37,821 nucleotides of DNA from Thainema sp. GTDB taxonomy: Bacteria > Cyanobacteriota > Cyanobacteriia > Phormidesmidales > Phormidesmidaceae. Below the pieces are notes generated by a model. It saw only the letters and a list, made by a program, of their open reading frames with translations. It had not been told where the DNA came from and made no database searches. The DNA is taken from positions 1-37,821 of the forward strand of contig JBQLZK010000067.1 of assembly GCA_052168235.1 (NCBI GenBank). The letters run 5' to 3'. The position numbers and the translations under genes are program-made. This document shows, piece after piece, positions 1-37,821 of this stretch. How positions within the stretch are numbered: position 1 is the stretch's first letter; the number at the start of each line of letters is the position of its first letter.

Positions 1-51
1 TATTCGCCTATCAAGGTGTGTCCAACATTGAGGACTTTAACCACCTCGAAG
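1..51. repeat. Terminal direct repeat, left copy (circular-assembly overlap)
   Basis: Bases 1-51 (TATTCGCCTA...CACCTCGAAG) are identical to 37771-37821, and the FtsK-like reading frame continues across the join. Confidence 0.97.
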
Positions 52-695
52 GCGTGACTAAAGCAGACTACAAGGTGTGGATTTTGGACGAGTCCCACAT
101 CGGCTTTCCCGATATGCGGAAAGAGAGCATGGTCATTGATGGCAAACCCACACAGGTGAAACGTCTATCGGATGTGATGTCGGTTGCGGCGACCTTTGGC
201 TGGCTGATCCTGTTCTGCACCCAAGCCCCCGATCGCAAGACGATTCACCGTCAGGTAGACGCCAAAATCGGCCATCGAATCGGCCTGTTGCTCCAGCGGG
301 ATAAGGATTCGGAGCTGGTCATCCAGCAGGCAGGCTGTGAGCGGTTGCTTGGCAAAGGCGATATGTTGGCCCGTCGCGGTGGAGAGGAGCCGGTGCGACT
401 GCAAGCCTACGACACATCCATCAGCGACCTGAAAGAGTGGTGCTTTCCTAAGATTGCCAAACTCACCCGCGACCAGAAACGCGATCGCACCTGTGAGTTA
501 CGCAACAAGGGCAGAACGCCTGCCTACATCATCAGCCACGTGTGGAACGTAACTGAAGGTGACGAGGGATGGTCAGCAGCACAACAGGAGTTTCTAGAGA
601 TAACTAAAGAGCTTCTAGAGCTGACCATTCAAGAACACCCTGAAAATCATCCCCCTAATAACGATTTTGGCGACAGCGGTGATTTTGCCGATTGA
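1..695 (+). CDS. FtsK/SpoIIIE-family ATPase, C-terminal part (gene starts at 36579 and wraps; about 628 aa in total)
   Basis: Walker B VWILDE, GWLILFCTQAP (cf. FtsK GIHLILATQRP), RIG, and GCERLLGKGDML (cf. GAEKLLGxGDML). Short helical C-terminal tail. In frame with 36579-37770. Confidence 0.9.
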   Translation, partial: FAYQGVSNIEDFNHLEGVTKADYKVWILDESHIGFPDMRKESMVIDGKPTQVKRLSDVMSVAATFGWLILFCTQAPDRKTIHRQVDAKIGHRIGLLLQRDKDSELVIQQAGCERLLGKGDMLARRGGEEPVRLQAYDTSISDLKEWCFPKIAKLTRDQKRDRTCELRNKGRTPAYIISHVWNVTEGDEGWSAAQQEFLEITKELLELTIQEHPENHPPNNDFGDSGDFAD

Positions 696-876
696 GTTGC
701 AATTGCAACCCTGAGTTGCAAGAAACCGCCAGAAATCAGCTCATAAGACTGTTTCAAGCTTTATCGGAGTTGCTCCGGTTTGCAACACCTCCTCTGCAAT
801 TGCTGCAACTGCATGCAAGGGGTGCAAATTCCGACCCAAAAGTCACTGGGTTGCAAGAAAAGTCGAAACGTTGCAA
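696..876. repeat. Cluster of 10 TGCAA motifs (6 as TTGCAA palindromes); candidate cis-acting protein-binding locus
   Basis: TGCAA at 698, 704, 717, 781, 795, 804, 814, 823, 852 and 872; GTTGCAAGAAA at 715 and 850. Begins right after the ATPase stop codon. Confidence 0.8.
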
Positions 877-899
877 AAGCCTTACGGAGATTAAATCTC

Positions 900-1322
900 A
901 TGCCTAAACGCAAACGCCCAGCCACAACGCGAGTCCCTGCTTTAGTCGGTATGACTCAAGGGTTTCGCCAAACCGAAGTTGTGGACATGCTTGGTGCGTC
1001 TGATTACCAAATCAGCCGTGATTGTTCCTTGTTGTGGCCGAGCCGCCAACCTCATTCTGTGCTGACCAGAAATCAAGTTCGGACGGTGTACTGCGTCACG
1101 ATGTATCGCCACCTGGAATACAGCAAAGGCCGCCAGCAAATTCCTTCTACTGAAATCCTCGACTTCATCAACAACAGTACGGATGAGCAGATCTGGGCAG
1201 TCGTTGCGCTGGCTGGTGGCTCCACTGAGGATTGCAATGCTGGCATTGAGGAAATGCTGATGAAGCGCAACCAGCGCCGTATCCAGCAAGAAACCATCAA
1301 TGTATCTAGCACCGTCGCATAG
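900..1322 (+). CDS. Hypothetical protein (140 aa), possible HTH DNA-binding protein
   Basis: ATG 900 with GGAG RBS, preferred over the track's start at 780. FRQTEVVDMLGASDYQISRD resembles an HTH. Confidence 0.65.
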   Translation: MPKRKRPATTRVPALVGMTQGFRQTEVVDMLGASDYQISRDCSLLWPSRQPHSVLTRNQVRTVYCVTMYRHLEYSKGRQQIPSTEILDFINNSTDEQIWAVVALAGGSTEDCNAGIEEMLMKRNQRRIQQETINVSSTVA

Positions 1323-1335
1323 GAAATTTTGACCC

Positions 1336-1731
1336 ATGACCACGAACAATAACAAACCCGCTAAGACCGCAGACCAACAGGCCAGCCTAGCTCGTTCCGT
1401 CGATACCTCCAGCGCTGGCAAGATGGCGCGATCTCAGACTGCATCCAAGCCATATCGCCCTCCAGCCGTCCAGACTGAGAATCCAAATGTGAACGTAGAC
1501 GTTGAACAGTTTGAACCGGCTCAACTGGTACAAGGTGGAACTGAATTGGTTGATGCAGCCTTTGACGCTGCTGAACATGGGATGGAGAAGCGGTTCAAGG
1601 AACGCGGCCAGCAGCTCGTCAAACGCACTAACTACATGATGGCAACGCTGTTTAACGGCATGGCGGTTAAGGCTGGCAGTATCCGCAGTGCCTACATCAC
1701 TGCTCCAGATGAGGGTGAAGCCGATGAATAA
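1336..1731 (+). CDS. Hypothetical protein (131 aa) in the transfer-like operon
   Basis: ATG with AGGA RBS, 13 nt after the previous stop; its stop overlaps the next start. Confidence 0.7.
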   Translation: MTTNNNKPAKTADQQASLARSVDTSSAGKMARSQTASKPYRPPAVQTENPNVNVDVEQFEPAQLVQGGTELVDAAFDAAEHGMEKRFKERGQQLVKRTNYMMATLFNGMAVKAGSIRSAYITAPDEGEADE

Positions 1732-2095
1732 CGACATTGAGCAAATCCCTGACGAGTTTGATCCGACTCTTGCGATCGCAATTGGTCAGCACCTCGCCGA
1801 TCTTCAGTTTGATGTCGCGGAATCTAGCTATTCACAACGCCTAGACCAAAACTACAAAGGCTTTTGCCTTGCCCAGGCCAGCGATGAAGCGATGAGCCGA
1901 TACCTGGGAGAATATGTGGCCATTGTCCGACTCGACGAGCGGCTGCGGTTCATCGGTCGCACCCTCTTCTATGGGCTGCTGGTTGCGATCATTCCAGTGG
2001 GATGTGCGATCGCAGTTGGGATGAGCTTCTATTCTGCCCTGTTGCTCATTCCCGCGCTAATGGCTGGCATGTGGCTCGCCGCCGTAAATCACTGA
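1724..2095 (+). CDS. Small membrane protein (123 aa, two C-terminal TM helices)
   Basis: ATG 1724 overlaps the upstream stop, with a GAGGG RBS. Hydrophobic C-terminus LFYGLLVAIIPVGCAIAVGMSFYSALLLIPALMAGMWLAA. Confidence 0.72.
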   Translation: MNNDIEQIPDEFDPTLAIAIGQHLADLQFDVAESSYSQRLDQNYKGFCLAQASDEAMSRYLGEYVAIVRLDERLRFIGRTLFYGLLVAIIPVGCAIAVGMSFYSALLLIPALMAGMWLAAVNH

Positions 2096-2105
2096 GGACT
2101 ATCCC

Positions 2106-2168
2106 ATGTGTGAACTGATTATCGGGCTTGCGATCGCAGCCATCATCATCAAATTAACGAGTCAGTAG
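2106..2168 (+). CDS. 20-aa hydrophobic micro-peptide MCELIIGLAIAAIIIKLTSQ
   Basis: GAGGA RBS overlapping the previous stop, ATG 2106, TAG 2166-2168. Single TM-like stretch. Below the ORF-track size cut-off. Confidence 0.5.
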   Translation: MCELIIGLAIAAIIIKLTSQ

Positions 2169-2234
2169 TTAGCAGGCAGGGGAACCCGCAAAAGTAGCCC
2201 CTGCCCTATCTCCAGTAACAGAGACGAGGATATT

Positions 2235-2645
2235 ATGAACCCAATCAATATCAACATCAATCTTCCCCATGACCAGCAGCGACAGTTACCTACCTCTACT
2301 CCAGTTGTTGCAGCGCAACCGCTGGCGCGACCGTCGCAGCCGATTCAGGCTGAACTGGTGGAGCCGCATGACCAGGTCGGAGTGTTTACCGTTCCTCAAT
2401 CGGGCATCAATTGGGATGCGTTGAGAGCTGCGATCGCAGCGACCTGCTTTTTTGTAGCGCTACTTCTGCTCATTCAGTCATTCAAACCGAAGCCGAAAGA
2501 ACCCACCCTGACCCAATCTCAGGTTGACGTACTACTCCAGCGAGAGCGATCACGATGGATGGCAGAGCAGCAAGCGCTAGAATACGAGCGGCTGAATTCT
2601 GAGTATCAAGGCTTCAAGGATGGGGTGATTTACAGTCAACCGTAG
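2235..2645 (+). CDS. Single-TM membrane protein with C-terminal coiled coil (136 aa)
   Basis: GAGGA RBS; TM segment AAIAATCFFVALLLLIQSF; last gene before a terminator. Confidence 0.72.
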   Translation: MNPINININLPHDQQRQLPTSTPVVAAQPLARPSQPIQAELVEPHDQVGVFTVPQSGINWDALRAAIAATCFFVALLLLIQSFKPKPKEPTLTQSQVDVLLQRERSRWMAEQQALEYERLNSEYQGFKDGVIYSQP

Positions 2646-2678
2646 GCGCTATCCTATACACCAAATGAGTTTGATGAT

Positions 2679-2705
2679 GCTCCGGTTAGTTGCCGGGGCT
2701 TTTTT
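2679..2705 (+). terminator. Intrinsic terminator closing the transfer-like operon
   Basis: GCTCCGGT-TAGTT-GCCGGGGC stem-loop followed by TTTTTT. Confidence 0.75.
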
Positions 2706-2907
2706 ATTATTCGTGTCGTTTCAGGTATAGCGATGTTTAGATGACGAAAATACCCTTTCGTCAGGTAAAACTCGGTAAACCTACTTTCACTGATAAAATG
2801 TTTCACGCTTTGCCTGAAGCATTGAGCAAAGCGCATTTGCCTTCCAAACCTATATTGGATGACTTTAGTCGCTTGAGTAACTTGTCTACTTTTTGAAGTA
2901 GGTTACC

Positions 2908-4107
2908 TTATGCTGTAATGCTATGAGAGACAACAGCGGAATTTAAGATCATAGGCCAATCTTGATTCAGCATGAACTCAAGATGCTTGCGGAATTGCTC
3001 AATGCCAAATTGAGCAATCGCTCTGTTTCTTATCTTCATCCTTTGCTGGTTATCGTTCAGGTGCTGTTGGCGATGCAAGATATCAATCAGCGTTTGAGCA
3101 ATCTCTAAACTGCTATCTGGATTAATCAAATAGCCCTGTTTGCCGTGTTCAAGTGGATCGACTGCTCCGTCACAGTTCCCGGCTAACACAGGTTTGCCAC
3201 ATGCTAAGGCTTCTAAATAAACAATGCCAAAACCTTCCCCTTTACTTGGGAGGGCAAATACATCGCAGAGGTTATAGTGATCGCACAATTCTTCATCTGG
3301 GATGAATCCCGCTAGCGTGACAGCATCTTCAAGCCCTAACTGACAAATTAACTGCTGAATGCGAGGCGTATCATCTCCTTTACCCGCTAAAACATAGTGG
3401 ACATCAGGAATGTATTGGCGAATTGCAGGTAAAGCTCGTAGCACTTGGTCATAGCCTTTATAAGAGTCGAGCTTGCCTAAGCGGCTGACGGTTAAGATGA
3501 CGGGCTGTTGAGGATTTAGTCCATACCGTTTGAGCAAGTAGTCAGGTTTAGGCCCGATTTGGAACTGGGTTGGATCCAGCGTATTGGGCAAGACCGCGAC
3601 CTGTTGCGTTCCCAGAGCTTGTTCTTGTAATAAGCGATCGCGAGTAAATTGACTAACGGCAACGACTTGATCGGCCCGCTGTAATGCTTTTTGCAGGTGA
3701 GGACGCTGTAGATCCCAAACTTCAAGGCCGTGTGCAACCACCCAATAAGGAATACCGGCCATCTGCTTCAACCACTGACAGACCGGGCTGTAGTTGACGT
3801 GAGTTGTGATGATCAACCAAGGCTGCTGTTGAATCCCTTGCTTCAGCGTTTGACCCACCATCAGCATGGTTTGCACCCATCGTGGATAGTCACCAAGGCA
3901 GTGAAATCGGGTCTGGGGCAACAAGTGAAACTGATCATGAATGTGGTGTAGCCGATCATATTTCAAAAAAACATCATATTTAGCATCAGGATATAGCTGC
4001 TGAAGGGACTGCAAGAGAAAAATGGAGTAGACCTGAATTCCACCCTTGAAGCCGAAAATATTAGGAAATAGCAAAAAGAAATGAGGCTTCTGATTCAAAT
4101 TAGTCAT
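2908..4107 (-). CDS. Glycosyltransferase family 4 (GT-B fold)
   Basis: KGGIQ N-terminal loop, AHGLE, VSRL...YKG, and EGFGIVYLEALACGKPV (EX7E signature). Confidence 0.92.
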   Translation of the reverse strand: MTNLNQKPHFFLLFPNIFGFKGGIQVYSIFLLQSLQQLYPDAKYDVFLKYDRLHHIHDQFHLLPQTRFHCLGDYPRWVQTMLMVGQTLKQGIQQQPWLIITTHVNYSPVCQWLKQMAGIPYWVVAHGLEVWDLQRPHLQKALQRADQVVAVSQFTRDRLLQEQALGTQQVAVLPNTLDPTQFQIGPKPDYLLKRYGLNPQQPVILTVSRLGKLDSYKGYDQVLRALPAIRQYIPDVHYVLAGKGDDTPRIQQLICQLGLEDAVTLAGFIPDEELCDHYNLCDVFALPSKGEGFGIVYLEALACGKPVLAGNCDGAVDPLEHGKQGYLINPDSSLEIAQTLIDILHRQQHLNDNQQRMKIRNRAIAQFGIEQFRKHLEFMLNQDWPMILNSAVVSHSITA

Positions 4108-4221
4108 ACAGTTTGTTTCAGTTACAACACAATCAAATACAACACGACCAAAGTTGTCAAAGGTTTAGTGACAAGTATGGAAAACCTTTTCTCCCAAGAT
4201 AAGATCGGCTGACACTGGCTA

Positions 4222-4268
4222 TTGGTTCAGAAACTTTGAACCAATAAATGAGCTAAAATTTGGTCTAA
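4222..4268. promoter_or_regulatory. TGAGCYAA-type operator array 1
   Basis: TTGGTTCA(4222)-N7-TGAACCAA(4237), then TGAGCTAA(4249) and TGGTCTAA(4261) at 12-bp period. A -10-like TATACT lies at 4282. Confidence 0.6.
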
Positions 4269-4457
4269 AAACCTATGTAATTATACTTAAATTATTCAAC
4301 TATAGGTATTTAATACAAGTTACAAAAGATGAATTCAAGTAATTGCACTGCATCTACGGTGGCAGCTCAAGAAACCAAGATACAGCAAGACCATACTTAC
4401 TTTTTGCCATATATAGTGTTTCATTACTAAATTGCCTACCACGAGTAAACAATAAAA

Positions 4458-4481
4458 ATTGATTTGGCTATTGATTTGGCT
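4458..4481. repeat. Perfect 12-bp tandem repeat ATTGATTTGGCT x2 upstream of the toxin gene
   Basis: Direct observation at 4458-4469 and 4470-4481. Confidence 0.7.
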
Positions 4482-4702
4482 GCTGCAGTAAGTAAGTTAT
4501 TTAGACGAAGCGAATCTCCGTTTGCTTTAACAATAACCAAATTGATTCATGCAAAAGCGCTATGGCCCTTACCTTATAAGGGTTTTAAGTCGCAAAAGGG
4601 TGGCTTGAGCAATATAGTTATAATTTTGACTTAGAAATCTACGTAGTTTAACGTAGCTAGAAGTTTCTCATCAAAGCTGAATGACTTTTGATCAGGTGCA
4701 AT

Positions 4703-7700
4703 ATGTCTCTTACAGAAGCTAATGGCTCAGGCATTGTTTCATCCCCATCTGGCGATCTAAACTTCATATCTGATAAAAGCTTTACCAATTTAGATCCCTA
4801 TTTACTCAACACCACACAAATTGGAGGACAGCAATCGTCAGGTAGTGGAGAGTCATTACTGCCATTTGATAGCCCAGAGAAGCTGAATCCCGCAGCAGAT
4901 CAGTTATCTATTCTTTTATCCAATCCAGGATATTCAGAGCTAGTAAATAGCGAGTTTACCAGTCAGAATATCGACTTAGTTGATGAAGCGGACACGCCAA
5001 CTGATACTTTAATAGGCCAAGATGAACTGACGGTAGGGTCTGTAGATACGATTGAGCCTTTGCTCTCCAATGTCATCACCTATTCTCCCTATGTTCCTGG
5101 AGTATTTGTAGCTGGAGACAGTGGTCAGGTATCCATTGATTTTTTGTTTGACGGTGGTGGATATTCTAATGGGCAAGTCGCTATCTTCAGCGTAGAAGGA
5201 ATGGATACGCTTGTGCCCGGATCTACCGCTTTTAATCAAGAAGCGGCTTATCGTGCACGCAGTAATTCAGAGCTTGGGCATATTGTAATCAATGATCGTA
5301 AAGAGGGTGCTCGGTTTAGTGGAATTTTAAACAATAACGATCCAGTAGATCGCAACGGTGGGGAATATTTGGGTCCAAAAACTTTCCAGATGGAGCCTGG
5401 CAGCCTTTTTGCTGTGATGCTAGTCCCAAATGGGAAAGTTCAAGATGTTTTGAATAATCCAGCAGTAGAAGGTGCAAAGAAGCCACTTTACTCCATTACA
5501 GATGCTAATCCTGGTGACACGACTCATCTTGGCCAAATGCTAGATGTGGTGGGCGATGGTACTACTTTTACCATGGAAGACCAGCGAACCGACGCTGGCT
5601 CAGATATGGATATGGATGACATCATCTTTAAAGTGAGTGGGGCCATTGGATACGCGCCGTTAATGTCAGACTCCATCAATCCAGATAACGATTGGCGTTA
5701 CAGTCCTCTCGGTCAGGAAATCCTTGCTTACGTGAGCACGAACGATAATCCTGAGAAGCTGATTCCTGATGAACCAGTACGAGATCCCATTCTGCCTGCG
5801 CCACAGATACCGATATCGATAACAGATCAGGGTAGTAATACGCTGACTGAACCAACACCAACTGTGAAGTCTCCGACTCAAGATATCATCGACCAGGTCA
5901 GCAGTAGTGATGCAACAGATACTTATCGGGTCAATGTTGATGAATTGACGGATACCCAGTTTACTGTCCTAACCGGGACAACAAAGGTCAGTATCCTTAA
6001 CTCATCAGGAACTTTACTTAGCTCGCAAACATTAACTAAGGGTAGCCATAGTCTGCTTTTGCCTGCTGGTGTCACCAACGATGCCTTGATCCAGGTTGAT
6101 CAGGTTGGTGATGCAACTGCAACTTATGTGCTGTCAGGTCTTGAGAGTCAGGCTGAGGAGCCTTTTAACATTGACCTGGAATTAGATGAAGGCCTCACAG
6201 CTTCACAGCAAGCAGTGATTAATGCAGCCGCTCAAAGCATTGAGGGTCTTATCCGGCAAGGGCTACCAAGCGCGATCGTAGATGGCAAAATCATTGATGA
6301 TCTCAACGTCAAGTTTAACCTCGGCACTCTGGATGGTGCAGGGGGAACGTTAGCGCAAACCAAGATTGACTTCATGCGCTACGGAATTCTGCTCCCAGCT
6401 CAATCAATTGTGCAGTTTGATCAAGATGACTTTGCGGATTTAGAGCAATCAGGGGAACTGTTCAACGTTGTCCAACACGAGTTGTTGCATGCCCTGGGGT
6501 TTGGCAACCTTTGGGAGGCAAAAGGTCTAGTTGACTACGCTAAAACACCATTCGCCCAGTACAACGGACAATATGCTCTCGCCGCCTTTAAAGAAGCAGG
6601 AGGAGCCACCAACTTTATTTCTCTGGATACAGAAGGCGAGGGCTCGGCTGATCTGCACTGGAATGAAAATCTGTTCCAAGATGAAATCATGACCCGGGAT
6701 TTGAATGCCCAGGGTGGTGATGCGGTAATTAGTCGAGTGACGTTGGCGTCCCTCAGGGATCTGGGCTATGTAGTGGACGCTGAAGGTGTTCCATCTGACT
6801 TGAGCTTGTCCCCAGAGGATATTCCTCAAGACTTCGTCACGGGTTTCACAGAAGAAGAAAAGTTCTCGCTGGCGCAATTAGTTGCTGATGCGGAGACCCA
6901 GGTCAGTAATGGAATTCCTGCGGTTGTGCCCACGGTGGATGCAAATGAGATTGCGCCTACCATTTGGGCTAATGCGGAGCGTTTCGACAAAAATGGCGAA
7001 TACTACGATTGGGAATGGGTCATTATTCAGCCAGGGAACACTATTAGCCAGTACGTCTACGATCGCATGACGGACCATACAGGCAGTGATAATCGCACTC
7101 GTTTACAGAAAGCGAGTGATCCAGCCTACTGGGCCTTCATTAGTGAGCGCAACGGATTTCCTGATCCTAACTGGATTGTAGCCGGTGATCCTGCTTGGCT
7201 TCCGGTTTGGCATCCTAACTATGAGCAGGAGCAAGAAGAAGAACGGAGGCGTCGTGAGGAAGAGCTGAGACAAAGAGAGGAAGAGGAAAGACAGCAACGA
7301 GAGAAACTGGAAGAAGCTTATCGCCAGAGTGGACAGGGCGGTCTAGAGTGGTATGTCGCTAAACCTTTGCCAGACTTCAGTACCTCTGCACCTTACACAA
7401 CAGAGATTCAAGATATTGTCGGCAATCTGGTGCCAGATGACTATTTCCGTTTCACGTTATCTCGTAATGGGCGAGTTACCCTCTATCTAGAGGACTTGCT
7501 AGCAGATGCTGATTTGTATTTGTATGACTCCCGAAATCGCCTGATTGGTAAGTCTGCTCGTGGTGGTCTGACGGACGAAAAGCTCATTCTAGATTTGGCG
7601 GCGGGAACTTACCTAGCTAGAGTCAATAGTCCAGGTGGAGTGACGACGGACTACAAATTGAAAGTGCAGTTTCAGGGACAGCTAACTCGCAGCCAAATGG

Positions 7701-9829
7701 GACCGCCTGTGGGGTGGGTTCCGGGTGTAGGTGTTCCGGGTGGCAGTGGCAGACCAAGTCCAACGTTCAGTGATCCACGAATCGAGCGGATCTTTACAAC
7801 CGCTAGAGATAAGTTTGCTAACGAGCAATGGGCGCAGGCTCAACCTCAGATTGATAGCTTGGAAGCGCAAAAACGGCAGAAGCAGAGAGAACTCGATCAG
7901 CTTTTAGCAGAAGCAATTGCTCAACAAAAGGCGAAGGTTAACGCCGCTCTCGACAATGTCAGAAATGATTTGACAGGAAGAATTTCTGGTATTGCTGATG
8001 GCATTAAGCACAACATCTATTGGGCTGCTGAGAATGGAATTAATGCAGTCAACTGGTTGGTACCTGGTTGGTTGCAGGACAAGCTCGACTGGTTAGGGCT
8101 AGGTGATGGAGTTCGCTCGGCTCAGGACACACTGCGTAATGCTATTCGGGGCGCGCGCGATTGGCTAAACTCACAGATTGATTGGGTTCGCAACCAGATC
8201 AATGGAGCCATCTCTCAATTTATTGAGATGGTTAAGAATGCCTATTTAACAGGAGCAGAGATTAATGCAGCAATTGACGGGGCTGCTAATTGGCTCAGAA
8301 GCAAGACCGATAGCCTGGTCAACTTCCTGAATGGCAAAATTGGTGAATTTAAAGGCTGGATCTTAGGCAAACTGGAGTGGACTAGAAACATCCGTACGCC
8401 GGATTGGGCAAGAAGGCTTGGTGTTCCCGACTGGAATCTGTATGACCATGCGATCGCAGGATTGGTTGATGGTGCTACTAGGGGCGTTCAAAGTGCAATC
8501 AGTGGCACGGGTAATCTCTTTAAGGGAGTACTGGATGTTGCTACGCCTCTAGCCCAAGGTGCTGTTGCGGTCATTGTTGACGCCATCTTTGGCGACCAAA
8601 CTGGCAGACTCTACAACGAAATCAATGGCATTAATCAGAAGATTTCATCTATTAAAGCAGGAGTACAGAAGGCAATCCAGGATCAGACTGCCTTTTACAA
8701 AAATCTATTGGACGGCTTCCTAAATGGTTTAGGGCAAGCCAAGGACTTTATTGTTGGCGCTTTGATGGGTGAGTTTAATAGTCAACCCTCGATCTGGCAA
8801 ACATTGTTAGATGCAGCCATCGGCATGATTCCTATTGTGGGAGAAATTGGCGACGTTCGTGATCTGATTGCATTCACAGCGAAGTTTATTAACGACCCCA
8901 ACGAAATGCAGGACTTCTGGAATTGGGTCGGTGTTGTCGGAGCTGGTATTGGTTTAGTTCCAGTAGTTGGGGGCGCAATTAAAGGGGTTACCAAGCTTGC
9001 CCGGAATGCTGATCTGATTACAGAGATTAGAAAGCTAGGCCCGACTATAGTTAATTCGGTAACTGATTTCGCACGGAAAACCGACTGGGCGGCACTTGGT
9101 AATAAGACTGCCGATTTTTGGGATAATATTCTCTCGACAGTGGAGAATATTACCAATGATCTTATAGAGGCTATGCAGAGATTTAAGAGTCTCATGCCTC
9201 AACTGAAGCTTTCTCCTCAGCCAGCTGGTGGAGTTTTACCTGATGAGGGCTTCTTTGCAAAGGTATTAGACGGAATTGATGAACTAAAAAGGATTAGTCG
9301 AGAGAAGATAGACGAAGCATTTGCGTTTGTTCAAGGTAAGTTTGACGAATTGGCCAGTAGTGGAGCTAAAGTCCTTTCTGGAAGTCCACCTTTCTCTCAG
9401 GACACTATTAGGCGATTTCTAGATGAAACAGAAAGTTTAGGAGAAGGTCATATATATGCAAGACATATTTCAACAGGAGATCTTGTAGCAGACCAGAAAA
9501 CACTTCAAACGCGTTTGGCTGATCGACAAAGAGGCTCATCTGAATACTATAAAGATGAGTTTTCGATGTTTTGGGACAAGCAATCTGCTACGCAAGTGAT
9601 TACACAAGCGATTAATTCTAAGTATTCAGAAATTGAAGCTTTGGTCAAGGCTAATCCTCAAAAGGCTGTGAAAAAAGAATTTTCTGTATCTGTTAATAGT
9701 TCTGATACTGCTTTTGGGATAAATTCCGTTGGCGAATATATTGAGTCTCAACTCACAGATATAAAGCTGGTAATAAAGACACGCGAAGATGGAAGTTGGT
9801 TTGTACTCACGGCTTATCCTATTATTTAG
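4703..9829 (+). CDS. Giant multidomain polymorphic toxin: DUF4114-like, zinc metallopeptidase, LysM-like, PPC, helical stalk, pre-toxin TG-like region, C-terminal RNase A-like (CdiA-CT type) domain
   Basis: MEDQRTDAGSDMDMDDIIF (DUF4114-like); HELLHALGF..HW..EIMT..SRVTLASLRDLGY (leishmanolysin/M8-like); IQPGNTIS..ISERNGFPDPNWIVAG (LysM-like); DYFRF..DADLYLYD..AGTYLARV (PPC); IGMIPIVGEIGD..GLVPVVGGAIKG (PT-TG-like); GHIYARH..WFVLTAYP (RNase A-like toxin). ATG 4703 preferred over TTG 4688. Confidence 0.8.
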   Translation: MSLTEANGSGIVSSPSGDLNFISDKSFTNLDPYLLNTTQIGGQQSSGSGESLLPFDSPEKLNPAADQLSILLSNPGYSELVNSEFTSQNIDLVDEADTPTDTLIGQDELTVGSVDTIEPLLSNVITYSPYVPGVFVAGDSGQVSIDFLFDGGGYSNGQVAIFSVEGMDTLVPGSTAFNQEAAYRARSNSELGHIVINDRKEGARFSGILNNNDPVDRNGGEYLGPKTFQMEPGSLFAVMLVPNGKVQDVLNNPAVEGAKKPLYSITDANPGDTTHLGQMLDVVGDGTTFTMEDQRTDAGSDMDMDDIIFKVSGAIGYAPLMSDSINPDNDWRYSPLGQEILAYVSTNDNPEKLIPDEPVRDPILPAPQIPISITDQGSNTLTEPTPTVKSPTQDIIDQVSSSDATDTYRVNVDELTDTQFTVLTGTTKVSILNSSGTLLSSQTLTKGSHSLLLPAGVTNDALIQVDQVGDATATYVLSGLESQAEEPFNIDLELDEGLTASQQAVINAAAQSIEGLIRQGLPSAIVDGKIIDDLNVKFNLGTLDGAGGTLAQTKIDFMRYGILLPAQSIVQFDQDDFADLEQSGELFNVVQHELLHALGFGNLWEAKGLVDYAKTPFAQYNGQYALAAFKEAGGATNFISLDTEGEGSADLHWNENLFQDEIMTRDLNAQGGDAVISRVTLASLRDLGYVVDAEGVPSDLSLSPEDIPQDFVTGFTEEEKFSLAQLVADAETQVSNGIPAVVPTVDANEIAPTIWANAERFDKNGEYYDWEWVIIQPGNTISQYVYDRMTDHTGSDNRTRLQKASDPAYWAFISERNGFPDPNWIVAGDPAWLPVWHPNYEQEQEEERRRREEELRQREEEERQQREKLEEAYRQSGQGGLEWYVAKPLPDFSTSAPYTTEIQDIVGNLVPDDYFRFTLSRNGRVTLYLEDLLADADLYLYDSRNRLIGKSARGGLTDEKLILDLAAGTYLARVNSPGGVTTDYKLKVQFQGQLTRSQMGPPVGWVPGVGVPGGSGRPSPTFSDPRIERIFTTARDKFANEQWAQAQPQIDSLEAQKRQKQRELDQLLAEAIAQQKAKVNAALDNVRNDLTGRISGIADGIKHNIYWAAENGINAVNWLVPGWLQDKLDWLGLGDGVRSAQDTLRNAIRGARDWLNSQIDWVRNQINGAISQFIEMVKNAYLTGAEINAAIDGAANWLRSKTDSLVNFLNGKIGEFKGWILGKLEWTRNIRTPDWARRLGVPDWNLYDHAIAGLVDGATRGVQSAISGTGNLFKGVLDVATPLAQGAVAVIVDAIFGDQTGRLYNEINGINQKISSIKAGVQKAIQDQTAFYKNLLDGFLNGLGQAKDFIVGALMGEFNSQPSIWQTLLDAAIGMIPIVGEIGDVRDLIAFTAKFINDPNEMQDFWNWVGVVGAGIGLVPVVGGAIKGVTKLARNADLITEIRKLGPTIVNSVTDFARKTDWAALGNKTADFWDNILSTVENITNDLIEAMQRFKSLMPQLKLSPQPAGGVLPDEGFFAKVLDGIDELKRISREKIDEAFAFVQGKFDELASSGAKVLSGSPPFSQDTIRRFLDETESLGEGHIYARHISTGDLVADQKTLQTRLADRQRGSSEYYKDEFSMFWDKQSATQVITQAINSKYSEIEALVKANPQKAVKKEFSVSVNSSDTAFGINSVGEYIESQLTDIKLVIKTREDGSWFVLTAYPII

Positions 9830-9841
9830 ACTTAGAAAAGC

Positions 9842-9897
9842 AGCATATATAGCGTTGGCCATGTGGAAATTGACATTTGGCCAATGCTATATATGCT
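9842..9897 (+). terminator. Long hairpin 3' of the toxin gene (terminator or stabilising stem; could also be an operator)
   Basis: 20-nt arms AGCATATATAGCGTTGGCCA / TGGCCAATGCTATATATGCT. The single mismatch is a G-U wobble on the + strand. Confidence 0.6.
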
Positions 9898-10177
9898 CTC
9901 CTTTCACCCAAACTTACCTGTCAATAAAATCTAATAACTAAAAACCGACTTTTGCTATCGAAAAGACTAACACTCCGGGCAGTTTTTGAAAGTCAACGAG
10001 AAAATGCGGATTGTAGCACTCTTTTGTGGCTATCAAGCGAACAATAAATTCAAGGTTTCAGTGCTTGCCCATAAAATTGACCAGACTATTGAAAGACGTA
10101 TTTATCTGAATAAATACGACTAATGGGAAAAATAGCTGTAGTCCCCCTTTTCGATTTGTGATGTATTTGATAAAGCT

Positions 10178-11350
10178 ATGAGTAAAAAGGTCACAGCTCA
10201 CCTGTATGGAGAATTTCTTGCTTTCAACCGACTCATATTGCTCATAGCAACCCTTGCTCGATTTCCTGGAGTTGGTTGTCTGCATTCTGATGCTTCCATT
10301 CAAGAGAAACAGTCTGCACTAAGAGAAGTTCAGGAATATATGCAGCAAGTGGCTATGAGCCAAGGCATAACTTTACCTGAATACTCCATTCACACGCTGC
10401 GAAAAGATCTGGAGTGCTTAAAGCGCTACGGTATTTTGGAAAAGCGGCGCTATCGATGGGGTTACTATCTAGGCATTGGGGTCATGAATCGCCAGGAGTT
10501 GCAGGTTGCCCTCAACGTATTGGAATCCAAAGCGAAGTATCAACGCGATCCTACCGCGAGTCAGGTTTACCAGTCCGTGACACGCAGAATGGGGGGAGCC
10601 AAGCATCAGTCAGAACTGCTCTACCCTGTGCGAGCGCAGCTGAACAAGTCTATCGTTCACACTGACCCTGATGACCTAATAACGAAGGCGCACTATCGTC
10701 AAACCCTTTTCCATGAAATAGAAACGGTTGAACGTTGCATTCTACAGGGGACAGCACTTCAACTTTGCCGCACCCGTGATCCCTATGGGTCAATGGGGAA
10801 AGGCAGCAAGTTAGTTTATCCACTACAAATTGTTCACTACAACAATGCTTGGTACTTGCTCTACGAGCACTGTGATGATGGTTACCTAGCGATTGAAAGA
10901 TTCGACCGCTTTGATGATAACTGCCAAGTCATTACATCCAATACGCGTAGCATAGCTGATCAAAGAAAAAGTTTAGAAGAAGCTCACAACCTCTTACAAG
11001 CAGGTTGGGGGGTATATCTGGGGCAACCGGCAGAACAAAAACTAGAACGTGATGGTAAACTCGATTTTTTTGAAGTAAAAGCTCGTTTTTTTGGTAATGC
11101 TATACCGTTTATTCTGGAAGGAGATCGCCGTCATCCTACTCAAGAAATTATAGAGGGTCCATATATAGGCAACGGCAATTATGAATATGTTGACTACATT
11201 GTTAGCCTGCCTCCACGAGCTTTCACTGAATTTAGCTACTGGATTTACAAATACATCGGCAAGGTTAAGGTGCTATCTCCACTTGGGCTTGTCAAACAAC
11301 ACCATGATTTACTGCAGCAGGCTCTCAAAATCTACTCATCTGATTTATAG
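10178..11350 (+). CDS. WYL-domain transcriptional regulator (N-terminal wHTH, WYL, WCX)
   Basis: HTLRKDLECLKRYG (wHTH), VYPLQIVHYNNAWYLLY (WYL), ERFDRF, WIYKYIGKVKVLSP (WCX). Confidence 0.9.
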   Translation: MSKKVTAHLYGEFLAFNRLILLIATLARFPGVGCLHSDASIQEKQSALREVQEYMQQVAMSQGITLPEYSIHTLRKDLECLKRYGILEKRRYRWGYYLGIGVMNRQELQVALNVLESKAKYQRDPTASQVYQSVTRRMGGAKHQSELLYPVRAQLNKSIVHTDPDDLITKAHYRQTLFHEIETVERCILQGTALQLCRTRDPYGSMGKGSKLVYPLQIVHYNNAWYLLYEHCDDGYLAIERFDRFDDNCQVITSNTRSIADQRKSLEEAHNLLQAGWGVYLGQPAEQKLERDGKLDFFEVKARFFGNAIPFILEGDRRHPTQEIIEGPYIGNGNYEYVDYIVSLPPRAFTEFSYWIYKYIGKVKVLSPLGLVKQHHDLLQQALKIYSSDL

Positions 11351-11470
11351 CACCTGAAGTATTTCGTTTGCGTTGTCCTATGTAATAAATCTCGTAGGGT
11401 TCTCAAATTCCTGTCTTCATCGTAAGCAGAAAGCATTGGCCTCACAAAACCTAAATCATTTATATGACTT

Positions 11471-11517
11471 TTAGCTCAGATTTTGGCTCAGGATTTGGAT
11501 CACATATGTTGAGCCAA
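11471..11517. promoter_or_regulatory. TGAGCYAA-type operator array 2 (opposite orientation to array 1)
   Basis: TTAGCTCA(11471), TTGGCTCA(11483) and TTGGATCA(11495) at 12-bp period, then N7-TGAGCCAA(11510). Confidence 0.62.
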
Positions 11518-11599
11518 TTCTTTTCTATATATAAGAGAGAATTTTAGTCATAAGCCTCACAATACGTTTGAGGCATTAATCTCATAGCTTGCTAGTAAA

Positions 11600-11741
11600 T
11601 CTCGCGGGGCGCTCAGATTCCTATCCCCGCCGTGAGCGGACGGGACATTACGGAATTTTCCCTTCGGGACGTACTCCTGCGTTACCACTAATATGGCAAG
11701 CCACGGGGAATTAGATCCACAGAGGTTAAATCTAGGGAATC
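11600..11741. other. GC-rich palindromic patch; possibly IS200/IS605-end-derived remnant or structured RNA
   Basis: Several short stems in an AT-rich context (CCCGCCGTGAGCGGACGGG, CCCTTCGGG, TTACCA-N6-TGGCAA, GCAAGCCACGGGG). Resemblance to IS605-family subterminal hairpins is from memory only. Confidence 0.35.
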
Positions 11742-11759
11742 AGTATAAAGTCGGTCTTC

Positions 11760-13172
11760 TTGTGTGAGGAAACGCACATGGTGGGAACTCTTATAGAAAA
11801 GAGTGCAATCTGCCGAAATATGACTCATCAAGAAATACTGCCTAACAGACTCAGGTTATCTGAAGCTGGCCGAAAGCAAATTGATTCAGTATTAAAGAGA
11901 TTAGGCTGGGGAAAACAATCTCCAGCTTGGGCTGCACAGGCAAATGTATCAATATCAACTTTGAAGCGCTTTAGATCTAGACAGTATTTGAAGCTTGAAG
12001 TCTTCCAAAGTATTTGTGATCCACTAGGGCTCTCTTGGAAAGATCTTGCTGAATTAACTACAACAGGTGAAGCAGAGGATTCAGACACTATTTGGGTTGG
12101 CAGACGTGAGATAGTTGATCAGCTTGCTAAAGACATTAAGCAATGTCGGCTGTTGATTGTAACAGGCATTACTGGAATTGGAAAAACTGCCTTAGTAGAT
12201 TATGTGACTAGACCAATCAGGTCTGAATACTCATATATTATAACTTTAAATTTTGAATCTGAACCTTACTTACAATTTGCCGACGCAGCACTGGATATAT
12301 TAAGGAAAATGTCTCAGTTAGAGACAGAAGAAGAGCAAAATCAACCAGAGAAACTGTTAGGTCGATGTATACAGCTATTAGCAGATAATAAGTGTCTAAT
12401 TATTATTGACTCACTAGAGCAAATACTAGAAGGAGATGAGATCACAGGATGGAGCAACTTTTATGATCCTCTCTGGGAAAGTTTTTTTCATCGATTGCTT
12501 GGCAAGGATATCTGTCATAGTAGAGTTATCATTACGACTCAAGACTTACCTCAAGCAGTATGGATATATGGTCAAAGGTATGATAGTAGATTTTCTCATA
12601 TTCCATTGAAAGGTTTGAGTACTAGTGAGCAAGTACTCTTTTTTCAAAAGCATGGATTTGAATTTAGATCCAATAGCTTAGAGCATCAATACTTCGTTCG
12701 TATTGGAGCTGTGTATGAAGGTCATCCTCTAGCACTTCGGGTAGTTTCTGGTGATATTTGGATGAACTTTGATGGTGAAGTTTCAGCTTATTGGCAGCAA
12801 TACCACGAGAAAATTGAAGCTGTCGAAAGGCAGCATGAAGAGCTAGAGATAGATCGATATTCGCGTAATCTTCATATGCTAGTAAGATTACGCATTGATG
12901 AATCCTTATCTCGTCTCAGCCGCGATATTCATGACGCATATTTTCTTGCTTGCTTAGTGTCTGTATATCGAGAACCCTTCACCAATGAATTTCTATTCAA
13001 ATCAATAGAAGAGTTTGGATTTTCGTATGAAAAATACGAAAAATGTTTAAACACTTTACTTGATAGATCTCTTTTAGAAATTACACATGATTGCTATATA
13101 AGGCAGCACAATTTAATTCGTAGTGTAGCTAAGGATCATTTAGAAAATTCTGAAATAGAGGAATTTGACTGA
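11760..13172 (+). CDS. HTH-NB-ARC (STAND) ATPase without a fused sensor domain; true start may be ATG 11778 or 11820
   Basis: Xre-like HTH WAAQANVSISTLKRF..ICDPLGLSW; Walker A GITGIGKT; Walker B LIIIDSLE; GHPLAL (GxP); QHNLIR (MHD-like). Confidence 0.88.
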   Translation: MCEETHMVGTLIEKSAICRNMTHQEILPNRLRLSEAGRKQIDSVLKRLGWGKQSPAWAAQANVSISTLKRFRSRQYLKLEVFQSICDPLGLSWKDLAELTTTGEAEDSDTIWVGRREIVDQLAKDIKQCRLLIVTGITGIGKTALVDYVTRPIRSEYSYIITLNFESEPYLQFADAALDILRKMSQLETEEEQNQPEKLLGRCIQLLADNKCLIIIDSLEQILEGDEITGWSNFYDPLWESFFHRLLGKDICHSRVIITTQDLPQAVWIYGQRYDSRFSHIPLKGLSTSEQVLFFQKHGFEFRSNSLEHQYFVRIGAVYEGHPLALRVVSGDIWMNFDGEVSAYWQQYHEKIEAVERQHEELEIDRYSRNLHMLVRLRIDESLSRLSRDIHDAYFLACLVSVYREPFTNEFLFKSIEEFGFSYEKYEKCLNTLLDRSLLEITHDCYIRQHNLIRSVAKDHLENSEIEEFD

Positions 13173-13174
13173 AT

Positions 13175-14602
13175 ATGGTTAAACATAAGGATAATGAAAC
13201 AGAATCTATTGATTTAATTTTAATTAACTTTATACCAGAAAATTTAAAACACTTAGTTCAGAACTTCAGTCTAGATTTAGGCAAGAAAAGTAGGTATAAA
13301 GTATGCCACTGGGTGGCATTGAAAAGCCATATCAAAGAAATTAATTTTGAGATTTTTAGATATCAAGAAATAAAGAATTTAAATCATATATTTGAAGCAT
13401 GCTATCATGCACGCGCTTTACACAATTGGGATCTTGTACATATATTAATGTGTTTGCCTATCGGGAAGAACAAAACTGAATTTCATCAGCGAATTGGAGA
13501 ACAAGGTGAATATTTTAAGCAAATTGAATTATACAAGACAGCATATAATCAAATTAACACAGATTTTGACTTGATTTGCTTAGATGGTTTAGGTCAGGCT
13601 TATCGTATATCAGGTAACTATGACGAAGCTCTAAAATGTCACAAGAAACAATTAAAGCTTGCTCAAGAAATAGCGGATATAAATCATAAAATGCTCGCTC
13701 ATAGAGGTTTAGGAAAAATCCATTATGATCAACATGCTTATAGACTTTCGCTTGATCACTTTAAAAAGCAGTACAGTTATAGCCAAATATGCAGTGATGT
13801 AGAGCAACAAATAGATGCTTTGTGTAGGATCGGACGAGCTTACATAAACATAAATAGAAATAATCGAGGAATAAAACATATAAGAACTGCTCTAAAATTA
13901 GCAGTTACTTTAGATAGCAAAAGCATTGAAAGCATTGTTTTATCAGAGCTGGCATATGGATATTTTTGGGGAGGCAATCCGGATACAGCAATTGAATATA
14001 CTAAAAATTTAATTAATTATTTATCTCTAGAAGACAATCCTAAAAGCTATTTTAATACTATTCGAAATTTAGGACAAATTTATATCTACAAAAATGATGT
14101 AAATAAAGCAAATTTTTATTTAAATAAAGCATTGGATATTAGCCAAAATCTAAATGATAGATATATGAGATTTATGATTCTCATGGATTTAGCTTTGCTA
14201 CATAACCAGTGCCAACATAGAAGCGATCTGTCAATTCTTTTTGCAGAAGAAGCACTTCTAATTTCTTATCAATTTGGTCTTACAGTATGTATTGCACACT
14301 GCCATTCTTACTTAAGTATCTTTCATGCTGATTTAGGTCAAATAAAACAGGCTCATGAGCATATTCAAAAAGCCACATATTTATATAAAAATAGCTCAGA
14401 GCTAGCTAATCCAGAAGAGCGTTTAATATTACAAGCTTGCTTAGGCAAATTTTATTGGATCAGTGGGCAAAAATTTAAAGGAGTATTAGCTGTGATTTAT
14501 GGACTAATAGTATGTCCCCCATGGAAATATTTGAATAGTCGATGGATTTTACGTGAAATGCTGATAACTGTTGTTCCTTTATTTAATCAGGCAAAAAAAT
14601 AA
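13175..14602 (+). CDS. Tetratricopeptide repeat protein
   Basis: Repeated TPR units such as LDGLGQAYRISGNYDEALKCHKKQLKLAQE and IRNLGQIYIYKNDVNKANFYLNKALDI. Starts 2 nt after the NB-ARC stop. Confidence 0.88.
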   Translation: MVKHKDNETESIDLILINFIPENLKHLVQNFSLDLGKKSRYKVCHWVALKSHIKEINFEIFRYQEIKNLNHIFEACYHARALHNWDLVHILMCLPIGKNKTEFHQRIGEQGEYFKQIELYKTAYNQINTDFDLICLDGLGQAYRISGNYDEALKCHKKQLKLAQEIADINHKMLAHRGLGKIHYDQHAYRLSLDHFKKQYSYSQICSDVEQQIDALCRIGRAYININRNNRGIKHIRTALKLAVTLDSKSIESIVLSELAYGYFWGGNPDTAIEYTKNLINYLSLEDNPKSYFNTIRNLGQIYIYKNDVNKANFYLNKALDISQNLNDRYMRFMILMDLALLHNQCQHRSDLSILFAEEALLISYQFGLTVCIAHCHSYLSIFHADLGQIKQAHEHIQKATYLYKNSSELANPEERLILQACLGKFYWISGQKFKGVLAVIYGLIVCPPWKYLNSRWILREMLITVVPLFNQAKK

Positions 14603-14625
14603 ACCTAACTACGAAGTCTATCATC

Positions 14626-16070
14626 ATGAGACGATCAGTGTTTTTGATGGCTATACTGTATTTTGTGCAAGCAGCTTCTATTGCACCTGGTTTAGCACAT
14701 CTTCCTGTAGCTAAATTTCTTGAGGGAGAACTAAATTTTGATGCTATCCAGCTGTCATGGTTTCAGGAAGTTATCCTTATACCTTGGTTTTTCAAGCCTA
14801 TTTGGGGAATTTTAGCTGATACTGTCCCATTAATGGGATATTTTATCAAGCCATATTTTTTTATTTGCTATGGCTTGATTTTGAGCAGTTTTTTAACTTT
14901 AAGCCAGCTAAATTTTTATACAGTCAATGTCTTACTGGCAGCGAGCTTAATTATTTCAACAAGCATTTCTTTTACAGATGTTTTAACAGATCGCTTGATG
15001 ATCGTTCAAGGAAAACGATTAAACGCGATAAGCTTACTGCAAGCTACTCAGTGGATTGGGTTAGGATTTAGTGCTATGGGAGTATATGTTTGGGGAGGAT
15101 GGCTAGCAGATAACGCTTCTCTTTCAACAGCTTTTCTTCTCAGTACTGTTATTCCTTGCATTGGTATCATAGTTATTTCTAAATTTATAGATGAGCCTCT
15201 TAAGCAAGAGCGAATTTTGCTAAAACAACACTTGAAAAACTTGAAAGAATTTATATTATCCAATCAAGTTTTATCAATTTTCATTTTGGTCATATGTATT
15301 GGAATTACTCCAAAAACTCCTATTTGGACTAGCGGGGGCATTTGAGCAGAAACCTACGGTTTCGTCTGAAACTCTTTCAGGACAGGGATTTCAAAGCTAG
15401 CTGCTTCTCCTGAATATTTGCTGGCTCATGCAACTACTCTTCTGGCTTTAGGGCGTTTCACCATCCATACTCAACGAAAAACCAAGGGGTTCAGAGTATA
15501 ACTAGTAAGCGATATAGTCCAATCGTAGTCCAAAATTTCATAACTGTAGGTTTCTGTTCAAATGCCCCCGCTAGTCCTATTTATTTTCATAGCAAAGAAT
15601 TATCTTTTTCTGATGAAACTATTGGATATTTGAAAGCAGTTGAATTTTTAGGTGTTGGTATAGGGTCTGCTCTTTATCTATGCTTCAGACGATGTTTAAA
15701 TACAAAAAATACGTTGATAAATATTGTTTTGTTTAGTACGCTTAATCCGTTAAGCTTTATCATCTTAGATAGTTCGAATTTGGGCTACTCGTTTGCTTCA
15801 TTCTTTATATCTGGAATTACTCAAATTATTGTATTTTTGGGAATTTCAAACCTTTTTGCTGAAGCAAATTTAAACGGCATTGAAGGTACGGCATATGCTT
15901 TATTTGTATCAGTTCTAAATTTTGTGTTTAGCGTAGGATTTATATTAGGCAGCTATTTATATGATCAAGGCACACATTTTAATTTTTTAGTAGAAATATC
16001 TTCTATATCTACTCTATTGTTTGGTATTCTTGCCTTGATTTTAAGACCTTTAGATTCTTTCGAAGCCTAA
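14626..16070 (+). pseudogene. MFS transporter (BT1 folate/biopterin-like), interrupted by a MITE
   Basis: IPWFFKPIWGILAD, FTDVLTDRLMI and GIEGTAYALF motifs. Removing 15326-15582 joins the two track ORFs in frame (..KTPIYFHSKELSFSDETIGYLKAV..), giving 395 aa. Confidence 0.88.
15326..15577. mobile_element. 252-bp non-autonomous element (MITE) with 32-bp TIRs and 5-bp target-site duplication
   Basis: TIR GGACTAGCGGGGGCATTTGA(G/A)CAGAAACCTAC at 15326-15357 and 15546-15577 (1 mismatch). TATTT duplicated at 15321-15325 and 15578-15582. Confidence 0.95.
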
Positions 16071-16079
16071 AAAATTATT

Positions 16080-16111
16080 TGAGCTAAGTATTGAGCTAAA
16101 TATTGAGCCTA
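16080..16111 (+). promoter_or_regulatory. TGAGCYAA-type operator array 3, upstream of the nfeD-like gene
   Basis: TGAGCTAA(16080), TGAGCTAA(16092) and TGAGCCTA(16104) at 12-bp period, followed by -10-like TAATAT/TAAACT. Confidence 0.65.
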
Positions 16112-16181
16112 TTAGCCATCAGAAATAATATAAACTTTAGAATAATAATCTAACAAGTTGTTTGGTGGAGATTAATAGATT

Positions 16182-16427
16182 ATGTCTTGCTTCACTGTAT
16201 ATTCTCTAGAGTTATTTCCATCTGCTGTCACAGGTCTAGCAGTTCAGCCTATTAGTTTGAAAGTGAGCGGACGTGTGAGCTACCGTGCATCTTCATGGCC
16301 TGCACGACTTTATCAAGTGAAAAAAGACTGTTTAGTCTACTCTGGACAAGCAGTTAAGATTGTTGGCAGAGAGGGAATTACACTTTTGATACAGCCATTG
16401 CAGGCAGATGTTGATCTCAATGAATGA
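16182..16427 (+). CDS. Small NfeD-like (OB-fold) protein
   Basis: GRVSYRASSWPAR..GQAVKIVGREGITLLIQP pattern; GGAG RBS. Confidence 0.8.
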   Translation: MSCFTVYSLELFPSAVTGLAVQPISLKVSGRVSYRASSWPARLYQVKKDCLVYSGQAVKIVGREGITLLIQPLQADVDLNE

Positions 16428-16546
16428 GAAATTTATGCATCAGGATGTTAGCTAAGCGAGATTTTTCATAAGGCCCCGTCTAGCTAATGCCTTAGAGCAC
16501 ATACGGTGAACAGTAGCCTGTAAATTTAAAGTGATTCTCAACTGTA

Positions 16547-17095
16547 CTAAAATGTTAGAGCTTTGATCGCACTTTCCATCTGCTCCTCCCCCACCTCCAG
16601 ATATCGCTGCAACGCCTGCAACGTCTTGTGCCCGGATATCCGCTGAATCACCCGCAGCGGAATCCCCTCGTTGTGCATCTTCGTGAGAGCCGTCCGTCGA
16701 AACGAGTGAGTCGATACTCCTTGCAGTCCAATGAGATCGCAAGCCTCTCGCAAAATCTGATCTGCTGCCCCTCTCGACATGTGACCAAGCCCGTGACGAC
16801 CTGGAAATAGATACCGCTTGTCACACGAATAGTTTGCTAGCCGCGATCGCAACTGGGGACTAACGGGTACCTGCCGCGTCGCCGACTTCCCCTTCGTGTT
16901 GGCTTTGCGAAACGTGATGCTATCCCCCGCAACATCATCCGGCGTCAATGATAGTGCTTCCGATATCCGGCAGCCGGTATAGAGGCAGATACTAAACAAC
17001 GTGCGATCGCGTTCCGATTGAAAGCCATCGCTAAGCAACTGATGAATCTCATCCGGCGTCAAAATTTTTGCTTGACCATGCCCATCCACTTTCAT
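16547..17095 (-). CDS. Small tyrosine recombinase (catalytic domain only), probable plasmid multimer resolvase
   Basis: YTGCRISE (R), TKGK (K), HSFRRT (HxxR), SGHKTLQALQRY (H, Y). Confidence 0.92.
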   Translation of the reverse strand: MKVDGHGQAKILTPDEIHQLLSDGFQSERDRTLFSICLYTGCRISEALSLTPDDVAGDSITFRKANTKGKSATRQVPVSPQLRSRLANYSCDKRYLFPGRHGLGHMSRGAADQILREACDLIGLQGVSTHSFRRTALTKMHNEGIPLRVIQRISGHKTLQALQRYLEVGEEQMESAIKALTF

Positions 17096-17159
17096 TGCGT
17101 AGCAACCAAAATTTCTCCAACTCTATGAACCGTGAGCCGAGCTCAACCTCACCCAATCC

Positions 17160-17189
17160 TACATGACGAAATTACCAATTCGTCATCTA
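17160..17189. other. Candidate tyrosine-recombinase core (res/dif-like) site
   Basis: TACATGACGAA-ATTACCAA-TTCGTCATCTA: 11-bp arms (1 mismatch) around an asymmetric 8-bp spacer, about 65 bp upstream of the resolvase gene. Confidence 0.55.
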
Positions 17190-17409
17190 AAGGGTTCAAA
17201 GTACGTAAATTCGTTGTTTGGAGTCAAAGAGTGGGATTCTAGAACGGCTTATTGAGAACGAGTACCCGCTATTGACAATAATTGTATAAAACCAGGTTAC
17301 ACAACAAATTACACTACGTCGTTTTTTAGATGCTCTTCACCTCAAGATCCTGAAGATGATAGGGGGGCTGGGCTGCTATTTGTTTCTTAATAACCGAGTA
17401 CGTCAAAGT

Positions 17410-17449
17410 ACAATTTCATGTTTTTGCGTACGCAAAAACATGAAATTGT
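17410..17449. repeat. Perfect 40-bp palindrome downstream of the par operon (candidate centromere)
   Basis: ACAATTTCATGTTTTTGCGT|ACGCAAAAACATGAAATTGT; shares the core TTTTGCGTACGCAAAA with 18590-18643. Confidence 0.85.
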
Positions 17450-17463
17450 GAATACTTGAGTTT

Positions 17464-17904
17464 TCAGTTACGCGATTTACTGGATTTACGTTTCTCCAAC
17501 CATTCTGCTAGCAAGGCTTCGACTAAATCGCTGACAGGTCTTGCTGTGCGTTCTCGTCTTTCTCTTCGCTCGGCTGCAAGCTCGTCTTGAACGGCAAGTA
17601 GTAAATCCAATGGAATATAGGCAGAGATCTGGGTATAGTCTGGATCACTGCGGCGGCCTGGGGGACGACCTCGTTTTCGAGCTGGTTTAGTTTGAGCTTG
17701 ATTTTGTTGAGTCGTTTTAGGCTGCTCAGATTCTACTGTTTGCGCAGGGACAGATTCTTCCCATCTCAGATTTTCATCTGTCTCTTCTTCTTTGTTGACT
17801 GACTGATCCTGCTCAATAACGGCTGCATTATCCGGTTCTTCCTGCCGTTGTTCTCGCAGAGCACGCAAGCTAGCAAAGCGGTTTCCTTTTTGAGCAGAGG
17901 ACAT
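17464..17904 (-). CDS. ParA partner, putative centromere-binding protein (type Ib-like, C-terminal RHH-like)
   Basis: Start overlaps the parA stop; disordered N-terminus; RKRGRPPGRRSDPDYTQISAYIP..VSDLVEALLAEWL. Confidence 0.78.
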   Translation of the reverse strand: MSSAQKGNRFASLRALREQRQEEPDNAAVIEQDQSVNKEEETDENLRWEESVPAQTVESEQPKTTQQNQAQTKPARKRGRPPGRRSDPDYTQISAYIPLDLLLAVQDELAAERRERRERTARPVSDLVEALLAEWLEKRKSSKSRN

Positions 17905-18494
17905 TATGCCAGCACCTCCTGTCCTAAAGTTTCATATCCTTCCCAGGCAACAGCAGCTCTTGGATCGGAGTAGTCTTTCACAATCACTCCTGTGAGCGGT
18001 GCTCGTTCAAAGGCAACTAATCGCCGAATCTCTGCATCGAAAACTGGAATTCCTTCTTGAGTGAGCAAGTCTCGGGCTTCTTTGCCTGCTTGACTCGGGG
18101 CAGGTGGCACGATCGTCAGCAGTACTTTGAAGTTGGTCTCCATTTTTTGCAAAACATCGACAGTACGTAGTAAAGCATCTAGATCGAGAGCCTTAGGAGT
18201 TGTTGGCAAAATCAGCAGATCGCAGGAGTCGGCTAGTTCCTCTAAATCTTCTTTAGTAGGCCGAGCTTGTGTGTCGATCACAATATGCTCAAACTGGCGA
18301 ATATATTTGGCCATCTGAACATCCGTGACGACCTTGAACGGGAGCTTATTTGGTGCAGCCCAGGTCATGGCGGAGCGATTTTGGTCTCCGTCTACGAGTA
18401 GCGTTGGTTTGTCTTCATTGAGATAAGCGGCTAGGTGTATGGCTGTCGTCGTTTTGCCCACTCCACCTTTGAAGCTTGCAACAGTCACGATCAT
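17904..18494 (-). CDS. parA: Short Walker-type partition ATPase
   Basis: Deviant Walker A KGGVGKTT, LVDGDQN, IVIDT; 196 aa with no N-terminal HTH (type Ib). Confidence 0.93.
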   Translation of the reverse strand: MIVTVASFKGGVGKTTTAIHLAAYLNEDKPTLLVDGDQNRSAMTWAAPNKLPFKVVTDVQMAKYIRQFEHIVIDTQARPTKEDLEELADSCDLLILPTTPKALDLDALLRTVDVLQKMETNFKVLLTIVPPAPSQAGKEARDLLTQEGIPVFDAEIRRLVAFERAPLTGVIVKDYSDPRAAVAWEGYETLGQEVLA

Positions 18495-18501
18495 AGGTTT
18501 T

Positions 18502-18643
18502 TCATTTCGGGTATACGCTTAATCAAAAATTCAGCTATTCAGCTATTTAAAATATCGAACTTTCACCTGTTTAAGTATTCAATTATGCAAAAAATCAAAA
18601 TTTCGGTATTTTGCGTACGCAAAATACCGAAATTTTGATTTTT
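18502..18643. repeat. Phased 8-bp repeat array ending in a perfect 54-bp palindrome (candidate centromere/operator)
   Basis: About 14 contiguous degenerate octamers nnwwTTCR (e.g. AAAATTCA GCTATTCA GCTATTTA AAATATCG AACTTTCA) at 18502-18613; palindrome 18590-18643 centred on GCGTACGC. Confidence 0.78.
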
Positions 18644-18649
18644 CAGGTA

Positions 18650-19045
18650 CTAGAAATTTAAACGCTGTCGCTCGGCAATCCGTTCATCGGTGTTGAGCTT
18701 GAGCAACTGAACGGTGGTGCGCCCTTCTGCGGTAGTGCCAACCAATTGGACATTATCTTGCAGCGTGAAATGCTCATCCCATTGTTGAGTGCGAGGGTTG
18801 AACAAAAAGCTGAACTCTTTGGTTTTGGGATCGAAGGAGCCAAGGTCGGAACCTTTATAGCGATTGCACCGCCAGCAGGCATAGGCCAGATTATCCGCTG
18901 TAGTGTCACCACCATGTTTACGAGCGATGATGTGGTCAACTTCATGAGGGTAGAAGCTGAGGTTGTCTGGGAGTCGGCAGTATTCGCAACGATGTCTCGC
19001 TCGATCTTCGACTTGGCGGCGGAGGACTTCGGAGATGTAGGTCAC
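18650..19045 (-). CDS. HNH endonuclease, putative toxin
   Basis: CEYC..HEVDHII..HGG..NLAYACWRCNRYKG. Confidence 0.9.
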   Translation of the reverse strand: MTYISEVLRRQVEDRARHRCEYCRLPDNLSFYPHEVDHIIARKHGGDTTADNLAYACWRCNRYKGSDLGSFDPKTKEFSFLFNPRTQQWDEHFTLQDNVQLVGTTAEGRTTVQLLKLNTDERIAERQRLNF

Positions 19046-19395
19046 GATTGGGAAGTAGCCGTGAGATAAGGCAAATTACCGGCTTTGAGCAGAACGATCA
19101 GATGTTCAATTCGCTCATATTCATCCAGTTCCTGAGATTCTTCAGGTGTGATCGTTTCGTCCGCGCTGCGAGTTAGGAGATATCGCAGACGATTTTGCAT
19201 CTCTGGGGTGGGCCGAAATGCCGAAACTTGCTCCGGGGTTGGCTGGCTGGCGAGGAAATCTAGAACGTAGCGATAGACCTGGGAAGAAAGAACAGACGGA
19301 TGTAAGCAGCGCCGCAGTAATTCCGGTAGCTGATCGACAATTGGAGCTAGCCGATCCATTAATTCATCAGGGATTTCGATAGTTAAGGTCGCCAT
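19042..19395 (-). CDS. Small protein coupled to the HNH gene, putative antitoxin
   Basis: N-terminal MATLTIEIPDEL (RHH-like strand-helix), acidic C-terminus, 4-nt overlap with the HNH gene, GGAGG RBS. Confidence 0.7.
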   Translation of the reverse strand: MATLTIEIPDELMDRLAPIVDQLPELLRRCLHPSVLSSQVYRYVLDFLASQPTPEQVSAFRPTPEMQNRLRYLLTRSADETITPEESQELDEYERIEHLIVLLKAGNLPYLTATSQS

Positions 19396-19643
19396 TCAAC
19401 TTTACCTCCTTGATTATTAAGGTATCCGACTGAGTACTTAAGTCATCTTTAGAGATCTTAAGTAAGAAATAAACACCATACCTTCCTTAGCTGGAGGGAA
19501 AAAGGTTATTGAGAGACAAAACCCTCTCCAGTGGAGAGGGCAGGAATCACGGAAAGCAACCTGATTCCAAGCTTTTGAGCTGAATAAATCCCCCAAGCGT
19601 CAGCCTGGGGGGAAAAGTGGAGCGGGATGTAAAAGCAAAAAAA

Positions 19644-19970
19644 CTAGCTGTCTAAGTTCTGATCACGAGCATCTTCAAAGCGATCAGTTAACTGATTCAG
19701 CGTTTCAATCCGCTCTTGCTCAAACCGATCCGACAGACTATTGAGGGTTTGAATGCGTTCCTGCTTGAACCGATCATTCAAGCTTTTGTTCAGCACCTCA
19801 TCGCGGGACTCGTCGAAGCGATCGGTGAGTTGATTCAGCGTCTCGATACGCTCGTTTTCAAAGCGGTCAGTCAGTTTGGTTTGGGTGGAGAGTTCAGCGG
19901 CACCGGCAGCGGGAGCAACAACAGCAGCAGCGATCGCAAGAATGGAGAGGTTAGCGAGTAGAGATTTCAT
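19644..19970 (-). CDS. Secreted small protein: signal peptide plus five 15-16 aa LxDRF repeats
   Basis: Sec signal MKSLLANLSILAIAAAVVAPAAGA; repeats LTDRFENERIETLNQ etc.; AAGGAGG RBS; downstream hairpins at about 19521-19541 and 19589-19613. Confidence 0.8.
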   Translation of the reverse strand: MKSLLANLSILAIAAAVVAPAAGAAELSTQTKLTDRFENERIETLNQLTDRFDESRDEVLNKSLNDRFKQERIQTLNSLSDRFEQERIETLNQLTDRFEDARDQNLDS

Positions 19971-20037
19971 AGTGGGGCCTCCTTGGGCGGAATCAGTGGA
20001 TTTGCTTTCCTTTGATTTCTATAGTGCGAGGCTAGCC

Positions 20038-20085
20038 TGAACCTGCTCTGAGCTGGATCTGAAGATGGCTTAAGGGTTAGATGAG
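20038..20085 (-). promoter_or_regulatory. 11-bp-phased direct repeats upstream of the secreted repeat protein (OmpR-family-like site)
   Basis: TGAA/TGAG/TGAA/TAAG/TGAG at 20038, 20049, 20060, 20071 and 20082. Confidence 0.4.
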
Positions 20086-20219
20086 AAGTCTGAGCCGTGT
20101 TCTCAGATGAGATTTAGAATCTGCGATCGCAACTAAAACGTTCACAGCTTAGATGAAATGACAACGCTCTCTACGGGAATTCTGAAGATGTAATCCTCTA
20201 TCATGACTGGAGATTAGGC

Positions 20220-20576
20220 GTGGACGAGTTTGTCAGCAAAGCAGCGGGTATTGGCCTACCTGTCGTCGTTTTACTCATCACAATGTCAACTACAGGGTTA
20301 GTTGGAGCAGCCGCTATCACAGCATCGCTCGCTTTGCTCGGCCCAGGAGGCATGATCGGAGGCGTTATCCTGCTCGGAATTGTAGGTCTAGCAGCAGATA
20401 TGCTGACCAAGTTTGGGTTAGAAGCGCTTTTAGTTGCGATTTACCAAGAACGCAGTAGAAGAGGTGAATCGTCTGAGAAGCTACATCGAGAAATTAGCAA
20501 ATTACCTCTTTCCAAAAGTTTGAAACGGGCTCTGCACGACGCGCTTAATTCAATGGTCAGGAAATACGGTTCCTAG
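20220..20576 (+). CDS. Small Gly-rich membrane protein
   Basis: GGAG RBS and GTG start; hydrophobic GLVGAAAITASLALLGPGGMIGGVILLG. Confidence 0.7.
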   Translation: MDEFVSKAAGIGLPVVVLLITMSTTGLVGAAAITASLALLGPGGMIGGVILLGIVGLAADMLTKFGLEALLVAIYQERSRRGESSEKLHREISKLPLSKSLKRALHDALNSMVRKYGS

Positions 20577-20750
20577 ATCTGTTTGCAAGCGGAACGACCG
20601 TTCCGCTGTTTGATTAGATGTGGAGTCTATTCAGCCTGATTGGTCGATTGGGCTGAACCTTCGTGTGAAGCGTTCCAACACATTCAGGCTGAAATCCTTG
20701 CAAGCACTGGGAGATTGGACATATCCTAAAACTCCCCCTTCTGTTACGGA

Positions 20751-22394
20751 ATGCCTTACATGCCTAAGACGAAAGCCAAGGCCCAGAACAACGAGTCACT
20801 GGAGCAGAAGCTCTGGAAGGCGGCGGATAAGCTGCGGAAGAACATCGACGCTGCCGAGTATAAACACATTGTGTTGGGGCTGATCTTCCTGAAGTACATC
20901 TCCGATGCCTTTGAGCTGTTGCACGAGAAGCTGGTGGCCGGAGAGGGAGAATACGAGGGAGCCGATCCGGAAGATCCGGATGAGTACAAGGCAGAGAATG
21001 TCTTTTTTGTGCCGGAGGTGGCGCGGTGGTCGGCATTGCAGGCGCAGGCGAAGCAGCCGACGATCGGGCAGTTGGTGGATGAGGCGATGGAGGCGATCGA
21101 GCAGGCAAACCCCAAGGCGCTTAAGGGGATTTTGCCGAAGGTGTACGGGCAGCAGAAGCTAGACCCGACCTCGCTAGGGGGACTGATCGACATGATCGGT
21201 AGCATCAACCTGGCGAAGGCGAAGGAGGAATCAAACGGGCAGATTAAGCTGGAGACGGAGCCGACGGAACCTCGGACGGAGCCGCGACAGGCGGACTTAT
21301 TGGGGCAGGTGTATGAGTACTTCCTGGGGGAGTTTGCCTTAGCAGAGGGAAAGAAGGGGGGCCAGTTCTACACGCCGGAAAGCGTGGTGCGGGTGCTGGT
21401 GGAGATGCTGGAGCCGTACCAGGGGCGGGTGTTTGACCCGTGCTGTGGGTCAGGGGGCATGTTCGTTCAGAGTGAGAAGTTTGTCAGCCATCACCAGGGG
21501 CGGCTGGATGATATTTCGATTTACGGGCAGGAGAGCAACGAGACCACCTACAAGCTGTGCCGGATGAACCTGGCGATTCGGGGGATTGATGGCTCGAATA
21601 TTCGCTGGAACCCGGAGGGATCGTTTTTGAATGATGCCCACAAGGATTTGAAGGCGGACTTTGTGATCGCGAATCCGCCGTTTAATGACAGCGACTGGGG
21701 CGGCGATCTGCTGCGAAAGGATGGCCGCTGGCAGTATGGGGTGCCGCCGGTGGGCAATGCCAACTTTGGCTGGGTGCAGCACTTCTTGTATCACCTGGCT
21801 CCGACGGGGGCGGCGGGGTTTGTGTTGTCGAATGGGTCGCTGTCGTCGAATACGGGGGGCGAGGGGGAAATTCGTCAGGCGCTGGTGGAGGCGGATTTGG
21901 TGGACTGCATTGTGATGCTGCCGACGCAGTTGTTTTACAACACGGGGATTCCGGCCTGTCTGTGGTTTTTGAGTCGGTATAAGAACGGCAATAAGAACCG
22001 GAACCGCAAGGGGGAGGTGTTGTTTATTGATGCCTCGGAGCTGGGCTATATGGTCAACCGCCGCAATCGGGCGTTTGCGGAGGAGGACATTCAGCAGATT
22101 GCGGGCACGTACCACGAGTGGAAGCGAGACGGTGGCGACTATGAAGACATCAAGGGGTTTTGTAAGTCGGCGACGCTGGCGGAGATTAAGAAGCACAATT
22201 TTGTGCTGACGCCGGGGCGCTATGTGGGCATTCCGGATGAGGAGGATGACGGAATACCGTTTGAGGACAAGATGAGTGATTTGGTGATGACGCTGGGAGA
22301 ACAGATGGCAGAGAGTCGCCAGTTGGATGAGGAAATCAAGCGACAATTACTCAAAGTAGGCTTTGTTGTCAGTGATGAGTTACCAAATGAATAA
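20751..22394 (+). CDS. hsdM: Type I R-M methyltransferase subunit (start 20751 or 20760)
   Basis: [23 protein letters not shown] (motif I), ANPPFN (motif IV). Confidence 0.96.
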
Positions 22395-22425
22395 AGGGTG
22401 CTAGATGATATACGGAGGTGGAACC

Positions 22426-22665
22426 ATGACGTTACAGGAAATTCTTCAGGCGGTGGATGAGCTATCGGTAGATGAGCAAGCATCGCTTTTAAATGCGCTC
22501 CAGGAGAAGCTGACGCAAGCTTCTCAATCTGGCTTAAATGGGGAAACGTTTTGGAAAATGACCTTACGGTTTCGAGAACGGATGGAACGAGAAGGCATCG
22601 AATTCACTGATGAGGACTTTGCTAATTTGCGCGATCGCAGTCCGGGACGGGAGGTTGTGCTTTGA
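22426..22665 (+). CDS. vapB: Putative antitoxin of the PIN toxin
   Basis: GGAGG RBS, 79 aa, C-terminal LRDRSPGREV, 4-nt overlap with the PIN gene. Confidence 0.72.
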   Translation: MTLQEILQAVDELSVDEQASLLNALQEKLTQASQSGLNGETFWKMTLRFRERMEREGIEFTDEDFANLRDRSPGREVVL

Positions 22666-23090
22666 CAGCACTATTTCTCTTGGATACTAATATCATTTCT
22701 GAAATCAATAAGAAGGCTCCCAACGACTCTGTAGTTGCAAAGATGGATTTGTATGAGGGCAAAGTTGCAACTGCATCTGTTGTTGTGCACGAGTTGCTTT
22801 ATGGTGTGTTGCGGATGCCGCCTGAATCAGCAAAACGGAGGTTTTTGTTGGACTATCTAACTGAATTGCCATCAAAGTTGACTGTTTTGGACTATGACTT
22901 AGACGCTGCCCGCTGGCACGCGGAAGAACGGGCAAGGCTGTCTAAGATTGGCAAAACACCTGCATTTGTGGATGGTCAAATTGCTAGCATTGCGGTTTGC
23001 AACGGGTTGAGGCTAGTGACTCGTAATGGGGCAGATTTTCAGGACTTTGAAGGTCTGACCATTGCAAACTGGTTTGAAGAAGAGAGTTGA
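22662..23090 (+). CDS. vapC: PIN-domain ribonuclease toxin
   Basis: LLDTNIISE, ELLYG, DGQIASIA, LVTRN..DF. Confidence 0.93.
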   Translation: MTALFLLDTNIISEINKKAPNDSVVAKMDLYEGKVATASVVVHELLYGVLRMPPESAKRRFLLDYLTELPSKLTVLDYDLDAARWHAEERARLSKIGKTPAFVDGQIASIAVCNGLRLVTRNGADFQDFEGLTIANWFEEES

Positions 23091-23092
23091 TC

Positions 23093-23182
23093 ATGTCGAA
23101 GATGGCGGCGCAGAGGTCGGAGGCAGAGGCGCTGGACAAAGAGGTTAAGGCGCAGTTGGCGAAGGTGGGGTTTGAGGTATGA
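23093..23182 (+). pseudogene. Relic second copy of the hsdM 3' end
   Basis: MSKMAAQRSEAEALDKEVKAQLAKVGFEV aligns to the HsdM tail [27 protein letters not shown]; its stop overlaps the hsdS start (ATGA). Confidence 0.75.
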
Positions 23183-24486
23183 GTGATGAGCCAACTAAGT
23201 ATTCACCGCTAGGCATATTGCCCCATGATTGGGATGTTAAGCCACTCAAAAGTTTATGTACAAAAATTGGTTCTGGAGCAACACCTAGAGGCGGTAAAGA
23301 TGTTTATCTAGACGAGCGAGTTTCTCATGCATTAATCCGTAGTCAACATGTTTTCGATCATTATTTTGACGAAACAGGCTTAGTTTATATATCTGAAGAA
23401 CACGTCCAAGAGCTGAGAAACGTTGAGGTTCAATCACAAGACTTACTGTTAAATATTACAGGTGACGGTATTACATTTTCTCGCGCTTGTATGGTGCCGG
23501 ATAGAATTCTACCTGCATGTGTGAATCAGCACGTTTCAATAATCCGCACAGATCCAAATATTTGTCTTCCAGGATATTTGTTAGGGTACCTGACTCTTCC
23601 GGGAATTAAGACATATATCGAGTCTTTCAATTCTGGGGGAAGTCGGCGAGCTATCACTAAAGGCAATATTGAATCATTCGAGATACCCTTGCCTCCTCTG
23701 AATGTTCAGAAAGAGATTGCTCAAACAATACAAAGCCTGAATAGCAAAATCGAAAACCTGTGCCGCCAGAACGAGACGCTAGATGCGATCGCACATTCTC
23801 TCTTCAAACATTGGTTCGTCGATTTCGAGTTCCCCAACGCCGACGGCAAGCCCTACAAGTCATCTGGTGGGGAGATGGAACCGTCAGAGATAGGCGAAAT
23901 CCCCACAGGCTGGCATGTTGGCAACTTAGGCGATGTCGTCAAAGTCAATGCTGAAAGTATCAGTAAAGGCTTTACACACAAAGAGATTGAGTATGTAGAT
24001 ATTTCTTCTGTAGGAGTTGGAGTTCTGGAAGGCACTACTTCCTATCAACTCAAAAAGGCTCCTAGTCGAGCAAGAAGGCTAGTCAAGCATGGTGATGTAA
24101 TTTGGTCAGGGGTCAGACCTAATCGGAAATCTTATCTCTTTATTTCCCATCCCCCAGACCATCTAGTTGTTTCAACTGGATTTATAACTTTGACACCGGA
24201 TTTAATTCCCTCGTCTTATTTATACAGTTGGGTAACAACTGATTCTTTTGTGGAGTATTTGACCTTTAATGCTTCTGGCAGTGCATACCCAGCGGTAAAA
24301 GCAGAACATTTTGAAATTGCAGCAATTTTGCTGCCTGATAAATTCACGTTGAGCAGATTTCATGTACTTGTCGATCCAATGCGCGAGAAGATTCACCAAA
24401 ATTCACGGCAAGTTCAAATCCTGACTCAAACCCGCGATGTGCTTCTCCCTAAACTCATGAGCGGCAAACTCCGCATCAAATCATAA
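23179..24486 (+). CDS. hsdS: Type I R-M specificity subunit
   Basis: Two TRDs; IPLPPLNVQKEIA; SLFKHWFVDF; GEIPTGW; RDVLLPKLMSG. Confidence 0.95.
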   Translation: MSDEPTKYSPLGILPHDWDVKPLKSLCTKIGSGATPRGGKDVYLDERVSHALIRSQHVFDHYFDETGLVYISEEHVQELRNVEVQSQDLLLNITGDGITFSRACMVPDRILPACVNQHVSIIRTDPNICLPGYLLGYLTLPGIKTYIESFNSGGSRRAITKGNIESFEIPLPPLNVQKEIAQTIQSLNSKIENLCRQNETLDAIAHSLFKHWFVDFEFPNADGKPYKSSGGEMEPSEIGEIPTGWHVGNLGDVVKVNAESISKGFTHKEIEYVDISSVGVGVLEGTTSYQLKKAPSRARRLVKHGDVIWSGVRPNRKSYLFISHPPDHLVVSTGFITLTPDLIPSSYLYSWVTTDSFVEYLTFNASGSAYPAVKAEHFEIAAILLPDKFTLSRFHVLVDPMREKIHQNSRQVQILTQTRDVLLPKLMSGKLRIKS

Positions 24487-24523
24487 TCGTTTTTGGCTTT
24501 AAATACTCTCTATCTGCACTTTC

Positions 24524-25243
24524 TTATGAAGATTGCTGCTGTCCGTATACAGACCAAATATTATCAAACTTTGCTTTGAAATCTGAAAGGAATGATAATC
24601 CTTCTATCGAATTTCTCGTTGCCACATAAGTAAGCTCAGGGCCAGGATGATCAGATGAAATACCATAAAATCCAAAATACAAGGACTTTTCGTCAATAAT
24701 CATGCAATGAAATGTAGGTGGAAAATCATAAAAACCAAATGATATTTTTGATATCCGACCTTTTGCTTGAAGTGTCTTTAAGTTATGTATTACTCCCTGT
24801 ATTTCAAAAGATAGTCGATTTTGCTCTTCTTTTTCAAATGGAAGCTTGGCTGTATCTAATTTATTCGGGTCTCTAAGTAACACCTTGAGATGTTCAATCT
24901 TAACTTTACTTTCACGTATGGCCGGGAAGTATAATACCGCAGTACTAGCAAAAATTTTGACTGATCTATGCTCTCGCTCTTCTATAAGCAGGTTAATTAT
25001 TTCCTGCACAAAGCTATTTGAAGCTTTAAGTCCTACTTGATCTTTCTCTGTAAGCTTCTCATCCAAAAAACGAAATATTGTTAGTAGCACAAGGGCGATC
25101 ATCATTAATGAGCCTCGCGCACTCATGAAACTAGCAACTTGAGGATTGAATATCGATAAAAACTGTAGAAAGAAGAATGAAAATAGGATGAGGTAAATTA
25201 CCTGCTTTTCTATTCGTTTCCAAAGCGTCTTCAGTTCTGTCAT
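24524..25243 (-). CDS. Two-TM protein with C-terminal alpha/beta domain (DUF5919/PLD-fold-like), inserted antisense between hsdS and hsdR
   Basis: Two N-terminal hydrophobic helices; KVLLRDP..FYDFPPTFHCMIIDEKSLYFGFY; AT-rich relative to hsdM/hsdR. Confidence 0.65.
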   Translation of the reverse strand: MTELKTLWKRIEKQVIYLILFSFFFLQFLSIFNPQVASFMSARGSLMMIALVLLTIFRFLDEKLTEKDQVGLKASNSFVQEIINLLIEEREHRSVKIFASTAVLYFPAIRESKVKIEHLKVLLRDPNKLDTAKLPFEKEEQNRLSFEIQGVIHNLKTLQAKGRISKISFGFYDFPPTFHCMIIDEKSLYFGFYGISSDHPGPELTYVATRNSIEGLSFLSDFKAKFDNIWSVYGQQQSS

Positions 25244-25442
25244 GATTCAACCTTAAATATCACATGATTATCTTATCCGTAAAATAAATATAGACCGTAG
25301 GCTAAGAAACCTCAGCTTTAAAGTGACAAAGGAAAATGCTTTACTCCTTCAAGACACTTTAGCGTCGATAACTTTATCAACAACTCCGGATAAATCACTT
25401 GTTTCTGGGAATCATAAATAGGTGATTACCCCTCTCGACCTC

Positions 25443-28400
25443 ATGAGCAAATCCACCACTGAAGACCAAATCGAACAATACAACCTCGAACTGCTCGATA
25501 CCCTTGGCTATCGCTACACCCACGGAGCCACCATTGCCCCAGACGACACCGACATTGGCAACAGCTTTCGAGCCAGCGACAGCTCCAGTGGTGCTTACCT
25601 CAGCATTGAACCCCGCCAAAGCTTCAGCGACGTACTGCTTAAAGACCGCCTCACCGCTGCCATTAGCCGCATCAACCCCCACATTCCCGCCGACATCCGC
25701 AACCAGGCTCAGCGCGAACTGCAAAACATCGCCAGCCCCGACCTGATCACCAACAACGAAACCTTTCACCGCTACCTCACCGAAGGCATCACCGTCGAAT
25801 ACACCTCTGTCAGATCTGGGGGCGAAACCAAAGGCGAACAGCTCTGGCTGATTGACTGGAACACCCCCGACAACAACGAATTCCTCGCGGTAAATCAGTT
25901 CACCATCATCGAAGATAACCACAACCGCCGCCCCGATATCATCCTCTTCATTAACGGGCTGCCCCTGGTCGTCATCGAACTGAAAAACGCCGCCGATGCC
26001 AAAGCCGATCTGCACGCCGCCTGGAACCAGCTCCAAACCTATAAACGCGAGATTCCCAGCCTCTTCACCTACAACGCCCTGCTGGTGATCTCCGATGGCA
26101 TCTCCGCCCGTGTCGGTTCGCTCTCCGCTCCCTATAGCCGCTTCAGCCAGTGGAAACGAAAACTTCCCGACGGCAGCATCGACAACAATCCCGATACCAA
26201 CGAACTCGAAATTCTCGTGCAGGGAATACTCAATAAGCATACTCTGCTCGACCTGATCCGCCACTTCACCGTCTTTGAAAAAGTCAAAACCGTCGATCCC
26301 AAAACCGATGTTGTAAACCTGCAAACTATCAAAAAGATCGGAGCCTATCACCAGTACTACGCCGTTAATAAAGCCGTCGAAACCGTCATCGCCGCCACCC
26401 ACTCCAACCATCGCGGCGGAGTCGTTTGGCATACCCAAGGCAGCGGCAAATCCCTCTCAATGGTCTTCCTCAGCGGCAAATTGGTTCTCGCCCTCAATAA
26501 CCCCACCCTCGTTATCCTCACCGATCGCAACGACCTCGACGATCAGCTCTTCGATACCTTCGCTGGATGTCGCCAGCTCCTGCGCCAAGACCCCCAACAG
26601 GCCAACGACCGCACCGCCGTGCGTGACCTGCTCAACATCGCCTCCGGCGGCATCGTCTTTACCACCCTTCAGAAATTCGCCCCCGAAGAAGGCGAAACCC
26701 TCTATCCCAAAATCTGCGATCGCACCAACATCGTTGTCCTCGCCGACGAAGCCCACCGCAGTCAGTACGGCTTCAAAGCCAAGCAAGTTACGCTCAAAGA
26801 CGAAGACGGCAACGAAATCGGTAAGCAGACCCGCTATGGTTTCGCCAAATACATCCGCGATGCGCTGCCCAATGCCACCTTCGTCGGCTTCACTGGCACT
26901 CCCGTCGAGCAAACCGACAAAAACACTCCCGAGATCTTTGGCGGCTACATCGACATCTACGACATCGCCCAGGCCGTGGAAGACGGAGCCACCGTCCCCA
27001 TCTACTATGAAAGTCGTCTCGTCAAAGTAGACCTCGACGAGCAAGGGCGAGAACTGCTAGAAGAACTGGACGAAGATCTCAGCTTTGAAGACCTCAGCGC
27101 TACCCAGCAGGCCAAAGCAAAGCAAACCCAGCTCGAAGCAATTGTTGGCTCCTCCAAGCGCCTTCAAAACATCGCCGAAGACATCGTCACCCACTTTGAA
27201 AAGCGCCAAACCGCCAATCGCGGCAAAGGCATGATCGTCACCCTCAGCCGCCAGATTGCCGCCAACCTCTACGACAACATCATCCAACTGCGCCCCAACT
27301 GGCACAGCGACGATAAGAACACAGGCAAAATCAAAGTCGTCATGACCGCCAGCGCTTCTGACGAAGGCAATCTCGTCCAGCACCACACCAGCAAAAAAGA
27401 CCGCCAGATCCTGGCTCAACGGCTCAAAGACCCCGACAACGAGCTGGAACTCGTCATCGTCTGCGACATGTGGCTGACCGGGTTCGATGCCCCCTGTCTG
27501 CACACCATGTACATCGATAAACCTATGAAAGGCCACAACCTGATGCAGGCGATTGCTCGTATCAACCGCGTCTACTTTGAAAAGCAGGGCGGCTTAATTG
27601 TGGACTATCTGGGGGTTGCCACCGAACTCAAAAATGCTCTGTCCTTCTACTCCAAGAGCGGTGGCAAAGGCGATCTCACCCTTGACCAAGAAATTGCCGT
27701 TGGCCTGATGCTGACCAAACTAGAAGTCGTCGAAGGCATCATGGAAGGCTTCAACTATCAGCCGTATTTCACAGCCAGCACCGGCGACAAACTGACCCTG
27801 CTCAAATCAGCCACCAACTATGTCGCCGATCCCCAACGCAAAGACCGCTTCCTTGATGCCGTTACCGCTCTCTCTAAAACCTATGCTCTCATTGCTCACC
27901 ATCCAGAAGCCGTCACCAAAGCCGAAGAAATCTCCTTCTTCCAAGCCATCCAAGCCAGTCTCCGCAAACTCGAACCGAGCGACGGTAGCCTCAGCAATAC
28001 CGAAATCGAAACCGCCATTCGTCAAGTCGTTGATCAGGCGTTAGTTTCCGACACCGTCATCAATATCTTCGACGAGGCCGGTCTAAATAATCCAGATGTC
28101 TCCGTCATCTCCGACGAATTCCTGGAAGAAGTCGAAGGCATGGAGCATAAAAACCTCGCCGTGGAAATGCTCAAACGCCTGCTGCGTGACGAAATCAAAG
28201 CCCAGCGCCGCACCAACATTGTCCAAAGCCGCAAACTAACCGACATGTTAGAAGATGCGCTGCGTCGCTATAAAAATCAGGTGATCAGCGTAACCGACGT
28301 ACTGCAAGAACTGATTGAAATCAGCAAAGACGTGCAATCCGCTAAGCAGCGCGGCGAAGAACTCGGACTCGAACCCTATGAACTCGCCTTCTACGATGCC

Positions 28401-28673
28401 TTAGCCCAAAACCAGAGCGCCCATGAGGTCATGGGCCAAGACAAACTGCGAGAACTTGCGATCGCGCTTGTGGGTCGCGTCCGCAAAAATGCGTCTATCG
28501 ACTGGAACCTGAAAGAAAGCGTCCGCGCTCGCATGAAAGTTATGGTGAAACGGCTGCTCCGGCAATATGGTTATCCCCCCGACATGCAGGCCCTCGCGAT
28601 TGAGCTTGTGTTGGAGCAGGCTAAGGTATTCACTGAATTTGAAGTGGAAACGAGTCAGGCTAGTTCTTCGTGA
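25443..28673 (+). CDS. hsdR: Type I R-M restriction subunit
   Basis: RPDIILFINGLPLVVIELK nuclease motif, HTQGSGKS, DEAHRSQYG, FTGTP, MWLTGFD, QAIARINR. ATG 25443 preferred over GTG 25422. Confidence 0.96.
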   Translation: MSKSTTEDQIEQYNLELLDTLGYRYTHGATIAPDDTDIGNSFRASDSSSGAYLSIEPRQSFSDVLLKDRLTAAISRINPHIPADIRNQAQRELQNIASPDLITNNETFHRYLTEGITVEYTSVRSGGETKGEQLWLIDWNTPDNNEFLAVNQFTIIEDNHNRRPDIILFINGLPLVVIELKNAADAKADLHAAWNQLQTYKREIPSLFTYNALLVISDGISARVGSLSAPYSRFSQWKRKLPDGSIDNNPDTNELEILVQGILNKHTLLDLIRHFTVFEKVKTVDPKTDVVNLQTIKKIGAYHQYYAVNKAVETVIAATHSNHRGGVVWHTQGSGKSLSMVFLSGKLVLALNNPTLVILTDRNDLDDQLFDTFAGCRQLLRQDPQQANDRTAVRDLLNIASGGIVFTTLQKFAPEEGETLYPKICDRTNIVVLADEAHRSQYGFKAKQVTLKDEDGNEIGKQTRYGFAKYIRDALPNATFVGFTGTPVEQTDKNTPEIFGGYIDIYDIAQAVEDGATVPIYYESRLVKVDLDEQGRELLEELDEDLSFEDLSATQQAKAKQTQLEAIVGSSKRLQNIAEDIVTHFEKRQTANRGKGMIVTLSRQIAANLYDNIIQLRPNWHSDDKNTGKIKVVMTASASDEGNLVQHHTSKKDRQILAQRLKDPDNELELVIVCDMWLTGFDAPCLHTMYIDKPMKGHNLMQAIARINRVYFEKQGGLIVDYLGVATELKNALSFYSKSGGKGDLTLDQEIAVGLMLTKLEVVEGIMEGFNYQPYFTASTGDKLTLLKSATNYVADPQRKDRFLDAVTALSKTYALIAHHPEAVTKAEEISFFQAIQASLRKLEPSDGSLSNTEIETAIRQVVDQALVSDTVINIFDEAGLNNPDVSVISDEFLEEVEGMEHKNLAVEMLKRLLRDEIKAQRRTNIVQSRKLTDMLEDALRRYKNQVISVTDVLQELIEISKDVQSAKQRGEELGLEPYELAFYDALAQNQSAHEVMGQDKLRELAIALVGRVRKNASIDWNLKESVRARMKVMVKRLLRQYGYPPDMQALAIELVLEQAKVFTEFEVETSQASSS

Positions 28674-28818
28674 ATTGAGCTGATAAGCAAGATTTGAATG
28701 TGCGATCGCGCAACATAACTACATCAAAATCCTGCTCAAATCTTTTTTGTGGTGCAGTGGCTATAATGTAGCAGCATCTTAGTTGCAGATGTTTTCACCA
28801 CTTAAATATTAGGCTTTC

Positions 28819-28857
28819 CAAAGGGAGCCCGCGCCAGCGGGCTCCCTTTGCTGTTTT
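28819..28857 (+). terminator. Strong 14-bp hairpin terminator
   Basis: CAAAGGGAGCCCGC-GCCA-GCGGGCTCCCTTTG followed by CTGTTTT. Confidence 0.75.
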
Positions 28858-28911
28858 AGGACTACATGCATCCCGCTTTATTTTTCCGTTCTAACTATTG
28901 GAGTTCTACTG

Positions 28912-29232
28912 ATGTCTCACAAATCTAATCGTCGAACTCGCAAACCAAATGAAATTAAACCTGTTCAAAAAGGCCACAAATCTCAAAGAGGTGTGCCTGA
29001 ACTCTACGATGAACCAAAAAAATCAACCAGTTATGGACTGACCTCAACGGGTAAAGTCGGGATCTCAATCTTGGCTCAGCATCACGCTCTATCAGCCAGT
29101 GAGCTAATCGAGCAGATTGGCAGAGGCTATCTCATCATCATATCTATTGAGGAGCTAGCACTTATTCAAGAGCCAATTAAATCTAACATCCTATCTAACC
29201 AACCTAATCTTCTAAATTATGAACACCAATAA
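28912..29232 (+). CDS. Small CopG/RHH-like DNA-binding protein
   Basis: RGVPELYDEPKKSTSYGLT..LAQHHALSASELIEQIGRG strand-helix-helix pattern; GGAG RBS. Confidence 0.6.
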   Translation: MSHKSNRRTRKPNEIKPVQKGHKSQRGVPELYDEPKKSTSYGLTSTGKVGISILAQHHALSASELIEQIGRGYLIIISIEELALIQEPIKSNILSNQPNLLNYEHQ

Positions 29233-29560
29233 AGCCATCAGACAGAACATTCAGCTTTTATTGAAGAGCAGTTTTATGTTGATAATTAAACATTTTTATA
29301 TTGATTATTTTCCAGAAAAAATTGGCTATTCACCTTATAAATATAGGCTTTTCAGATTCAGTTTTATTGATGAAATAGGCGACTCAATAACCGGCATATG
29401 ATGGTACATAGAGCTTTTTACCAATATAAAATGATTGATGAATTTATTTTCTTGATCATATCAAATTGTCCATTTGATAAATCCGTAGCTCTTATGCAGG
29501 AGCTAATCATAAACACCCTGTTTTCTGACTCACGCTACATCTAATTAGGAGGTTCAATAA

Positions 29561-31675
29561 ATGACTAAAACCAACCATCCAACCAATATCCTGGAAGTTC
29601 TTGTGCTCTATTTTGCAGAGCTAGAAACACAGTACTCTCCCAAACAGGCTCAGAGTATCCAAAATGAAACCCGTAGTGCCTTATTCCGGTTTGTCGCTCC
29701 ACATCTAGGCTTAAAACGCGATCCTAATGCTCGTCGAATGACAAAAGCCGAAATTCAACAGGCTGAAGCAGTTCTGGCTCAAGCCTCGGTCCGCTGGTTA
29801 CCCAAACTCATGCAGTTTGCTGAACGGTCGTTCCGCGAGCAGCAAACACCCAAATCGGTTCAGCAAACCTATGGGACACGAATTCAACAGTTACTCAATA
29901 GTGCTGAAAAGCAGATTTGGTATCCTGGCAACCGCATCCAGCACAATAAGTTCGCCCATGAGTGTGCTGATCCATTGCCACGTAAGTTTGGTCGTCCAAC
30001 TGATTATTTGCTGGTTCCTGAGAAGAAGGGATTGCAGATCAAAGAATACAGCTTGCAGCCCCATGAGATTTCTCCCCAGCTGCAAGCTCAACTGGATCAG
30101 TTTTTAGCATTCATTTGCGATCGCAACTACGTTGACCGCGTCATCAAACCGATTGATCCAGAACGAGCTGATGACCACGTCAATGCGATCCGTCTATTCC
30201 TCGGCTGGTGGAAGCATGTTAAACAGCCATCCCTAACCGTGAACGAACTCAGCCTAGATTTGATTGTTCCAAAGCTCACGGATGCTGATCTAGACGATCT
30301 AACGCCATCACAGCGGAAGCAGAAGTGGCGGCAGGTCAATCGAGAGTTGAAACAGTGGATTCTTGACTACTTCAATTTTCTGGAAGTGTCAGCCAAGTCC
30401 TATTCTCCCCGTACACGAGAGAATAAGCTGACTCAAATTCTCAAGGTGGCTTACTTTCAATATGCTTCTGAAGTGGAGCATTATTCAGAATATGAGGCGA
30501 TTCCGCTGTTTGGTGCGCTGCGGGGATTACAAAAGGACTATCGAGACCAGGTTAAGGAATGGACTCGAAATCGGCGGTTTGTCGCCAATCAAGTTAAGAA
30601 ATGGCCGGACTTACCGGAGGGAAAAACCGCGCTAGCTGTCCTCAAGGAAGGCTTATTTGAGCATCTGCGACGACGATGTCGTCCCCGGACGGCCAATGCG
30701 GTGCTCCATCAGCCACTACCCCAAGCTCAATTTTTAGCCACCTTTTTACTCTGGGCCGAGATGCTGCTCGAACCCCCTCGACGGCAGCAAGAGCTGCGCA
30801 CCCGCCGTATTGCACTGGCTTGCAATATCAAACGACCGGAGAGCGTACCGCCTGATGGGCTTTACCATCCGCTACCACCGGAGGAACTCCGACAACGAAA
30901 TCAGGATGGTCTGATCGTCGATAACTATCTTTGTCACGTCTATACACACAATGGACGGCACTATCCCGATGGGGTTTGGATCAAACAAGTGCGCAAGTAC
31001 AAAACTCATAAGCATCATGGTCCACAGGATATTGTGATCCACAATCGACCCCTGGGCGATGGCTTGCAGCTTTACGACTATATCGAGCGTTATCTCTATG
31101 GCGACTGGTATAGCGGCAACCTCAAGAACTCCATCACCTATGACTGGTGGGATAGTGATCTCCAAAATCAACGCGGAAAGTGGCTGACTAAAGGGCTCTT
31201 AGAGTTTGAACCGCTGACACATCCGCTCACACAAGAAGCGCAAGACTGGCCGTGGACGTGGATGTTTTGCATTCCGAGGACAGGAAAGCCGCATACGCGC
31301 GATAGTCTGTCGGATCTATTCGATCGATCCAGCCATCAGTGGATTGGCAAGCGGATTACGCCTCATACACTCCGCTATATCTGGGCGACCTGGGCATTTC
31401 AGGTAGGAATGGCTGACGCGGAAATACATTCCTTGGCCTATGCGATGGGTTCAACCTATGACACCTTACGCAAATGGTATGAACGGTCAACGCCAGAGGA
31501 CAAGCGCCGTCCCATTGAGGAAGCCATCGATCTATATTTCTATGACGTGCTGGGGCAATATCAAGCGGACGAGTTGAAAGATGCCAGTCCGAAGTTAAAG
31601 CAGGCATTGCGCTTGATCCAGCAATTATCGTCGTCGGAGCGACTGATGCTGACATCGCTAATTCAGGCCAGTTAA
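29561..31675 (+). CDS. Large (704 aa) divergent tyrosine recombinase-family protein
   Basis: PRRQQELR (R), YKTHKHHG (K), PHTLRYIWAT (HxxR), AMGSTYDTLRKWY (Ser at the His/Trp position; Tyr nucleophile); AGGAGG RBS. Confidence 0.78.
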   Translation: MTKTNHPTNILEVLVLYFAELETQYSPKQAQSIQNETRSALFRFVAPHLGLKRDPNARRMTKAEIQQAEAVLAQASVRWLPKLMQFAERSFREQQTPKSVQQTYGTRIQQLLNSAEKQIWYPGNRIQHNKFAHECADPLPRKFGRPTDYLLVPEKKGLQIKEYSLQPHEISPQLQAQLDQFLAFICDRNYVDRVIKPIDPERADDHVNAIRLFLGWWKHVKQPSLTVNELSLDLIVPKLTDADLDDLTPSQRKQKWRQVNRELKQWILDYFNFLEVSAKSYSPRTRENKLTQILKVAYFQYASEVEHYSEYEAIPLFGALRGLQKDYRDQVKEWTRNRRFVANQVKKWPDLPEGKTALAVLKEGLFEHLRRRCRPRTANAVLHQPLPQAQFLATFLLWAEMLLEPPRRQQELRTRRIALACNIKRPESVPPDGLYHPLPPEELRQRNQDGLIVDNYLCHVYTHNGRHYPDGVWIKQVRKYKTHKHHGPQDIVIHNRPLGDGLQLYDYIERYLYGDWYSGNLKNSITYDWWDSDLQNQRGKWLTKGLLEFEPLTHPLTQEAQDWPWTWMFCIPRTGKPHTRDSLSDLFDRSSHQWIGKRITPHTLRYIWATWAFQVGMADAEIHSLAYAMGSTYDTLRKWYERSTPEDKRRPIEEAIDLYFYDVLGQYQADELKDASPKLKQALRLIQQLSSSERLMLTSLIQAS

Positions 31676-31746
31676 AGTCATGAAACCACACTCTTATAAG
31701 GGATTTAGCCCAGCCCGGTGCAAGGCTAAATCCCTGTGTTTAGAAA

Positions 31747-31804
31747 ATCGCTTAATTTCCAACTAAAGTCCGGATATATCGGTGGAGTTCTTCAGACTAA
31801 CGCG
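31747..31804 (+). promoter_or_regulatory. Possible degenerate glnA-type (glutamine) riboswitch-like leader
   Basis: 58-nt element bounded by ATCGCTT and AACGCG with internal stems, upstream of a DUF4278 gene. The GGAAGTA/GAAG core is not intact. Confidence 0.3.
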
Positions 31805-31844
31805 GCACACTAAAACACATCAAGCCCAGCACAGGAGCCCCACC

Positions 31845-32066
31845 ATGCAACTCACCTATCGCGGCCAAGCTTACTCCATCTCCACCACTGCCCAGCCCGT
31901 GATTCTGTCTGAACAAGAAATCGCCACCACCTACCGTGGTGTGCAGACTACAACCAAGCAGTATCAGTTTCAGACCAATACGCTGAAGAATCCCAACTGG
32001 CGCACCATGCGATTCCTCGGCAAGCGGTATTTAGCTCAGCCGACTTCCGTTCTTGGCTTAGCTTAA
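31845..32066 (+). CDS. DUF4278-family small protein
   Basis: MQLTYRGQAY..TYRGV..RFLGKRY; AGGAG RBS before ATG 31845. Confidence 0.82.
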   Translation: MQLTYRGQAYSISTTAQPVILSEQEIATTYRGVQTTTKQYQFQTNTLKNPNWRTMRFLGKRYLAQPTSVLGLA

Positions 32067-32118
32067 TGCCCCTCTTTCTTTTCTAATGACCAAACCACAC
32101 TTCTAGATATCTGAACCT

Positions 32119-32146
32119 GTGCCCATCGACACGATGGGCATTTTTT
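32119..32146 (+). terminator. Intrinsic terminator
   Basis: GTGCCCATCG-ACA-CGATGGGCAT stem followed by a T run. Confidence 0.8.
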
Positions 32147-32204
32147 GTGGAACGATGTGCGATCGCACATCTGACTAGCAGACCGATAAACTGGGTCTAA
32201 CAAG

Positions 32205-33797
32205 CTACTGCATCATATTGGCCTCAGTCAGTTTGTGACCTGTCATGCGATGCAGCAACTGTTGCCAAATCTTAGGCTTAACCTCCTCCTGCCGAATTCG
32301 ATGCCCTTTTCCAAATAAAGCATTCAGCCAATGGCTCTTGGGAATTTCTAGAGCACGGATATCATCGCCACTGACAATTAGCTCAGTAGGGATAGCTGTT
32401 CCTTCAACTGCTCTAGGCTCATCTGGCTCCGAATGCACGAGCTGTAACGCTGTGCCTGGTAATAGATGCCAGGCTCCACCTAGTAGAAAGTCAAGTTCAT
32501 AGACTTGACGATCCAATGCATCGTAGGTAATCCCTCTGATTGTCTGCTTCATGCCATGAAACCGAGTACCTGGCATTTGAATAACGACCATGTCTCCGGG
32601 CTTAAACAGGGACTCCCCTGAATTAGAGGTAGATATGCTTTCCTGAGCTGAGCTGAAATTTTCAGTTACTACTTCTTCCTTTGTGGATCGGTCTGACGGC
32701 TTCCGGTTTCTGCCCTCGGCTTCCGGTTTCGATTTATTTGTTCTTTCTTCAGCCTCCTTAGTTTCTTTCTCTTTAGTTTCAACAATCCCAACATCAATGC
32801 CGACGGCTTTTTCTTCTTCTTTTATTCGTTTCTTCAGATCCTTCTTTTTCCAGCCCTGTTTAATCATTTCAATGTCATCAAAGTTATACACATTAGTTGA
32901 GAGTTGGAACACAGCTTTTCCATAGTTGTAGTTCCGGATCATCTCTTTCGCACTCATGTGTGCACCTTCGATCGTTAATGCATTGAAGACCGTTTTCCAG
33001 TTTCTGGGCGAGTCATCCGTTTTAACGGCGAGTTGGGTTTTTTGAATTTGTTTTCCGATTGCCTCCTGCTTTAAACGAGAGAGTCGCGATCGCACGGTTC
33101 GGTCAGAAACTTCGAGATGTTCCGCGACCCGTTCTTGAGATACGCCATACGGAAGGAAGTCTCTAGAGACGAATGTACATCTTGGTCCCTGATAGATGAT
33201 GTGTGTTTCAGCACCCCAATTCTGGCACTGTTTCTGTCGACTATCAGCGAACAGTTTGTCTATCGGTGTAACTTGCCGTTTTTCGTCTGTGTCTTCCTGT
33301 TTTGTATGTCTGGTAGCTGCAATGACGCTTGACCGTTGTAGTGCTTCGGTCTGAACTTCAGTGGCAGCAATACTTAAATGGGTGAGCCGTTCTAGTGGAA
33401 TACGGCCAAACGAACCAAGGTGCTCTTTGCCTTGCTCGAATGCAATTCTGGCCTCTGATTTGTAGCGGACGAGAACGTTGTCACCTTTGATCTTCACGTT
33501 CCAAAAGAAGCCATTATGGAGGCCCTGATAGAGGTTTTTCCGGACGGTTGCTGGTGTTTTGTTCAGATGCTGAGCTGCTTTAGTTAGGCTAAATTGAGCC
33601 CAGCCAGAACCAGCTTTAGAGCCGATGGCGTCTTTACTGTCATGATGACGTGCGAGGTAGTACTCTGCTGCTCCACCTCTCAGGTTCCCAATTACGGATG
33701 AGATAGACACCATCGGAGTAGTGGTCTTGGTTGTGCAATTAGTGTCTGTTGCTTGTGGGCTTTGGGAGGATTGATTAGTAAATAACTGTTGTTTCAT
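32205..33797 (-). CDS. Two-HTH DNA-binding protein (530 aa), candidate replication initiator
   Basis: HTH-like SLTKAAQHLNKTPATVRKNL and VSQERVAEHLEVSDRTVRSRL; KOW-like FKPGDMVVI; AAGGAG RBS. The Rep role is inferred by elimination. Confidence 0.55.
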   Translation of the reverse strand: MKQQLFTNQSSQSPQATDTNCTTKTTTPMVSISSVIGNLRGGAAEYYLARHHDSKDAIGSKAGSGWAQFSLTKAAQHLNKTPATVRKNLYQGLHNGFFWNVKIKGDNVLVRYKSEARIAFEQGKEHLGSFGRIPLERLTHLSIAATEVQTEALQRSSVIAATRHTKQEDTDEKRQVTPIDKLFADSRQKQCQNWGAETHIIYQGPRCTFVSRDFLPYGVSQERVAEHLEVSDRTVRSRLSRLKQEAIGKQIQKTQLAVKTDDSPRNWKTVFNALTIEGAHMSAKEMIRNYNYGKAVFQLSTNVYNFDDIEMIKQGWKKKDLKKRIKEEEKAVGIDVGIVETKEKETKEAEERTNKSKPEAEGRNRKPSDRSTKEEVVTENFSSAQESISTSNSGESLFKPGDMVVIQMPGTRFHGMKQTIRGITYDALDRQVYELDFLLGGAWHLLPGTALQLVHSEPDEPRAVEGTAIPTELIVSGDDIRALEIPKSHWLNALFGKGHRIRQEEVKPKIWQQLLHRMTGHKLTEANMMQ

Positions 33798-33874
33798 ATC
33801 GATCTCCTTGAAGTGATATTGGAGATGAAGGACATTGAAGACCTCCTATCGCGTTGTATGAGCAACGAGGTGGG

Positions 33875-34213
33875 TCAAAGTGGTGTGCACAACGTAAGGG
33901 TGGCTATGTCTTCTCTGTATTGAGATTTGATGCGGGTGCATAATTGGCAGAGCCTAAATTCCTTGAGGAACGTTGGGGCGGATGTCTTAGCCTCGTGGTT
34001 TGTTTTTTTCTGTTCAGCCTGCTGAAAGCGACTCCACATTATGCATGTTTCGTTCTGAAAATCTTTTTCTACCGCTGTCGCTTCAACGCGTATTTTGCAA
34101 TATGTGACTCGGTTAAATGCGCTGAACGGTTTGTTTATCAATGGATACAGGCTGAACTGCGACCTGAATGTACACAGTTCAAATTCATTGACTGATTCAA
34201 TAGCTAATGTCAT
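33875..34213 (-). CDS. Hypothetical protein (112 aa) upstream of the candidate rep
   Basis: AAGGAG RBS 9 nt before ATG 34213 (MTLAIESVNEF..); co-oriented with the 530-aa gene. Confidence 0.45.
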   Translation of the reverse strand: MTLAIESVNEFELCTFRSQFSLYPLINKPFSAFNRVTYCKIRVEATAVEKDFQNETCIMWSRFQQAEQKKTNHEAKTSAPTFLKEFRLCQLCTRIKSQYREDIATLTLCTPL

Positions 34214-34619
34214 GAGTTCCATCTCCTTGGATGTGTAGATGTAGGAGATAGAAAGCGTGAAGCTCCCTATCGCTTCGCTGGTGGTGGGCGAAGTAGAGAG
34301 TTCTGCGCAAAAAAGTAAAGCAATGAAAAAAGCTGTGCTACCATGAGCACATAAGCGCGCTTTACCCGCGCACAACTCTGTGGAGTCCTAACTAACGGCC
34401 CGGTCAAAAGCAGTAGGTTAGGTTCCTAGTTAATTTCAAATAAAACGAAAGTCTTTAAATCCCTCGGTTGTTCCCGCATCCGGGGGTTTTGACTTTCTTA
34501 GCTATGTTCACATCTTCATCACCTCCTGTAGAAATTGGTCAAACGTGGCAACAGCCGATCAGATTGTAGTGGTATCGGCTATTTAAATGTTGAGTGCGAT
34601 CGCAACTCGCAACGGCTGG

Positions 34620-35015
34620 CTAGTTTTCATCCGGATCGGTAACGATGCGATTTATCAGAGTATCGAGTCGAACTCCTTGATCCTCTACAGCTCGAACAAC
34701 TCTATCGACATTTTGGGTAGTAGCTTGAACGACCTGGGAAAGAGCTGCAATATCAGCCCTGTTCTCATTACCTTTTCGTGAGTTTGCTTGAGCTATTCCA
34801 ACCAGCGACTCTATAGCGGCTTCGATCCGCTCCAGTCTCTCAAAGCTGTTTGTTCTGAGGCGATTAGACTCATAGATAAAGTTATCTAGCTTTTGAGTGA
34901 GACCATTCAGCCGCCGATCCGTATCTTCGTTAATTACGGCTATTCGTGCCAGCGTCGCTTCAACAGCATCCATACGGCTCTCCAGTTTTGTAACTCTTTC
35001 GTCGATTGTAGCCAC
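34620..35015 (-). CDS. Coiled-coil protein (131 aa)
   Basis: Heptad pattern throughout; GAGG RBS; directly follows the RHH gene. Confidence 0.7.
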   Translation of the reverse strand: MATIDERVTKLESRMDAVEATLARIAVINEDTDRRLNGLTQKLDNFIYESNRLRTNSFERLERIEAAIESLVGIAQANSRKGNENRADIAALSQVVQATTQNVDRVVRAVEDQGVRLDTLINRIVTDPDEN

Positions 35016-35031
35016 TGCGATCGCGCCTCAT

Positions 35032-35205
35032 TTAATTATTAGCCTCAGCTTTTTTATTTCGAGGTGTCCAGTCCTCCATGCCTCTCTCGGCTAGGTATGC
35101 CAAAAGATTGCTGACAGTACGTCCTTCTTCTTCTGCCCTTACTTTGAGTCGTTCTGACAGCTCATCGGGGACTGTCGTAAACAGTTTCTTAGCCACATCA
35201 TTCAT
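35032..35205 (-). CDS. 57-aa ribbon-helix-helix (Arc/CopG-like) regulator, not in the ORF track
   Basis: MNDVAKKLFTTVPDELSERLKVRAEEEGRTVSNLLAYLAERGMEDWTPRNKKAEANN; GGAGG upstream; divergent from the transfer-like operon. Confidence 0.8.
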   Translation of the reverse strand: MNDVAKKLFTTVPDELSERLKVRAEEEGRTVSNLLAYLAERGMEDWTPRNKKAEANN

Positions 35206-35237
35206 AAATTACTGCCTTACCTCCAAATAGTAGCTTT

Positions 35238-35301
35238 AGGTAGCCAATATACAAATAAAAGTATCTTCTGGGTTGCTAAATGGCTACCTTATGGCTACCA
35301 T
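35238..35301. promoter_or_regulatory. Divergent promoter with GGTAGCCA/TGGCTACC operator repeats
   Basis: GGTAGCCA 35239, GGTTGCTA 35271, TGGCTACC 35281 and 35292; the last copy overlaps a -10-like TACCAT at 35296. Confidence 0.55.
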
Positions 35302-35362
35302 TTTAACAAGATTTGCAACAATCGCAGATTTTGCACATATCGCTACATGAGGAAACTGATTT

Positions 35363-36031
35363 ATGGCAACAGCCGCACCCCCTCAAATGAACTGGCGCGT
35401 TGGTCAAACGGGGATCTCGTCAAACGGAGCCGCCCGCGTCAATGATGAATTTCGCGTTGATATCAATAAGCTGGGTCGCCTCACCCCGTCTGAGGTTCGC
35501 GCTCAATCGCAACTAGCTAAGGATCTGCGTCAGCAGGTCGTTTTGGCGAAGCAATATAAGACCGCTAGCGAGGACGTGATTAAATCCAAAGTCACGATTG
35601 AAGAGCTGCGTACTGACCTGCTCGCTAAAGGATTAGAAGGTGCGAAAGCCGTCGATAACCTGGTCAGCCGCGCCCAGTTGCAAACCGGACAATACATGCA
35701 ATCACTGCAAACCACTGCTCACGCAACTCAGTTGGGCTTAAGTGCGATCGCAGAAAGCGGTCAGATGGAACGCGACACACTCACAACCAAATATCAGTTA
35801 AAAGCGCAACAGGCTCGACAGCTTCAAGCCTCAAAGCTCCAGCAGATGGGAACCAGTATGGGCAAGGAAACCCAGATGAAGCTGGATGACGCTCGGCAGA
35901 AAGCGGCAGCTAAGGAGCAACAGAAACAGGAAGAAATTGCGCTGAAGCGCTACATCCGAGCCGATGACTATACGCCCAACACAGGCAAAGCTCCAGGCCC
36001 GTTCCAGCGCATTCTCAATCTGGTGGCATAG
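35363..36031 (+). CDS. Helical/coiled-coil protein (222 aa), first gene of the transfer-like operon
   Basis: GAGG RBS; Q/A/K-rich helical sequence. Confidence 0.75.
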   Translation: MATAAPPQMNWRVGQTGISSNGAARVNDEFRVDINKLGRLTPSEVRAQSQLAKDLRQQVVLAKQYKTASEDVIKSKVTIEELRTDLLAKGLEGAKAVDNLVSRAQLQTGQYMQSLQTTAHATQLGLSAIAESGQMERDTLTTKYQLKAQQARQLQASKLQQMGTSMGKETQMKLDDARQKAAAKEQQKQEEIALKRYIRADDYTPNTGKAPGPFQRILNLVA

Positions 36032-36042
36032 GGTTAGTTGCT

Positions 36043-36612
36043 ATGTATACCCACGAGCATAATCCTGAACTAGAGCGACTTAGAGCGTTGCAGGAATCTG
36101 CGATCGCAACTCCTCCCCATCCTGAAGTTCCGACTTGGAACTACCACACGATCAACCGAGCGGGTTCGATGTTCGGTCTGCTGTTCGGCAGTTGGATGTT
36201 TCTCACGTTCCTGGCTCGGCTTCTGCCTGACTTTGCGTTCATCTACCTGATTCTGACTGGAGCCGGATTACTGGCCTGTTTCTACGTTGCGATCGCAGGT
36301 CATCCCAACCTGTTCACGCTAGTTGGAATCACAGCCTTTGGCGTCATCATCGCCACGCTGCTGGCCAGTTGGGATCTACTTCTGGGGCTGTTCTATTACC
36401 AAGGCAGTCCCATTTGGAAATTCTTCATTGTTGCGATGGGGTTTGTCTTGAGCGTGGGTCTGTTTCGATTGTTCTTCAACATTCGACGACCCAAAGCGCA
36501 GCAACAAACTCCGGTCGAATCGCAGCAAACCCAATCCGAACAAGCCTATGACGCTGCCTGGCAAGCGTATTTGCAACAATGGACTTCTCAATCCACCGAC
36601 AATCCATCTTGA
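36043..36612 (+). CDS. Four-TM membrane protein (189 aa)
   Basis: Four hydrophobic segments; 3' end overlaps the start of the FtsK-like gene. Confidence 0.78.
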   Translation: MYTHEHNPELERLRALQESAIATPPHPEVPTWNYHTINRAGSMFGLLFGSWMFLTFLARLLPDFAFIYLILTGAGLLACFYVAIAGHPNLFTLVGITAFGVIIATLLASWDLLLGLFYYQGSPIWKFFIVAMGFVLSVGLFRLFFNIRRPKAQQQTPVESQQTQSEQAYDAAWQAYLQQWTSQSTDNPS

Positions 36613-37821
36613 TCTATCAAGCAGCGGGTGTGTTCGGACTGCTAATTGCCTCCTGGGGACGGCTTGATCCAACCGTCGTCACCCCGGCTGGTCAGCGGTT
36701 GCCGCATTGGGCGGTAACTAACCGTGCTCAAATTGCAGCCATCTATGCACCGGATAGCTGGTCAAAAATGGCTGGCATCATGATTGCGATCGCAGGATTC
36801 GGTAAGGCATACCAAACCAGCAAGATAGCCGAAAAAGACGAGCGGGAGCTGTTGCGCCAGCTCAATCATGAGTTGCGACTGCGAGCGGTTCGAGAGCAGG
36901 AAGAACTCCAGCGGCAACTGCTGGCCAGCTCCGAAATGCTCAAGATTGCTCAAGTGGTGGAGAACCTGCGAGCTGAAGAGAAAGGTGATGAGGAGATTGC
37001 CGCGATTCTCGGCATTGACGTAGCTGAACTGAAAGCGCTGGGTGCTCCCCAGCCGGAAGCGTTACCCGCTCAAGCCGTGTCACGGGAAAATGACACATCG
37101 GAGCCACGGATACCGAATCCGCCCGACGATCCAACCGTGCATGGACTTTTGCAGGCGACGCTGAAGGCACTTCACAAGGCAAATTACTATGCCGACTATG
37201 TGACCTGCTTCAAAGGGCCATCGTTCATCCAGTTCATCCTGGAGATGCGAGACCCGAAAAAACTACCAGAAGCCATTGATAGAACCCCATCAATCGTCCA
37301 GGCCAGTTTGCACCTGCCCAAACTGCCCATGTCAGACAACGAGCATGGTTTCTTATCCTTGTCGCTGGCACGACCCGACCGGGAGCTGCGGAAGCTGGCA
37401 GACGAGATTGACGATATCCCAGTCCCTAAGCGTCCATCGCTGTTCCTGGGTGTTGACCTAAAAGAAATCAGGCACTACATCCATCTGGACGGTAAAGAAA
37501 TGGAGGCCGTCTTAATCGGTGGTCTGCCCCGTGTGGCTGGCAAGACCAACCTGATCCGGCAGATGATCGGCTTCGCCGCCAAAAACTACTCATACCGTCA
37601 CATTCAGTTTCTCGTCTTTGACGGCAAAGGAACTGAGCTGAACCCGCTCAAAAATTCGCCCTATCTGGCTGAATGGCCATCGACCGCTAACCGCTTGGTC
37701 GGGCATTCAGAAGAGGACGCAGAATTGCAGCTTCAGTGGGTCGAGCAGGACATCGAAAACCGTCGCAGCCTATTCGCCTATCAAGGTGTGTCCAACATTG
37801 AGGACTTTAACCACCTCGAAG
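36579..37821 (+). CDS. FtsK/SpoIIIE-family ATPase, N-terminal part (continues across the junction to 695); not in the ORF track
   Basis: Open from ATG 36579 (MDFSIHRQSILIYQAAGVFGLLIASW..): two hydrophobic segments, coiled coil, GPSF, LFLGVDL, Walker A-like LIGGLPRVAGKTN, FLVFDGKGTEL (cf. IDPK..EL), DIENRRSLF. Confidence 0.88.
   Translation, partial: MDFSIHRQSILIYQAAGVFGLLIASWGRLDPTVVTPAGQRLPHWAVTNRAQIAAIYAPDSWSKMAGIMIAIAGFGKAYQTSKIAEKDERELLRQLNHELRLRAVREQEELQRQLLASSEMLKIAQVVENLRAEEKGDEEIAAILGIDVAELKALGAPQPEALPAQAVSRENDTSEPRIPNPPDDPTVHGLLQATLKALHKANYYADYVTCFKGPSFIQFILEMRDPKKLPEAIDRTPSIVQASLHLPKLPMSDNEHGFLSLSLARPDRELRKLADEIDDIPVPKRPSLFLGVDLKEIRHYIHLDGKEMEAVLIGGLPRVAGKTNLIRQMIGFAAKNYSYRHIQFLVFDGKGTELNPLKNSPYLAEWPSTANRLVGHSEEDAELQLQWVEQDIENRRSLFAYQGVSNIEDFNHLE
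37771..37821. repeat. Terminal direct repeat, right copy (circular-assembly overlap)
   Basis: Identical to bases 1-51. Confidence 0.97.

Follow-up and report, generated by a model that had tools for sequence, protein, structure and literature searches.

The DNA analysed here, referred to as the window, is the entire contig C67 of 37,821 bp. The two ends of the contig share 51 identical bases (1-51 and 37771-37821) inside an FtsK-like gene, and positions 36579-37821 and 52-695, read together, form a single gene of 628 codons. Judged from its sequence, the contig is probably a circular plasmid of ~37.8 kb, with the reservation that the 51-bp overlap lies in sequence common to two paralogues, and fits a circle without proving one. 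Besides ParA (17907-18494), the plasmid-like genes of the window include one for a tyrosine recombinase and those of a type I restriction-modification system, as well as genes for a PIN protein and for a polymorphic-toxin-like protein; no relaxase or VirB4 was found among the window ORFs with Pfam, NCBIfam, and PHROGs. A perfect 54-bp palindrome (27 + 27) at 18590-18643 and 2.4 tandem copies of ATTCAGCT at 18529-18547 are both located just upstream of the ParA gene, and together they are probably a par operator or centromere. Across the genome, the palindrome GCGATCGC, which we take to be a cyanobacterial marker, is present in 8,963 copies vs 115 expected, and the closest relatives likewise indicate a cyanobacterium.

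The module under study reads across the contig junction and is ordered as a 222-aa coiled-coil-like protein, a 189-aa membrane protein, the ATPase, a spacer, a 140-aa protein, and three small proteins. The coordinates of its genes and sites are collected in Table 1. None of the three small downstream proteins has a family match in Pfam, NCBIfam, or PHROGs.

Table 1. Genes and repeat sites of the module in the window, and stop-codon inverted repeats of the pLBA-type modules
Feature	Position	Strand	Evidence or remark
First two module genes: 222-aa coiled-coil-like protein, 189-aa membrane protein	35363..36612	+	
Secondary TTGCA-type sites, TTGCAAC ... TTTTGCAC	35313..35335	.	28-50 nt before the ATG of the first module gene
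FtsK-like ATPase gene, 5' part, 414 codons	36579..37821	+	97% identical to the C9 paralogue (its residues 1-414)
FtsK/SpoIIIE-like ATPase gene, 3' part, 230 codons	3..695	+	
Three-helix HTH-like tail at the ATPase C-terminus (predicted)	468..635	+	residues 156-211 of the partial ORF
Whole TTGCAA/RGTTGCAA array	696..876	.	10 TGCAA, 6 of them TTGCAA; counts, enrichment, paralogue conservation
Site A, perfect 14-bp palindrome GTTGCAATTGCAAC	696..709	.	formed by the first two copies; abuts the stop codon
Site B, GTTGCAA (GAGTTGCAAGAAA)	715..721	+	motif scan, paralogue alignment
Site C, GTTGCAA on the minus strand (TTGCAAC on plus)	780..786	-	TTGCAA invariant in the three paralogues
Four same-strand TGCAA, 9-10-bp spacing	795..827	+	TRF period 9; 795, 804, and 814 private to C67, 823 conserved
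Two GTTGCAA sites (850, 870), 20 bp apart	850..876	+	last one invariant, 24 nt before the ATG of the 140-aa gene
Gene of the 140-aa protein: basic N-terminal arm, predicted MerR-like winged HTH, long C-terminal helix	900..1322	+	model, fold searches
Three small downstream genes: 131 aa; 124 aa (predicted membrane segments); 136 aa (membrane segment)	1336..2645	+	syntenic in C9 and L038
pLBA stop-codon inverted repeat			GTAGAA-N5-TTCTAC
G294:C74 stop-codon inverted repeat			GTAGCA-N6-TGCTAC
G294:C30 stop-codon inverted repeat			GTAGCATG-A-CATGCTAC

The 230-aa ATPase fragment of the window has no Pfam match by itself. The full-length paralogue on contig C9 of the same genome (617 aa) matches PF01580 with 47.3 bits (cut-off 24, E 2.3e-12) and the FtsK motor 2ius (E 4.8e-8), in agreement with an earlier sequence-only reading of this DNA, which had called the gene FtsK-like. 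The C9 ATPase has membrane segments in its N-terminal part, and the ~50 residues of its C-terminal tail are conserved. The short C-terminal domain postulated in the same reading is borne out as a predicted three-helix HTH-like tail, for which no FtsK_gamma or other Pfam match was obtained at E ≤ 10. In this tail, helix three (GW.AAQQEFL.I) is acidic, stays conserved at identities as low as ~30%, and looks structural rather than base-reading.

The array fills the spacer between the ATPase gene and the 140-aa gene. The stop codon TGA of the ATPase occupies 693-695, the array begins at 696, and the first TGCAA/TTGCAA copies are found at 697-698. TGCAA starts on the plus strand at 698, 704, 717, 781, 795, 804, 814, 823, 852, and 872, and the six minus-strand copies (697, 703, 716, 780, 851, and 871) correspond to the palindromic TTGCAA; GTTGCAAGAAA is present twice, at 715-725 and 850-860. 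A more fitting description of the motif is RGTTGCAA, or the half-site GTTGC/GCAAC. Six RGTTGCAA sites lie in the array, four on the plus strand and two on the minus strand, together with four further same-strand TGCAA; the core is palindromic, which makes the direction of a site ambiguous. The sole tandem call of TRF in the array is 2.7 copies of a 9-bp unit. The phasing of the sites along the helix is weak, with a best period of 9.7 bp (R 0.67) and with 197 of 5,000 random placements as good.

The sequence-only reading had counted ten TGCAA in about 180 bp directly after the FtsK-like stop codon, six of them TTGCAA, had seen nothing of comparable density elsewhere, and had proposed a k-mer enrichment test; the recount, the density scan, and the enrichment test all uphold it. 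The densest 181-bp stretch in the window contains 10 core sites and the runner-up contains 3, and 6 of the window's 21 TTGCAA copies fall in the array. In the genome as a whole (7.54 Mb; 15,601 core sites; a mean of 0.37 per 181 bp), the array is the top cluster, followed by C56:23119 with 9 sites and by C9:89822, the paralogous copy of the array locus, with 8. GTTGCAA has 6 sites on either strand in the array region vs 0.039 expected (Poisson P ~5e-12, 157 7-mers tested). None of 20,000 first-order Markov simulations with the region's own composition gave 10 TGCAA, the maximum being 7. Over the whole window, TGCAA shows no global enrichment (116 matches on both strands vs 126 ± 13 in shuffles), so that the signal of the array is purely local. 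GTTGCAA totals 14 in the window vs 7.6 expected by shuffling, and the 8 sites outside the cluster are at background. The array is a real cis element with a functional look.

Two other stretches rich in these words were observed. The second-densest TGCAA cluster of the genome (C56:23119-23300) is a GCAGTTGCA-type periodic stretch that is unrelated to the module. The second-richest spot of the window, at 22735-23067 inside the PIN-domain gene, contains four TTGCAA in ~330 bp, three of them within GTTGCAA or GTTGCAAC.

Three copies of the module exist in the same genome, on C67, C9, and C87. The C9 copy (C9:82000-98000, L001) is located on a 149-kb contig, next to two paralogous proteins of 477 and 519 aa without an assigned family, and on C87 (22.8 kb) the ATPase gene is likewise split over both ends. 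A sister species carries a copy almost identical to that of C9 (L038). In an alignment of the three paralogous spacers, which is possibly anchored by the repeats themselves, 27 of the 36 columns in the TTGCAA cores are invariant vs 39 of 134 in the remaining spacer, a contrast equalled in 6 of 20,000 permutations. The number of sites is 10 in C67, 8 in C9, and 4-5 in C87. Site A stays palindromic in C87, where positions 6 and 9 have changed symmetrically (GTTGCTATAGCAAC), and is imperfect in C9 (GTTGCACTTGCAAC). Site C reads TTGTAA in the sister-species copy (L038/G569).

TTGCA sites are also located upstream of the ATG of the first module gene in all three paralogues (at 28-50 nt, or ~45-55 nt as read from their alignment), and the conservation of the alignment starts at the TTGCA word. 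The sister-species copy has no such upstream sites because a transposase-like ORF (L038 172-663, minus strand, within positions 1-700) replaces the region upstream of the first module gene. A second, different operator-like element is present upstream of the first module gene in the window (35238-35299), where two copies of ATGGCTACC lie 11 bp apart with an inverted AGGTAGCCA nearby.

The inverted repeat at the stop codon can form a hairpin of -7 to -13 kcal/mol (36-nt contexts). Promoter and terminator scans found no sigma-70-type promoter and no terminator-like site in the spacer, and the array region has no Rfam match at E ≤ 1 and an RNA fold z-score of -1.86. Two coding frames over the array, the 71-aa ORF at 692-907 and a frame at 780, were rejected. 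The 692-907 frame is broken by 8 stops in C9 and 4 stops in C87, and its Cys codons derive from the TGC within TTGCAA. Conservation of the segment as protein-coding, which the sequence-only reading had named as a finding that would refute its clt-like reading, is not what the paralogues show.

The 140-aa protein has no Pfam, NCBIfam, or PHROG match, and its 16 homologues are all ~140 aa long. Its predicted structure (pLDDT 83) consists of a basic arm that is disordered, a domain spanning residues ~19-106, and a terminal helix of 31 residues. The domain resembles the MerR-family winged HTH in two mutually independent fold searches, with middling scores; the top Foldseek matches are CarH, SoxR, CueR, MtaN, TipAN, and RacA, at E 0.1-0.6. 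No MerR-family model of Pfam matched the whole protein to E 0.1 or residues 1-67 to E 10, and a profile of the family found nothing relevant among the PDB sequences.

A profile search with the small protein led to the Leptolyngbya boryana plasmid pLBA and to two loci in genome G294 of the class-level sample (C74 and C30). These pLBA-type modules are syntenic with the window module, and three of their genes are homologous to it: the small protein (hhalign probability 97.5%, E 6e-12, window type vs pLBA type), the first gene (222-aa protein vs the 219-aa protein of pLBA, BLASTP E 4e-11), and the membrane protein (189 aa vs 159 aa in pLBA, E 2e-4). The ATPase of all three modules is ~440 aa long, membrane-anchored, and has a P-loop, and it is devoid of the C-terminal HTH tail. 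With hhalign, the pLBA ATPase aligns with the FtsK-like alignment in the N-terminal membrane region only (probability 75%), so that homology is established for the remaining module and not for the two ATPase types.

Six of six modules (C67, C9, C87, pLBA, G294:C74, and G294:C30) carry an inverted repeat that lies on the ATPase stop codon or immediately behind it. The pLBA-type spacers are 178-200 nt long and begin with this inverted repeat over the stop codon, which is followed by a short T run in pLBA and G294:C74. Their repeats are located near the small gene and use the same half-site as the inverted repeat. The pLBA spacer contains five TAGAACG, with none elsewhere in 9 kb, and the G294:C30 spacer contains five GCATG on the plus strand, with none elsewhere on that strand in 3.4 kb. 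The G294:C74 spacer has only two TC[GA]CACG, and none of its k-mers reaches three copies. Strong arrays occur in four of six module copies and weaker ones in two, in a comparative set whose members are few and not independent of each other (three paralogues from one genome, two from another, and pLBA). Since the repeat clusters of the homologous modules occupy the same place, we regard them as a feature of the module, with a word that changes from one module to another. Upstream of the first gene of pLBA (76894-76944; L125 2395-2445), TCGCA[CT]G-like words are spaced at ~10 bp beside a TGTTCTA/TAGCACG pair, and they belong to the same word family as the G294:C30 array.

The ATPase family is very rare, with only four cluster representatives at E ≤ 1e-30 among 1.84 billion, and within the order, 2 of 173 genomes were found to contain the module, as were 5 of 401 in the class, the window's own genome being counted in each. 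In a phylum sample, 29 of 401 genomes match the ATPase at E ≤ 1e-10; these were rejected as relatives of the module, the non-self places among the matches listed being generic FtsK at 22-29% identity. A word-indexed protein search gave two matches, and a scan of genome contigs gave one locus that is near-identical to the C9 copy. In metagenome contigs, the small-protein scan found none and the ATPase-alignment scan found generic FtsK motors only. Scans of viral contigs gave no match, PLSDB gave none with the ATPase at E ≤ 1e-15, and the ESM Atlas returned only scores below 0.9. FtsK genes of Nostocales and Pseudanabaena plasmids (H30, H31) were dropped, as they have other architectures and no spacer.

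The comparison of modules bears on which protein reads the array. The small protein is present in six of six modules, and the ATPase tail is missing from three of six. The two ATPases of G294 share 97% identity over their last 120 residues, yet the words beside them differ (CACG vs CATG); the two G294 small proteins share 75% identity and differ in the putative recognition helix. The change of the word therefore does not track the ATPase tail, as the three pLBA-type ATPases are tail-less and the G294 pair differs in its words. Moreover, the TTGCA sites before the first gene fit a regulator better than a loading site. The presence of the small protein in every module, its greater divergence, and these upstream sites make an operator for the 140-aa protein the better-supported assignment, which the sequence-only reading had listed as an alternative. 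That reading had preferred a loading site for the C-terminal domain of the ATPase, and had suggested that homologous ATPase genes would be followed by repeat clusters co-varying with this domain. The HTH-like tail and a real array speak for that view, and clusters with different words do occur at the same position, but the words do not follow the tail.

We consider that the array has about an even chance of being a cis-acting protein-binding region or operator of a conserved plasmid module, which would be bound by the 140-aa protein and might double as a clt-like handle for the pump. The identity of the binder, the regulation, and any hand-over to the pump are what we infer from comparative sequence and a structural model. 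In such a mechanism, dimers of the 140-aa protein would recognize the half-site GTTGC(A), with the winged HTH reading the DNA and the long C-terminal helix pairing two subunits. The strongest site would be the 14-bp palindrome at the ATPase stop codon, where dimers might nucleate, and further copies could then load over the ~180-bp spacer at the additional RGTTGCAA sites, which are roughly in helical phase. The resulting nucleoprotein complex would cover the start region of the operon of the 140-aa protein itself, and together with the two to three TTGCA sites before the first gene it could control the expression of the whole module. The complex may also serve to bring the plasmid to the ATPase, making a counterpart of TraB and clt that consists of two parts. 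Of all the sites, only A shows the dyad symmetry that one would expect for a MerR-type dimer. The remaining ones are single words of 6-8 bp that occur in either orientation, a pattern that would be suitable for a protein reading as a monomer, for example the ATPase tail.

A possible but doubtful alternative is a true clt, in which the C-terminal HTH tail of the ATPase would read RGTTGCAA, and a hexameric pump would assemble and move double-stranded plasmid DNA into a neighboring cell. In the cited part of PMC4447253, clt regions are direct repeats of an 8-bp word recognized by TraB. By analogy, the layout of the module is closest to traB-clt-spd of Streptomyces (pSVH1, pIJ101, and pJV1). In both cases, an FtsK-like ATPase is membrane-associated and has a C-terminal tail of the DNA-binding type, short repeats cluster where its gene ends (3'), and a set of small membrane-protein genes follows, which in the module recall the spd genes; no T4SS or relaxase was detected in the window, and the plasmid belongs to a probably filamentous host. 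With a length of 7-8 bp, the word is present in 6-10 copies, and the HTH-like tail of the window-type ATPase occupies the position of the DNA reader in TraB. However, the host is a cyanobacterium, and the repeats are partly palindromic and in both orientations, not evidently direct. The tail lacks an FtsK_gamma-type match and has a third helix that looks structural, and the homologous pLBA-type modules keep the array without any tail. In addition, extra sites are located at the upstream start of the operon, GTTGCAA outside the cluster is at background, and the word does not change with the DNA-binding domain of the translocase in the modules compared. The MerR-like protein encoded beside the array is the better candidate reader.

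Small DNA-binding proteins acting beside a DNA motor or a partition partner offer further parallels. RacA of B. subtilis and Par of pSK1 combine a MerR-type winged HTH with a coiled coil, bind repeated centromere-like sites, and tether the DNA to a partner, according to the cited passages (PMC4914108, PMC11500499). The predicted architecture of the 140-aa protein is similar to theirs, but no sequence similarity exists, and the partner would be an FtsK-like pump rather than DivIVA or a membrane helix. The centromere repeats of pSK1 are reportedly located upstream of par. SpdA2 of pIJ101, a small DNA-binding protein of a TraB-type transfer region, is described in part of PMC4170104 as recognizing a short palindrome, sps, next to or within its own gene, and is proposed there and in part of PMC4447253 as an interface between the DNA and the translocation apparatus. 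The window likewise has a small plasmid-encoded putative DNA-binding protein and a palindrome near its gene in the region of a pump gene; sps, however, is one palindrome inside a coding region, in contrast to the intergenic array, and the likeness is one of layout.

In phage lambda, the small MerR-like winged-HTH protein gpNu1 binds several repeats in cosB, which directly precedes the gpNu1 gene, and brings in a DNA-translocating ATPase. The array is similarly located directly upstream of the gene of a MerR-like protein and beside a motor gene, although the motor of lambda is a terminase acting in packaging and not an FtsK-type hexamer. Short repeats set in an array, to which a plasmid-encoded protein binds, are well known from operators, centromeres, and clt. 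The array belongs to this familiar kind of element, in a module without any characterized member.

A bolder extension of the operator reading, which we think rather unlikely, is a two-component clt. Here, some cyanobacterial plasmids would carry a module for T4SS-independent transfer or spreading of double-stranded DNA, in which a separate MerR-like adaptor reads a fast-evolving array between the pump gene and its own gene, and a membrane-anchored FtsK-like pump acts with small membrane proteins. In the cited part of a 2025 review, the double-stranded DNA system is assigned to Streptomyces and conjugation in cyanobacteria to an MPF-C T4SS (PMC12282955). A full-text literature search found no paper on a TraB-type system in cyanobacteria. 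If the module does move or spread plasmid DNA, TraB-type transfer of double-stranded DNA would extend beyond actinomycetes to cyanobacteria, and the array would provide a defined cis site for building or tracking mobilizable vectors. Even as a mere operator, the array offers a clean and testable protein-DNA pair with diversified specificity (TTGCAA, TAGAACG, and GCATG).

A role in replication or partition is improbable. The array would then be a set of origin iterons, or a centromere for which the 140-aa protein serves as a single-protein partition factor like pSK1 Par or RacA. The module adjoins a putative replication gene region in both C67 and C9, and short repeats directly upstream of a gene for a MerR-type winged HTH with a long helix resemble the RacA/pSK1 Par arrangement. 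Iterons, however, are directly repeated units of ~17-22 bp next to a rep gene, whereas the words of the array are 6-8 bp long, irregularly spaced, and in both orientations, and the putative rep gene (32208-33797) is ~4.7 kb from the array across the contig junction. The GC skew of the contig is uninformative. As for partition, the plasmid has its own ParA with the separate perfect palindrome upstream, and the strict linkage of the array to the ATPase and membrane genes in six of six modules argues for a function within the module.

The view that the array is no protein site at all is very improbable: the stop-codon repeat can fold and is followed by a T run in two modules, but the terminator scan, the Rfam search, and the modest fold z-score speak against a terminator or RNA structure; the small Cys-rich ORF present in C67 is not kept in C9 and C87; and the conservation of the cores among paralogues argues against neutral repeat debris.

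Contigs from sequencing runs (X1, X2, X3, and X5; at least 80% likeness) were compared with the array region, and no RNA data set is listed for this stretch. One X5 contig matches 663-738 and 810-890 and has diverged in the segment between the two, which is of equal length, and one X3 contig covers 574-708 and then joins at 851. One X2 contig matches 804-995 without any difference. The coverage extends to the two sides of the array but not to its middle. Elsewhere on the plasmid, the polymorphic-toxin-like cargo is a protein of 1,713 aa (4688-9829) that combines DUF4114 and a pre-peptidase C-terminal domain with a CdiA-CT RNase-A-like domain at its C-terminus.

Follow-up and report, generated by a model that had tools for sequence, protein, structure and literature searches.

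Three intergenic sites in the stretch of DNA analysed here (37,821 nt, hereafter the window) carry tandem copies of one eight-letter word, TGAGCYAA, and raise the question of which protein reads them and which genes would respond. Bacterial STAND or NLR-like ATPases are at present studied mostly as phage sensors that kill the cell, and to our knowledge a role as transcription factor is understood for just a handful of them (MalT, AfsR, GutR). One of the three sites lies upstream of a gene for such an ATPase with an N-terminal helix-turn-helix (HTH). We favor a model in which the arrays are predicted multi-copy operators of this HTH-STAND protein, working with the TPR protein encoded directly 3' of it, and we give this model a probability of roughly 0.7.

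Results

Three arrays with one word and one period

The first-pass annotation had described triplets of the word at an exact 12-bp period at three places, two of them with an inverted fourth copy across a 7-bp spacer, and rereading the sequence bears this out (Table 1). Six of the eleven array copies are exact TGAGCYAA and the remaining five carry one or two mismatches. Sites 1 and 2 have a four-unit architecture in common, with site 2 on the minus strand; site 3, unlike them, lacks the inverted unit. Site 1 occupies the divergent GT4/toxin intergenic region, with its proximal inverted copy 115 bp upstream of the GT4 ATG and the listed toxin start 420 bp downstream of the array. It presents toward GT4 the same layout that site 2 presents toward the STAND gene, the start of which lies 243 bp (TTG 11760) to 303 bp (ATG 11820, the likely start) from site 2. 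Site 3 is inverted relative to site 2, begins 10 bp past the stop of the BT1 remnant and ends 70 bp before the nfeD-like ORF. The genes adjoining the arrays are those originally named, although "WYL" and "NfeD" are sub-threshold calls (Pfam E 0.013 for WYL; 24.7 bits against a cut-off of 29.1 for NfeD). Likewise, the -10-like hexamers reported behind two arrays can be seen by eye (TATACT, 4283-4288; TAATAT, 16126-16131), but in a scan for consensus promoters none of the arrays gave a passing site.

Table 1. Features of the window discussed in the text, with array units in the order in which they are read
Feature	Position	Strand	Details
GT4 glycosyltransferase	2908..4107	-	candidate site 1 target
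Site 1	4222..4268	+	TTGGTTCA inverted (4222-4229), 7-bp spacer, TGAACCAA (4237), TGAGCTAA (4249), TGGTCTAA (4261)
Polymorphic-toxin-like protein	4688..9829	+	1713 aa; DUF4114, PPC, C-terminal CdiA-CT RNase A-like domain; candidate site 1 target
WYL-like protein	10178..11350	+	390 aa; sub-threshold WYL and WCX matches
Site 2	11471..11517	-	TTGGCTCA inverted (11517-11510), 7 bp, TGATCCAA (11502-11495), TGAGCCAA (11490-11483), TGAGCTAA (11478-11471)
STAND (NB-ARC/AAA_16/nSTAND1) NTPase, N-terminal Cro/C1-like HTH	11760..13172	+	Pfam, AF2 model, Foldseek
TPR protein	13175..14602	+	separate ORF directly 3' of STAND gene; Pfam TPR_12 65.7 bits, TPR_2 64 bits
BT1/MFS transporter gene, split	14626..16070	+	ORFs 14626-15345 and 15630-16070
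Site 3	16080..16111	+	direct units TGAGCTAA (16080), TGAGCTAA (16092), TGAGCCTA (16104)
NfeD-like ORF	16182..16427	+	81 aa; sub-threshold NfeD C-terminal domain match, downstream of site 3
ORF after ParA (ParB-like)	17464-17904		146 aa; C-terminus ribbon-helix-helix by eye
ParA gene	17904-18494		

In the window the 8-mer occurs 13 times against 3.56 expected, and a two-unit 12-bp pattern with up to three mismatches 9 times against 1.25; none of 100 shuffles reached either count. Across the 7.54-Mb genome there are eight three-unit arrays with at most four mismatches in total, three of them on the 37.8-kb contig, which makes up 0.5% of the genome. A 35-bp composite pattern built from sites 1 and 2 (the palindrome plus the next unit, 23 specified positions) has no further match in the genome at fewer than three mismatches.

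The candidate binder

The STAND protein contains an NB-ARC/NOD module by Pfam (NB-ARC 26.5 bits, cut-off 23.5; AAA_16 41.3, cut-off 32.6; nSTAND1 29.2, cut-off 27.1). Its HTH (about 11820-12060; helix 3, ISTLKRFR) is weak by sequence, with Pfam HTH_26 at E 0.005 and 17.5 bits, below the cut-off of 22. An AF2 model of residues 1-93, counted from the ATG at 11820, has a pLDDT of 83.4, with ten-residue blocks over residues 11-70 averaging 90-94 and helices at residues 35-41 and 45-52. Foldseek found nothing in the PDB at E <= 0.001 (best E 5e-3; TM 0.48-0.73 by target length), and its top matches are all Cro/C1-XRE HTH DNA binders: ClgR, the CapH N-terminal domain, SinR, HipB and the 434 repressor. 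The polypeptide therefore models as carrying a Cro/C1-type DNA-binding HTH. The TPR protein is presumed to be the sensor part of the system.

The word accompanies a family of HTH-STAND genes

A search with the profile of the HTH domain gave matches in 222 of 401 genomes of this class. Loci were classified by regular expression on the helix into 31 non-duplicate TLKRF loci (TL-K-RF) and 20 TLNRF loci, and 15 of 60 extra loci, unmatched, were excluded; the varying residue, K49, falls within modelled helix 3. In 16 of the 31 TLKRF loci the 160 nt before the start contain two or more TGAGCY words, and over all 31 the words in this interval sum to 56, compared with 6 in an in-gene control of equal length. 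Most of the words are on the strand opposite to the gene, between -41 and -120, where 41 of the 53 minus-strand matches in the 400 nt upstream are found. Among the 15 loci without two such words in 160 nt are the window and the C41 and G001 paralogues (below); the arrays of these three are more distant, at about -250 to -350. None of the 20 TLNRF genes has two or more TGAGCY words (Fisher p = 4.4e-5 against TLKRF) and at least two TGAGRC words occur at 5 of 20 TLNRF but 1 of 31 TLKRF loci (p = 0.029), values that overstate significance because related genomes are not independent. The TLNRF loci carry TGAGRCAA instead, with TGAGACAA and TGAGGCAA as top words, and a third subfamily with the helix ALSTVSNF has CCTGAGTTC repeats at a 12-bp period. 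With TGAGCY in K-type and TGAGRCAA in N-type loci, helix and motif covary.

The marked upstream sequences contain tandem TTGGCTCA units, often with an inverted TGAGCCAA closer to the gene, and at one locus (L160) the spacer is 7 bp, as in the window. The repeats recur at homologues, but the exact 12-bp phasing is kept in the window's subfamily only, other members spacing their repeats by 9-12 or 23 bp. In one relative (L083/L111) they fall within a perfect TTGACA-16-TATAAT promoter directed away from the STAND gene, so the regulatory logic may differ between members. The first-pass annotation had named either the HTH-NB-ARC protein or the WYL protein as regulator. Because clusters of the word stand upstream of HTH-NB-ARC homologues in many genomes, including those 16 TLKRF loci, and because the word covaries with a residue of the predicted recognition helix, the former emerges as the best candidate binder.

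Two paralogous modules (G000:C41 and G001:C92) have STAND, TPR and BT1 genes in the window's order, with STAND proteins 58% identical to that of the window. The C41 module is chromosomal. BT1 is intact in both (392 aa); the window's copy is broken by an insertion with 36-nt inverted ends (15326-15361 / 15542-15577). STAND and TPR parts are split into separate ORFs in G001 and G027 also, the TPR part of C41 is itself in two ORFs, and in G059 NTPase and TPR are fused; the G059 locus (G059:C81) was found by the motif alone, which lies 60-90 bp upstream of a 787-aa HTH-STAND-TPR gene. In both C41 and G001, 12-bp arrays of TGACCTA-like units, as against TGAGCTA-like units in the window, are found upstream of STAND and, inverted, downstream of BT1. 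Site 3 matches this downstream array and hence belongs to the STAND-TPR-BT1 module rather than being evidently an nfeD promoter element. It looks like the 3' boundary of the module, and the conserved 3' array can now be flagged as an unexplained feature of STAND-TPR-transporter modules.

Alternative explanations

The WYL-like protein could itself be the binder, with site 2 as its downstream operator and sites 1 and 3 as further targets. WYL regulators are known as ligand-sensing repressors of defence islands, this gene ends 120 bp from site 2, and in its product there are a NAWYLL motif and, at the N-terminus, a wHTH-like stretch. However, clusters of at least three TGAGCYAA-like words were found at none of 24 homologue loci (42-49% identical, about 4 kb each), so the motif does not travel with WYL homologues. 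The motif covaries with the STAND HTH and with no WYL feature, and the paralogous arrays stand upstream of STAND without an upstream WYL gene: Pfam found none there in C41 or among the scanned neighbours of the C41, G059 and G134 arrays, nor does the ORF list of G001 show one. The WYL operator reading is not supported and is very improbable on this evidence. Even less credence attaches to the arrays being tandem repeats without function, of the minisatellite-like sort that such genomes commonly carry, an account already disfavoured. Period-12 tandem arrays number 166 in the genome (75% unit identity), hence are not rare, and a mismatch-tolerant pattern scan matched 25 of 61 related genomes, many of these matches sitting, by eye, in coding four-residue repeats. 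Against this, a single 37.8-kb contig has the same 8-mer in three of its intergenic regions, along with a shared palindromic extension; the word is kept upstream of homologous genes (proteins 30-40% identical) while spacing and copy number vary, and it covaries with the protein's helix.

Plasmid maintenance offers another explanation, in which the arrays would be centromere-like or operator sites of a partition protein, the 146-aa ORF that follows ParA. Pfam and NCBIfam gave no family for this ORF, in which we read a ribbon-helix-helix by eye. Several plasmid promoters carry short repeat arrays to which the omega protein of pSM19035 binds, and the window's three scattered arrays, with their short direct and inverted units, would suit such a protein; moreover, a pair TTCAGCTA TTCAGCTA upstream of parA is one base off TTGAGCTA. 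But at 29 homologue loci the par-flanking tandem repeats mostly have an 8-bp period (GATTAATC, TTCAAATA and TTGAGTAT types), and a 12-bp array appears at one, with an unrelated sequence. The window's par operon is flanked not by TGAGCYAA arrays but by two long palindromes centred on TTTGCGTACGCAAA (centre GCGTACGC), and TGAGCY tracks HTH-STAND genes on chromosomes, with no par genes found by Pfam among the scanned neighbours of C41, G059 and G134. A type Ib par centromere was rejected on the mostly 8-bp-period repeats of homologous loci and on the 1.35 kb between the ParB-like gene end and the nearest TGAGCYAA array, and we hold a partition role to be quite unlikely. Replication iterons are direct repeats grouped at a single origin next to the rep gene. 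The three sites are dispersed over 12 kb; Pfam and NCBIfam identified no rep gene in the window, and the motif's presence upstream of STAND genes on megabase-size contigs (e.g. G183:C1, G027:C1) argues against a replication role. Finally, we regard it as unlikely that mobile modules have their ends or recombination sites at the arrays, to be used by the HTH-STAND protein or a recombinase, with regulation secondary. The cassettes would be toxin-WYL between sites 1 and 2 and STAND-TPR-BT1 between sites 2 and 3. Both site pairs are inverted around these gene blocks, inverted arrays likewise bracket STAND-TPR-BT1 in C41 and G001, GC content falls to 0.31-0.35 over 13-16 kb, and 440 bp separate site 3 from an integrase fragment. 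Yet most members showed an upstream cluster only (downstream sequence was checked in few loci, and mobility may be an added role), and the start codon predicts both its distance and its strand, which indicates a promoter-type constraint; the cargo varies (a histidine kinase in G027, a CyanoTRADD-associated membrane protein in G134), and neither transposase nor target duplication was found at the arrays.

Discussion

How would an HTH-STAND protein use these operators? We envision a scenario in which a single Cro/C1-type HTH recognises each 8-bp word by placing its helix 3 in the major groove, and in which the 12-bp direct units and the one inverted unit align several NTPase protomers. Occupancy would then follow the oligomeric state, which the NB-ARC and TPR parts would set in response to nucleotide or ligand. 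Site 2, a presumed autoregulatory operator, would serve autoregulation of the STAND-TPR-BT1 operon, and site 3, inverted at the operon's 3' end, could act as a second anchoring site of the module, for looping, boundary formation or control of downstream genes. Site 1 would extend control to the divergent GT4/toxin promoter region, where it is oriented like an operator for GT4, the family's usual orientation pointing there and not toward the toxin. Sites 1 and 3 do not adjoin the STAND gene, and it is motif identity that would tie them to its protein. The arrays may control the toxin, GT4 and NfeD genes, as first suggested. Oligomer dependence, the sign of regulation (activator or repressor) and the flanking genes that respond are offered as proposals. 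Likening the system to an NLR-like sensor wired to transcription seems to us a fair analogy.

These findings also lead us to a broader and distinctly more tentative hypothesis: that more than half of the sampled genomes contain NLR-like transcription factors of one large and so far uncharacterised family, whose members mark their own promoters with arrays of an 8-bp word, the fifth base of which would be C where residue 49 is K and a purine where it is N. Members so understood have an N-terminal Cro/C1 HTH, NB-ARC, and TPR or other repeats. Here the operator may have spread to the toxin/GT locus and to the end of its own operon, so that STAND oligomers formed in response to a ligand would turn a competition or defence island on or off, possibly by looping between inverted arrays. 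With the pairing of gene and operator, the HTH-STAND domain seen in 222 of 401 sampled genomes acquires a predicted DNA site, the one-residue/one-base recognition rule can be tested at the bench by a single swap, and for the plasmid there is a concrete hypothesis wiring a toxin/glycosyltransferase locus to a sensor.

Comparison with known systems

In its order of DNA-binding head, STAND NTPase and TPR the system resembles AfsR, the "large SARP" of Streptomyces, and the window's TPR protein has a partial match to the NCBIfam AfsR model (E 6.6e-13, far below cut-off). AfsR targets are direct repeats that overlap promoter elements; protomers bind there side by side, and each touches the initial 8 bp of an 11-bp unit (PMC10936776). 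The systems differ in copy number (two direct repeats in AfsR, 3-5 copies plus inverted copies here), in unit length (11 bp, against 12 bp in the window and 9-12 bp in relatives) and in the separate TPR ORF of the window's subfamily. AfsR also has an OmpR-type winged helix plus BTAD, for which Pfam gave no match in the STAND protein or, with E allowed to rise to 10, in the first 92 residues; the head models as a Cro/C1-XRE HTH, and membership of the SARP/AfsR family was rejected.

MalT, the activator of the E. coli maltose regulon, is also a STAND NTPase; it depends on a signal, forms multimers and recognises several asymmetric boxes in each target promoter. Weak TPR_MalT matches occur in the window's TPR protein and in relatives. 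MalT carries a C-terminal LuxR-type HTH, whereas the HTH here is N-terminal and of Cro/C1 type, with no Pfam GerE/LuxR-type match in the STAND protein, and MalT/LAL membership was rejected for want of that C-terminal domain. The present sensor is on a separate polypeptide, and autoregulatory arrays adjoining the regulator gene are a predicted hallmark of the window's system that sets it apart from MalT. By analogy with the omega repressor and type Ib partition systems, several dispersed short-repeat arrays on one plasmid could join genes in one circuit; here, however, the likely binder is an HTH-STAND and not a ribbon-helix-helix protein, and ParB-like homologues go with 8-bp repeats.

MalT is cited as a STAND transcription factor in two papers (PMC7159879, PMC13581612). 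In the first of these, as excerpted, Kaur, Burroughs, Iyer & Aravind (2020) describe bacterial STANDs as studied mainly as transcription regulators, note that non-enzymatic HTH domains can stand where NTPase conflict systems have their effector, and treat HTH-STAND/AP-ATPases of multicellular bacteria with no operator, motif or autoregulatory site given in that portion of the text (PMC7159879). We class the arrays and the HTH-STAND protein as a variant of the known STAND transcription factors.

Phased arrays in the window

Reading of the window confirmed the three arrays of TGAGCYAA-like 8-mers described in the first-pass annotation: sites 1 and 2 share a four-unit layout, and site 3 has direct units only. 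The window holds 13 copies of the 8-mer, where 3.56 would be expected, and 9 instances of the two-unit phased pattern, for which the expectation is 1.25; three of the eight three-unit arrays in the whole genome lie on the window contig. Chance does not explain the arrays. A 35-bp composite pattern, itself derived from sites 1 and 2, has no further copy in the 7.54 Mb at up to 2 mismatches. A consensus promoter scan found no site at any of the three arrays, and Rfam returned nothing relevant for the window or for the surroundings of site 2.

Genes and arrays in the window
Feature	Coordinates	Strand	Remarks
GT4 glycosyltransferase	2908-4107	-	
Site 1	4222-4268	+	TTGGTTCA, 7 bp, TGAACCAA, 4 bp, TGAGCTAA, 4 bp, TGGTCTAA
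Polymorphic-toxin-like protein	4688-9829	+	1713 aa; C-terminal CdiA-CT RNase A-like domain
WYL-like protein	10178-11350	+	390 aa; sub-threshold
Site 2	11471-11517	-	TTGGCTCA, 7 bp, TGATCCAA, TGAGCCAA, TGAGCTAA
STAND NTPase	11760-13172	+	
TPR protein	13175-14602	+	
BT1/MFS transporter	14626-16070	+	split by small insertion with 36-nt inverted ends
Site 3	16080-16111		three direct units; inverted unit absent
NfeD-like ORF	16182-16427	+	81 aa; sub-threshold
Integrase fragment	16547-17095	-	
146-aa ORF after ParA	17464-17904	-	C-terminus ribbon-helix-helix by eye; without family match
ParA	17904-18494	-	

The genome is a 7.54-Mb draft in which the window is one complete contig (C67, 37,821 bp). 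It is probably a circular plasmid, because an FtsK-like gene leaves the contig at one end and resumes at the other. When the site 1 intergenic region was compared with PLSDB by blastn, no match came back. The public reads listed for this DNA were two DNA runs, which contained 0.27 and 0.05 of the sampled words, and no RNA run. The insertion that leaves BT1 as two ORFs (15326-15577) has terminal inverted repeats that are 94% complementary, with arms 180 nt apart, and four genome matches by blastn-short, its own copy counted. At 20751-28673 stands a restriction-modification system of type I (HsdM, HsdS, HsdR) in which two inserted ORFs, one of 86 aa and one with a PIN domain, separate hsdM from hsdS.

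A loose genome-wide scan for at least three words, each with at most one mismatch, in 60 bp returned 145 clusters, mostly noise. Only two of these look as if they might be further sites for a TLKRF-type regulator (defined below). One, at C130:5561-5590, holds TTGGCTCA twice plus TGACTCA and is intergenic, just 5' of a 99-aa ORF; the other, at C47:54444-54475, is intergenic, just 5' of a LapA/GGDEF gene. In both chromosomal sites a TTGGCTCA-like unit is present in two or three copies, spaced 10-12 bp. Long 12-bp tandem arrays of related units were also observed in two other genomes of the class (G060:C1:593042-593390 and G042:C1:1214243-1214334), with TGGGCTAATTNN in at least 11 overlapping three-unit matches and TGAGTTAAGTAT and TGAGCCTAGTAT alternating.

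Candidate binding proteins

The first-pass annotation had proposed that either the HTH-NB-ARC protein, here the STAND protein, or the WYL protein binds the arrays. WYL homologues are present in 81 of 251 genomes; 24 other homologue loci were examined, and clusters of TGAGCYAA-like words were absent from all of them. Phased repeats were found near homologous STAND genes. Contig C41 of this genome carries the closest STAND paralogue, and genome G001 carries the orthologue of that paralogue. Each encodes a protein with 58% identity to the window STAND and lies in the window's gene order STAND-TPR-BT1. In both, a 12-bp phased array precedes STAND and another, in inverted orientation, follows BT1; the units of these arrays are TGACCTA-like versus TGAGCTA-like in the window. 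A Pfam search upstream of the C41 STAND gene did not find a WYL gene; together with the empty WYL loci, this argues against the WYL protein as the binder. A further locus, in genome G059, was picked up solely through its motif and proved to lie 60-90 bp 5' of a gene for a 787-aa HTH-STAND-TPR protein, and repeats recur in the wider family. The 146-aa ParB-like protein, with homologues in 29 of 301 genomes, is an unlikely binder: at homologous par loci the period of the tandem repeats is mostly 8 bp, and the window's par operon has a long palindrome on each side (centre GCGTACGC), neither of which fits 12-bp arrays.

These par-flanking palindromes, at 17400-17445 and 18595-18638, are similar to each other (centre TTTGCGTACGCAAA) and are likely centromere sites. 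A pair of TTCAGCTA lies at 18530-18545, near the parA/ParB-like operon, and some of the 8-bp-period repeats at homologous par loci adjoin GTACGC.

STAND NTPase and TPR are separate adjacent ORFs in the window's subfamily and are fused in more distant relatives such as that in G059. The ORF junctions are 13172/13175 in the window, 7331/7334 in locus L096 and 5502/5578 in locus L190; the gap is 2 nt in the window and in G001, and the TPR part on C41 is split further into ORFs of 164 aa and 312 aa.

Upstream words vary with the HTH helix

The N-terminal 80 residues form a conserved domain of the HTH-STAND proteins (alignments A1-A3). Of 401 genomes sampled from the class, 222 encode proteins of about 450-1300 aa that match a profile of this domain. 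From more than 500 matches we examined about 100 non-duplicate loci (two sets of 30 plus 60 additional upstream regions, with 8 duplicates dropped), leaving out 15 of the 60 additional loci that had no match to the helix regular expression and a few with short upstream sequence, and classed them by residue X of the helix motif T-L-X-R-F.

At least two TGAGCY words stand in the 160 nt upstream of 16 of the 31 TLKRF (K-type) loci and of none of the 20 TLNRF (N-type) loci (Fisher p = 4.4e-5), whereas at least two TGAGRC words occur at 5 of 20 N-type loci and 1 of 31 K-type loci (p = 0.029), p-values that are indicative only because related genomes are not independent. This difference supports the HTH-NB-ARC protein as the candidate binder. 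K-type loci hold 56 TGAGCY words upstream versus 6 in an in-gene control, and those bearing arrays span at least 10 families of the class. At these K-type loci most of the words are on the non-gene strand, where 41 of 53 hits fall at -120 to -41; copies on the gene strand are closer to the gene. The top N-type words are TGAGACAA and TGAGGCAA, the ALSTVSNF subfamily has CCTGAGTTC repeats at a 12-bp period, and the TLRRF type gave no clear motif over 24 loci, with TGAGTCAA seen 5 times. Repeats in most members are spaced 9-12 or 23 bp apart; strict 12-bp phasing belongs to the window's own subfamily (window, C41, G001 and a locus in G027).

An AlphaFold2 model of the HTH domain (70 sequences, mean pLDDT 83.4) predicts helices at residues 35-41 and 45-52, the latter being ISTLKRFR, and the covarying residue K49 falls within it. 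Foldseek's best PDB hits are without exception Cro/C1-XRE HTH DNA-binding domains (ClgR, the CapH N-terminal domain, SinR, HipB, C.BclI and 434 repressor), with E-values of 5e-3 to 4e-2, none as low as 1e-3. Pfam HTH_26 matched the STAND N-terminus under the cut-off (E = 0.005), and a PDB sequence search with the HTH profile found nothing under E 0.2. The model makes it plausible that the N-terminal domain is the DNA reader.

Interpretation of the three sites

Relative to the STAND gene, site 2 has the usual family layout, with direct units on the opposite strand and the inverted unit closest to the gene. At -310 to -349 from the likely ATG (11820) it lies farther upstream than the family norm, in part because a 119-nt GC-rich element (11594-11712) intervenes. 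Two other copies of this element in the genome (C44:56278-56396 and C9:148687-148805) have 91% identity, and its first 48 nt resemble 11383-11430, across site 2, at 73%. Rfam gave no hit for it, and it folds at shuffle level (z = 0.25).

The first-pass annotation had the regulator controlling the toxin, GT and NfeD genes. Toward GT4, site 1 has exactly the layout of site 2 and the family, and 115 bp separate its inverted unit from the ATG of GT4; on the opposite side, the toxin ORF starts 420 bp from the site. By its position, site 1 may regulate either gene of this divergent pair. Site 3 begins 10 bp past the BT1 stop and mirrors the arrays 3' of BT1 in the modules of C41 and G001, where the array stands in front of an unrelated GNAT gene. 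This correspondence favours reading site 3 as a 3' anchor of the STAND module over the proposed nfeD promoter element; the site could serve in looping, in forming a boundary or in controlling a downstream gene.

Discussion

What we propose for the function of the STAND protein and its arrays is inferred by comparison throughout. We envision a scenario in which the HTH heads of an oligomerising STAND protein would bind several neighbouring 8-bp words at once, and in which the state of the NTPase/TPR sensor would set array occupancy and hence promoter activity. In one relative the repeats fill the space between the two hexamers of a divergent promoter with perfect consensus (TTGACA-16-TATAAT); at that locus this would point to repression.

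A search of open-access full text found no literature on the HTH-STAND family, its motif or autoregulatory arrays. A survey of NTPase conflict systems describes HTH domains in effector position, with sites not given in the part consulted (PMC7159879). The window protein would belong with the STAND transcription factors.

MalT works in a manner like the one proposed here. AfsR protomers lie side by side, each contacting the first 8 bp of an 11-bp direct repeat, and these repeats overlap the promoter (PMC10936776). The proposed mechanism would share with AfsR the placement of adjacent protomers on direct repeats. The window STAND differs from both AfsR and MalT in the type and position of its DNA-binding domain and thus lies outside their families.

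Follow-up and report, generated by a model that had tools for sequence, protein, structure and literature searches.

A constant leishmanolysin-like body with exchangeable tips in a candidate polymorphic toxin family of cyanobacteria

Polymorphic toxin systems, as described in the text of PMC3482391, are built on a constant N-terminal body followed by a pre-toxin module and variable C-terminal tips, which are drawn from a common pool (AHH, EndoU, Ntox30, Ntox44, C39 and RNase A-like among them) and are accompanied in some loci by tip-matched immunity genes. The PVC-metallopeptidase toxins covered in the same text carry a constant N-terminal metallopeptidase ahead of variable tips, often lack immunity genes, occur in free-living cyanobacteria as well, and have been proposed to process themselves (PMC3482391). 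The RNase A-like fold is represented by the CdiA-CT of Yersinia kristensenii (PDB 5E3E), for which the text of PMC5435912 reports that His175, Thr276 and Tyr278 are required for activity, and that of PMC7297114 argues for a second, paired histidine. With regard to cyanobacteria, the main text of a recent PT-TG survey (10.1101/2025.10.01.679605) is silent, and a toxin screen (10.1101/2021.10.19.465003) notes in its text few new tips in the phylum; the Microcoleaceae tips that it reports stand without the architecture described below, and its supplements might list members. Protein-based antagonism in cyanobacteria is thinly described overall, and herein we present a concrete weapon candidate from mat, crust and bloom formers.

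Our starting point was a single gene in the genome of Thainema sp. (99.99% complete, 205 contigs, 7.5 Mb), located on a stretch of 37,821 nucleotides that we refer to as the window and that makes up an entire contig (C67). The open reading frame (4703..9829, + strand, as are all its parts listed below) has an ATG start, contains no internal stops and encodes 1,708 aa; an in-frame TTG at 4688 would lengthen the protein by 5 aa. It is present in single copy, and the encoded protein has no cysteine at all. A preliminary description made from the letters alone had read this gene as a polymorphic toxin with an unusual string of domains, and the gene and the DUF4114, HExxH, PPC and RNase A-like parts of the string were confirmed by profiles and structural models. 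The two ends of the contig overlap by 51 bp, its gene content includes ParA, an integrase, a type I restriction-modification (R-M) set, and PIN, HNH and STAND-TPR genes, and parts of two other contigs of the assembly (C9 and C87) match its backbone at 76-91% identity; taken together, these features make the 37.8-kb contig most likely a circular plasmid. Two named plasmid records likewise hold members of the toxin family. The toxin gene was probably acquired, since a search of 172 other genomes from the same taxonomic family, the only congener among them, turned up no peptidase region.

A whole-length search returned 91 other proteins among the 7,989 candidates scored, which allowed the parts of the protein to be ranked by how widely they are kept. 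The acidic, Ser/Thr-rich N-terminus (aa 1-120, 4703..5062) is poorly conserved and contains neither the leader motif of the family nor a signal-like stretch (best 11-residue hydropathy 0.38), and RHS or haemagglutinin matches were likewise absent from the protein, in line with the initial impression that no signal peptide and no such repeats were obvious. The DUF4114-containing region (5063..5737; Pfam match at aa 230-313, E 1.4e-16) is optional, being found in 60 of the 91 matches, and is followed by a predicted beta-sandwich of no Pfam family (aa 385-482, 5855..6148, from the model) that is kept in 85. The leishmanolysin-like (M8) zinc peptidase (6155..6772) displays H592-E593-x-x-H596 (HELLH at aa 592, nt 6476), a third His at 652 and a Met at 663; its Peptidase_M8 profile scored 17.3 against a cut-off of 21 in the whole protein and 22.7, over the cut-off, for the isolated domain. 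A model of the body (aa 380-1000, built from 56 sequences) matched leishmanolysin 1LML in Foldseek (E 5.6e-5), and the same search also returned collagen-binding and PPC domains. The HExxH motif, the distal third His, the Met-turn and the fold match together place the peptidase in M8, an assignment that covers the catalytic part only and that concerns the least confident region of the model (pLDDT 30-70 in the C-half).

Downstream of the peptidase, a LysM-like beta-alpha-alpha-beta unit with an insert (aa 766-836, 6998..7210) was modelled with a pLDDT of about 80-90. The proposed LysM likeness is thus upheld by the modelled fold and by weak PF01476 matches that 5 of the 28 scanned relatives show in the corresponding place, but the copy in the window itself has no Pfam LysM match. 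An E/R/Q-rich segment (aa 840-876, 7220..7330), previously described as a coil, was modelled as one 37-residue helix and is shorter in the window protein (about 40 aa) than in most relatives (about 100 aa). Next comes a PPC beta-sandwich with a collagen-binding-domain-like fold in the model (7394..7678; Pfam PPC over its cut-off at aa 913-976), and the constant body is closed by a conserved helical stalk (about aa 1020-1330, 7760..8692), whose fold is predicted from sequence, which is common to 81 of the 91 matches and which gives weak apolipoprotein-like matches. The richness in Trp that had been pointed out for this part appears to hold, with 18 Trp within aa 1001-1500.

Beyond the stalk lie the two parts that we consider exchangeable. 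The pre-toxin module (aa 1341-1550, 8723..9352) has two hydrophobic stretches and long helices and ends in the junction motif FVQGKFDEL (aa 1542-1550). It had been likened to PT-TG, and the hydrophobic stretches agree with this, but PF14449 gave no match at E<=1 on the segment, and Atlas offers a PT-TG cluster at 0.83 only, which we treat as a lead. The module would therefore be PT-TG by resemblance only, being alike in its position ahead of the tip and in its Gly-rich hydrophobic helix pairs. Presumably it lacks the TG signature. The tip that follows (aa 1551-1708, 9353..9829) differs in base composition (37.6% GC vs 46.2% for the toxin gene) and matches RNAse_A_bac (PF18431) at aa 1597-1706 with 40 bits against a cut-off of 27; scanned alone, it reached 45.6 bits across profile positions 1-113. 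Searched by sequence against the PDB it gave nothing real, but a fold search with the modelled segment aa 1341-1708 (built on 18 sequences, tip pLDDT mostly 84-96) gave only two matches at E<=0.001, both of them chains of 5E3E, with a TM-score of 0.77, an rmsd of 3.0 Å and 20% identity. By profile and by fold the tip is thus predicted to be a bacterial RNase A-like toxin domain of the CdiA-CT Ykris type, as had been anticipated. His1588, Thr1703 and Tyr1705 of the tip align, by motif, with His175, Thr276 and Tyr278, and His1583 is the counterpart of the paired second His; a candidate Arg (Arg1604) lies 16 residues past His1588, while Arg186 of Yersinia lies 11 past His175. The likeness to the Yersinia toxin extends to the terminal T-x-Y-P strand, but the tip sits on no CdiA filament and has neither CdiB nor CdiI beside it. 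A search for tip homologues standing alone at 81-259 aa confirmed 0 of 12 candidates, and no orphan cassettes were found in the host genome (queried with tip, pre-toxin module and stalk).

The contrast between constant and variable parts became clear at the level of the family, which we define as the 83 proteins (82 relatives plus the query) sharing the core, with nine matches that lack the stalk (P0084-P0092) set aside. As the preliminary description had expected for a toxin with variable C-termini, the M8, LysM-like, coil, PPC and stalk segments were each recovered in 81-86 of the 91 matches, whereas 43 matches have the pre-toxin module and 3 have the tip. Grouped by their final 130 residues, the 83 family proteins make up 34 clusters (some ends being those of partial genes), and named tip families were recognised in 23 of the 83 from precomputed Pfam assignments, 8 of which were rechecked: AHH (10), EndoU (5), RNase A-like (4), and one each of Ntox30, Ntox44, nucleotidyltransferase and C39. 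About a dozen relatives end in a hydrophobic or pre-toxin-like segment with no recognisable enzyme (clusters 3, 18 and 24; some may be partial genes). One relative (P0002) is 90-93% identical to the window protein over aa 900-1260 and only 22-37% identical beyond aa 1380, and another (P0003) shares the tip at 70-79% identity. Exchange takes place at two levels, ahead of the pre-toxin module and at the GK(L/F)DEL junction, a motif that 14 of the 24 proteins examined have 105-165 aa from their end. A constant body thus carries an exchangeable pre-toxin module and an exchangeable tip. The N-termini also vary across the family, with an optional DUF4114, PPC or S8 subtilase, while HExxH is kept in 83 of 83 proteins and the third His in 82. 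Cysteine makes up 0.02% of residues in the family against 0.82% in long ORFs of the host genome, an about 40-fold depletion that points to export. We regard it as almost certain that this is a polymorphic toxin family, far more so than any single mechanism discussed below, and its body may serve as a marker for mining unnamed tips.

With respect to distribution, the family is rare, with matches at E<1e-100 in 7 of the 400 other genomes of a phylum-wide sample, and a second sample of 401 genomes gave two further hits (G640 and G742) that may duplicate known loci and were left uncounted. The proposed restriction to cyanobacteria is well borne out, as 21 of 22 named genome loci are cyanobacterial and the remaining one is a 5.7-kb MAG contig near Nostoc members. 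Carriers include mat, crust and bloom formers (Microcoleus, Nostoc, Spirulina, Symploca, Limnoraphis). Among viral contigs, 0 of 33 pattern matches were confirmed as family members, and 120 metagenome stretches that were scanned yielded 1 locus.

Our preferred reading of how such a protein would work, to which we assign a probability of roughly 0.6, is that of an exported antimicrobial. The LysM-like and PPC domains would bind the cell wall or sheath and the stalk would project the tip, which would be caged until the protein's own M8 peptidase frees it by a cut near the GK(F/L)DEL junction, whereupon the hydrophobic pre-toxin helices may enter the target membrane and pass the RNase into a neighbouring microbe. 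A point against this reading is the distance of about 860 residues between M8 and the tip. Most alike in logic are the eCIS PVC-metallopeptidase (DUF4157) toxins, with an HExxH peptidase ahead of variable tips. The peptidase herein is instead M8-like (HExxHxxGF...HW...M, not HExxHxxQ-E), is joined by additional LysM-like, PPC and stalk modules, and has no recognised phage-tail genes nearby.

None of the trafficking signatures compared from Table 1 of PMC3482391 (signal peptide, TpsA, PAAR/VgrG, LXG/WXG, PVC-metallopeptidase, SpvB, PrsW, MuF) fits the body, and we found neither a known trafficking domain nor dedicated secretion genes for the window toxin; a candidate route was seen in relatives only. 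There, 34 of the 83 family proteins start with a basic stretch and the motif FxL(E/D)xI(L/I)TPS. We take this leader to resemble LEPRxLL, and an assignment to LEPR-XLL itself was dropped after five N-termini of relatives gave no NCBIfam match at E<=0.5. An M50-family membrane peptidase lies in the fetched flank of 8 of 22 loci plus one further locus (L055), with an HlyD-type adaptor in 4; M50-flanked loci with an intact toxin start have the leader, and leaderless loci with an intact start have no M50 nearby. Across 401 genomes the M50 type is strong in 27, including 5 of 7 toxin genomes, and is missing from three genomes with leaderless toxins (G330, G388 and G000). Around the M50 genes of other genomes, large leader-bearing neighbours were present in 4 of 6 regions fetched, one of them ending in M23 and lysozyme domains, and S8, LysM, M23 and lysozyme domains occur in proteins that share the leader. 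Gene context therefore points to leader-dependent export via M50/HlyD in relatives, where the neighbouring peptidase and adaptor would likely export the toxin, and offers a candidate route for large cyanobacterial exoproteins. The M50 neighbour is similar to the intramembrane HExxH maturases of RiPP type that work with an HlyD adaptor (daptide, YydH/LiaK), and matches NF041824 at 145 bits as well as NF058609, both below their cut-offs (300 and 225), but in the loci studied herein its neighbours are proteins of 1,400-2,700 aa and not peptides, and it is absent from the window's genome, where nine generic M50 matches include none fitting the partner profile at E<1e-3.

The leaderless copies could alternatively travel as cargo of a contractile injection system (eCIS), an idea that draws on four gp19 tube genes on another contig of the host genome (C29) and on tube genes in 4 of 5 other toxin genomes tested. 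We consider it most improbable, as tube genes went unmatched in a genome with a leaderless toxin (G330), the clustered neighbours of toxin loci included no recognisable eCIS gene, DUF4157 gave no match, and folded beta-sandwich binding domains would be of little use in tube cargo. A T6SS was rejected on the absence of a VipB match from the host genome, and the window protein has none of the hallmarks of CDI/type Vb systems (TPS domain, haemagglutinin repeats, CdiB, CdiI). By the features tested, the window toxin is neither CDI, T6SS, T7SS nor eCIS.

To return to the exported antimicrobial, the most surprising part of the family is a gene that is missing from the window's own genome. Two of 22 genome loci end within the toxin, and the other 20, as well as L055 and L106, all have a gene of 340-400 aa downstream, so that a truncated, HIGH-less paralog of arginyl-tRNA synthetase (ArgRS) stands at 22 of 22 loci with downstream DNA outside the window's clade. 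The paralog keeps the second half of the catalytic domain and DALR; as the N-domain and HIGH are missing and the KMSKS region is altered, it is likely catalytically dead. In the 401-genome sample, all 7 other toxin genomes match it at E<1e-80 and 0 of the remaining 394 do; another 212 genomes have a match at E>1e-24, and those among the matches listed are frames of 564-692 aa with 21-31% identity, i.e., full-length ArgRS. Related carriers do not count as independent, yet the carriers are spread over several families. Truncated ArgRS paralogs are known elsewhere, namely the actinobacterial NrtL (NF045898), which likewise keeps the C-half of the catalytic domain and DALR, and apparently the eukaryotic DALRD3, but the fragment scores 39-56 bits against the NrtL cut-off of 340 and belongs to a narrow family of its own in cyanobacteria (11 clusters at E<=1e-30) that is tied to the toxin gene. 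The text of a review of synthetase paralogs (PMC9437257) gives no such fragment. The link between toxin and tRNA-synthetase fragment is tight and unexplained; the fragment would likely serve as a non-catalytic helper in the producer, either a chaperone or a tip-independent safety catch.

Relative to polymorphic toxin systems, the family differs in its lack of RHS/FilH repeats, in its conserved ArgRS-fragment partner and in the scarcity of immunity genes. At 18 of 22 partner-bearing loci the fragment follows 33-494 bp after the toxin with no immunity-sized ORF between, even after AHH and Ntox44 tips. A gene of 105-129 aa separates toxin and partner in L038, L046 and L047, a longer insert does so in L051, and a toxin/immunity-like pair lies past the fragment gene in L040, L044 and L045. 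Candidate immunity genes are those of L038, L046, L047 and L054, of which two appear tip-matched: L047 and L054 have EndoU tips that are 53% identical and downstream 130-aa HEAT-like genes that are also 53% identical, and such pairing in two distant carriers would be a hallmark of tip-specific immunity. With no immunity gene in the window and in these 18 loci, the self-protection of carriers is unexplained.

This scarcity is also one of the arguments for a different role of the peptidase, in which M8 would digest sheath, S-layer or surface proteins of the target, or be a second weapon, and the targets would be distant (bacteria, grazers), hence the few immunity genes. The position of M8, far from the tip and with LysM-like and PPC binding domains beside it, an arrangement of secreted hydrolases, fits this role, as do the S8 subtilase added in many relatives and the S8, LysM, M23 and lysozyme domains of leader-sharing proteins. 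Caging would still be needed for a nuclease made in the cytoplasm, however, and immunity-like genes, where present, pair with the tip, as in kin conflict, and overall we judge this role rather unlikely.

The window protein belongs to a derived, leaderless clade of 12 members (SH-aLRT 97 in a quick tree), in which at least ten tips are mutually dissimilar and only three are mutually similar. Gene context in this clade rests on two loci, the window and L054, and both have a WYL/WCX-type gene where the ArgRS fragment would be; the predicted regulator in the window (10178..11350, + strand) lies downstream of the toxin, and its orthologue, 67% identical, follows a toxin-immunity pair in L054. Searches of the host genome for the ArgRS partner, the leader, the M50 type and orphan tips gave no match. 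We considered whether the length of the coil tracks the ArgRS partner, and dropped the idea because P0002, in the same clade, has a long coil. For an exported antimicrobial, membership in a leaderless clade, without partner and immunity gene, would leave the window copy dependent on the host for an export route, or on lysis for its release, with its tip caged until cleavage. How a cell copes with a nuclease tip but no immunity gene is thereby a tractable question in this plasmid copy.

The same losses could mean that the copy in the window is decaying or silent, an acquired passenger gene that has lost leader, partner and immunity and is unexpressed or unexported, whereas L054 in the same clade keeps an immunity-like gene; the absence of the peptidase region from the 172 other genomes of the taxonomic family would fit as well. 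The 5.1-kb frame is nevertheless uninterrupted and retains every predicted catalytic residue, all 12 members of the clade are leaderless and yet vary in their tips, and P0003 retains the same tip at 74% identity, which suggests selection, so we hold a silent passenger to be unlikely. Less probable still, and in our view very unlikely, is that the clade protein acts inside the cell as a plasmid-defence or addiction module under WYL control, in which the RNase would be released by the peptidase and kill an infected host cell. Such a module would account for the WYL gene that follows in 2 of 2 known clade loci, for the type I R-M, PIN, HNH and STAND-TPR genes on the contig and for the lack of an export signal on the window protein, but the toxin has no PADLOC match, it retains extracellular-type domains, a membrane-insertion-like module and zero Cys, and L054 has an immunity-like gene.

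Our literature search, which covered mainly openly available papers, returned no description of the architecture, the ArgRS partner or the export pair, and the earlier suggestion of a possibly undescribed class agrees with this. The words 'leishmanolysin' and 'DUF4114' are absent from the text of PMC3482391, the supplements of which might list members. Within the literature searched the toxin class was thus not found, and the M8-LysM-PPC-stalk body and the ArgRS link would be new. A more ambitious version of the exported antimicrobial, which we put forward tentatively, would see a toxin class peculiar to filamentous cyanobacteria, exported through an M50/HlyD leader route shared with lysozyme- and M23-tipped exoproteins, activated by M8 and either guarded or held ready for export by a dead ArgRS fragment, a single tip-independent safety catch in place of immunity, with the window as a plasmid lineage minus the partner.

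The immediate surroundings of the toxin gene in the window add a few details. The 348-bp gap after it contains no + strand ORF above 50 aa, and a sigma-70 promoter scan of the gap stayed at chance level (3 vs 1.7). Short contigs from sequencing runs cover parts of the gene, and they leave 9180-10315 uncovered and are so uninformative on the tip and the gap. A strong hairpin with 20-bp arms, 95% complementary (z -7.9), lies just past the stop (9842..9897, + strand). Upstream, a divergent GT4 glycosyltransferase is encoded on the - strand (2908..4107); its link to the toxin is uncertain, and GT4 relatives that are 56-58% identical adjoin the M50/HlyD genes in L051 and L112.

The N-terminal leader of the toxin family, FxL(E/D)xI(L/I)TPS, is also carried by large Cys-poor proteins encoded next to the M50 gene, part of the candidate export route, in four further regions (L107:10768-14970, L108:7320-13211 and L109:102-1940 on the reverse strand, and L110:8086-12765 on the forward strand). 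The domain strings among these proteins include S8-LysM-LGFP-M23-lysozyme, DUF4114-S8 and Ig/dockerin/propeller, the last of these with a hydrophobic end and followed by two similar genes of 278 aa, and together the four proteins possibly represent a wider effector set that shares one export route. In two relatives the toxin locus is closely followed by a second leader-bearing protein, of the DUF4114-S8 type (L039:8031-11702 and L051:15986-18631); the leader in L039 reads LEPRLTPS, the form closest to the LEPR-XLL motif. A small conserved gene (115-145 aa) with a weak PEP-CTERM-like stretch separates the M50 gene from its cargo in L032, L034, L035, L052, L055 and L107, and larger PEP-CTERM-like genes occur near the toxin in L043, L046, L047 and L051.

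At the other end of the protein, the L045 toxin (5477-14224) appears to finish in two tandem tips, the first like that of L031 and the second EndoU-like. The truncated ArgRS paralog downstream of the toxin is followed by a conserved pair of small genes in three relatives (L040:15177-15984, L044:16379-17185 and L045:15890-16696), whose products of 135-141 aa and 125 aa gave no match in Pfam; the pair looks like an orphan toxin-immunity cassette. The L033 toxin is ~80% identical to a Nostoc member, and its contig, assigned to a Bacteroidota MAG, is likely mis-binned and of cyanobacterial origin.

In the window, a 10-bp inverted repeat (4220-4246) and a perfect 12-bp tandem repeat (4458-4481) upstream of the toxin gene are possible regulator sites. 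The contig is circular, since its ends overlap by 51 bp (1-51 and 37771-37821), and its backbone (35313-37821 plus 1-2650) is matched by contigs C9 and C87 at 76-91% identity, so this genome contains a family of related plasmid-like elements. Low GC (31-38%) extends across 11760-16427, possibly a separate island, with genes for an HTH-STAND NTPase, a TPR protein, an NfeD-like protein and a BT1/MFS transporter that may be split (ORFs 14626-15345 and 15630-16070). Elsewhere in the genome, contig C29 harbors four phage-tail tube (gp19) genes (63111-66286), and the genome thus encodes an eCIS-like locus. A protein of 108 aa encoded in the window (19644-19970), which contains internal repeats and begins with a signal-like stretch, has related copies on at least six further contigs.

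Follow-up and report, generated by a model that had tools for sequence, protein, structure and literature searches.

A plasmid-borne FtsK-type ATPase unit in a cyanobacterium: a candidate double-stranded DNA transfer or spread module

Analysis of a 37,821-nt stretch of DNA, hereafter called the window, revealed a cyanobacterial plasmid on which a predicted membrane-anchored FtsK-type ATPase is encoded together with a palindromic repeat array and a set of small orphan proteins. We tentatively read this gene unit, with a probability of roughly 0.37, as a self-contained plasmid-borne module for transfer or spread of double-stranded DNA (dsDNA).

Results

The first and last 51 nt of the window are identical (positions 1-51 repeat 37771-37821), defining a circular replicon of 37,770 bp and bearing out the initial annotation of an apparently complete plasmid. 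The HIP1 motif occurs 25 times in this plasmid versus 0.57 expected, a richness that is a cyanobacterial signature, and 10 of the 25 occurrences fall within the FtsK-type unit. The unit's product g5 has 16 homologues, two of which are named Thainema sp., Leptolyngbyaceae. This lineage is filamentous, and cyanobacteria are diderm. Elsewhere the plasmid carries a ParA-type partition pair (17464-18494) and tyrosine recombinases. It is also rich in defence and conflict genes, and a 1713-aa polymorphic toxin is encoded on it.

Once the window is circularised, one co-oriented unit spans the junction from 35363 to 2645, with an RHH gene divergent from it, as had been proposed. Gene order is g1, g2, the ATPase gene, a TTGCAA/TGCAA array, g5, g6, g7, g8 and a terminator. 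The 57-aa product of the divergent gene (35032..35205, minus strand) matches Pfam RHH_5 (PF07878, 8e-14) and an Arc-like repressor PHROG (7e-5), and is probably the repressor of the operon. The divergent promoter/operator region (35206..35362) contains the 12-mer ATTTGCAACAAT, which holds TTGCAA at 35313 and recurs at 36569-36580, across the ATPase start codon. A -35/-10 reading in this region was made by eye; a consensus promoter scan called none there.

Upstream of the ATPase gene are g1 (35363..36031, plus strand) and g2 (36043..36612, plus strand). The former encodes a soluble, Q/A/K-rich protein of 222 aa that may be a coiled coil and has no family match in Pfam, NCBIfam, PHROG or PADLOC. 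The 189-aa product of g2 is the 4-TM protein of the initial annotation, an integral membrane protein with four or five hydrophobic segments (about 4 TM; hydropathy segments at residues 43-71, 66-84, 90-108 and 127-145), and the 3' end of its gene shares 34 nt with the ATPase start. Downstream, g5 (900..1322, plus strand) encodes a protein whose basic N-terminus and putative HTH are followed by a long helix at the C-terminus. The HTH-like protein described previously was correct as a gene, with an ATG at 900 and 140 codons, but not in its start at 780, and its HTH is suggested by weak fold matches: Foldseek with the AF2 model (pLDDT 76.9) returned MerR-family and RacA structures at E values of at least 0.07, and the best small structural match was a RacA-DNA complex (TMt 0.64 over 68 columns, E 0.36). 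The 16 g5 homologues are 53-100% identical, and all have 140 aa except two of 125 and 139 aa. A soluble 131-aa protein that matched no family is encoded by g6 (1336..1731, plus strand), the end of which is overlapped by g7 (1688..2095, plus strand; 135 aa). Consistent with the small membrane proteins claimed for the unit, hydropathy predicts a C-terminal TM hairpin in g7 and, in the 136-aa product of g8 (2235..2645, plus strand), a single pass at residues 62-80. Searches of Pfam, NCBIfam, PHROG and PADLOC left all accessory proteins without a family, and neither a peptidoglycan hydrolase nor an outer-membrane component was found within the unit. The unit ends, as anticipated, in an intrinsic-terminator-like hairpin and T-run (2679..2709, plus strand), with a stem at 2679-2699 of 8 pairs, 6 of them G-C, followed by TTTTTTATTA. 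Because terminator-like sites in the region show no excess over shuffles (4 versus 3.2), this call rests on the position of the hairpin, 34 nt past the g8 stop.

The ATPase is encoded by one 628-aa ORF running from 36579 across the junction to 695; the suspicion that the window ends split this gene was thus correct. The N-terminal 414 aa (36579..37821, plus strand) comprise two predicted TM helices, a long stalk helix, the alpha domain and the P-loop, and the C-terminal part (1..695, plus strand) contains Walker B (VWILDES), an LLGKGDML motif and a three-helix tail. Independent assemblies carry the gene uninterrupted, as in P0001 (628 aa, 97% identical over the first 414 aa) and a second contig, L003 (5535-7409, 624 aa). 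FtsK_SpoIIIE (PF01580) was the sole Pfam family (3.2e-9 for the N part, 1.3e-12 for P0001), and a PDB sequence match to FtsK was obtained at 1e-7. The AF2 model has a pLDDT of 83.7 overall and above 90 over residues 185-545. Foldseek placed the FtsK motor first (E 8e-25, TMt 0.75, about 397 columns) and TcpA second (about 1e-15, TMt 0.60), followed by EccC/EssC chains (1.7e-11 to 1e-7), with no TrwB/VirD4 chain among the matches listed. Family and fold both pointed to FtsK rather than to a VirD4-type coupling protein, grouping with ordinary coupling proteins having been named in the initial annotation as contrary evidence. NCBIfam EccCb/EssC models scored 22-23 bits against cut-offs of 346-778, and PADLOC SspH matched via the FtsK domain (2.5e-15).

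The membrane anchor proposed for the ATPase is retained as a prediction from two weakly hydrophobic AF2 helices, at residues 4-24 and 59-71 (Kyte-Doolittle peaks 1.5 and about 1.0). The P-loop, GGLPRVAGKT, is non-canonical, being one residue longer than GxxxxGK[ST]; catalytic Lys322 and Asp427-Glu428 are kept across 104 relatives. The protein's one ATPase domain is accompanied by an FtsK-like alpha domain, and the protein has neither an FHA domain nor tandem ATPase domains. The tail, about 70 aa in length, is predicted as three helices (residues 554-609; pLDDT 66-76), is conserved in P0001-P0004, and has no predicted wing strands and no Pfam family even at E<=10. A phmmer search with the E. 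coli FtsK gamma domain (its final 75 residues) matched 38 sequences; P0001 and P0002 were not among them.

A non-coding array follows the ATPase gene at 696..899 and starts with a perfect 14-bp palindrome, GTTGCAATTGCAAC, at 696-709. It holds 10 TGCAA sites, 6 of which are the full palindrome TTGCAA. That 6 of 21 plasmid-wide TTGCAA sites lie within 205 nt (696-899) confirms the reported repeat cluster, as 0 of 500 first-order Markov simulations reached 6 and the simulated maximum was 3. Dimeric regulators typically have palindromic hexamers as their operator or centromere sites. The array is a candidate cis site, whether clt-like, centromere-like or an operator. An ORF at 692-907 had been read as a gene. 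This reading was ruled out because 2-nt and 10-nt gaps, not multiples of three, interrupt it in the alignment with L003, and the stretch is non-coding. In L003 the array itself is conserved despite these indels, with 6 TGCAA across 207 nt.

Genes g1-g8 and the repeat array all recur in contig L003, where DNA identity is 77-82%. Six genes have dN/dS values of 0.05-0.14 and are under purifying selection (protein identity, dN/dS): g1 (96%, 0.05), g2 (87%, 0.14), the ATPase (N-terminal 414 aa; 95%, 0.05), g6 (82%, 0.06), g7 (89%, 0.09) and g8 (81%, 0.12). The g5 proteins are 65% identical. A promoter stretch that includes TTGCAA (35313-35368) aligns with L003 3172-3227 at 78.6% identity amid unrelated flanks, and L003 has a divergent RHH_5 gene in like position whose product is 31% identical over 42 aa. 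Flanks past the RHH gene are also unrelated. Judged from this comparison, the unit is real and portable. An IS630-like element in L003 sits between the promoter and g1-g3, so the L003 copy may be silent.

The Pfam search covered 107 listed ORFs, 106 with a length of 60 aa or more and one being the ATPase C part read as open at its 5' end, and it returned no relaxase, VirB4 or pilin family; the 57-aa RHH ORF and g5 read from 900 gave none either. NCBIfam likewise gave no relaxase, VirB4 or pilin family in 23 proteins, and no ORF matched the HUH, MOB or Rep_trans relaxase families. The absence of these conjugation genes, as first reported, thus held across both databases. Two large proteins had been singled out as potential relaxases. 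Neither matched a relaxase family: the 530-aa protein is probably a Rep, and the 704-aa protein is tyrosine-recombinase-like, with an H-x-x-R ... Y recombinase-type C-terminus. The latter is encoded about 4 kb from the unit, has no counterpart in 9.8 kb of L003 and shows no similarity to TcpM. Because it resembles a tyrosine recombinase, it may be an unconventional DNA-processing enzyme.

The ATPase family is small, forming two 90%-identity clusters of 18 and 1 members. BLASTP against pIJ101 Tra gave no alignment better than E 2.5. The ATPase does align with an FtsK-like protein of a 4.4-kb Streptomyces plasmid (31% over 98 aa, E 2e-6), with which it has a GGLPxxGKT loop in common, and with TcpA (5e-6). 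In free trees the window clade joined the FtsK-like protein of pCC7120beta (SH-aLRT 96 for an 18-row clade; 75 for the common ancestor once the tree had three more rows), and the ATPase fell outside the clade with gamma-bearing FtsK rows (26 rows, SH-aLRT 95). A tree constrained to unite the window clade with three actinobacterial Tra proteins, a group named post hoc and with long branches, gained 25.4 lnL units over the free tree (p-AU 0.78). A control constraint with TcpA/TcpB (lnL +11.2, p-AU 0.63) was not rejected either. Because both constraints behave alike, the deep tree cannot tell an actinobacterial Tra affinity from a TcpA affinity.

Discussion

We infer a scheme in which the FtsK-type motor would act as a hexamer tethered to the cytoplasmic membrane by its two N-terminal helices and long stalk. 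The motor would be loaded on the plasmid at the TTGCAA array, one base past its own stop codon, via the C-terminal three-helix tail, via g5, or via both. Unprocessed double-stranded plasmid DNA would then be pumped through a membrane assembly with g2, g7 and g8, either to the adjoining cell of a filament or to the outside of the donor, where a recipient would take it up, and the divergent RHH protein would keep the operon repressed. In favour of this scheme are the FtsK-type fold and its conserved catalytic residues, the portable and conserved unit, the clustered candidate cis site, an operon style like that of pIJ101, the lack of recognisable relaxase, VirB4 or pilin families in the 107 ORFs, the cyanobacterial host signature and the precedents for relaxase-free transfer described below.

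The architecture closely parallels that of the Streptomyces plasmid pIJ101, whose record lists a divergent repressor followed by tra, spdA, spdB and kilB. In both cases a lone FtsK-superfamily transfer-type ATPase is found on a plasmid without recognisable relaxase or T4SS, a repeat-bearing cis region (a candidate here) lies at the 3' end of the ATPase gene, small and partly overlapping genes encode membrane proteins without known family, a small repressor gene is divergent, and the host is likely filamentous. Streptomyces spd loci comprise 3-7 small, often overlapping genes for membrane or peptidoglycan-binding proteins; here g2, g7 and g8 are predicted membrane proteins, and g2/the ATPase gene and g6/g7 overlap. 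Differences are also evident relative to the TraB system, including pSVH1 and the spd and kil-kor genes, described in PMC4447253. The repressor there is a GntR-type TraR/KorA (of a kil-kor pair) whereas here it is an RHH protein, analogous in position only. The clt locus consists of direct 8-mers that are bound by TraB and needed in cis, in contrast to palindromic TTGCAA hexamers. TraB recognises its cis site through a C-terminal winged helix; the corresponding end of the ATPase here is the conserved tail predicted as three helices. The window unit lacks a DUF2637/SpdB-type protein, has g1 and g2 preceding the ATPase gene, and resides in a diderm cyanobacterium as opposed to a mycelial actinobacterium. 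Furthermore, tblastn against pIJ101 showed no homology of g2, g7 or g8 to SpdA, SpdB or KilB. The TraB analogy drawn in the initial annotation thus stands for architecture and fails for pairwise similarity to pIJ101 Tra, for the accessory proteins, which are orphans, and for repressor type; the resemblance is best taken as analogy rather than homology.

Additional systems resemble the unit in part. Chromosomal FtsK/SpoIIIE provides the best sequence and structure match to the alpha-beta motor and also has an N-terminal anchor and linker; however, it has four TM helices versus two weak ones here, and the gamma (KOPS/XerD) domain is absent from the ATPase, whose gene is plasmid-borne among orphan membrane-protein genes. 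Relaxase-free FtsK-type transfer outside Streptomyces is discussed in PMC13492992, with TraC/TraD/TraG of E. faecium pELF2 as an example. Thermus thermophilus TdtA supports transjugation, outlined in PMC5365140 as a diderm push-pull in which the donor pushes and the recipient competence system pulls. By description, both resemble the unit in having an FtsK/HerA-type motor and few integral membrane proteins without a nickase, but pELF2 uses two ATPases and a rhomboid-like protein, TdtA is located on an ICE, and the gene sets differ. The Nostocales plasmid pCC7120beta encodes an FtsK-like ATPase with an alpha domain, amid small membrane proteins and in the same free-tree group; that ATPase lacks a TM segment, an M23 peptidase lies in its cluster, the plasmid encodes a MOBP relaxase, and by tblastn none of its neighbours resembles g1, g2 or g5-g8.

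The free-tree grouping with pCC7120beta, given the relaxase of that plasmid, favours an alternative that we consider unlikely: a relaxase-dependent ssDNA system in which the ATPase serves as a TcpA-like coupling protein (T4CP). On this view the plasmid would be mobilisable, its DNA prepared by an unrecognised or atypical enzyme (the 704-aa and 530-aa proteins are candidates) and its T4SS either located elsewhere in the cell or formed by unrecognisable g2, g7 and g8. TcpA, of the MPF_FA T4SS of Clostridium perfringens pCW3, is an FtsK-family plasmid-transfer ATPase, and its standing as second-best structural match, its BLASTP score and the unrejected TcpA/TcpB tree all favour this alternative. 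The pCW3 relaxase TcpM, annotated in the plasmid record as a 'MobM family relaxase', resembles tyrosine recombinases, and the C-terminus of the 704-aa protein is of recombinase type. In contrast, the resemblance of the ATPase to TcpA is distant, and pCW3 encodes a VirB4-like ATPase and a peptidoglycan hydrolase in addition to TcpM and other Tcp proteins, none of which is recognisable in the window, and VirD4-type T4SS differ in that no VirD4/TraG, VirB4 or relaxase family was matched here in Pfam or NCBIfam. The lack of VirB4 in the 107 ORFs weighs against a T4SS, of which it is the one ubiquitous protein according to PMC4027160. Also unfavourable are the distance of the 704-aa gene from the unit, its absence from the L003 sequence and the dissimilarity of its product to TcpM, together with the retention of an FtsK-like alpha domain in the ATPase and its closer structural fit to FtsK (TMt 0.75) than to TcpA (0.60).

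It is rather improbable that the unit instead serves plasmid maintenance, with a septal or membrane FtsK paralogue that segregates or clears copies, g5 acting on TTGCAA as a centromere- or RacA-like tether, and perhaps a role in multimer resolution. Plasmids and chromids often carry FtsK paralogues, with matches in 311 PLSDB records, chiefly from Ralstonia and Sinorhizobium. Where short palindromes are arrayed ahead of a small gene for a DNA-binding protein, a centromere or operator is the typical case, and the array here precedes g5, whose best small structural match is RacA-DNA. The plasmid's tyrosine recombinases fit multimer resolution, and pIJ101 SpdA2 is, according to PMC4170104, a palindrome-binding protein that influences stability and not transfer. 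Nonetheless, the plasmid already has its ParA-type pair, the ATPase lacks the FtsK gamma domain by phmmer, three conserved dedicated membrane proteins are unexpected for intracellular segregation, and at 38 kb the plasmid would hardly require clearance from the septum.

Very improbable is a function other than DNA transfer, either FtsK/EssC-like export of a protein such as the polymorphic toxin or FtsK-domain anti-phage defence: significant EccC/EssC structural matches, the weak NCBIfam EccCb/EssC and PADLOC SspH matches, the plasmid's wealth of defence genes and a Pseudanabaena relative that adjoins a P-loop NTPase fold protein, in a setting unlike transfer, are outweighed by a single ATPase domain with an alpha domain and no FHA (type VII EccC/EssC have two or three tandem FtsK-like domains and WXG100 substrates), no WXG100- or LXG-type family in the unit by Pfam or NCBIfam, a toxin gene in another transcription unit past an oppositely oriented glycosyltransferase gene, and accessory proteins that match no PADLOC model.

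Several features count against dsDNA transfer or spread itself. The host is diderm and the unit is without a peptidoglycan hydrolase or outer-membrane component; the ATPase has no pairwise similarity to pIJ101 Tra, a non-canonical P-loop and a small family; the hexamers are palindromic and not clt-like direct 8-mers; DNA binding by the ATPase tail and g5 is putative; an IS630-like element interrupts the L003 copy; and the 704-aa protein could process DNA.

Extension of dsDNA transfer to a wider group is possible but doubtful. Leptolyngbya-like cyanobacteria may harbour a family of roughly 37-50-kb plasmids that move as dsDNA via a single FtsK-type pump, a palindromic-repeat loading site and three orphan membrane proteins, having arisen independently of actinobacterial TraB. 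If true, a diderm phototroph would for the first time be credited with a conjugation or filament-spread system that needs neither relaxase nor T4SS.

A circular plasmid without recognizable conjugation genes

The first 51 nt of the window are identical to its last 51 nt, giving a 37,770-bp circle with a GC content of 46%. The octamer GCGATCGC (HIP1), a marker of cyanobacteria, occurs 25 times on the plasmid compared with 0.57 times expected from shuffled sequences. The unit under study, a co-oriented run of genes from 35363 across the junction to 2645, holds 10 of these copies and so was not recently imported from outside the phylum.

Family and defence-model scans placed a ParA-type pair on the rest of the plasmid, which also carries a STAND NTPase and TPR protein, an HNH/PtuB-like nuclease, a glycosyltransferase and a type I restriction-modification system (hsdM, hsdS, hsdR; 20751-28673). 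Nested in the latter, between hsdM and hsdS, is a PIN pair (22405-23090) made up of an 86-aa ORF and a gene for a PIN-domain protein. DNA matches of the backbone in PLSDB were confined to hsdR (Picosynechococcus, 75%), and the unit itself had no blastn match there. A 1713-aa protein with DUF4114, PPC and leishmanolysin-like regions has the appearance of a polymorphic toxin, its C-terminus being a CdiA-CT RNase-A domain; the next ORF encodes a WYL/CARF-like protein (PADLOC, 6.7e-37), the two occupying 4688-9829 and 10178-11350. Two features look like remnants: an apparently split BT1/MFS transporter (ORFs of 239 and 146 aa; 14626-16070) and a short tyrosine recombinase of 182 aa comprising the catalytic domain only (16547-17095).

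Pfam was searched with 107 listed six-frame ORFs (the 5'-open C-terminal part of the ATPase and 106 ORFs of 60 aa or more), the 57-aa ribbon-helix-helix ORF and the g5 reading from 900, in two sets of 40 and 68 ORFs, and NCBIfam with 23 proteins. Neither scan returned a relaxase, Rep_trans, VirB4, VirD4 or pilin family, consistent with the initial annotation, which recognized no relaxase, VirB4 or pilin on the plasmid. That annotation had named a 704-aa and a 530-aa protein as potential relaxases, and neither matched a relaxase family in these scans. The 704-aa protein (29561-31675) is recombinase-like: its C-terminus contains H-T-L-R ... Y, an integrase PHROG matched it weakly, and the ESM Atlas groups it with 'putative integrase' clusters from cyanobacteria (score 0.99). 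No similarity to TcpM, the pCW3 relaxase, was seen. Its family is dominated by cyanobacteria, measures roughly 650-700 aa and ends in a tyrosine-recombinase-like region (HTLRY ... WY) whose second conserved histidine is seemingly replaced; in the 704-aa protein the part N-terminal to this region spans about 500 aa. The 530-aa protein yielded only an HTH and an HTH_36 lead below the 0.9 threshold in the ESM Atlas, and is likely the putative Rep protein of the plasmid. Neither protein had a significant match among PDB sequences.

A discrete cassette shared with a second contig

All genes of the unit lie on the plus strand. It opens with g1 (35363-36031), encoding a soluble protein of 222 aa, and g2 (36043-36612), encoding 189 aa with about four transmembrane segments and overlapping the start of the ATPase gene by 34 nt. 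The ATPase gene (36579 across the junction to 695; 628 aa) is followed by a non-coding repeat array in a 204-nt gap (696-899), then by g5 (900-1322; 140 aa), g6 (1336-1731; 131 aa, soluble), g7 (1688-2095; 135 aa, with a C-terminal transmembrane hairpin) and g8 (2235-2645; 136 aa, one transmembrane segment). A terminator-like hairpin with a T-run lies on the plus strand at 2679-2699, and a 57-aa ribbon-helix-helix gene (PF07878, 8e-14) diverges from g1 on the minus strand. Searches of Pfam, NCBIfam, PHROGs and PADLOC assigned no family to g1, g2 or g5-g8.

A scan of 185,579 species genomes with a four-sequence alignment gave two loci among 67 candidate stretches, and one true relative, a 9.8-kb MAG contig (L003). 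Two stretches of the window align with its DNA, 35378-2093 (81.7%) and 2162-2633 (77%); beyond these, alignment is limited to 56 nt of the promoter region and, further upstream, a piece of 168 columns (about 160 nt). Protein identity is 96% for g1 (dN/dS 0.05), 87% for g2 (0.14), 95% for the ATPase (0.05), 82% for g6 (0.06), 89% for g7 (0.09) and 81% for g8 (0.12); g5 is 65% identical, with synonymous sites saturated and hence no dN/dS. The 530-aa and 131-aa proteins neighboring the unit lack a counterpart at the corresponding positions of L003, and an RHH_5 gene occupies the matching divergent position; the unit thus acts like a self-contained cassette carried by different backbones. The L003 copy is interrupted at the very 5' end of g1 by an IS630-like element (3228-4354 of that contig; DDE_3 transposase plus HTH at 3249-4279), so that g1, g2 and the ATPase gene are cut off from the conserved promoter region.

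After circularization the ATPase is encoded by a single ORF. Because a database protein (P0001, also 628 aa) is 97% identical over its N-terminal 414 aa and L003 holds an uninterrupted 624-aa copy, this ORF is not an assembly artefact. The identical contig ends, the ORF layout with its terminator-like hairpin and PF07878 match, and these two copies bear out the view of a circular plasmid carrying one co-oriented unit with a divergent RHH gene and a 628-aa ATPase gene split by the window ends.

An FtsK-type motor with a predicted membrane tether

FtsK_SpoIIIE was the only Pfam family of the ATPase. Against PDB sequences, a profile of the relatives P0001 and P0002 matched FtsK at 1e-7, then TcpA, the pCW3 coupling protein, at 0.009 and EccCb1 at 0.3. 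An AlphaFold2 model built on 104 aligned relatives (mean pLDDT 83.7) comprises two predicted transmembrane helices (residues 4-24 and 59-71) separated by a short beta-rich loop, a long unbroken helix (75-132), a low-confidence linker, a compact alpha+beta motor (185-545; pLDDT above 90) and three helices (554-609; pLDDT 66-76). Foldseek placed the motor domains of E. coli and P. aeruginosa FtsK first among PDB structures (E 8e-25, TMt 0.75, about 397 columns), followed by TcpA (about 1e-15, TMt 0.60), EccC/EssC and HerA. No VirD4/TrwB chain was among the matches listed; by this and the Pfam result, the protein does not resemble a VirD4-type coupling protein.

Relatives conserve Walker A K322, Walker B D427-E428 and an LLGxGD motif; the P-loop, GGLPRVAGKT, exceeds canonical spacing by one residue. 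The membrane anchor is a prediction, since both N-terminal helices are weakly hydrophobic (Kyte-Doolittle 1.5 and about 1.0). A complex prediction pairing residues 1-135 with g2, run without controls, scored 0.01, the mark to reach being 0.32. Within the linker, a stretch at 36951-37058 (residues ~125-160; EEKGDEEIAAILG...) is strictly conserved and predicted to form two short helices; among PDB sequences it weakly matched a chain named 'CAP repeat' (6.4e-5). Pfam at E<=10 gave no family for this helix pair or for the ATPase tail.

Phylogenetic position of the ATPase

An exhaustive HMMER search over 1.84 billion representatives retrieved 6063 proteins at E<=0.001 and just four at E<=1e-30. The nearest relatives (P0003-P0013 and P0017) are, where aligned, 23-37% identical and mostly share a layout of long helical linker, alpha-like domain and motor, with N-terminal hydrophobic helices in most; the C-terminal tail is common to P0001-P0004. 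All tblastn matches of P0001, P0003 and P0005 in PLSDB, and of P0001 in phages, were at 32% identity or less. Those in Crocosphaera and Pseudanabaena lie in unrelated gene contexts.

A quick maximum-likelihood tree of motor domains was built from 83 rows (the 60 best matches, 18 gamma-domain proteins and references passing the length filter), rows matching fewer than 200 profile positions being left out. A long branch of 1.1 substitutions per column leads to the window protein and P0002 within a 13-row clade (SH-aLRT 100), itself nested in an 18-row clade (SH-aLRT 96) that also takes in FtsK-like proteins from plasmids of Nostoc PCC 7120 and Pseudanabaena. The larger clade is separate from a 26-row clade holding the gamma-bearing FtsK rows (SH-aLRT 95), from TcpA/TcpB and from pIJ101 Tra. 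Adding three more actinobacterial proteins made the deep branching unstable. The quick tree had the p1 protein of a small Streptomyces plasmid as sister to the window clade (SH-aLRT 99), a placement we rejected for lack of robustness: likelihood is higher when p1 is constrained to group with the other actinobacterial Tra proteins (lnL +15.3). Constraining the window clade to join all three actinobacterial proteins raised lnL by 25.4 over the free tree (p-AU 0.78); a control joining it to TcpA/TcpB also exceeded the free tree (lnL +11.2, p-AU 0.63). We conclude only that the ATPase is a member of an FtsK-like family of its own; it may be allied to actinobacterial Tra proteins, a placement that is permitted and slightly favored.

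A TcpA-like coupling role in an unrecognized or trans-acting relaxase/T4SS system would accord with the rank of TcpA among the structural matches and with the control tree. Set beside the higher rank of FtsK and the relaxase and VirB4 scans of the plasmid, we consider such a role unlikely.

A clustered repeat array and the g5 protein

TTGCAA occurs at chance level across the plasmid (21 copies versus 19.5), and six copies are clustered at 697-876. None of 500 first-order Markov simulations placed six in any 205-nt window (maximum three), upholding the repeat cluster recorded in the initial annotation. Four further TGCAA sites, at 9-10 nt spacing, bring the 204-nt gap to 10 TGCAA, and a perfect 14-bp palindrome lies at 696-709. 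L003 retains the array (6 TGCAA in 207 nt), and gaps of 2 and 10 nt in this alignment rule out a 71-aa ORF at 692-907 as a gene. An extra TTGCAA occurs upstream of g1 in a conserved stretch; the 12-mer containing it is found again across the start codon of the ATPase gene.

Sixteen homologues of g5 were found (53-100% identity), 14 of 140 aa and the others of 125 and 139 aa. Their contigs reach 150 kb, several measuring 26-50 kb; two of the 16 are named Thainema sp. (Leptolyngbyaceae), and contig sizes of 37,084 and 17,997 nt are common to g5-homologue and ATPase-cluster contigs. An AlphaFold2 model from two sequences (pLDDT 76.9) shows short helices at 24-31 and 35-45, three more helices and a 31-residue terminal helix. 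Foldseek gave no match at E<=0.001; the best were DNA-bound MerR-family regulators (SoxR, E 0.11, probability 0.92) and RacA-DNA (E 0.36, TMt 0.64). The HTH-like protein proposed for the unit is thus present as a gene, and its HTH-like nature is only weakly suggested by a model whose named matches have E>=0.11. The unit could instead serve to segregate or tether the plasmid, with g5 on the palindrome array behaving like a centromere or a RacA protein. Such a device would suit the clustered sites and the RacA-DNA match, itself above the E threshold; we regard it as doubtful and rank it behind a coupling role.

Comparison with known transfer systems

The layout of the unit parallels that of pIJ101, where korA diverges from tra-spdA-spdB-kilB, and fits the description of TraB, clt, spd and kil-kor in the accessible portion of a published account (PMC4447253). 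As far as the available text of a 2013 phylogenomic survey goes, TraB-type dsDNA transfer is confined to Actinobacteria (PMC3548315), and the sole conjugation machinery described for cyanobacteria, in the part of the source at hand, is the type IV system MPF_C (PMC4027160). Minimal FtsK-type motor units with variable membrane partners were described from several phyla in 2026 (PMC13492992), the accessible portion of that report not naming cyanobacteria. Our literature search returned no report of an FtsK-only transfer module in cyanobacteria.

FtsK-like proteins were present on 19 actinobacterial plasmids (Streptomyces, Nocardia, Corynebacterium, Bifidobacterium), about half of them 4-6 kb. 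That of a 4.4-kb Streptomyces plasmid has a P-loop, GGLPGYGKT, resembling the unusual loop of the window ATPase. PLSDB labels pIJ101 and 17 of the 19 'non-mobilizable', a call by which typing tools mean that no relaxase was found.

Plasmid pCC7120beta of Nostoc sp. PCC 7120 (record 170515-180347) encodes an FtsK-like protein of 725 aa that has an alpha domain but lacks transmembrane segments, in a co-oriented run with about eight small predicted membrane proteins and an M23 peptidase. None of the 12 proteins scanned had a VirB4-type family; a MOBP relaxase lies about 25 kb away. At least 11 further plasmids of filamentous cyanobacteria, mostly Nostocales, were listed beside it. The cluster may represent a second FtsK-centered envelope machine on plasmids of filamentous cyanobacteria.

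Function and significance of the unit

These data establish a conserved, portable plasmid cassette built around an FtsK-type dsDNA motor with a predicted membrane tether. With the motor come a candidate cis array of its own, three predicted membrane proteins and a small regulator encoded divergently, and its plasmid lacks any recognizable ssDNA conjugation gene. Transfer or spread of dsDNA is the function we rank first, at a probability of a little over one in three. In a diderm, the route would be either septal transfer within filaments or a donor push met by recipient competence, the scheme set out in the available part of a report on Thermus transjugation (PMC5365140). Protein export or defence, to which the EccC/EssC matches would point from behind FtsK and TcpA, is very improbable.

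As far as our searches reach, the ATPase family, accessory genes and cis array are undescribed. The principle of an FtsK-type motor with small membrane proteins is already known, and the newness of the unit is conditional on its function. Its real interest lies in allowing a specific and inexpensive genetic test. Were it a segregation or coupling device, the unit would still mark out a conserved FtsK-like family that is new and has a defined cis site. If the unit instead moves DNA, it would explain the spread of relaxase-free cyanobacterial plasmids and bring translocase-only transfer to a phototroph with a diderm envelope. Its eight genes would then form a compact system open to genetic testing, and perhaps a means of delivering genes into filamentous cyanobacteria.
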